Origin: Cereibacter sphaeroides 2.4.1
GTDB lineage: Bacteria > Pseudomonadota > Alphaproteobacteria > Rhodobacterales > Rhodobacteraceae
Assembly (NCBI RefSeq): GCF_000012905.2
Contig: NC_007493.2
Coordinates: 1,860,001 to 1,892,000 of the forward strand
Reading direction: 5' to 3'
Length of the DNA: 32,000 nucleotides
Position 1 is the stretch's first letter. Each line of letters starts with the position of its first letter. Positions 1 through 32,000 of the stretch are shown piece by piece. A program made the position numbers and the translations under genes. Below the pieces are notes generated by a model. That model saw only the letters and a program-made list of their open reading frames with translations, was not told the origin of the DNA and did no database searches.

Positions 1-1
1 C

Positions 2-1405
2 AAAGTAGCTGATGCTCTCAAACTGATGAAAGACGAGGAGGTCGAATATGTCGACATCCGCTTCACCGACCCGCGCGGCAAGCTCCAGCATGTGACGCTG
101 GTGGCCGATCTCGTCGACGAGGACTTCTTCGAGGAAGGCTTCATGTTCGACGGCTCGTCCATCGCCGGCTGGAAGTCGATCGACCAGTCCGACATGAAGC
201 TGATCCCGGATGCGGGCTCGGTCTACATCGACCCGTTCTATGCCGAGAAGACGCTCTGCGTGCATTGCAACGTCGTCGAGCCCGACACGGGCGAGGCCTA
301 CAGCCGCGACCCGCGCGGCACGGCCGTCAAGGCCGAAGCCTACCTGAAGGCTTCGGGCATCGGTGACGTGGCCTATTTCGGGCCGGAAGCCGAATTCTTC
401 ATCTTCGACGACGTGCGCTACTCGGTGACGCCGGCGAAGGTGGCCTACCAGATCGACGCCGATGCGGCGGCCTGGAACACCGACTCGGAATATGAGATGG
501 GCAACCTCGCCCACCGCGCCGGCCACAAGGGCGGCTACTTCCCGGTGAACCCGATCGACGAGGCCCAGGACCTGCGCGGCGAGATGCTCTCGACCATGAA
601 GCGCATGGGCATGAAGGTGGACAAGCACCACCACGAAGTGGCGACCTGCCAGCACGAACTCGGGCTGATCTTCGGCGGGCTGACCGAGCAGGCCGACAAC
701 ATCCTGAAATACAAGTATGTCATCCACAACGTCGCGGCCGCCTACGGCAAGACCGTGACCTTCATGCCGAAGCCCATGAAGGGCGACAACGGCTCGGGGA
801 TGCACGTCAACATGTCGATCTGGAAGGACGGCAAGCCGCTCTTCGCTGGCGACAAATATGCCGACCTGAGCCAGGAAGCCCTGTGGTTCATCGGCGGCAT
901 CCTGAAGCACGCCAAGGCGCTGAACGCGCTGACGAACCCGGCCACCAACAGCTACAAGCGGCTGATCCCGGGCTTCGAGGCTCCGGTGCTGCGCGCCTAC
1001 TCGGCCCGCAACCGCTCGGGCTGCGTCCGTATTCCGTGGACCGAGTCGCCGAAGGCCAAGCGCGTCGAAGCCCGTTTCCCCGATCCGTCGGCGAACCCGT
1101 ATCTCGCCTTTGCGGCGCTGCTGATGGCCGGCCTCGACGGCATCAAGAACAAGATCGATCCGGGCCCGGCATCGGACAAGGACCTCTACGACCTGCCGCC
1201 GGAAGAACTGGCCGCCATCCCGACCGTCTGCGGCTCGCTCCGCGAGGCGCTGGAAGAGCTGGAGAAGGACCACGACTTCCTGCTCGCCGGCGACGTGTTC
1301 ACCAAGGACCAACTCGAGGGCTACATGGCGCTCAAGTGGGAAGAGGTCTATGCCTACGAGCACACGCCGCACCCGGTGGAATATCAGATGTACTACAGCT
1401 GCTGA
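2..1405 (+). CDS. glnA: Glutamine synthetase type I (GlnA), 5' end cut by window edge
   Basis: ORF 26..1405 stays open in frame back to nt 2 (KVADALKL before the first Met), so the true start lies upstream of the window. GSI hallmarks seen: GSGMHVN, NSYKRLIPGFEAP, ARNRSGCVRIP, and the adenylylation-site context KDLYDLPPEE. A hairpin plus T-run follows the stop codon. Confidence 0.95.
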   Translation, partial: KVADALKLMKDEEVEYVDIRFTDPRGKLQHVTLVADLVDEDFFEEGFMFDGSSIAGWKSIDQSDMKLIPDAGSVYIDPFYAEKTLCVHCNVVEPDTGEAYSRDPRGTAVKAEAYLKASGIGDVAYFGPEAEFFIFDDVRYSVTPAKVAYQIDADAAAWNTDSEYEMGNLAHRAGHKGGYFPVNPIDEAQDLRGEMLSTMKRMGMKVDKHHHEVATCQHELGLIFGGLTEQADNILKYKYVIHNVAAAYGKTVTFMPKPMKGDNGSGMHVNMSIWKDGKPLFAGDKYADLSQEALWFIGGILKHAKALNALTNPATNSYKRLIPGFEAPVLRAYSARNRSGCVRIPWTESPKAKRVEARFPDPSANPYLAFAALLMAGLDGIKNKIDPGPASDKDLYDLPPEELAAIPTVCGSLREALEELEKDHDFLLAGDVFTKDQLEGYMALKWEEVYAYEHTPHPVEYQMYYSC

Positions 1406-1425
1406 TCCAGGCGGCGAGGGACAGG

Positions 1426-1454
1426 AAGGGCGCCTCCGGGCGCCCTTCTTCTTT
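1426..1454 (+). terminator. Rho-independent terminator of glnA
   Basis: AAGGGCGCC-TCCG-GGCGCCCTT perfect 9-bp stem followed by CTTCTTT, starting 21 nt after the glnA stop. Confidence 0.7.
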
Positions 1455-1597
1455 GGCGTTCAGCAGGAAGATCGTGGGCGACCGGCGTCTGCCCGCTGGC
1501 TCCGAGCCGGTTTATCGCCCCGGAAGAAGCGGCCGCGTCAGAGCGCGCCGCTCGCGCGGCGCCAGCCTCCTCTCGCGGGCGGCAGCGGGGGAACCTC

Positions 1598-2650
1598 TCA
1601 GGACACCGCCTCGCATTCGGCTTCGAAATCGATCACGACCGTGGTCCCCTGGGCCGACACGGGCTGCTCGACGGTTCCGCCGAGCTGATCCACCATCGCC
1701 CGCATCAGGCGGCGTCCGAGGCCGGTGCCGCGCGTCTCGGCCAGAGGCGTCGAGCCGATCCCGTCGTCGGACACCGAGAGGCGGCCGCGGCCGGGCTCGG
1801 GCTCGGTCAGCGAGACGGTGAGGCTGCCTCCCGACCCGCAGGGCCAGGCATATTTCGCGGCATTGGTCACGAGCTCCGACACGACCACGCCGAGGCAGAC
1901 CGCCCGGTCGGCGCTGACCTGCACGGGCTCGGTCGAGACGTCGAGCTTCACGCCCGGAGGCAGCGTCGCGGTGAAATCCGCCAGCATGGTGCGCAGATAG
2001 GTGCCGAGCTCGACCTGACGGCCCTCGTTGCCGAGATAGAGGCTGCGGTGGACGGCCGCGACCGCCCCGATCCGGCCCTGCGCCTCGGCCAGTGCCGTCT
2101 TCACCTCTTCCGAGCCCGAGGCCTGCGCCTGCAGCCGCAGAAGCGACTGGACCATGGCGAGACTGTTGGCCACGCGGTGATGCACCTCGGACAGGAGCAT
2201 CTCGGCCCGCGCCCGTGCAGCACGGGTCTCGGCATCGGCGCGCGCCTTGGCCTCCTCGAGCTCGAGCTTGGCAATCGACTGCCGGATCGAGCGTTGCAGC
2301 AGCGGCAGGAAATCCTCGGTCGCGCTCTTGATGACGTAGTCGTCGGCGCCGGCCTTCAGCGCCGCCACCGCGATGGTGGCGTCGCTCGAGCCCGTGACAT
2401 AGATCGCCGCGATCTTGCTGCCCTCTGCCCGCATCCGGCCGAGGATCTCGAGCCCGGTGCCGCTGGGCAGATAGTGGTCGAGCACCACCGCCTGAAATTC
2501 CTCGGCCGCCAGCAGCCGGTAGGCCTCTGTCGCATCCGGCGCATGGATCACCTCCATGTCGACCCGCGACAGCGCCTTCTGGATCAGCCGCGCCAGAACC
2601 GGGTCATCGTCGACATAGAGGATCCGCGGCCGCTTTGGCGCGTCCTTCAT
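1598..2650 (-). CDS. Hybrid sensor kinase: N-terminal receiver (REC) + HisKA_2-type dimerisation/phosphoacceptor + HATPase_c
   Basis: 350 aa from the internal Met MKDAPKRPRILYVDDDP. The ORF-track start at 2758 would run through the upstream gene. REC residues: VDDD, VVLDHYLP, YVTGSS, YVIKS. H-box HHRVANSLAMVQSLLRLQ and RIGAVAAVHRSLY are typical of HisKA_2/HWE-related kinases. N-box ELVTNAAKYA, G1 DDGIG, G2 GTGLG. The start ATG overlaps the upstream stop as ATGA (2647-2650). Confidence 0.85.
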   Translation of the reverse strand: MKDAPKRPRILYVDDDPVLARLIQKALSRVDMEVIHAPDATEAYRLLAAEEFQAVVLDHYLPSGTGLEILGRMRAEGSKIAAIYVTGSSDATIAVAALKAGADDYVIKSATEDFLPLLQRSIRQSIAKLELEEAKARADAETRAARARAEMLLSEVHHRVANSLAMVQSLLRLQAQASGSEEVKTALAEAQGRIGAVAAVHRSLYLGNEGRQVELGTYLRTMLADFTATLPPGVKLDVSTEPVQVSADRAVCLGVVVSELVTNAAKYAWPCGSGGSLTVSLTEPEPGRGRLSVSDDGIGSTPLAETRGTGLGRRLMRAMVDQLGGTVEQPVSAQGTTVVIDFEAECEAVS

Positions 2651-3084
2651 GGGACCTGAATCACCGAGAAGAACAGGCCGAGCTGGCGGATGGCATTGGC
2701 GAAGCTCTCGTATTCCACGGGCTTCGTGATGTAGACGTTGGCTCCCAGATCGTAGCATCGCTTGATCTCGCGCTCGTCGTCGGTGGTGGTCAGGATCACG
2801 ACCGGCAGGTGCTTGACGTTCGGATTGGTCTTGATCTTCTCGAGGATGTCGATGCCGGTCATGTCCGGCAGGTTCAGGTCGAGAAGGACGAGAAGATAGC
2901 GGTCCGCCATCTCGTTGCCAGTGCGGTCCGACCCGAGGATATAGTCGAGCGCGTCTCCGCCATTGACGAAGGGCACCACCTCGTTGTGCACACCGGCACG
3001 GCGGATGTTCTTCTCGATCAGGCGAGCGTGGCCCTCGTCATCCTCGACCATCACGATAGTCACTTCGCGCCCGAGCGCCTTCAT
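2647..3084 (-). CDS. Single-domain CheY-like response regulator (no output domain)
   Basis: 145 aa. VMVEDDEGH, LVLLDLNLPDMTG (phospho-Asp context), VVILTTTDD, YITKPV. ATGA overlaps at both ends (3081-3084 and 2647-2650). Confidence 0.9.
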   Translation of the reverse strand: MKALGREVTIVMVEDDEGHARLIEKNIRRAGVHNEVVPFVNGGDALDYILGSDRTGNEMADRYLLVLLDLNLPDMTGIDILEKIKTNPNVKHLPVVILTTTDDEREIKRCYDLGANVYITKPVEYESFANAIRQLGLFFSVIQVP

Positions 3085-4565
3085 GCCTTCACCTCATCCA
3101 GAACCCGGCGCAGATCCGTCGGCACATGCAGGGTGAAGGTCGCACCCTCGCCCTCAACCGACCTCAGGGTGATCTCGCCCCCGATATTTCGCATCAGCGT
3201 GCGGACATGCGCAAGGCCAATTCCTTCTCCGGGCTTGTCCTGCGCCCCCGACCGGCGGAACAGGTCGAAGACACGGCCGTGATCCTCGGCCCGGATGCCG
3301 CGCCCGTTGTCGGTCACCTCGATGGCCACCATCCGCCGCCCCTCGGGCCGCACGGTGACCGAGAGTTTCAGCGGACGCCCGGGCTTGGAATATTTCACCG
3401 CATTGTCGAGCAGGTTGCCGAGCGCCTGTTCGAGAGACAGCCGGTCGGAGACGATGCGGCTCACCTTGAGCGACAGGTCGGCCTCGCCGCCGGTCTCGGC
3501 GATCTGGTGCTGCACGCTGTCGAGCGACTGCCGCACCAGCGCCTCGAGATCCACCGGCACCGGGCGCAGCTCGCGCCGCCCGTCGCGCGAGATCTTCAGG
3601 ATCGCATTGATGAGCCCATCCATCTTGCGCGTCGATGACCGGATGAATTCCAGCGCCTCGGGCAGGTCCTCGGCGGCGGCCGTGCGCGCGTCGCGGATGT
3701 CGCTCTCGCTGACCGGAGCGCCATCGGCCAGCACATAGGCCTGCAGCGGCTTCAGCGCGGCCTCGAGTTCGCTGGTGAAGCCCATGATGTTCACCAGCGG
3801 CGCGCGAAGGTCGTGGGTCACGATATAGGCGAAGCGCTGCACCTCCTGGTTGGCGGCGATCAGATCGACGGTGCGCTGCTCCACACGCTCTTCGAGAGTC
3901 GCGTTCAGGCGGCGCATGTCCTCCTCCGCGCGGCGCAGCGCGGCGATCTGGCGCCGGAGCACCAGCACCGCCGCCCCGATCAGCAACAGCGCCGCGACTC
4001 CGCCGACCGCCGACAGCAGCTGCAGGCGCTGGTTCAGCCGGTGCTGGACATCGATCGCCTGGACGTTGCGGGCGTCGGATCGGTCGATGGTCTCCGTCAG
4101 AAGCTCGCGGATCCGATCCATGGCCGCACGCCCCTCGCCCCGGGCCACGATGGCCCGGCCAGCCTCCACCGTGCCGGCCTGTGCCTGAGTGATCGTCTCG
4201 GCCGCGATCTCGAGCCTGCGGCGGACAAGCCCTGACAGCTCCTCGCCTCCGACAATGCCGGCGCTCGTCTCATTGCTCTCGAGAGCCGTCAGCTCGGGCT
4301 GGATCCGCGCCAGCGCCGCCTCGTAAGGTTCGAGAAAGGTGGGATCGAGCGTGATGAGATAGCCGCGCTGGCCGATCTCGATGTCCTGCAGCGCGGAGAG
4401 CAGATCCGCCGCATGCCGCCGCGTCGCGCGCTCCTCGACGATGGCCTGAAAGGTGCGGTCCGCCCGGATGCTGATGTAGGTGGCGGAAGCAGCCAGAAGG
4501 GCGATGAGCACCGCGCCGAGAAGAAACAGCCAGGTGGTCGTGTCGCGTCCTATTCGGATCGTCAA
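3081..4565 (-). CDS. Membrane sensor histidine kinase with CHASE3 extracytoplasmic domain
   Basis: 494 aa. TM1 WLFLLGAVLIALLAA. CHASE3 signature DIEIGQRGYLITLDPTFLEPYEAA. TM2 LLSAVGGVAALLLIGAAVLVL. H-box VTHDLRAPLVNIMGF, N-box LLDNAVKYS, G1 DNGRGI, G2 GEGIGLA. The start codon at 4565 is TTG. No in-frame ATG or GTG precedes TM1, and AGGA lies about 9 nt upstream. Confidence 0.85.
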   Translation of the reverse strand: MTIRIGRDTTTWLFLLGAVLIALLAASATYISIRADRTFQAIVEERATRRHAADLLSALQDIEIGQRGYLITLDPTFLEPYEAALARIQPELTALESNETSAGIVGGEELSGLVRRRLEIAAETITQAQAGTVEAGRAIVARGEGRAAMDRIRELLTETIDRSDARNVQAIDVQHRLNQRLQLLSAVGGVAALLLIGAAVLVLRRQIAALRRAEEDMRRLNATLEERVEQRTVDLIAANQEVQRFAYIVTHDLRAPLVNIMGFTSELEAALKPLQAYVLADGAPVSESDIRDARTAAAEDLPEALEFIRSSTRKMDGLINAILKISRDGRRELRPVPVDLEALVRQSLDSVQHQIAETGGEADLSLKVSRIVSDRLSLEQALGNLLDNAVKYSKPGRPLKLSVTVRPEGRRMVAIEVTDNGRGIRAEDHGRVFDLFRRSGAQDKPGEGIGLAHVRTLMRNIGGEITLRSVEGEGATFTLHVPTDLRRVLDEVKA

Positions 4566-4881
4566 TTGAAAGGTCCTGCCAGTAAACTATGTCGCAACAA
4601 GCCTAGTGCGCCGGGCCCCGCTGCCAATGGGCGGAGGAGGAAGTTGCCCGACCGTGTCCCCCACGCCGCATTCGCAGGCGATCGCCTCCCGCGCAAGGGG
4701 GTCTTCCGCTCACAGAATGCCAGATTCGTCAATGTGACAAAAGCGCTCATGACTTGGGAACCTTTTGGCCCATCTAATCTTGACGAGTCGCGGTGCGGTC
4801 CGGCTCGGGCAGACCCGATTTCCCCACAGGTCCCGACAGGGCAGTGGCGGTCCTTGTGCGATGGAAACGAAAGGAACAGGT

Positions 4882-6000
4882 ATGACCGTCAATACAGTGG
4901 ATGTCTCGGCCGGCCGGGCGCAGCAGGTGCTGCGGGAGGGGTGGGCCGCACAGCGCGCGGGAGCCCTCACCACCTCCTGGATGCTGCACGGCCGTCCCGG
5001 CGTCGGCAAGACCGAAATCGTCCGCCAGCTCGCCGCCGAGCAGGGCGCCCGCTTCTACGATCTGCGGCTCACCACGATCGAGAGCCAGGACCTGCGCGGC
5101 CTGCCCTACTATGACCACGAGACGAAGAAGACCCAGTGGTATCGGCCCGAGGATCTGCCCGACGATCCCGACCGCCCATCCCTCCTGTTCCTCGACGAGC
5201 TGACGGCGGCCCCGCCGCACCTGCATCCGGCGGTCTATGGCCTCCTTCTCGAGCGGCGCGTGGGTCCGCATATCCTGCCCGACAATGTCTTCCTCGTCGC
5301 CGCCGGCAACATGGTCGAGGACGGGGCCGTGGCCTACGAGATGGGCACCGCCCTCTCGGACCGGCTGATCCACCTGCAGGTGCGGGCCACCGCGTCGGAC
5401 TGGCTGGAAAGCTATGCCGTTCCGCGCACCCTCCATCCCGCGGTGCTGGCCTTCATCCGGATGCGGCCCGACCTTCTCGAAACCACGGCCGAGGCGCTGG
5501 ACCGCGGCCTGATGATCTCCACCACCCCGCGCAGCTGGGACCGGGTGAGCCGGATCATGGGCGCCGTGCAGGACCGCGCCCTGCGCCGGATCATGGTCGC
5601 CGGGACGGTGGGCGAGGCCGTTGCGGCCGAGTTCATGCTGGTGGCCGACGACATCGAGGCCTCGGTCTCGGTGGAGCGGCTGCTGAACGCCGCCCCGCAC
5701 GAGCGGATCATGCTCTATCCGGAATCGATGCACGGGCTGCATGCGCTGATTTACGGGCTGGTTGGCGCGCTCGGCCCCACAACGGCCGTGCCGGTCATCG
5801 ACGTCATGGCCGGGATCCGCACGCTCGACGTGCACCGCAGCGACGCGAGCTTCGCCCGGATGCCGCTGGCCGAGCTCTGCACCCACGGGTTCGAGATGGC
5901 CATCCGCCGCGGGCTGGAGCAGGGCCTCGCCGAGGATTTCCTCGGCCATCCGGCCTATGCCGCCTATGCGAGCGAACGGCAGGCGATGGGCCTCGAATGA
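4882..6000 (+). CDS. MoxR-like AAA+ ATPase (AAA_5 type)
   Basis: 372 aa from ATG 4882 (AGGAACAGG just upstream). ORF-track alternatives are 4765 and 4861. Walker A GRPGVGKT, Walker B LLFLDEL, sensor-1-like VAAGN, MoxR-type ALSDRL. The stop overlaps the next gene's start (ATGA, 5997-6000). Confidence 0.85.
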   Translation: MTVNTVDVSAGRAQQVLREGWAAQRAGALTTSWMLHGRPGVGKTEIVRQLAAEQGARFYDLRLTTIESQDLRGLPYYDHETKKTQWYRPEDLPDDPDRPSLLFLDELTAAPPHLHPAVYGLLLERRVGPHILPDNVFLVAAGNMVEDGAVAYEMGTALSDRLIHLQVRATASDWLESYAVPRTLHPAVLAFIRMRPDLLETTAEALDRGLMISTTPRSWDRVSRIMGAVQDRALRRIMVAGTVGEAVAAEFMLVADDIEASVSVERLLNAAPHERIMLYPESMHGLHALIYGLVGALGPTTAVPVIDVMAGIRTLDVHRSDASFARMPLAELCTHGFEMAIRRGLEQGLAEDFLGHPAYAAYASERQAMGLE

Positions 6001-7307
6001 CCCCCCGCCATTCCCGTCGCGCCGGAGCGGCGCTGCGACGCCTCTCGGAAGAGGATCCGGCGCTCGGCGCGCTGTCGCTCTGGTGCGCCCACCGCGACAG
6101 CGACGAGCGCGATCAGGCGGCCTGGACGGACGGACGGTCGATCTTCTACGGCGCGCGGTTCGAGGCCTTGGCGCCGCATGAGCAGGTGGGCCTCGCTGCG
6201 CATCAGGTGCTGCATCTGGCGCTGCGCCACGGGCCCCGCGCGCAGGAGATGCGCTCGCGCTTCGGCGACCGCTACGACGACGAGCTGTTCAACATCGCCT
6301 GCGATGCGATCCTGAACCAGACCCTGGTCGAGGCGGGCCATTGCATCCCCCGCCCTGCGGTGCTGCTGCCGGACCTGCTGAAGGCGGCCCTGCCCGACGA
6401 GACGAGGACCAGCCAGTGGGACGCCGAGGCGCTCTACATCCGGCTCGGGACCGACCCTTCGCAGCCCGGCAAGGGCAAGGGCGGCGGCGACGGCAAGGGG
6501 CGCAGCTCGGACAGTTCCGAGAGCAAGCGGCCCGATCCCGCTCAGGCGGCCAGGCAGTTCGCCAGGCAGAAGGGCTTCAGCGAGGATCTCGAGCCCTGCC
6601 CCGGCCCGGTCGAGGGCGAGGAAGATGAATCTCCCGACGCGGCCGACTGGCAGGACCGGATCACCCGCGCTATGGAGGCGGGCCGCTCCGCCGGGCGCGG
6701 CATCGGCACGCTGTCCCACAAGCTGCTCGACCTGCCGCAGACGGGACTGCCGCACTGGGAGAGGCTGCTGCGGCGGCTGATCTCGAAGGCGGTGACGCAG
6801 GTGCCGCGACCGGACTGGGGCGTGCCCGCCCGACGCTGGCTCGCCGCCGACAGCGCCGCGCGCGCCGAAGGGCGTTTTCAACCGGCCTTCCAGCCCGCCC
6901 GCCGCGCCGATCGGGCGCGTCCGCGCGTGGCCGTGGCGCTCGACACCTCCACCTCCATCGACAATGCGCGTCTGTCGCTCTTTGCCGCGCAAGTGGCGGG
7001 CATCGGGCGCCGCACCGGCGCCGAGGTTCATGTGCTGGCGTTCGACACGGTGGTGACCGGCCACACGAGGATGCAGGGCATCGCCTGGGAGAGCGAGATC
7101 CAGCGGGTGAATTTCGCCCGCGGCGGCGGGACCGATTTCGGCCCGGTGATCCGGAGCGCGCTGGAGCTCGACCCGTCGGTGATCGTGATGCTGACCGACC
7201 TCGACGGCCCCTGCGGCCCCGCGCCCAAGGTGCCGGTGATCTGGGCGGTGCCTCAGGACGAGGCGCCGAAGCCGCCCTTCGGCAAGGTCATCAGCCTCGC
7301 GCGCTGA
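5997..7307 (+). CDS. Zincin-like (DUF2201_N-type) + VWA-domain protein, partner of the MoxR ATPase
   Basis: 436 aa from ATG 5997 (MTPRHSRR...). The 5136-5996 part of the tracked ORF is an out-of-frame shadow of the ATPase gene. The N-terminal domain has HQVLHLALRH where the family's HExxH is expected, plus NIACDAILN. There is a Gly/Lys/Ser-rich linker (GKGKGGGDGKGRSSDSSES). The C-terminal VWA domain has MIDAS-like DTSTS, GGGTDF and LTDLDG. Confidence 0.8.
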   Translation: MTPRHSRRAGAALRRLSEEDPALGALSLWCAHRDSDERDQAAWTDGRSIFYGARFEALAPHEQVGLAAHQVLHLALRHGPRAQEMRSRFGDRYDDELFNIACDAILNQTLVEAGHCIPRPAVLLPDLLKAALPDETRTSQWDAEALYIRLGTDPSQPGKGKGGGDGKGRSSDSSESKRPDPAQAARQFARQKGFSEDLEPCPGPVEGEEDESPDAADWQDRITRAMEAGRSAGRGIGTLSHKLLDLPQTGLPHWERLLRRLISKAVTQVPRPDWGVPARRWLAADSAARAEGRFQPAFQPARRADRARPRVAVALDTSTSIDNARLSLFAAQVAGIGRRTGAEVHVLAFDTVVTGHTRMQGIAWESEIQRVNFARGGGTDFGPVIRSALELDPSVIVMLTDLDGPCGPAPKVPVIWAVPQDEAPKPPFGKVISLAR

Positions 7308-7461
7308 GACGACATCCACAGTGCTCCGTCCCCTGCCGCAAAGGGGAAGCGGGCGGCCATGCGAGGGCACGCAACAGGCGCCGAGCGAGGGGCAGCCAGC
7401 ATTCCCTCTTTCCGCAGGCCATGACGAAATATACTTTCGTTGTAGGCGGTGAGCTGTGAAC

Positions 7462-7488
7462 GAAAAAGGCGCCCGCTGCGGGCGCCTT
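7462..7488 (-). terminator. Rho-independent terminator of the 7510..8187 gene
   Basis: On the minus strand: AAGGCGCCC-GCAGC-GGGCGCCTT followed by TTTC, giving an uninterrupted T5 run together with the stem's last TT. It starts about 20 nt after the stop at 7510. Confidence 0.7.
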
Positions 7489-7509
7489 CGTGTGCGACGG
7501 GAACGAGGG

Positions 7510-8187
7510 TCAGGCGCGCGCGATAGCCTTCGCCATGGCCGCGAGGCGCGCGTGCGCCGAAACGCTGGAGGCTTCGAGGGATACCTCCCGCATCGGCTTC
7601 TTCTCGACGAGATTGACGCGCAGCAGCGCGGCTTCCCCCAGTCCCTCCGCGAAGAGAGTCTCGCGGATCATGTGCTGTTCCTCGGCCGTCAGGTCCAGAA
7701 CCCGCCCCTCCGCCCCGCCCTGCACCGAGATCAGCGTGATCGGCGGCAGGCGCGCCAGCGAGGATTGCTCCACCACCAGCGTGAGCCGCCCGGCAAGGAT
7801 GCCGCGCCCGGCCGCGATCTTCGTCAGCACCGTCCGGCCTCGCAGCCGCAGGAGATCGAGTACCCGCGCCACCTGATCCTCGTCGCCGCTCCGCGCCCGC
7901 ACGGGCACCAGATTTCCCTCCGCGAACAGCGTCAGGAACAGCAGGATGGGCGACAGCGCGAGAGAGGCGGTCACCAGATCGGGCGCCACGAGAACCGCGG
8001 CCGGGATCGGCGCAACCGCCGCGCCGTTGCGCAGCATCGCCGACTCCGCCGCCATGCGCCAGAAGGCCGAGGAAAACAGGAGCCGCCGCGGAAGAGGCCG
8101 CTGCGGGGCGGCAAAGCGGCCCGGAAAGCGGCGCGCCTGCAGGGTTCTGCGATTGAAGATGGTAGACGGAGCAAGAACGAGAATCAT
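7510..8187 (-). CDS. Hypothetical membrane protein (two predicted TM segments + soluble C-terminal region)
   Basis: 225-aa ORF with AGGTGG 4 nt before the ATG and its own terminator. Hydrophobic stretches AAVAPIPAAVLVAPDLV and ASLALSPILLFLTLFA. I recognise no family motif. Confidence 0.55.
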   Translation of the reverse strand: MILVLAPSTIFNRRTLQARRFPGRFAAPQRPLPRRLLFSSAFWRMAAESAMLRNGAAVAPIPAAVLVAPDLVTASLALSPILLFLTLFAEGNLVPVRARSGDEDQVARVLDLLRLRGRTVLTKIAAGRGILAGRLTLVVEQSSLARLPPITLISVQGGAEGRVLDLTAEEQHMIRETLFAEGLGEAALLRVNLVEKKPMREVSLEASSVSAHARLAAMAKAIARA

Positions 8188-8333
8188 GGGACCACCTGCC
8201 TTTTGCCGACAATGCCAGGATGGCGGCCGGGTTCCCTGCCGTCAGCGCAATCCGGAGGTATTTCGCTGCAATTGGACGAAAAGGCAGGCCGGCGCGCGCG
8301 GCGGTTCCCCCGTCGCGCGAGCCCCGAGACCGG

Positions 8334-9206
8334 TCAGCCCCTCCCGCGGGTCTCGAACCGCGGCAGCATCGCCGAAAAGTCGCGCCCGCGCCCGCCCTCC
8401 GCTTCCACGAAGGTCTCATAGAGCGTGGCGGCGAGTTGGCCCATCGGCGTGTCGGCATCCGCATCCTCGGCCGCCTGCTGCGACAGCCGCAGGTCCTTGA
8501 GCATGAGCTCGGCGGCGAAACCCGGCTTGTAGCCATTATCGGCCGGGCTGGTCGGCCCCACCCCCGGCGCCGGGCAATAGGCGTTCATCGACCAGCTGTA
8601 GCCCGACGAGGTCGAGACGACGTCGAACATCTTCTGCCGGTCGAGGCCCAGCTTGTCGGCCAGGGCGAAGGCCTCGCAGGTGGCGATCATGGTAACGCCG
8701 AGGATCATGTTGTTGCAGATCTTGGCCGCCTGCCCCGCGCCCGGGCCGCCGCAATGGACCGCCTTCTGCCCCATGATCTCGAAGAGCGGCTGCACGGTCG
8801 CGAAGGCCGCGTCGCTGCCGCCGACCATGAAGGTCAGGGTGCCCGCCGCTGCCCCGCCGACCCCGCCCGAGACCGGCGCATCGAGCGCGCCGAGCCCCGC
8901 CGCCTCGGCCTCCGCCGCCACCGCGCGCGCACTTTCCACGTCGACCGTCGAGCAGTCGCAGAGCACGGCGCCGGCCGTCATGGCGGGCACGATCTCCTGC
9001 GCCACCTGACGCAGGATCGCGCCGTTGGGCAGCATCGTGACGACGACCTCGGCACCGGTCGCGGCTTGGGCGGCCGACGCCGCCGCCCGCACGCCCTCGG
9101 GCGCGGGGGCGGCCAGATCGAACCCCGTCACCTCGTGCCCGGCCGTGGCGAGGTTGCGCGCCATCGGCCCGCCCATATTGCCCAGCCCGATGAATGCGAT
9201 TTTCAT
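8334..9206 (-). CDS. mmsB: 3-hydroxyisobutyrate dehydrogenase
   Basis: 290 aa from MKIAFIGLGNMGGPMARNL (Rossmann GxGxxG). Also DAPVSGG and GAGQAAKICNNM. The start overlaps the upstream stop (ATGA, 9203-9206). The longer tracked ORF (to 9827) is an out-of-frame shadow of the hydrolase gene. Confidence 0.9.
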   Translation of the reverse strand: MKIAFIGLGNMGGPMARNLATAGHEVTGFDLAAPAPEGVRAAASAAQAATGAEVVVTMLPNGAILRQVAQEIVPAMTAGAVLCDCSTVDVESARAVAAEAEAAGLGALDAPVSGGVGGAAAGTLTFMVGGSDAAFATVQPLFEIMGQKAVHCGGPGAGQAAKICNNMILGVTMIATCEAFALADKLGLDRQKMFDVVSTSSGYSWSMNAYCPAPGVGPTSPADNGYKPGFAAELMLKDLRLSQQAAEDADADTPMGQLAATLYETFVEAEGGRGRDFSAMLPRFETRGRG

Positions 9207-10234
9207 TTGCTTTCCTCCTCGAATGTCAGCGCCTGCGGCCCGAGCGGCGCCAGCAGGGACGCCACCTCCTCCGGCCGCACCGCCTCCGGGTCTCCGTGCC
9301 GCCAGCGGGGGCTGCGGTCCTTGTCGATGATCGCCGCGCGGATCCCTTCGAGGAAGTCCGCCTGCCCCTGCGCGCGGTAGGTGAAACGATATTCCAGATC
9401 GAGCGCCTCGCGGATGCCGGCCGAGGGTCCGAGCCGCTGCAGGATCTCCAGCGTGGCGGCCAGCGCAAGCGGCGAGCTGCGCCGCAGGGCCTTCAGCGCC
9501 TCGGCGGCGAGCGGGGTGTCCGTGGCCTCGAGCCGGGCCGGAATCTCCGCGAGCGTGCCCGCGAAGAGCCGGTCGATCTCGTCCTGAAGCACGGGCAGGC
9601 GTCCCTCGGGCGCCGCATGATCGGGAAGGGCGAGATCCCCGCCCTCGAGTGCCGCGATCAGATCGGGCCAGTCCGCTTCGGGCACGAACCGGTCGGCGAA
9701 GCCTGCGAAGATCGCATCGCCCGGCCCCATCCGCGCGCCCGTCAGGCCGAGCCAGACCCCGATCCGGCCCGGCGCGCGCGCCAGAAGATGCGTGCCCCCC
9801 ACGTCCGGCACGAGGCCGATGGCGCATTCCGGCATGGAGATCTGGCTCGTCTCGCCCACGATCCGGTGGCGCGCGTGACAGCCGAGACCCACGCCGCCCC
9901 CCATGGTGAAGCCCTGCATGAGGCTCACGATCGGCTTCGGAAAGGCCGCGATCCGGTCGTTCATGCGATACTCGACGCGCCAGAAGTCCTGCCCGAAGGC
10001 ATGATCGCCCGCCACGCCCCGGCCGTGGAGCTCGGCGATGTCGCCGCCGGCACAGAAGGCGCGCGGCCCCTCGGCATCGATGACCACGAGCTCGACCTCG
10101 GGATCGCCGATCCAGCCCCGCAGGGCCGCGTCGATCTCCTGCACCATCGCGCAGGTGAGCGCATTGAGCGCCGCAGGCCGGCTCAGCGTGATGCGGCCCG
10201 CGCGGCGGACCTTGCGGATCAGCACGTCGCTCAT
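9203..10234 (-). CDS. Enoyl-CoA hydratase/isomerase-family 3-hydroxyisobutyryl-CoA hydrolase
   Basis: 343 aa. Crotonase-fold motifs ITLSRPAALNAL, FCAGGDI, MGGGVGL. The extended C-terminal region is typical of HIBYL-CoA hydrolases. It sits between an acyl-CoA dehydrogenase and mmsB, with 4-nt overlaps on both sides. Confidence 0.85.
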   Translation of the reverse strand: MSDVLIRKVRRAGRITLSRPAALNALTCAMVQEIDAALRGWIGDPEVELVVIDAEGPRAFCAGGDIAELHGRGVAGDHAFGQDFWRVEYRMNDRIAAFPKPIVSLMQGFTMGGGVGLGCHARHRIVGETSQISMPECAIGLVPDVGGTHLLARAPGRIGVWLGLTGARMGPGDAIFAGFADRFVPEADWPDLIAALEGGDLALPDHAAPEGRLPVLQDEIDRLFAGTLAEIPARLEATDTPLAAEALKALRRSSPLALAATLEILQRLGPSAGIREALDLEYRFTYRAQGQADFLEGIRAAIIDKDRSPRWRHGDPEAVRPEEVASLLAPLGPQALTFEEESK

Positions 10235-11370
10235 GCGGCCCCCAAGGCCCGGGCCACGATCACCCGCATGATCTCGTTGGTGCCTTCGAGAATTTGGTGC
10301 ACGCGCAGGTCGCGCACGATCTTCTCAATGCCGTAATCGGCAAGGTAGCCGTAGCCCCCGTGCAGCTGAAGGCACTGGTTGGCCACCTCGAAGGCCGAAT
10401 CCGTCACCGCGAGTTTGGCCATGGCGCAGAACTTGGTGGCGTCGGGGGCGCCCTGATCGAGCTTCCAGGCCGCCTGCCGCAGGAAGATCCGCGCCTGCTG
10501 GAGCTTCACCTCCATCTCGGCCAGTCGGAACTGCAGCGCCTGAAACCCGTCGAGCCGCTGCCCGAAAGCCTTCCGTTCCGCCATGTAGGCGCGGGTCGCG
10601 TCGAAGGCTGCCTGCGCGCCGCCGAGAGCGGTGGCCGCGATATTGAGCCGTCCGCCGTCGAGCCCCGCCATCGCATAGGCAAAGCCCTGCCCCTCCTCGC
10701 CGACCAGAAGATCCGTCGACACGAGGCACTCGTCGAACTGCACCTGCCGCGTCTCCTGCGCCCGCCAGCCCATCTTGTCCTCGAGCCCGCCGAAACTGAG
10801 GCCGGGGGTTCCCGCCGGCACGAGGAGCGTCGAGATGCCCTTCGGCCCCGCGCCGCCGGTGCGGCACATGGTGAGATAGGCGTCCGAATAGCCGCCTCCG
10901 GAGATGAAGGCCTTGGTCCCGCTCAGCCGGTAGCCTTCTGGGGTGGCGTCGGCGCGGGTGCGGAGCGCCGCCGCGTCCGATCCCGCTCCGGGCTCGGTCA
11001 GGCAGTAGGAGACGAGCGTGGTGAGCGCGCAGATGCCCGGCAGCCAGCGCGCCTTCAGCTCCTCCGAGCCATAGCGGTCGATCATGCCCGCGCACATGTT
11101 GTGGATCGAGAGGAACGCCGCAACCGACGGACAGGCCATGGCCAGCGCCTCGAAGACGAGCGTCGCATCGAGCCGCCCGAGCCCGGATCCTCCATGATCT
11201 TCCGAGACATAGACCCCGCCCAGACCCAGTTCCGCCACCTTGGGCCAGAGCGTGCGGGGGATCGTCCCCGCCTCTTCCCAGGCCCGCGCATGGGGGGCGA
11301 TCTCCTCGGCCCCGAACGCGCGTGCCATGTCGAAGATCGCCTGTTGCTCCTCGCTCAGCGCGAAATCCAT
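10231..11370 (-). CDS. Acyl-CoA dehydrogenase (isobutyryl-CoA dehydrogenase-like)
   Basis: 379 aa. ACAD motifs YCLTEPGAGSD, QLHGGYGY, and a C-terminal EGTNEIMRVIVAR. The valine-catabolism context supports the substrate guess, which remains inference. Confidence 0.9.
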   Translation of the reverse strand: MDFALSEEQQAIFDMARAFGAEEIAPHARAWEEAGTIPRTLWPKVAELGLGGVYVSEDHGGSGLGRLDATLVFEALAMACPSVAAFLSIHNMCAGMIDRYGSEELKARWLPGICALTTLVSYCLTEPGAGSDAAALRTRADATPEGYRLSGTKAFISGGGYSDAYLTMCRTGGAGPKGISTLLVPAGTPGLSFGGLEDKMGWRAQETRQVQFDECLVSTDLLVGEEGQGFAYAMAGLDGGRLNIAATALGGAQAAFDATRAYMAERKAFGQRLDGFQALQFRLAEMEVKLQQARIFLRQAAWKLDQGAPDATKFCAMAKLAVTDSAFEVANQCLQLHGGYGYLADYGIEKIVRDLRVHQILEGTNEIMRVIVARALGAA

Positions 11371-11493
11371 CCTGCCTCCCCAGCTGTCCCCGGACGCGAG
11401 GTTATCAGCCGGCGGTCCCGTGTAAAGCGAACAGGACGCAACGTAATTTGGCGGCCGTCTGGGAAGGCGGAGGCTGGTGCCGGCAGGCGCCCC

Positions 11494-11787
11494 TCAGTTG
11501 GCGTAGCACCGGGACCCGCGGCCGAAGCCTGCGGGGGAGCAGATCCACGAGCCGTTGCCGATCTGGCGCCGGGTGCGGACGTCCTCGGTTCGGGCGCCGT
11601 CGGTTCGGACCGAGGCCCGCGTCACTGCAGGCGGCGTCAGCCAGTTGAACGTGCCTGCGCTTTGGGTGTGGACCGTGCCGCGGCTCGCCGAGGCGCGGGC
11701 GGTTTCGTTCGAGGCTTCCGCGATCTGCGGCACGGACAGAAGCAGCGTCACGCCCAGTCCGGCGAAAAGTCTGCGAGCAGGCACCAT
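11494..11787 (-). CDS. Small secreted hypothetical protein (signal peptide, two C-terminal Cys)
   Basis: 97 aa from MVPARRLFAGLGVTLLLSVPQIAEA|SNE. GAAGGAGA lies 7 nt before this ATG, and the tracked start at 11811 has no SD. The mature part ends WICSPAGFGRGSRCYAN. No family recognised. Confidence 0.55.
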   Translation of the reverse strand: MVPARRLFAGLGVTLLLSVPQIAEASNETARASASRGTVHTQSAGTFNWLTPPAVTRASVRTDGARTEDVRTRRQIGNGSWICSPAGFGRGSRCYAN

Positions 11788-11825
11788 GATCGGATCTCCT
11801 TCGCTTGACACGAAAGAAATCGGTC

Positions 11826-11846
11826 AGGTTGAGGAAATTTCAACCT
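11826..11846. promoter_or_regulatory. Inverted repeat AGGTTGA-N7-TCAACCT upstream of the small secreted-protein gene
   Basis: Perfect 7-bp arms, located 39-59 nt upstream of the 11787 start in an AT-richer patch. It could be an operator, or a weak terminator for the upstream GH gene. Confidence 0.3.
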
Positions 11847-11994
11847 TCACAACCGAAGATCATCGCGCCGGTATCTTATCACTACCGGCAGTTCTGGGCG
11901 TCGATCACGCCCGCAGATGGGCCCGAAGATGGCCTCTTTCGGGCGGGTCGTCTCGAATTGATGCATTCCGAAGGTCAGGATGCCGCAGGTGCGG

Positions 11995-12903
11995 CTAGTC
12001 CGTGACCCGGAACTGAAGCCTCCAGTCCGGCAGGCCGAAGCCGTGCGGCCAGGCATAAACCTCCTTCTGATCGTAATAGACGACACCCACGAGGTTCGGG
12101 TAGCTGCCCTCGGGCTGGCGCAGGGCTGCGTCCCACGACGCGACATAATCGGCGCTGCCCGACATGCCGAGCTCGGCCACGACGACCGGCTTGCCGAACT
12201 GCGCGGCGCGCTGATAGCGCGGACCCATCACCTCGGTGTAGCTGCGGTCGCGGCCCACCTCGAACCGGTCGTTCGCCTGCAGGCCGAAGACCGAGATCCC
12301 CACCAGATCCACATAGTCGTCGCCCGGATAATAGGCCTCGAGCCCCTCTTCGCCGGCGGGCGACCACATGATGCGCACGTTCGGCGCCGAGGCGCGGCAG
12401 ACATCGGTCATGTGCCGGAAGGCCGAGATGTAATCCTCAGGATCCCAGCCAGACCAGATGAACTGGCCGTCGCTGTTTTCCATCTCGTGTGCCCAGCGCA
12501 GCGTGACCGGGCTCTGGAGCGTCGCCAGCACGTCGCACACCGCCTTCATGTTGGCGTCATAGGCGCCGCGGCGGATGCCCTCGCGCAGGGCCTCGGCCGT
12601 GTTCCGTTCGGAGCGGGTCCAGGTCCAGGGCTCGAGGGTCACGATCAGCGCGCGGTTGCGGGCGCGCGCATAGGCGTCCGCATCGACCAGCGAAGGCAGA
12701 TAGACGTCTTCCCACGGAAGGAAGAGATGCTCGATCACCAGATCGCCGTCGTCGCGATAGTCGCCGCCCGGATCGTAGGCGCCATAGGGCAGGTCGCCGG
12801 GCGGCGCCGCCAGCGCCCCCGAGACAGCGCCGCAGAGGCCGATCGCCGCCCCGAGGGCCGCGATGCGCAGGATCTGCCTTCCCGTCCGATTCATGCTCGT
12901 CAT
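11995..12903 (-). CDS. Secreted glycoside hydrolase, GH26-like (clan GH-A), ApsH-like by context
   Basis: 302 aa from MTSMNRTGRQILRIAALGAAIGLCGAVSGALAAP (signal peptide). AAGAGG lies before this ATG. RWAHEMENSDGQFIWSGW resembles the GH26 acid/base region, and VVVAELG is a plausible nucleophile strand. It starts 5 nt after the synthase stop. Confidence 0.75.
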   Translation of the reverse strand: MTSMNRTGRQILRIAALGAAIGLCGAVSGALAAPPGDLPYGAYDPGGDYRDDGDLVIEHLFLPWEDVYLPSLVDADAYARARNRALIVTLEPWTWTRSERNTAEALREGIRRGAYDANMKAVCDVLATLQSPVTLRWAHEMENSDGQFIWSGWDPEDYISAFRHMTDVCRASAPNVRIMWSPAGEEGLEAYYPGDDYVDLVGISVFGLQANDRFEVGRDRSYTEVMGPRYQRAAQFGKPVVVAELGMSGSADYVASWDAALRQPEGSYPNLVGVVYYDQKEVYAWPHGFGLPDWRLQFRVTD

Positions 12904-12907
12904 CCTC

Positions 12908-14791
12908 TTACCCCTGCCCCCCGAAGAGGGGGCCGCTGTTCCAGTCCGGCGCGAAGCGGAACCGCACCTGCGGCACCGTTCCGCTGCCCGCGCCCGACAC
13001 GACATATTCCGCCCGCGTGATCCGCAGCGGCTCGAGCCCGAAGGCCAGCGCCGCGAGGCTTTCCGTCCCCCGGCTGAGCCCGCCCGCGATCACCAGCGCA
13101 AAGAGCGCAGCCACCGCCGTGCCCTGCAGCGCCAGATCCCCCAGCTGATCGCGCCAGAAGGCGCCGATCTGCCGCAGATGGTGCCAGACCATCACGAGGA
13201 CGAGGCTGCCGTAGAGGATGGCGTTCAGCAGCGTGAGCAAGAGGAAGCCCCGCGCCTCGGCCAGCTCGTCGGCCAGAAACACCGGCAGCACGCAGCCCGC
13301 CGCCAGCGCCACATAGATCGCGATGATCTTGGGCGGGATGCGGCGGCTTGCCGCCGAACCCTTGGGCGTGATGCGGAAATCGACGAAGCGCCCGGTCACG
13401 CGGTCGCGCACCGCCATGGCGCAGCCCCAGAGCACCCACGGCCATTGCAGCGCCAGAAACAGCGCCTTCTCCCACGAGAAGACCGGCGCATCCACAGGCC
13501 GGCAGAAGCCGTCGTGCCGCAGAAGCCAGGCGAAGGCGGTGAGGGCCGTCACGGCAGGCAGCGCATGGAAGACGAAGCCCGGATAGGTGACATCGGCGAA
13601 GCGCATGTCGAAGAGCAGCGCCAGCGCCGGCGCCAGATACATCATCAGCATGACCAGCGCGAAGAGCGGATACCAGAGCTGGCAGACGATGAAGAGGAAC
13701 TTCAGCCGCCCCGGCAGCCGGCCCAGATAGCGCGGCGTGTGCGACAGGAGCAGCGTGAGCAGGCTCCGCGACCACTGGAATTCCTGCGTGGCAAGGTCGG
13801 CCACATTGGCGGGCCCGTCGCCATAGGCGATGGCGTCGATCGCATGGACGCCGCGCCAGCCGCCCGCGGCCAGCAGCATCGAGGTCGAATGGTCCTCGGC
13901 AAGCTCCGGCCCGAGGCCGCCCACCTCGCGGAGCGCCCGCGTCCGCACCGCATAATGCGAGCCGATGCACATGGGCGTCAGCGCCCCGGCATAGCCGGTC
14001 TGGAAGGCGCCGTGGAAGGCCGCCTCGGTGTGGAGCCGCGTGCGGGCAGCCCAGCTCTCGGAGGCATTGGCCGCGCAGATGCTGGGGGCGCTGACATAGC
14101 CCACCTTCGGATCGGCGAAGGGGCGCAGGATCTCGCGCAGATAGCCCGGCTGGGGCATGTGATCCGCGTCGAGCTGCGAGACGATGTCATAGTCCCGGTA
14201 GCCCCAGTGGTCGTAGAAGAAGGCGAGGTTGCCCTCCTTGCAGCGCGTGCGCCGCGGCCAGACCGGCCGGTGATAGTCCGCACGGCCCTTCCGGCACGAG
14301 ATCTTCACCCCGTGCGCCGCGCACCAGGCGGCGGTCTCGGGCGAGGGATCCTCGTCGGCAAGCCAGGTGTCGTGGGGATAATCCTGCGCCAGCATCGCCT
14401 CGAGCGTGCGGCGGACCACCTCGAACGGCTCCGAGGGGGTCTTTGTCACGATCATGGCCACGCGCCAGCGTCCGGGCACCGGGTCGGGCGCGGCGGAGCG
14501 GTGCGACTGGAACAGGATCACGACGAAATAGAGCTGCAGCGCGCTCAGCCACAAAAGCGGGATGGTGACGAGGAGGAACCCGCCCCAGCCGATGAAATGG
14601 GCGGGATCGAGCCACCAGGACCAGAAGAAGACGAGGCCCGCCGCCCAGAGGACCGTCACCGCCGCGTAGCGCGCCCGTTGCCGTCCGTTCATCAGCGGAG
14701 TGCGGAAGGGTGCGGCGGTCGCAGCGACCCTCAGGCGGGCCTGCCGTTTCAGCCGGGCGCGGGCGCGCCGCGCATCATGCCGCTTCGACAT
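12908..14791 (-). CDS. Processive family-2 glycosyltransferase, cellulose-synthase-like polysaccharide synthase (ApsS-like)
   Basis: 627 aa. N-terminal TMs, a GT2 core with LADEDP, QLDADH (DxD), AEDHSTS (TED-like) and QEFQWSRS (QxxRW), then multiple C-terminal TMs. I see no PilZ RxxxR / DxSxxG motif. GGAG lies 7 nt before the ATG at 14791, and the start overlaps the epimerase 3' end by 17 nt. Confidence 0.85.
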   Translation of the reverse strand: MSKRHDARRARARLKRQARLRVAATAAPFRTPLMNGRQRARYAAVTVLWAAGLVFFWSWWLDPAHFIGWGGFLLVTIPLLWLSALQLYFVVILFQSHRSAAPDPVPGRWRVAMIVTKTPSEPFEVVRRTLEAMLAQDYPHDTWLADEDPSPETAAWCAAHGVKISCRKGRADYHRPVWPRRTRCKEGNLAFFYDHWGYRDYDIVSQLDADHMPQPGYLREILRPFADPKVGYVSAPSICAANASESWAARTRLHTEAAFHGAFQTGYAGALTPMCIGSHYAVRTRALREVGGLGPELAEDHSTSMLLAAGGWRGVHAIDAIAYGDGPANVADLATQEFQWSRSLLTLLLSHTPRYLGRLPGRLKFLFIVCQLWYPLFALVMLMMYLAPALALLFDMRFADVTYPGFVFHALPAVTALTAFAWLLRHDGFCRPVDAPVFSWEKALFLALQWPWVLWGCAMAVRDRVTGRFVDFRITPKGSAASRRIPPKIIAIYVALAAGCVLPVFLADELAEARGFLLLTLLNAILYGSLVLVMVWHHLRQIGAFWRDQLGDLALQGTAVAALFALVIAGGLSRGTESLAALAFGLEPLRITRAEYVVSGAGSGTVPQVRFRFAPDWNSGPLFGGQG

Positions 14792-15767
14792 GGGCGGGCT
14801 CCAGTCCGAACCAGGGCGCGGCGTGGCGCACGATGGATCCGATATCCGACAATTGCGTGCGGAAGCCGAGTTCGGACGCCGCCAGCGCGGGGTCGGCCAC
14901 CAACTCTGCCGGGTCGCCCGGGCGCCGCGCCTCGAGCCGGACCGGCACCGCGCGCCCTGTGATCCGCTCGATCGCGGCCACGATCTCGCGCACCGACTGG
15001 CCGCGGCCCGTGCCGAGGTTCACCGCAAGGCTCTCGCCGCCCGCCATCAGCCGGCCGAGTGCCAGCACATGGGCGCGGGCCAGATCCGCCACATGGATAT
15101 AGTCGCGGATGCAGGTGCCGTCGGGCGTCGGATAATCGGTGCCGAAGATCGAGAGCGGCCCGCCCTGCCCCGAGGCCGCGCGCAGCGCGAGCGGCAGGAG
15201 GTGCGTCTCGGGATCGTGCCGTTCGCCGAGCTCGCCTTCCGGGTCGGCGCCGGCCGCATTGAAGTAGCGCAGCGCCACATGGCGCATCCCCTCGACGCCG
15301 AGATCGCGCAGGATCTCTTCGCCGATGAGCTTGGTGCGGCCATAGGGATTGATCGGCCGCTGCGGCGTCGTCTCGCGGATCGGCAGCCGGTCGGGCGTCC
15401 CGTAGGTCGCGCAGCTCGAGGAGAAGACGATGCGCGAGACGCCCGCGGCGCGGCAGCCCTGCACGAGGCCGATCATGCCGCCCACATTGTTGTCGTAATA
15501 TTTCGCCGGGTCCGCCATGGACTCGCCCACATAGGCCGAGGCCGCGAAATGGATCACCGCCTTCGCACCATGGGCGCGCAGCGCGGCCTCGACCGCATTC
15601 GGATCGCGCACGTCGCCCTGCACCAGCGGGCCGAAGCGCACGGCATCGGCGTGGCCCGTCGAGAGATTGTCGAAGCTCACCGGGCGATGGCCCGCGCGCG
15701 CCAGCGCCTTGCAGGTGTGCGAGCCGATGAAGCCCGCCCCACCCGTCACCAGAATCGTGTCAGGCAT
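14775..15767 (-). CDS. galE: NAD-dependent UDP-sugar 4-epimerase (GalE family; may act as a UDP-xylose 4-epimerase, Uxe, given its neighbour)
   Basis: 330 aa. VTGGAGFIGSH, SSSCATYG, YGRTK (S-Y-K triad). The start overlaps the uxs stop (ATGCCTGA, 15760-15767). Confidence 0.88.
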   Translation of the reverse strand: MPDTILVTGGAGFIGSHTCKALARAGHRPVSFDNLSTGHADAVRFGPLVQGDVRDPNAVEAALRAHGAKAVIHFAASAYVGESMADPAKYYDNNVGGMIGLVQGCRAAGVSRIVFSSSCATYGTPDRLPIRETTPQRPINPYGRTKLIGEEILRDLGVEGMRHVALRYFNAAGADPEGELGERHDPETHLLPLALRAASGQGGPLSIFGTDYPTPDGTCIRDYIHVADLARAHVLALGRLMAGGESLAVNLGTGRGQSVREIVAAIERITGRAVPVRLEARRPGDPAELVADPALAASELGFRTQLSDIGSIVRHAAPWFGLEPAHVEAA

Positions 15768-16797
15768 GGACCAGCAGAGCCTCGCGCGCCCGGACGACCT
15801 GAGGTTCGCCCGCGAAATGCCGGATGGTCCGGGCGATGCCTTCGGCCAGCGGCACCGTCGGCGCCCAGCCGAGGAGCCGCGCCGCCTGCGCGATGTCGGG
15901 CCGGCGCTGGCGCGGATCGTCGACCGGCAGCGGCCGATGGACCAGCCGCGAGGAAGAGCCGGTCTGAGTCAGCACCATCTCGGCCAGCTCGCGCATGGTG
16001 AACTCGCCCGGATTGCCGAGGTTGACCGGCTCGCTCACCTCCGACGCCATCAGCGCCATCAGTCCGGCCACCAGATCGTCCACATAGCAGAAGGAGCGCG
16101 TCTGCATCCCGTCGCCATAGAGGGTGATGTCGCTGCGGGTCAGCGCCTGGACGATGAAGTTCGACACGACCCGGCCGTCCTCGGGGCTCATCCGCGGCCC
16201 GTAGGTGTTGAAGATCCGCGCGATCCGCACCTCGAGGCCCTGATGGGCGCCGAACTCCCAGAACAGGGTCTCGGCCGCGCGTTTGCCCTCGTCGTAGCAG
16301 GCCCGCGGGCCCACCGTATTGACGCAGCCGCGGTAGCCCTCGTGCTGGGGCGAGATCTCGGGATCGCCATAGACCTCGGAGGTCGAGGCCTGGAGGATGC
16401 GCGCGCCCGTGGCCCGCGCCAGCGCGAGCAGGTTCAGCACGCCCTCGGTGCAGGTGCGGAACGTATGGATCGGATCGCGCTGGTAGAGCGGCGGAGAGGC
16501 CGCGCAGGCAAGGTTGTAGATCTCGTCCAGCGGCCCCTGCCAGTCGATCCGGTTCAGGATGTCCTGCTCGAGAAAGCGGAATTGGGGATGATCGAGCAGC
16601 CCAGCGACATTCTCTTTGCGGCCGGTCAGAAGATTATCGAGACAGACGACGGAATGGCCCTCGGCAATCAGCCGCTCGCAAAGATGAGAGCCAACAAAAC
16701 CGGCTCCTCCCGTGACGAGAATGACCTTCCGGCGATGGAAACGAGGCATAAAAGAATCATGACCGGTCACATCGACCGGAATAAGGCTTCCGTCCAT
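15760..16797 (-). CDS. uxs: UDP-glucuronate decarboxylase (UDP-xylose synthase)
   Basis: 345 aa. VTGGAGFVGSHLCERL, QASTSEVYGDP, YDEGKR, RIFNTYGPRM, DGMQTRSFCYVDDLV all match the UXS family closely. GGAG lies 8 nt before ATG 16797. An alternative Met is at 16749. Confidence 0.9.
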   Translation of the reverse strand: MDGSLIPVDVTGHDSFMPRFHRRKVILVTGGAGFVGSHLCERLIAEGHSVVCLDNLLTGRKENVAGLLDHPQFRFLEQDILNRIDWQGPLDEIYNLACAASPPLYQRDPIHTFRTCTEGVLNLLALARATGARILQASTSEVYGDPEISPQHEGYRGCVNTVGPRACYDEGKRAAETLFWEFGAHQGLEVRIARIFNTYGPRMSPEDGRVVSNFIVQALTRSDITLYGDGMQTRSFCYVDDLVAGLMALMASEVSEPVNLGNPGEFTMRELAEMVLTQTGSSSRLVHRPLPVDDPRQRRPDIAQAARLLGWAPTVPLAEGIARTIRHFAGEPQVVRAREALLVHA

Positions 16798-16950
16798 TTA
16801 CGAAACTCCGATCGGGCACGCCCGGCGAAATAACCGGTCGTGATGCCACCGTGGCATCTGCTTCACTGATTGAAGCCCTGGCGATGCTGTTCTTGTGTCG
16901 GGGTGCAGCTTCTTTCGGGGCGGCGTCTACTTACTTTCGAATTTGAACCC

Positions 16951-16980
16951 ATTCTTAAGAATGTGCCGATTTCCTGTCAA
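16951..16980 (-). promoter_or_regulatory. Candidate sigma70-type promoter of the uxs operon, with a 12-bp palindrome over the -10
   Basis: Minus strand reads TTGACA (16980-16975), an 18-nt spacer, then AAGAAT (16956-16951). The perfect palindrome ATTCTTAAGAAT (16951-16962) covers the -10. It lies about 150 nt upstream of the uxs ATG inside the AT-rich island. This is a sequence match only. Confidence 0.3.
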
Positions 16981-17576
16981 CAAGCAGCCCCTAGCCCAAT
17001 TAGACAGGTTTACCCTCCAACGAGACTGGCGCCCTATCCCTTTTTATATCTCAGGTTGATCTGTTTTTGGTAATTGATCCCGGCGATAGAAAATCCGGTG
17101 TCGGCGCGATAAAATCACCGGCGACTCGACCTCGTTAGTCATCGGAGCGGAAACGGGAATCTTCCACTTCCGAAACAGTGGCGCGAGAAAGAGAGGATCG
17201 GGCCCTCCCCTGTGTCGCTGCGCGCAGGGTGTGGACGCGGCCGCACGGCGCCAGACCGCGGTGCTTCGTCGCAGTCCGCGCGAGTGCTCTTGGCCGGCGT
17301 CCCGCGGCTCCGAGGCCGCAGGGCAGCCATCTCCCCTTCCCGCCCCTCGAAGCCGAAGCTCACGCCCGCTGCGCGGGCCGCACGCGTCTCGCGCGCCGTC
17401 GCATCGAGACCCTCGACGGAGGGCCATAAACCGCCCGGTCGCTGGGCAGACCCGGCCCGCCCCCGCCGATTTTTGCGGCGGCCCCGCGCGGGCACGGCTT
17501 GCGCCGCCCTTCCGCGCTTCGCCCGAACTTCTCGCGACGGTCCTGCACCGATGGCGCGCGCCTGCGCCCGAAGCAA

Positions 17577-17606
17577 TTGACTTCCCGGAAGCCGGCCCCG
17601 TAGCCT
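17577..17606 (+). promoter_or_regulatory. Weak candidate promoter for the binding-protein gene
   Basis: TTGACT (17577-17582), an 18-nt spacer, then TAGCCT (17601-17606), about 75 nt before the GTG start. The -10 is poor. Confidence 0.2.
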
Positions 17607-17682
17607 CGTCCTGCTCCGTCCCGCTCGGACGGGGCCATGTCTGCGGGACGGAACCCGCATGAGATCAACAGGGGAGAATTCA

Positions 17683-18759
17683 GTGAGGCGCATCATCCTT
17701 CTGTCCACGGCCCTGGCAGGCTTCGCCCTGCCCGCCGCGGCGGACCAGATTGCCGTCCTCGGCTGGGGCGGGGCCTACACGACCAGCCAGGTCGAGGCCT
17801 ACCACAAGCCGTTCACCGCCAAGACCGGGGTGGGCGTGGTGTCGGTCGACACCGACAACCCGGCCACGCCGATCAAGGCGCAGGTCGAATCGGGCAACGT
17901 CACCACCGACGTGGCCAGCGTCGAATATGCCGACGCCGTCCGGCTCTGCGACGAGGGTCTGCTCGAGGAGATCGATCCCGCCATCCTGCCGGCCGCGCCC
18001 GACGGCACCCCCGCCGAAGAGGATTTCCTGCCCGGCTCGCTCGCCGACTGCTTCGTGGCGACGGATGTCTTCTCGACCGTGCTGGCCTATGACGCCTCGA
18101 AGTTCGCCGATGGGGCGGCCCCGACCAAGCTCGCCGATTTCTTCGATCTTGAGAAATTCCCGGGCAAGCGCGGGATGCGCAAGTCGGCCAAAGTGAACCT
18201 CGAAATGGCGCTCCTCGCCGACGGGGTGCCGGCGGCCGAGGTCTATGACATGCTGCGCACCGACGAAGGCGTGGAGCGCGCCTTCAAGAAGCTCGATTCG
18301 ATCAAGAGCCAGATCGTCTGGTGGGAAGCCGGCGCCCAGCCGCCGCAGCTGCTCGCGGATGGCGAGGTGGCCATGACCATCGCCTACAACGGCCGGATCT
18401 TCAACGCCGCCATCACCGAGAACAAGCCGTTCGAGATCGTCTGGGACGGGCAGGTCTACGAGGTCGAAGGCTGGGTGATCCCGAAGGGCGCGCCGAACCT
18501 CGAGCTGGCCAAGGATTTCGTCGCCTTCTCGACCAGCGCCGAACCGCTGGCCAAGGCCGCGGAATGGATCAGCTACGGCCCGCCGCGCAAATCCTCGGCG
18601 CCGCTCGTCGGCACCTTCATGGACGGCAAGACCGAGATGGCGCCGCACCTGCCCACGAGCCCCGAGAACATGACGAATGCGCTCGCCTCCGACTACGAGT
18701 TCTGGGTCGATCACGACACCGAGCTGAACGAGCGCTTCAACGCCTGGCTCGCCGGCTGA
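17683..18759 (+). CDS. Periplasmic ABC-transporter substrate-binding protein (PotD/PotF-like, SBP family 1)
   Basis: 358 aa from GTG 17683 (GGGGAGA 5 nt upstream). The tracked ATG at 17659 is in frame but lacks an SD. Signal peptide RRIILLSTALAGFALPAAA|DQ. The overall PotF-like pattern (VLGWGGAY..., WWEAGAQP, AYNGRI) was recognised by eye. Confidence 0.8.
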   Translation: MRRIILLSTALAGFALPAAADQIAVLGWGGAYTTSQVEAYHKPFTAKTGVGVVSVDTDNPATPIKAQVESGNVTTDVASVEYADAVRLCDEGLLEEIDPAILPAAPDGTPAEEDFLPGSLADCFVATDVFSTVLAYDASKFADGAAPTKLADFFDLEKFPGKRGMRKSAKVNLEMALLADGVPAAEVYDMLRTDEGVERAFKKLDSIKSQIVWWEAGAQPPQLLADGEVAMTIAYNGRIFNAAITENKPFEIVWDGQVYEVEGWVIPKGAPNLELAKDFVAFSTSAEPLAKAAEWISYGPPRKSSAPLVGTFMDGKTEMAPHLPTSPENMTNALASDYEFWVDHDTELNERFNAWLAG

Positions 18760-18766
18760 CACGGAC

Positions 18767-18790
18767 CCGCCCGGGCTTCGGCCCGGGCGG
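18767..18790 (+). terminator. Stem-loop after the binding-protein gene
   Basis: CCGCCCGGGC-TTCG-GCCCGGGCGG, a perfect 10-bp stem 8 nt after the stop. No clear T-run follows (CCTTCCCCC). Confidence 0.45.
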
Positions 18791-18875
18791 CCTTCCCCCT
18801 GCGCAAAGGTCGCACCTCCGGCGCCTTGACCCCTGATCGTCAGAGGGATCGAATGCCTCCGCGGAGGAGTGCAGC

Positions 18876-19067
18876 ATGGAACAGGAAGACCTCAGGACGT
18901 CCTACGTCCTCGCCTGGGTCAGCGCCCAGGACAAGCTCGAATTCGACCGGCATTATCCCGATGGCAGCCCGCTCGAATTCCCGACCGAAGAGGCGGCGCT
19001 CGCCGCCATTCCGCCGGAGGGCACGCGCCTCGTGCTGAAGTCGGTCACGCGCCACCGCCGCGACTGA
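18876..19067 (+). CDS. Small hypothetical protein (63 aa)
   Basis: GGAGGAG lies 6 nt before the ATG. The composition looks protein-like and is not Arg/Pro-rich. No family recognised. Confidence 0.5.
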   Translation: MEQEDLRTSYVLAWVSAQDKLEFDRHYPDGSPLEFPTEEAALAAIPPEGTRLVLKSVTRHRRD

Positions 19068-19137
19068 ACCACGCGGCCTCTACGGATCGGGCACGAGGAC
19101 GGACCGTCCTCCCCGCCCGCCGGGACGCCGCCCGTCC

Positions 19138-20811
19138 TTACTGCGCCCGGTTGGCCCGTGCCAGCAGCGCCACCGCCGCAAGTCCCACCAGCATGACGAG
19201 AAGCGCCGCCGGTGCCGCCTCGCCCAGCCGCTCGAGGCTCGCCTGTTCATGGGCGCGGGTGGCGAGCGTGTTGTAGTTGAAGGGCCGCAGGAGCAGCGTC
19301 GCGGGCAGCTCCTTCACGCAGTCGACGAAGACCACGAGCAGCGCGGTCGCGACCGAGCCGCGCATCAGCGGCAGATAGACCGACGCCAGCACCGACCCCG
19401 GCCTGCGCCCGAGCGAGCGCGCCGCCATCGGCAGGCTGGGCGAGATCCGCCCAAAGGCCGAATCCACCGCGCCCTGCGCCACGCCGAAGAAGCGCACCAT
19501 ATAGGCCAGCACCAGCGCCGCCGCCGTGCCGGTCAGCAGCAGCCCCGGATCGTGCCCGGTCAGCGCCGCCATCGCATCCGCGACCCGGTGGTCGAGCGCT
19601 GCCAGCGGGATCAGAAGCCCCAGCGCCAGCACCGCCCCCGGCGCGGCATAGCCCAGAAGCGTGAGCGGCAGCACGAGCCGCGGCAGGCCCCGCCCGGCAA
19701 GCCGCACCCCGTAGACGAGAAACAGCGCGGCCCCCACCGTCAGGATCGCGGCGATCCCGCCCACGGTCAGCGTGTTGCCGAGCGCCTTCAGAAGGCCCGG
19801 CGAGGTCCAGGCGTCGGGCTTGCGCAGCGCGTGATTCAGCATCACCGCGACCGGCAGCAGGAAGCCCGTGACGACCGGCAGGAGACAGAAGCCGCAGGCG
19901 ATCCAGCCGCGGCCTCTCGTGAGCGTCAGGGGCTGGATCGGGCGCGCGCCGCGCGACATACGATGGAAACGCGCGTTCCGCCGCCCCACCCGCTCGAGCG
20001 CGACGAGCAGGAAGATCAGCACCAGCACCACGCCCGAGATCTGCGCGGCGCCGCCGGCGTTGCCGGCTGTCAACCAGACCGAAAAGATGCCCGTCGTCAG
20101 CGTCTGGACCCCGAAATGTTCGACCGTGCCGAAATCGGCAACCGTCTCCATCATCGCAAGCGCCACGCCCGCCGCGATGGCAGGACGGGCGAGCGGCAGG
20201 CCCACCCGCAGGAAAAGCCCCCACGGTCCCTTGCCCAGCGCCCGCGCCACCTCGTAGGAGGCACCCGACTGCTCGCGGAAGGCCGCACGCGCCAGCAGAT
20301 AGACGTAAGGATAGAGCGCCGAGGACAGGACGAGGATCGCCGCCCCGCGCGAGCGCACCTCGGGAAACCAGTAGTCGCGCGCCGACTGCCAGCCCATGAA
20401 ACCGCGCAGAGCCGTCTGCAGCGCGCCGGAATAATCGAGGAAATCCGCCAGCGCATAGGCGCCGATATAGGCGGGGATCGCCAGCGGAAACAGAAGCGCA
20501 TGATCGAGGATCCGCACGCCCGGGAAGCGGTACATGGTCACGAGCCAGGCCGCCCCGGTCCCCACCATGGCGGTGAGCGCCGCAACGCCCGCCATCAGCA
20601 CGAGCGTGTTCGTCAGGTAGCGCGGCAGCACCGACGAGAGCAGATGCGGCCAGATGTTCTCGACCGGGTGAAAGGCGATCCAGATCACCGAGACGATCGG
20701 CATGAGGACGAGGGCCGCGATGGCGAGCGCGCCCAGCGACCAGCCGTCGGGGCGCGGCAGACGCAGCCCCGCCCGTGCGGCAGGCAGATCGGTCCGATGG
20801 GGGTCCAGCAT
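19138..20811 (-). CDS. ABC-transporter permease with two fused transmembrane domains (FbpB/ThiP-like, iron(III)/thiamine-type)
   Basis: 557 aa, about 12 TMs arranged as two repeats, each with an EAA-like loop region (YEVARALGKGPW.. and PMAARSLGRRPG..). AAGGGG precedes the ATG. Confidence 0.85.
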   Translation of the reverse strand: MLDPHRTDLPAARAGLRLPRPDGWSLGALAIAALVLMPIVSVIWIAFHPVENIWPHLLSSVLPRYLTNTLVLMAGVAALTAMVGTGAAWLVTMYRFPGVRILDHALLFPLAIPAYIGAYALADFLDYSGALQTALRGFMGWQSARDYWFPEVRSRGAAILVLSSALYPYVYLLARAAFREQSGASYEVARALGKGPWGLFLRVGLPLARPAIAAGVALAMMETVADFGTVEHFGVQTLTTGIFSVWLTAGNAGGAAQISGVVLVLIFLLVALERVGRRNARFHRMSRGARPIQPLTLTRGRGWIACGFCLLPVVTGFLLPVAVMLNHALRKPDAWTSPGLLKALGNTLTVGGIAAILTVGAALFLVYGVRLAGRGLPRLVLPLTLLGYAAPGAVLALGLLIPLAALDHRVADAMAALTGHDPGLLLTGTAAALVLAYMVRFFGVAQGAVDSAFGRISPSLPMAARSLGRRPGSVLASVYLPLMRGSVATALLVVFVDCVKELPATLLLRPFNYNTLATRAHEQASLERLGEAAPAALLVMLVGLAAVALLARANRAQ

Positions 20812-20906
20812 CCCTGCCCCTTAGCGGAATGCGGATTTGCTGTCCAGAAAGGCAGCGGCCCGGATCGCCGTGCAGGCCCCCGACAGGAACCCGCGGCGGA
20901 GGGCGA

Positions 20907-20926
20907 CCGCCTCGGGCCCGAGGCGG
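20907..20926 (-). terminator. 20-bp perfect palindrome downstream of gapR
   Basis: CCGCCTCGGG|CCCGAGGCGG, 38 nt after the gapR stop. No T-run. It may act as a terminator or attenuator between gapR and the permease gene. Confidence 0.3.
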
Positions 20927-20963
20927 CGACCCGCGGCCATCCGGCAGCCGATGCCCCCGGACC

Positions 20964-21218
20964 TCAGCCCATCCCGAGGGCGGATTTGTAGAGTTCGAGG
21001 ATCGTCTCTTCCTCGGCGATGTCGTCGGGCTTGCGCTTGCGCAGGGCCACGACCTTCTTCATCACCTTCGTGTCGTAGCCGCGGCCCTTGGCTTCCGCCA
21101 TCAGCTCTTTCTGCTGCTCGGTCACGTCCTTCTTCTCGGCCTCGAGCTGCTCGTAGCGCTCGATGAACTGGCGCAGCTCGTCGGCGGTGACGTTGTAGGA
21201 ATCCAGCGGGTCGCTCAT
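20964..21218 (-). CDS. gapR: DUF2312/UPF0335 nucleoid-associated protein (GapR family)
   Basis: 84 aa. LRQFIERYEQLEAEKKDVTEQQKELMAEAKGRGYDTKVMKKVVALRKRK...ILELYKSALG aligns by eye with Caulobacter GapR (..EAKGNGFDVKVLKKVV..ILDLYLSAIG). Confidence 0.85.
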   Translation of the reverse strand: MSDPLDSYNVTADELRQFIERYEQLEAEKKDVTEQQKELMAEAKGRGYDTKVMKKVVALRKRKPDDIAEEETILELYKSALGMG

Positions 21219-21354
21219 GTCTCTGCCTCTCGGTCTCGTTGGCGCCCCTCCTATCGCGGGCCGGGGGGCCGGATCAAGCGGCTGAAGGCGGAGAGCGCCC
21301 TTGCCAGGGCCGCGCAGGCGGGCTAGGCCGCGCGCAGGTCAGCGGGAGACGCGC

Positions 21355-21570
21355 ATGGAATGGATGATCTGGATCGGAGCCCTGATCTCGCTCGCCGGTG
21401 TGGGCGGGCTTGTCTGGTGCATCTGGCTTGCGCTTCAGGCGCGGCGGTCCGGGCTCGACGACGCGGCGATGCGCGAGCGCCTGCAGCGGGTTGTCGTGCT
21501 GAACGTGGCGGCGCTCGGCGTGTCCGCACTCGGGCTCATGTGCGTAGTGATGGGCATCCTGCTCGGCTGA
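21355..21570 (+). CDS. Small hypothetical membrane protein (2 TM, 71 aa)
   Basis: Internal Met MEWMIWIGALISLAGVGGLVW with GGGAGA 5 nt upstream. Second TM VAALGVSALGLMCVVMGILLG. The tracked N-terminal extension is Arg/Pro-rich. Confidence 0.5.
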   Translation: MEWMIWIGALISLAGVGGLVWCIWLALQARRSGLDDAAMRERLQRVVVLNVAALGVSALGLMCVVMGILLG

Positions 21571-21782
21571 GCGCTTTCGCGCGAGCCGCAGGCCCCCTTT
21601 TCGGCGCGGTTGTCCGTCAGGACCGCAAGCCGGCAAGGACGGTGAAGCGTCAGCATGTCTCCGAGCGGGGACGGGGCACAGGTTTCGGTCGATCACCCCG
21701 GGTTCGTCACCCGGAGCGGCGGTGCCTGACATGACGGTCTTTTCGGGAGATCGACTCCTGGTGCGGGAGAACCCCCGCCGCG

Positions 21783-21959
21783 TCACACCGGCATGTTGTC
21801 GAAATCTGCCTCGATCTCGGCATCGGTCCGGTCAACCGCGGGTATCACCAGAGCAAGTCCCTGCATTTCGGCAAGAAGATGGGCGAGGCTCTCCAGCGGA
21901 GCGGCCTCTTCCTGTTGCGGCAGGCTGCGGACAGCTTCGGGTTTCGGTTCGAACGACAT
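21783..21959 (-). CDS. Acidic 58-aa hypothetical miniprotein, operonic with the DksA/TraR gene
   Basis: ATG 21959 is preceded by GGAGGAGGA and lies 17 nt after the DksA-like stop. Sequence MSFEPKPEAVRSLPQQEEAAPLESLAHLLAEMQGLALVIPAVDRTDAEIEADFDNMPV. The rest of the tracked 172-aa ORF is an out-of-frame shadow of the DksA-like gene. Confidence 0.5.
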   Translation of the reverse strand: MSFEPKPEAVRSLPQQEEAAPLESLAHLLAEMQGLALVIPAVDRTDAEIEADFDNMPV

Positions 21960-21976
21960 GGATCCTCCTCCGCCGG

Positions 21977-22294
21977 TTACCCGGCGCATTTGCGGCAGAA
22001 GGGCGTGTAGGGCAGCACATCGAGCCGCGCTTCGCCGATTTCGGCCCCGCATTTGACGCAGAAGCCATATTCGTCCGCGTCGATCCGGGCGAGCGCCGCC
22101 GTGATCGCGCGGATTTCCTGCTGACCCGAGGTGCCCATGCTTTCCAGCACCTCCTCGGTCTCGCGTTCGGTGGCAAGCTCTTCCCAGTCGCGCGAATTGT
22201 GCGAGTCGAGCTCTGCCTCGATGCCTTCGAGACGGGCCCCGAGATCGGCCAGCCGCGCCTCGAGCTGGGCCTTGCGACGGGGAATGTCGATCAT
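21977..22294 (-). CDS. DksA/TraR-family C4 zinc-finger protein
   Basis: 105 aa from MIDIPRRK (GAGGAGG upstream). A coiled-coil region, then CVKCGAEIGEARLDVLPYTPFCRKC (CxxC-N17-CxxC). The coiled-coil tip reads RDWEELA, which is DxxExA and not the DksA DxxDxA. Confidence 0.85.
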   Translation of the reverse strand: MIDIPRRKAQLEARLADLGARLEGIEAELDSHNSRDWEELATERETEEVLESMGTSGQQEIRAITAALARIDADEYGFCVKCGAEIGEARLDVLPYTPFCRKCAG

Positions 22295-22619
22295 GGGCCA
22301 CCTCCTCTGATTGCCGGAGGTTAGGCGAAGGCCCACAGCCCCTCCTTGATGCAGGTCAATGATTTAAGCCCTTCGCCGAGGGCGCCGTCCCCGACGTCAC
22401 GCAGTACGGCGGAGAGGTTGCGAGCGACGGCGCAGGGGAAGGAACGGGCGACGGCGCCGCAGAATGGAGGTGCGGGCGGAGGCCTCGCCTCCACCGGGAT
22501 GGCGCCGCACCGCCGGCTGTGCACCGGCCGCCGGAGCGTGAACCGGCGCCCTGCGGCCTTTCCTCCTGCGGCGGGGGGCGATATGGTCGCCCGCAGCCGC
22601 GCTGCAGCACGAGGACCCC

Positions 22620-23051
22620 ATGAGCTTCCGCCCCCTGACCGACCGCTACGCCGTCTCGCCCCAGATCTCGCAGGAGGAGCTTCCGGCGCTCCGCGCGGCA
22701 GGCTTCACCACGATCATCGACAACCGGCCGGATGGCGAGATCCCGCCCCATCTCCAGACCGAGGAGATGCGCCGGGCGGCGGAGGCCGAGGGCTTCACCT
22801 TCATCGCGAACCCGGTGATCGGCGGCGCCGTCACGCTCGAGAATGTCGAGCGCCAGCGCGAGGCCATCGATCAGGCCGGCGGCCCGGTGCTGGCCTACTG
22901 CGCCTCGGGCAACCGCTCTTCGGTGGTCTGGGCGCTGGCGAATGCCGGCCGGATGCCGACGGACGAGCTGATCGGCCTGCCTGCCCGGCACGGCTACCAG
23001 CTCGAAGGGCTGCGCCACGAGATCGACCGCCTCGCGCGGGAGCGCGGCTGA
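22620..23051 (+). CDS. DUF442/TIGR01244-type phosphatase-like (sulfur-transferase-associated) protein
   Basis: 143 aa. ISPQIS..., IIDNRPDGE, and the P-loop-like YCASGNRS are typical of the beta-lactamase-hydrolase-like N-terminal/DUF442 fold. GAGGA lies 4 nt before the ATG. Confidence 0.75.
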   Translation: MSFRPLTDRYAVSPQISQEELPALRAAGFTTIIDNRPDGEIPPHLQTEEMRRAAEAEGFTFIANPVIGGAVTLENVERQREAIDQAGGPVLAYCASGNRSSVVWALANAGRMPTDELIGLPARHGYQLEGLRHEIDRLARERG

Positions 23052-23309
23052 CAGGCAGGTTACGGGTGCGGCGCCGCGAGGCGCTGCGCGGCTTCTGAGC
23101 CGCGCATCCTTCTGCCGCCCACGACCTGTGCCAAGGCTCCGCTTTCGGCTCGATCCGCCCGGCAAGGCGGGACGGGGCGCGTTCCTCTGCCGGACGGGAC
23201 GTCGAAACGGGGCGCAATGGCCGGGCGCCGCGCATCGGGGGCCGTCGTGGCCCGGGGCAGAAGGCTTCGGGGAGCGGCGCATGGCTGCGTGCGCCAGACG
23301 GTGTTCGGC

Positions 23310-24341
23310 TCACTCGTCAGTCCCCGTCATGGCGAAAGACAGGTCTTCATCCTCGGGCTCGAACTCCGGCAGAGCGGGGGGCGGATCGGCCGCCGCCATG
23401 GGCGCCAGACGCACGGCGCGCATCCCGCGATGCTGGCCGAGCCGCCCCTCGGCGACCGGATGGCCGTCGAGCCCCACGAAGAGGATATGGTCGAGCGTGG
23501 CCTGCGGCAGCGGCACCGTATCGCCCGGCTGCCAGTCGAGGACCTGGGCGAGCGGCAGGGTGATGCGGCCGAGAACCGCCTCGAGCCGGCAGTCCACCGC
23601 CATCACCTGCTCGGCCAGAGCCGCGCCGAAGTCGGTCAGCGGCGGCGGAGCCTCGTCCTGGCTGCCGTCGTGCGGCCGCTCTCCGCGGCCGTCGGCCGGG
23701 ACGGCGAGGAGAAGCTGCCCGCTCTTGGCGCCGAGGGCCAGCTCCACCTCGGCCACCAGCACACGGTAGGAACAATCCTCGAGCAGGAGGCCAAGCGGCC
23801 GGGGATCGTCGAGGAAGGAGGCGTAGCGGAAGCCGCTGGCCCAGACCCGATCCTCATCCTCGAGCAGAAGGAGGTCGAGCTCGGCCAGCGCGCGGTCGAT
23901 GAAATCCTGTACCATGGCCGCGTCGGTGCGGCTGGGCTTGCGGGTGGCGGCGGGCTGCGGCCTGACCCGGCCCACGGTCTGCACCTCGACCAGCCCGGCA
24001 AGCAGCGGCGGCGCGAGGGCGATCAGTCCCAGCCCCTCGCCCGGCCCTTCGAGCACCGCATGGAACGACAGATCCTCGGGCATCTCGAGGAGTTCGGTGA
24101 GGGAGCGGCGCAGACAGTCGAGCCGCGGCACGTCGAGGGCGAGCGCGAAGGCATCGCGCCCGGCCCGCGCCAGCGCCAGCCGCAGGCCGCGCTCGGCGCC
24201 GGTGACCTGCGGCACCGCCGGCCGGGCCTTCGCCTCGATCTTGCGCCTGAGCACGCTCTCCGTCACCGTCGCTTCCCACATGCCGCTGCCCTGCCCTTCT
24301 GACATGGCAGGATTGAGAAACGGTTGATGGCGGAGGGCCAT
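23310..24341 (-). CDS. FliM-family flagellar-switch-like protein (FliM middle domain + C-terminal SpoA/FliN-like domain)
   Basis: 343 aa. LGLIALAPPLLAGLVEVQTVGRV and SRTDAAMVQDFIDRALAELD resemble the FliM middle domain. The C-terminus LEAVLGRITLPLAQVLDWQPGDTVPLP...VGLDGHPVAEGRLGQHRGMRAVRL is SpoA-like. The start is ambiguous (24341, 24305 or 24281), and only 24281 has an AGGG-type SD. No other flagellar gene is in the window. Confidence 0.75.
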   Translation of the reverse strand: MALRHQPFLNPAMSEGQGSGMWEATVTESVLRRKIEAKARPAVPQVTGAERGLRLALARAGRDAFALALDVPRLDCLRRSLTELLEMPEDLSFHAVLEGPGEGLGLIALAPPLLAGLVEVQTVGRVRPQPAATRKPSRTDAAMVQDFIDRALAELDLLLLEDEDRVWASGFRYASFLDDPRPLGLLLEDCSYRVLVAEVELALGAKSGQLLLAVPADGRGERPHDGSQDEAPPPLTDFGAALAEQVMAVDCRLEAVLGRITLPLAQVLDWQPGDTVPLPQATLDHILFVGLDGHPVAEGRLGQHRGMRAVRLAPMAAADPPPALPEFEPEDEDLSFAMTGTDE

Positions 24342-24405
24342 GTCGCCCGGGCCGGACCTGCCAGCATCCTGGGTCGGGGGGCGCCGCAGGCGGTGGTGGC
24401 CGCGC

Positions 24406-27090
24406 TCAGGCGGCGCGCTGGAGCCGCAGAGGCAGGGTCACGCGGAAGGCAGCGCCCCCCTGTCCCGGCAGGTAGGTGATGGTGCCGCCGAGGTTGGCCA
24501 TCACCTCGCGGCAGATCGCGAGGCCGAGGCCCGCCCCGCCGGCCCGGGTCTGGTCCGAAAGCCGGGCGAACTTCTCGAAGATCAGCTCCTGGCTCTCCTT
24601 CGAGATCCCGGAACCGTTGTCGATGAAATCGACCGTCACGCGCCCGCCCTTCTGGCGCACCGAGATCCGCAGTTCGGGATAGTCCGCGTCGCAGTATTTG
24701 CGCGCGTTCGAGATCAGATTGATGAAGACCTGCGCCAGCCGGTCGCCGTCGGTGAACAGGAAGATGTTCTCGGCCGCCGGATCGCGATGGATGGTGAAGC
24801 CGCGCTCGGGGCGGGTTTGGGCCGCCGAGCTCAGGGCGCGGTCGATCATCTGCTGGAGATTGGCGAGCCCGAGGTCGAGCTGCACCGATCCGTTCTCGAG
24901 CACGGAGAGGTCGAGCAGGTCGTCGAGCAGCCGGGTGAGCCGGATGGCCTCGTCATGGATGATGCGGGCGTGGCGCGCGGCCATCTCGGGCGGCAGATCG
25001 CCGTCCATCAGGATCTCGGAGAAGGCGCGGATCGAGGTCATGGGGGTGCGCAGCTCGTGGCTGATCTGGCTGAGGAAGGCGTCCTTCTGCACCGACAGCT
25101 GCGTGAGCTTCTCGTTGGCCTCGCGCAGCTGGCGCGCGGTGCGGGTCAGCTCGTCCTGCTGGGCCTCGAGCCGCGCGGAATATTCCATGATCTGTGCGGT
25201 CTCGTTCGCCACCGCCATCAGATCCTCGACCGAGACCGCGGCGCGCCCGGCCAGCTGGGCCAGCATCGCGTGGGCCGTGGCCGCGCCGACCGAGCCCGCA
25301 AGCCGCCGCTCGAGCCGCTCGACGAAGCCGGGGACCGGATCGGGCAGATAGCCCTCCTTTCCCTGCGCGCGCGCCTCGGACTGGAAGAGCGCCAGCGCCG
25401 GCTCCTCGCCGAGGATGCGCTGCGCCATCACCAGCAGCTCCTCGGATTCCGCCTTGCCCTGCGCCCATCCCTGCGGGCCGCGGTTGCCGGTCTCGAACAC
25501 ATTGACGAAGGCCGCGCCCTGCAACCGCTCGAGCGGGCCCGGGAAGGTCACGAGCGAGGCGCCGCAGAAGACGGTGCCGTTCAGGATGAGCGACCAGAAC
25601 AACGAATGGATCAGCGGATCCATCCCCTCGACCCCGAACAGCGCCTGCGGACGGAGCCAGCCGATCCCGAACGGTCCCTCGGCGAGAAGGCGGGCCGAGA
25701 AGATCGCATCCGGGCCGAAGGAGGGCAGGAACAGCGTATAGACCCAGACCGCGAAACCGAGGCTGAGGCCCCAGAGCGTGCCCGTCCGGGTGGCGCCGCG
25801 CCAGAAGATGCCGCCCAACATCGCAGGCAGGATCTGCGCCACGCCCACGAAGGAGATGAGGCCGATCGCGGCCAGCGCGCTCGAGCCGCCCGAGAAGCGG
25901 TAATAGCCGTAGCCCAGCGCCAGAACGCCCGCGATGGAGATCCGCCGGGAGAGCAGCACGAGGCGGCGCACGTCGCCGCTGACGGCCGGCATCGGGCGCA
26001 GCGACAGCCAAAGCGGCATGACGATATGGTTCGACACCATCGTGGCCAGCGCCACCGCGGCCACGATCACCATCGCCGTGGCCGAGGAGAAGCCGCCGAG
26101 GAAGGCCAGCATGGCCAGCCCACCCTGCCCGCGGTCGAGCGGCACGGTCAGGACGAACAGGTCCGGATTGGCGCCCTCGGGCAGAAGCTCGAGGCCCACG
26201 ACCGCGATCGGCACCACGAAGAGGCTCATCAGGAACATGTAGAGCGGGAAGGCCCAGCTCGCCGTGGCGAGGTGGCGCTCGTCCCCGTTCTCGACCACCA
26301 GCACCTGGAACATCCGCGGCAGGCAGACCACCGCTGCGGCCGACAGGAAGGTGAGGCCCGCCCAGCGCGAGGGCGCGAGTTCCCAGTCGGCGATGGCCGA
26401 GCGGTCGATACGGGCGATCACGTCGGCGGGCCCGTCGGCCACCCCCCAGACGACGTAACTGCCCACCGCCACCAGCGCCACCAGCTTCACGATTCCCTCG
26501 ACGGCAATGGCGGTGACGATGCCCGTATGCTGCTCGTTGGCATCGAGCTTCCGCGTGCCGAAGAGGATGGTGAAGAGCGCAAGCCCCCCCGCGACCCAGA
26601 TCGCGGTGCTGTCACGGTCGGGCATCTGCCAGCCCTCGTGCGAGCCGCTGGCGAAGACGCTGAAGCTCAGCGTGACGGACTGGAGCTGGAGCGCGATATA
26701 GGGTGTGGCGGCCACCACGCAGAGCAGCGTGACGAGCACGCCGAGCAGGTTCGATTTGCCGTAGCGCGAGGAGATCAGGTCGGCGATCGAGGTCACGCGC
26801 TGCTGCCGCCCGATCCGCACCAGCTTGCGCAGCACCCACCACCAGCCGACGAAGACGAGCGTCGGCCCGAGATAGATCGTGAGATATTCGAGCCCCGAGC
26901 GCGCCGCATATCCCACCGCGCCGTAGAAGGTCCAGGCGGTGCAGTAGATCGAGAGCGAGAGCGTATAGACGAGCGGCGACCGCAGCCAGGGCAGCGCCTC
27001 GCCCACCGCCCGGCGCTCGACGAGGAAGGCCACGAGGAAGAGCAGGATGACGTAGCAGAGGCAGGAGAGAACGAGGAGATCGAACGGCAT
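24406..27090 (-). CDS. Sensor histidine kinase fused to an N-terminal sodium:solute-symporter (SSF)-type polytopic domain
   Basis: 894 aa from MPFDLLVLSCLCY. The tracked 119-aa N-extension is Arg/Gly/Pro-rich and overlaps the upstream gene. About 500 aa of SSF-like TMs (SIYCTAWTFYGAVG, SIADLISSRYGKS...), a linker, then H-box FLSQISHELRTPMTSIRAF, N-box LISNARKY, G1 DNGSGI, G2 GAGLGLAI. No receiver domain. The start overlaps the upstream stop (TGATG, 27088-27092). Confidence 0.88.
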   Translation of the reverse strand: MPFDLLVLSCLCYVILLFLVAFLVERRAVGEALPWLRSPLVYTLSLSIYCTAWTFYGAVGYAARSGLEYLTIYLGPTLVFVGWWWVLRKLVRIGRQQRVTSIADLISSRYGKSNLLGVLVTLLCVVAATPYIALQLQSVTLSFSVFASGSHEGWQMPDRDSTAIWVAGGLALFTILFGTRKLDANEQHTGIVTAIAVEGIVKLVALVAVGSYVVWGVADGPADVIARIDRSAIADWELAPSRWAGLTFLSAAAVVCLPRMFQVLVVENGDERHLATASWAFPLYMFLMSLFVVPIAVVGLELLPEGANPDLFVLTVPLDRGQGGLAMLAFLGGFSSATAMVIVAAVALATMVSNHIVMPLWLSLRPMPAVSGDVRRLVLLSRRISIAGVLALGYGYYRFSGGSSALAAIGLISFVGVAQILPAMLGGIFWRGATRTGTLWGLSLGFAVWVYTLFLPSFGPDAIFSARLLAEGPFGIGWLRPQALFGVEGMDPLIHSLFWSLILNGTVFCGASLVTFPGPLERLQGAAFVNVFETGNRGPQGWAQGKAESEELLVMAQRILGEEPALALFQSEARAQGKEGYLPDPVPGFVERLERRLAGSVGAATAHAMLAQLAGRAAVSVEDLMAVANETAQIMEYSARLEAQQDELTRTARQLREANEKLTQLSVQKDAFLSQISHELRTPMTSIRAFSEILMDGDLPPEMAARHARIIHDEAIRLTRLLDDLLDLSVLENGSVQLDLGLANLQQMIDRALSSAAQTRPERGFTIHRDPAAENIFLFTDGDRLAQVFINLISNARKYCDADYPELRISVRQKGGRVTVDFIDNGSGISKESQELIFEKFARLSDQTRAGGAGLGLAICREVMANLGGTITYLPGQGGAAFRVTLPLRLQRAA

Positions 27091-27380
27091 CAGCCCGCCC
27101 CGCCCTCCGGCGGATCGCCCGCCTCGGCCCCATCCTCCAGCGCCTCGGCCTTGAGGCCCCGGGACATGCCGGCGGCCACGAGGATCAGGACCGCCCAGAC
27201 CGCGAAGAGATAGACCCCGTCGGGGGCGGTGTCGCGCTGGTCCGTCGCGGCCGGCTCCCACAGGATCGGCAAAAGGAAGAGGAACGCGCCGAAGACCGGC
27301 AGGAGCCGGGCCGCATCGCGGAGCCGCCGCCTCCGGTAGGATCGCCGCGCGAGAAAGAGCGGCGAGCGACGCCGGCTCAT
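27090..27380 (-). CDS. Small 2-TM membrane protein (96 aa), translationally coupled to both the receiver gene and the kinase gene
   Basis: MSRRRSPLFLARRSYRRRRL... with TMs LLPVFGAFLFLLPILW and VYLFAVWAVLILVAAGM, and an acidic tail EALEDGAEAGDPPEGGAG. ATGA overlap with the receiver stop (27377-27380) and TGATG overlap with the kinase start. No family recognised. Confidence 0.6.
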   Translation of the reverse strand: MSRRRSPLFLARRSYRRRRLRDAARLLPVFGAFLFLLPILWEPAATDQRDTAPDGVYLFAVWAVLILVAAGMSRGLKAEALEDGAEAGDPPEGGAG

Positions 27381-27745
27381 CGCGGCACCAGCGCCCGGAC
27401 CGAGGCCAGCATCTCGGCATTCGAGAAGGGCTTCGACATGAAGGCATCCACGCCGGCCTTCTTGGCCGCCGCGCGGTCGCGCACCTGCCCCTTGGCGCTC
27501 AGCATCAGCACCGGCAGATCCTCGGTCTGGGGATCGGCACGGAGCGCCGAGAGGATGTCGAAGCCGCTCATGCCGGGCAGCATCACATCGAGGATCAGAA
27601 GGTCCGGCTGTGCCGTGCGCACCACCTCGATCGCATCCGCTCCGCCCGCATGGGTCGAGACCTTCAGCCCATCGCGCATGAGGATGAAGCGGATCGCCTC
27701 GGCGATGTTCGGCTCGTCCTCGATCAGCAGCACATGCGCCGTCAT
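27377..27745 (-). CDS. Single-domain CheY-like response regulator (no output domain)
   Basis: 122 aa from MTAHVLLIEDEP (GGGGGGA upstream). DLLILDVMLPGMSG (phospho-Asp context), LMLSAKG, FMSKPF. The tracked start at 27823 falls inside the predicted -35 box. Confidence 0.88.
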   Translation of the reverse strand: MTAHVLLIEDEPNIAEAIRFILMRDGLKVSTHAGGADAIEVVRTAQPDLLILDVMLPGMSGFDILSALRADPQTEDLPVLMLSAKGQVRDRAAAKKAGVDAFMSKPFSNAEMLASVRALVPR

Positions 27746-27794
27746 GAACCATCCCCCCCGAAACCTGCACCGGGGCCTCCCCGCCCCGTCGGCA

Positions 27795-27823
27795 ACTATC
27801 AGCCGAAAATCCGGTGCTGTCAA
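27795..27823 (-). promoter_or_regulatory. Sigma70-like promoter of the receiver/miniprotein/kinase operon
   Basis: Minus strand reads TTGACA (27823-27818), a 17-nt spacer, then GATAGT (27800-27795). This predicts a 5' UTR of about 40-45 nt before ATG 27745. Confidence 0.45.
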
Positions 27824-27906
27824 AGCGCGAGGAGGGGCAGAAGGCGCCCGTCCGGGGGCGGAGCGGCCTCTCCGAAGGGATAAACACCCCCGGGGGCGCC
27901 GGGGCG

Positions 27907-29193
27907 TCAGGAGCCCTCGAGCAGGATCGAAGGCTCGCGCCGGGCGGGGCAGCCTGCCCGCGGGCAGATCCGGCAGGAGGTGCCGACCGCGCGCGGCACG
28001 AGCGCCGGATCGGGCACGGCGGGCTCGATCAGCATCCCCGCCTCGCGCAGTTCCGGTCCCGCGAAGCCCTGCGGATGGTGCGGCTCGCAGAAGGCGCGGG
28101 CGCGGAAGCGGCGACGGGTGCGGGCGGCGGGCTCGACCACCGCCTCGACGGGGCGCATCGGGTGGGCCAGCGCCTCGAAGAGCGGCCAGAGCGGACAGGC
28201 CGCCCCGAAGCGCGGCAGCAGGAACCCCTCGGGCGGCTTGCGGAAGACGAGGGTGCCCGAGCCGTCGCAGATCACGAGGCCCGCGATGGCGCCGGGCAGC
28301 GTGGCGATCCGCCGGAAGGCCGCGAGCACCCCCACGCCGAAGCGCCGCGCGACCAGCACCGGATCGCCCTCGGCGCGGAGCGCGGCGCGGAACGGATCGA
28401 GCGGCATGGCCCGCGCATCCGCCTCGGCCCGCAGCACCCAGTCGCGCGCCATCGCCCGTCCGGCGGCCGAGGCCAGCCCCTCGATCTCGGCCTCGAGCCG
28501 CGCCCGCCCGCCCGGCTCCTCCAGCTCGGCCAGATGCCAGTCGCGCGCGGCAAGCCAGCCTTCCACCTCCTCCTGCGGGGCCACGACCCCCTGCTCCTCG
28601 TCTTCCGAGGCGGCATCGAGATAGGCCACCAGCGCCTCGGCGCCCACGGCCAGCCGCTCGCTGTCGGCATGGATGTTGGCGTGAAAGCGCGCGCGCCAGT
28701 CGGGCTCGATGTCCTCGGTCTCGGCGAGGATCGCCGCGGTGGAGCGCACGGCGCTCACCGCCGAGAGAACTTCGTGCAGCGCCTGGCTCAGGTGGGTGTC
28801 ATGGGTCAGCCGGTCGTTGAGCGCGTTGACAGTCCGCTCGAGCAGCCCCATCCGGCGGTGCTGCGCAGCCAGCATCCGCGCCCAGCCCGGAAAGCGGCCC
28901 ACGAAATCCTCGACCCGGTCGAGCTCGGGCTGATCGTCGCCCGCCGAGGCGGCGGCGGCGCGCAGATCCTCGACCAGCACGCCCTCGGCCCCGGCCAAGA
29001 GCGTCTGCGCCTCGACCTTCAGGGCCCGGGCGAGCCGCGCCAGAACCTCGTCGCCGATCCGGCGACGGTTGTGCTCGATCAGGTTGAGATAGGAGGCCGA
29101 GATCCCCGCCGCCCGCGCCAGATCGGCCTGCCTCAGCCCGAGCTGCAAGCGCCGTTCGCGCACCCGGCTGCCCGTCAGCGCCGTCATCGGCAT
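27907..29193 (-). CDS. XRE-family HTH transcriptional regulator with a long C-terminal DUF2083-like (ScfR/PrpR/RamB-type) domain
   Basis: 428 aa. The N-terminus LTGSRVRERRLQLGLRQADLARAAGISASYLNLIEHNRR is a classic HTH_3. The C-terminus is Cys-rich (ACPLWP, FCEPHH, TSCRICPRAGCP). GGAGGAG lies 6 nt before the ATG. Confidence 0.8.
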   Translation of the reverse strand: MPMTALTGSRVRERRLQLGLRQADLARAAGISASYLNLIEHNRRRIGDEVLARLARALKVEAQTLLAGAEGVLVEDLRAAAASAGDDQPELDRVEDFVGRFPGWARMLAAQHRRMGLLERTVNALNDRLTHDTHLSQALHEVLSAVSAVRSTAAILAETEDIEPDWRARFHANIHADSERLAVGAEALVAYLDAASEDEEQGVVAPQEEVEGWLAARDWHLAELEEPGGRARLEAEIEGLASAAGRAMARDWVLRAEADARAMPLDPFRAALRAEGDPVLVARRFGVGVLAAFRRIATLPGAIAGLVICDGSGTLVFRKPPEGFLLPRFGAACPLWPLFEALAHPMRPVEAVVEPAARTRRRFRARAFCEPHHPQGFAGPELREAGMLIEPAVPDPALVPRAVGTSCRICPRAGCPARREPSILLEGS

Positions 29194-29214
29194 GGTCCGC
29201 TCCTCCGCAGTTTA

Positions 29215-29227
29215 CAGGATCATCCTG
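29215..29227. promoter_or_regulatory. 13-bp palindrome CAGGATCATCCTG just upstream of the XRE regulator gene
   Basis: Perfect 6-bp arms around a central C, 22 nt upstream of ATG 29193. It is a candidate autoregulatory operator. Confidence 0.3.
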
Positions 29228-29297
29228 CAAGTTCCGGGGGAAGGACAGCGCTTTTCAGCGGGTCCGCGCCCACCGGTCAAGCGAAGGGCGCGAGAGA

Positions 29298-29321
29298 GGA
29301 CCGGGCCGAAAGGCCCGGCCC
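29298..29321 (-). terminator. Stem-loop after the FAH-family gene
   Basis: CCGGGCC-GAAA-GGCCCGG (7 bp, plus 2 further pairs after one mismatch), starting 9 nt after the stop at 29330. The minus-strand tail TCTCTCGCG is only weakly U-rich. Confidence 0.35.
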
Positions 29322-29329
29322 CGAGCCTG

Positions 29330-30175
29330 TCAGGCGTCGGCCACGACCTCCTGGCGCTGCTGGCCCAGCCCCTCGACGCCGAGTTCGACCACATCGCCCG
29401 GCTTCAGGAAGCGCGGCGGCTTCATGCCGAGCCCCACGCCCGGAGGCGTGCCGGTCGAGATCACATCGCCCGGATGGAGCGTCATGAACTGCGACAGGTA
29501 GCTGACCAGATAGGCCACGCCATAGACCATCGTTCCGGTCGTGCCGTTCTGCATCTTCTCGCCGTTGACCGACAGCCACAGCGGCAGGTTCTGCGGGTCC
29601 GCCACCTCGTCGCGCGTCACGAGCCAGGGGCCGAGCTGGCCGAAGTTGTCGCAGCTCTTGCCCTTCGTCCACTGGCCCGACCGCTCGGACTGGAAGGCCC
29701 GCTCGGAGACGTCGTTGGCCACCGCATAGCCCGCCACATGGTCGAGCGCCTCGGCCTCGGAGACATATTTCGCCTTCTTGCCGATGATGATGGCCAGTTC
29801 CACCTCCCAGTCGGTCTTGACCGAGCCGCGGGGGATGATGATCGGGTCGTTCGGGCCGCAGATCGCAGAGTTGGCCTTCATGAAGATGATCGGCTCGGGC
29901 GGGACCTGCGCGCCGGTCTCGGCGGCGTGGTCCGAATAGTTCAGGCCGATGCAGACGAATTTGGTCGTGCCCGCGACGCAGGGCCCGAGCCGCGTGCCCT
30001 CGGCCACGACCGGCAGGCTCGCCCCGTCGATGTCGCGGAGCCTGGCCAGCCCCTCGTCCGTCAGCACTTCGCCCGCGATGTCCGGCACCACGCCCGACAG
30101 GTCGCGGAGGGTGCCGTCGGTCCAGACGAGGCCCGGTCGTTCGGCCCCGGCGGGCCCATGGCGCAGCAGTTTCAT
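29330..30175 (-). CDS. Fumarylacetoacetate-hydrolase (FAH) family hydrolase, 2,4-diketo-3-deoxy-L-fuconate hydrolase-like
   Basis: 281 aa. KFVCIGLNYSDHA, DWEVELAIIIGKK, GDVISTGTPPGVG are typical FAHD1/YcgM-type motifs. It is paired with a BDH2-type SDR, as in non-phosphorylative deoxy-sugar pathways. Confidence 0.85.
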   Translation of the reverse strand: MKLLRHGPAGAERPGLVWTDGTLRDLSGVVPDIAGEVLTDEGLARLRDIDGASLPVVAEGTRLGPCVAGTTKFVCIGLNYSDHAAETGAQVPPEPIIFMKANSAICGPNDPIIIPRGSVKTDWEVELAIIIGKKAKYVSEAEALDHVAGYAVANDVSERAFQSERSGQWTKGKSCDNFGQLGPWLVTRDEVADPQNLPLWLSVNGEKMQNGTTGTMVYGVAYLVSYLSQFMTLHPGDVISTGTPPGVGLGMKPPRFLKPGDVVELGVEGLGQQRQEVVADA

Positions 30176-30184
30176 GGCGTCTCC

Positions 30185-30925
30185 TCAGATATTGGACCAG
30201 CCCCCGTCGATGACATGGGCGACCCCGGTGGTGTAGGCGGATTCGTCCGAAGCGAGATAGACGACAAGCGCCGCGATCTCCTCCGGGCGGCCGATGCGGC
30301 CGATGGGCTGGCGGGCCACGAAGGCGCGCCGCGCGGCCTCGTAATCGCCGGTGGCGCGGAGCCGGTCCTCGAGCGAGGGGCTTTCGACGGTGCCGGGGCA
30401 GATCGCGTTGCAGCGGATGCCCTGCCCGATGAAATCGGCGGCGATGGATTTGGTGAGCCCCACGACCCCCGCCTTGGTGGTGCCGTAGACGAAGCGGTTG
30501 GGCGCCGCGATGGCCGCGGACACGACCGAGGCCATGTTGATGATCGACCCGCCGCCGCCCGCGATCATGCCCGGCAGGAAGGCGCGGCACATCCGATACA
30601 TGCCGGTGAGGTTCAGCCCGACGGAGAAGGCCCAGTCCTCCTCGTCGCAGTCGAGGATCGTGCCCGAGGCCACGAAGCCCGCGCAGTTGAAGAGCACGTC
30701 GAGCGGCCCTGCCGCCGCGACAGCGGCCGCGATCGAGGCCGGATCGCGCACATCGAGCGGCTGCACCTCGAGCCCTTCGGCCGCAAGCCCTTCGAGCGCT
30801 GCCGCATTCAGGTCGGTCGCCAGCACACGCGCGCCCTCGCGCGCCATGGCCAGCGCAGAGGCGCGCCCGATCCCCTGCCCTGCCGCCGTCACCAGCGCGC
30901 GCTTGCCCTCCAGCCGACCGGCCAT
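30185..30925 (-). CDS. Short-chain dehydrogenase/reductase (BDH2 / 2-keto-3-deoxy-L-fuconate dehydrogenase-like)
   Basis: 246 aa from MAGRLEGKRALVTAAGQGIG (GGGGAGGAGAGG upstream). NCAG, the YGTTKAG catalytic Y/K, and ICPGTV. Confidence 0.85.
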   Translation of the reverse strand: MAGRLEGKRALVTAAGQGIGRASALAMAREGARVLATDLNAAALEGLAAEGLEVQPLDVRDPASIAAAVAAAGPLDVLFNCAGFVASGTILDCDEEDWAFSVGLNLTGMYRMCRAFLPGMIAGGGGSIINMASVVSAAIAAPNRFVYGTTKAGVVGLTKSIAADFIGQGIRCNAICPGTVESPSLEDRLRATGDYEAARRAFVARQPIGRIGRPEEIAALVVYLASDESAYTTGVAHVIDGGWSNI

Positions 30926-31117
30926 GGCCCTCTCCTCCCCCAGCTCGCGGCCTACCAAAGATCAATATCGGATAGAGAACAAGCCCCGGCCGCGGAAATT
31001 ATCAATAATCCGCCCGCCGAGGGCCGGCGGCACCCGCAAAGGCTGGCCGCAGGCTCTCTGATATGCCAGCCTTGGGCCGCGGCCTCGGGCAGGCCGCCGC
31101 GGATGAAAGGAGACAGG

Positions 31118-32000
31118 ATGGAACGGCAACGGGTGATCGCGGTGGGCTCCTACCCCGACTGGGACAGGCAGGCGATGGAGGCCAGCTTCACGGTCACGAC
31201 CGTTCCGCAGCTCGCCGATCTGGCGGGCCTCGACCCTGCGCTCCGCGCCGAGGCGGTGGCGGTGGCCTACAAGGGCGGCGCGCCCTTCGGCGGCGAGGCG
31301 ATGGATCTCCTGCCCGCGCTCGGCATCATCGCGAACTTCGGTGTGGGCTTCGATGCCATCGACGTCGAAGCCGCCCGCGCCCGCGGCATCCGGGTGACGA
31401 ACACGCCCGACGTGCTGAACGACGACGTGGCCGACACGGCGCTGGCGATGATGCTGGCCCTCTGCCGCCGCATCCCCGAGGGCGACCGCTTCGTCCGCGA
31501 GGGCCGCTGGCCCAAGGGAGACTTTCCGCTGAACCGCAAATTCTCGGGCGGGCGCGCGGGCATCATGGGGCTCGGCCGGATCGGGCGCGCCATCGCCGAC
31601 CGGCTCGTGGCCTTCGGCATGGAGATCCACTATCATTCGCGCAGCGCCAAGGACGTGCCCGCGGGCTGGACCTTCCACGCCACGCCCGAAGGGCTCGCCG
31701 CCGAGGTCGACTGGCTGGTGGTGGCGCTGGTCGGAGGGCCCGCCACCGAAAGCTACGTCTCGGCCGAGGTCATTGCCTGCATGCCGCAGGATGCGGTGCT
31801 GGTGAACATCTCGCGCGGCTCGACCGTGGACGAAGCGGCGCTGCTAAGCGCCCTCGAAGCCGGGCGGATCGGGGCCGCGCTCGACGTCTTCCGCAACGAG
31901 CCCGAGATCGATCCGCGCTTCCACGCGCTCTCGAACGTGATCCTGCAGCCGCATCAGGGATCGGGCACGGTCGAGACCCGCCGCGCGATGGGCGAGCTGC
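31118..32000 (+). CDS. D-isomer-specific 2-hydroxyacid dehydrogenase (glyoxylate/hydroxypyruvate reductase-like), 3' end beyond the window
   Basis: Not in the ORF track because it has no stop within the window. My own translation from ATG 31118 (AAGGAGA upstream): MERQRVIAVGSYPDW...GVGFDAIDV...GIMGLGRIGRAIADRL (NAD GxGxxG)...VNISRGSTVDE...DVFRNEP...LQPHQGSGTVETR (catalytic R/E/H region). Confidence 0.85.
   Translation, partial: MERQRVIAVGSYPDWDRQAMEASFTVTTVPQLADLAGLDPALRAEAVAVAYKGGAPFGGEAMDLLPALGIIANFGVGFDAIDVEAARARGIRVTNTPDVLNDDVADTALAMMLALCRRIPEGDRFVREGRWPKGDFPLNRKFSGGRAGIMGLGRIGRAIADRLVAFGMEIHYHSRSAKDVPAGWTFHATPEGLAAEVDWLVVALVGGPATESYVSAEVIACMPQDAVLVNISRGSTVDEAALLSALEAGRIGAALDVFRNEPEIDPRFHALSNVILQPHQGSGTVETRRAMGEL

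Follow-up and report, generated by a model that had tools for sequence, protein, structure and literature searches.

Within the window (the whole stretch of DNA analyzed, 32,000 nt), the locus begins on the minus strand with the gene for an XRE-family regulator of 428 aa (27907..29193) that has a C-terminal ScfR (short-chain fatty acyl-CoA regulator) domain (Pfam HTH_3, 1e-12; ScfRs, 2e-9). Directly 3' of its stop codon lies a terminator-like GC hairpin with a T-rich tail (27888..27904, minus strand; CCCCGGCGCCCCCGGGG then GTGTTTATCC). The genes that follow encode a stand-alone receiver, or single-domain response regulator, of 122 aa (27377..27745), a 96-aa membrane protein with two predicted transmembrane (TM) helices (27090..27380), a transporter-fused sensor histidine kinase of 894 aa (24406..27090), and a FliM protein, most likely that of the archetypal (Fla2-type) flagellum (23310..24266, 318 aa from a revised GTG start). 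A first-pass annotation of this DNA had placed these four open reading frames on the minus strand, and all four were confirmed there. Its sigma-70-like promoter, TTGACA-17-GATAGT (27795..27823, minus strand; 10/12 matches), is the sole such match in the 7.1 kb from 22300 to 29400, where shuffled sequences lead one to expect 0.2 matches. The reported overlaps also hold: the miniprotein start and the receiver stop share ATGA (4 nt), and the miniprotein stop and the kinase start share TGATG (1 nt). These features support one translationally coupled operon of receiver, miniprotein, and kinase behind one promoter, so that phosphotransfer from kinase to receiver is the natural reading. A scan of the kinase/fliM spacer gave no terminator-like site, as had been claimed, and an Rfam scan of the window found no RNA family.

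The receiver matches Pfam Response_reg (6e-28) and has no further domain, which bears out its description as a receiver-only regulator. Its translation contains a complete set of phospho-site residues (the E9/D10 acidic pocket, the D53 phospho-acceptor, S83, F102, and K105), and it looks phosphorylatable. Its description as CheY-type did not hold up: in NCBIfam and the PDB, it matches the PhoB, MtrA, CreB, PleD, and YycF receivers best (E values of 1e-31 to 1e-20; about 1e-22 for the PhoB/OmpR/PleD receivers), whereas the CheY chains among the matches listed reach 4e-18 to 1.6e-13. The regulator next to the kinase is likewise a receiver only in the Paracoccus, Neorhizobium, and Cupriavidus relatives. 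Since it has no output domain, the receiver must act through protein-protein contact. It is not Osp, a known single-domain regulator of CckA, because the gene context differs and Osp is without the acidic pocket and the lysine.

The kinase is composed, in order, of an SLC5 domain (about aa 1 to 515), a probable four-helix STAC bundle (about aa 549 to 614), a long coiled coil, a DHp domain with H678, and a CA domain. The first-pass annotation assigned a complete sodium:solute-symporter-type domain to the first ~500 aa. Homology to SLC5 proteins over aa 6 to 460 agrees with this (phmmer, 5e-69, against PDB 10ed_A, a 606-residue SLC5-type chain titled "histidine kinase"), while the Pfam SSF match is weak and covers only aa 48 to 138. 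From its chain name and length, we infer that 10ed_A is the CbrA SLC5-STAC construct of PMC13022988. Eleven clear hydropathy peaks are present, and Sinorhizobium megaplasmid genes share 40% identity with the sensor domain. The HisKA (5e-17) and HATPase_c (7e-25) domains, and the lack of a receiver domain in the Pfam search, are as previously described; H678 is invariant across 20 homologues. The AlphaFold model of the full-length kinase is poor (mean pLDDT, 47.7), and its Foldseek matches are confined to the catalytic core, which resembles HK853. Within this model, aa 549 to 614 form four helices with a local pLDDT of 76 to 82, which suggests a STAC bundle, and a single continuous helix (aa 621 to 695) is predicted to run into the DHp domain. 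The segment from aa 461 to 670 had no meaningful match in Pfam or the PDB, and no PAS domain was found in the Pfam search at E values up to 10. Members of the known SLC5/STAC kinase family govern the use of acetate, pyruvate, and histidine (PMC9100948, PMC5715377).

The hydrophobic segments of the 96-aa protein lie at about aa 24 to 42 and 52 to 76, in agreement with its description as a two-TM protein. No Pfam family scored above threshold, and homologues were found by tblastn in most loci, as well as in Paracoccus (41%) and Neorhizobium (33%). A role of such a miniprotein in assisting the transporter domain, suggested by the first-pass annotation, has a direct precedent by analogy in CbrX, whose gene overlaps and is translationally coupled with cbrA (PMC6591292) and which is bound to the CbrA SLC5 domain in a cryo-EM structure (PMC13022988). 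The gene arrangement thus makes the miniprotein CbrX-like.

The protein earlier called "FliM-like" has a complete FliM fold in its predicted structure, with a CheC-like middle domain and a C-terminal FliN-like domain (Pfam FliMN_C, 4e-15). The AlphaFold model, compared by Foldseek, gave an alignment of about 290 columns with Salmonella FliM chains (E value, 1e-11) and matched FliM middle domains with a TM score of about 0.7. Against TIGR01397 it scores 41 bits (cut-off, 219.6), with only the C-terminal 70 residues matched; it belongs to a divergent alphaproteobacterial lineage. The classical CheY-docking peptide of FliM is of the LSQxEIDxLL type, and no motif of this kind was found in the family N-terminus, which reads (V/I)(I/L)RRK(I/V/L)xA; the first-pass annotation had also remarked on its absence. 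The gene is presumably the experimentally studied Fla2 fliM (RSP6099) of del Campo et al. 2007; a literature text search for FliM2 and RSP6099 gave no mention. The same neighborhood is found in Cereibacter sphaeroides assemblies, whose Fla2 FliM is 70% identical. The gene studied here sits away from the flagellar cluster, as does the Fla2 fliM, which is described as located "elsewhere in chromosome I" and as activated by CtrA (PMC7277832).

The fliM start was previously placed at 24341, probably in error. The homologous proteins start at "(M)TESVLRRKIEAK," and a conserved 16-nt noncoding motif (24327 to 24312) falls inside the supposed first 13 codons, so the gene likely starts at the GTG at 24266, judging from the alignment and the motif position. 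With this start, the gap between kinase and fliM, earlier given as 64 to 124 nt, becomes a 139-nt spacer that carries a promoter-like element. This element, a CtrA-box-like direct repeat (24312..24327, minus strand; TCAACCGTTTCTCAAT), was found solely through cross-species alignment; a search for TTAA-N7-TTAA with one mismatch allowed gave no site near fliM. The family consensus is T(T/C)AAC(G/C)CTTTG-N-(T/C)AA(C/G), and the conserved upstream repeat is TTAAC-N6-(T/C)TAAC-like, of which the window has a degenerate copy (TCAA-N7-TCAA). At least 11 of the 16 positions match upstream of fliM in 65 of 84 loci, compared with 3.8% of random 220-nt windows. Related motifs precede fliM in 4/4 Paracoccus loci, about 60 to 95 nt from the annotated start. 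The geometry and spacing of the motif fit those of the fla2 CtrA promoters of PMC6180460, and by this resemblance the element is a candidate CtrA-type promoter that may bind CtrA. Binding of the motif by the XRE regulator was considered and rejected, because the motif is a direct repeat and is kept in genomes without the XRE gene.

Comparative genomics showed that the XRE (ScfR), receiver, miniprotein, and kinase genes are gained or lost as a block. The XRE gene, overlooked by the first-pass annotation, forms one evolutionary unit with the other three: its orthologue lies 5' of the receiver in the assessable cassette loci with sufficient upstream sequence, in Paracoccus, and in Neorhizobium, and it is lost jointly with the cassette. 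A Peptidase_M78 middle domain was detected in the Neorhizobium orthologue only. The gene does not correspond to XrpA, a 120-aa XRE repressor of ctrA, as its size and domains rule this out.

In 66 of 79 assessable loci, as well as in several Paracoccus species, the cassette shares a strand with fliM and lies directly 5' of it, and every cassette found in the Paracoccaceae adjoins fliM in this way, with gaps mostly of 10 to 150 nt and no recognizable terminator. The block is missing 5' of fliM in a monophyletic clade of 13 species, which keep fliM at the same site, and in P. cavernae and P. suum. The Rhodobacter clade has the order ABC-transporter SBP, cassette, fliM, and in the 13 cassette-less genomes the SBP gene is followed directly by fliM. 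Paracoccus has HK/RR-TF, cassette, fliM, infA, and P. cavernae has HK/RR-TF, fliM, infA. Between Paracoccus and the Rhodobacter clade, the junction of cassette and fliM is the sole adjacency around fliM to survive, and both outer flanks differ, which makes read-through or a functional link possible. Neorhizobium carries the same four-gene block in a nonflagellar context with no fliM nearby. P. yeei has lost only the receiver: its 19-kb locus retains XRE, miniprotein, kinase, and fliM and contains no receiver gene. P. denitrificans and Cupriavidus have paralogous miniprotein-kinase-receiver modules in different settings. A search of a plasmid collection for FliM gave matches in Paracoccus and Pseudorhodobacter only.

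Gene structure and domain content, the gain and loss of genes as a block, and the conservation of the motif, all described above, are best explained by two separate functional units that have probably become neighbors by chance, a reading we hold with moderate confidence; the cassette is most likely linked to FliM by position. The first unit would be a four-gene nutrient-sensing cassette, in which the ScfR-type XRE regulator has its own terminator and the sigma-70-type promoter drives the translationally coupled genes of the receiver, a CbrX-like two-TM hairpin protein, and an SLC5/STAC-type "transceptor" histidine kinase. A small solute, probably an organic or short-chain carboxylic acid if the ligand class follows that of related kinases, would bind or cross the SLC5 domain, against which the miniprotein would be packed. 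The signal would be relayed from the STAC bundle through the coiled coil to the DHp domain, where H678 would autophosphorylate, and the phosphoryl group would pass to D53 of the receiver. FliM is a less likely target of the receiver than is the co-inherited regulator of the ScfR type, or a partner that is either a kinase or a metabolic protein. The second unit would be fliM itself, a true switch gene of the ancestral flagellum that CtrA controls; most fliM transcription would start from the gene's own CtrA-box-like promoter, located in the 139-nt spacer. The conservation of this motif with or without the cassette, together with the CtrA activation of Fla2 fliM (PMC7277832), argues against the single transcription unit including fliM that had been proposed.

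The two units could still be coupled in transcription, if read-through from the cassette promoter added nutrient-dependent fliM expression with no link at the protein level. This would fit a spacer without terminator-like structure, the short spacers of most genomes, and the shared strand in all cassette-bearing loci, but we consider it unlikely, as an independent promoter-like motif is conserved directly 5' of fliM, about 212 extra spacer nt are tolerated in C. johrii, and in many genomes fliM functions where the cassette is missing. The stoichiometry of FliM in the C-ring would also make solute-driven dosage an odd point of control.

The receiver could instead act on another signaling protein, such as CckA/ChpT/CtrA or another kinase, in the manner of Osp or FixT, and so shift the whole Fla2 regulon. 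Kinase inhibition by single-domain receivers has been documented in this group of organisms (Osp, PMC9430884), and the cassette adjoins a gene of the CtrA regulon. Repression of Fla2 by organic acids is stated in the title of Vega-Baray et al. 2015, as cited in PMC9430884, and SLC5/STAC kinases sense such compounds (PMC9100948). Osp itself, however, is nonphosphorylatable and encoded elsewhere, and the Neorhizobium cassette lies in a nonflagellar context; we regard this reading as doubtful.

Rotation of the Fla2 flagellum is reported by del Campo et al. 2007 to be controlled by CheY1, CheY2, and CheY5, and this weighs against the first-pass model, in which the kinase phosphorylates the receiver and the receiver binds the adjacent FliM, so that nutrient transport would act on the flagellar switch independently of CheA. 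In spite of the same-strand adjacency across the Paracoccaceae, which in Paracoccus persists between different outer flanks, the absence of a kinase/fliM terminator, the intact phospho-acceptor pocket, and the existence of such a route in Xanthomonas (PMC7036368), this model is very unlikely, because the receiver is not CheY-like, FliM is without the classical docking peptide, and co-inheritance of receiver and FliM fails: fliM keeps its N-terminal (V/I)(I/L)RRK and promoter motifs where the cassette is gone (13/13 verified cassette-less loci score 13 to 15 of 16 for the latter), in P. cavernae and P. suum as in the 13 genomes, Neorhizobium has the cassette without fliM, and P. yeei has fliM without the receiver.

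A broader form of these ideas, in which the transceptor and the stand-alone receiver feed nutrient signals into the ancestral (Fla2) flagellar system through either FliM or CckA-ChpT-CtrA, appears improbable. If true, it would account for the lasting attachment of the cassette to fliM throughout the Paracoccaceae and would offer a mechanism by which organic acids repress Fla2, as has been reported.

If the reading as two separate units is right, the significance is modest: the small SLC5/STAC kinase family gains an uncharacterized architecture, in which a PAS-less kinase works with a receiver that stands alone and with a CbrX-like partner, and in which a regulator of the ScfR type is co-inherited. 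This variant is widespread in the Paracoccaceae and is also present in Neorhizobium, the sole Rhizobiaceae genome examined. The cassette is possibly a tractable system for signaling by SLC5/STAC kinases without a DNA-binding regulator. For the archetypal Rhodobacterales flagellum, the analysis provides a corrected fliM gene model and the candidate CtrA-type promoter.

A pathway of the kind first proposed is known from Xanthomonas campestris, in which HpaS, a non-CheA kinase, phosphorylates the single-domain receiver VemR, which in turn binds FliM (PMC7036368). The concept is the same as that of the first-pass model, and the novelty claimed for a CheA-independent route is weakened accordingly; such a route has a published precedent in another group and is not supported by co-inheritance here. 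HpaS, unlike the kinase described here, is not transporter-fused. CrbS/CrbR and RpuS/RpuR, which respond to acetate and pyruvate and include members from Sinorhizobium fredii, provide SLC5-fused alphaproteobacterial kinases that sense carbon-source status (PMC9100948). CrbS and RpuS are hybrid kinases with a PAS domain and a C-terminal receiver and work with LuxR-type DNA-binding regulators, whereas the kinase here is nonhybrid and its receiver stands alone. The CbrX-CbrA/CbrB system of Pseudomonas has a homologous SLC5 domain fused to DHp/CA, assuming that 10ed_A is the CbrA construct, and in both systems a small two-helix membrane ORF overlaps the kinase start, here by 1 nt. The miniprotein is longer than CbrX (96 versus 58 aa), and the likeness is one of gene arrangement. 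In the low-confidence model of our kinase, a probable four-helix STAC bundle would follow the last TM helix, the position that the STAC has in CbrA; CbrA, CrbS, and RpuS all have a PAS domain between STAC and DHp that is absent here. The cognate regulators of the SLC5/STAC family have DNA-binding output of the NtrC or LuxR type, and CbrB is a sigma-54 activator encoded downstream of its kinase. The partner here, by contrast, is a 122-aa receiver that lacks an output domain and whose gene precedes the kinase gene in their common operon, and, as a further difference from the CbrA system, an ScfR-type XRE regulator is co-inherited with it.

The four consecutive minus-strand open reading frames described in the first-pass annotation are present: a receiver gene (27377-27745; Pfam Response_reg, 6e-28, its sole Pfam match), a 96-amino-acid miniprotein gene with two hydrophobic segments (27090-27380), a kinase gene (24406-27090; HisKA and HATPase_c, no receiver domain), and last a FliM-like gene with a Pfam FliMN_C match. 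Both reported overlaps are borne out, the miniprotein ATG with the receiver stop codon (ATGA) and the miniprotein stop codon with the kinase ATG (TGATG). Within 7.1 kb, where 0.2 sigma-70-like matches would be expected, the proposed promoter (TTGACA-17-GATAGT, 27823-27795) is the only one, and a terminator-like hairpin (27904-27888) separates it from the upstream XRE gene (27907-29193, minus strand). As had also been noted, no terminator-like site was found between kinase and fliM. Protein identity of this neighborhood to Cereibacter johrii JA192 is 95-100%.

Synteny in the Rhodobacter clade was compared at the locus level, with one genome per species, in the best 80 of 286 loci, many of them from metagenome-assembled genomes and with Roseobacteraceae outside the sample. 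The kinase gene is directly upstream of fliM in 66 of the 79 assessable loci. The wider neighborhood is also syntenic, running from dihydropyrimidinase and ABC transporter genes through XRE, receiver, miniprotein, kinase, and fliM to BLH-phosphatase (opposite strand), DksA-like, GapR, and ABC permease genes. In 13 loci, fliM comes immediately after the binding-protein gene of the ABC transporter, and the XRE, receiver, miniprotein, and kinase genes are jointly absent. In the FliM tree, these loci fall together in one clade among cassette-bearing lineages, a nested placement that indicates a single loss of the cassette, with fliM retained through later speciation. Downstream of fliM in the window (20964-23051), the order of a BLH-phosphatase-like gene (opposite strand), a DksA/TraR-type zinc-finger gene, and a GapR-like DNA-binding gene is kept across the Rhodobacter clade and not in Paracoccus.

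Gene order in Paracoccus is HK/RR-TF, XRE, receiver, miniprotein, kinase, fliM, infA, maf, rng, yacG in P. ferrooxidans and HK/RR-TF, fliM, infA, maf, rng, yacG in P. cavernae; fliM likewise adjoins infA, without the cassette, in P. suum. P. yeei (L087 4705-10095) has XRE, miniprotein, kinase, and fliM, with a 3-nt gap from the XRE stop codon to the miniprotein start codon, and tblastn of the 19-kb locus found no gene for a stand-alone receiver. Neorhizobium SOG26 carries the XRE(ScfR), receiver, miniprotein, and kinase genes (50-53% identity) with a convergent glycogen-debranching gene after them and no fliM. What is inherited together is therefore the four-gene cassette rather than a set of five genes that includes fliM. 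P. denitrificans and Cupriavidus have paralogous miniprotein-kinase-receiver modules with quite different gene surroundings. That on P. denitrificans PD1222 plasmid 1 (L083 4263-11163; miniprotein, SLC5 kinase, stand-alone receiver) lies between genes for a DUF294-type nucleotidyltransferase and an exonuclease-domain protein. In this kinase subfamily, pairing with a stand-alone receiver thus seems to recur.

By predicted fold, the "FliM-like" gene product is a full FliM. Its AlphaFold model has pLDDT above 80 for about residues 50-220, and the core aligns with Salmonella FliM chains over about 290 columns (E 1e-11) and with FliM middle domains at a TM of about 0.7; sequence models detect the C-terminal domain only. 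Homologues are annotated FliM/FliN throughout Cereibacter, Rhodobacter, Tabrizicola, Cypionkella, Pseudorhodobacter, Gemmobacter, and Paracoccus, and C. sphaeroides assemblies carry the same locus. This gene (RSP6099) was reportedly identified in 2007 by del Campo et al., who are also reported to have placed Fla2 under the control of CheY1, CheY2, and CheY5. A review from the group studying this flagellum says that the fla2 fliM is not in the fla2 cluster but "elsewhere in chromosome I," and that CtrA switches it on together with the other fla2 genes (PMC7277832). FliM changes much faster than its neighbors within Cereibacter/Rhodobacter, with 65-70% identity (window 23310-24266 versus L002 and L003, two such loci) against 92-94% for kinase and receiver in the same genome pairs.

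Aligned kinase-fliM spacers of Cereibacter species are variable apart from one conserved block, TCAACCNTTTCTCAA, and the alignment places a 16-nt motif upstream of fliM (24312-24327, minus strand). The motif consists of direct (T/C)TAAC repeats one helical turn apart, with the family consensus T(T/C)AAC(G/C)CTTTG-N-(T/C)AA(C/G) and a nearly fixed distance to the fliM coding region. Matches at 11 or more of its 16 positions are found in 65 of 84 loci, compared with 3.8% of random 220-nt windows; the 13 cassette-less loci that were verified all reach 13-15 of 16, and related motifs precede fliM in four of four Paracoccus loci. Its form resembles the CtrA box TTAA-N7-TTAA(C), which suggests CtrA binding. 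The window's only TTAA-N7-TTAA match with one mismatch, TGAACCCATTCTTAA (16944-16958, plus strand), falls in a stretch of lower GC content between genes, about 150 nt upstream of a tandem pair of NAD-dependent sugar epimerase/dehydratase genes on the minus strand (15760-16797 and 14775-15767). In C. johrii (L001 about 9724-10000), about 212 extra nt separate the kinase stop from the fliM motif, giving a spacer of 276 nt versus 64 nt in the window (24342-24405), between flanking genes 95-98% identical.

In published fla2 promoters, 23-24 nt separate the end of the CtrA site from the start site, position -11 is an A, and the start codon follows after 12-33 nt (PMC6180460). Applied to the window, these distances predict that transcription starts near 24289, with A24300 at -11 and a GTG start codon at 24266 preceded by GGGAAG. 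The GTG agrees with the start annotated for the closest named orthologue ("MTESVLRRK"). The N-terminal extension assigned to FliM in the first-pass annotation, also used by some gene callers, contains the motif (24327-24312) and so is probably not coding.

We lean toward a nutrient-sensing cassette, in which a solute signal would pass via H678 and D53 to a target protein, with fliM a neighboring gene of the CtrA regulon. The alternative, receiver action on FliM, has a conceptual precedent in the HpaS-VemR-FliM route (PMC7036368). When present in Paracoccaceae, the cassette is always immediately upstream of fliM, without a recognizable terminator, and this is the only adjacency around fliM common to Paracoccus and the Rhodobacter clade; it is weak evidence, because survival of a five-gene block over such divergence is not unusual. 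The proposal fails each comparative test that could be made: cassette and fliM are gained and lost separately, fliM shows independent promoter architecture, FliM lacks the expected CheY-docking peptide, and cassette-less genomes still keep the FliM N-terminal (V/I)(I/L)RRK motif. Nor does the receiver belong with CheY. It has the full phospho-acceptor set (E9/D10, D53, S83, K105) and by sequence is closer to PhoB/MtrA/PleD receivers (E about 1e-22 to 1e-31) than to the CheY chains among the matches listed (4e-18 to 1.6e-13). Its identification as Osp was rejected. Nutrient input to Fla2 through the cassette appears quite improbable; if true, it would be in keeping with the report that organic acids repress Fla2.

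In the nutrient-sensing reading, the SLC5 domain together with the miniprotein would sense a small solute, probably an organic or short-chain acid, because the family senses acetate, pyruvate, and histidine and an ScfR-type regulator is co-inherited. The signal would be relayed via a STAC bundle and coiled coil to H678, the phosphoryl group would pass to receiver D53, and the receiver would act on some target by protein contact. H678 in the DHp is invariant among homologues, and a single long helix runs into the DHp in the predicted model. Four helices at 549-614 (local pLDDT 76-82) make a STAC bundle plausible but unproven, since the model is poor overall and no sequence model recognizes the stretch; the kinase has no PAS domain. 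The Pfam SSF match is weak on its own, and residues 6-460 match PDB 10ed_A (E 5e-69), a solved 606-residue "histidine kinase" chain that, by name and length, is most likely the CbrA SLC5-STAC construct of PMC13022988. This match groups the kinase with the SLC5/STAC "transceptor" kinases, which include CbrA, CrbS, RpuS, and PrlS (PMC9100948). Operon structure and family precedent give good grounds for the suggested kinase-to-receiver signaling and for a miniprotein role alongside the kinase. CbrX, the partner of Pseudomonas CbrA, is a 58-amino-acid hairpin whose open reading frame overlaps cbrA and is translationally coupled to it, and a cryo-EM structure has it bound to TM3/TM8 of the SLC5 domain (PMC6591292, PMC13022988); although shorter than the 96-amino-acid miniprotein, it is a direct precedent for the overlapping two-transmembrane partner in the window.
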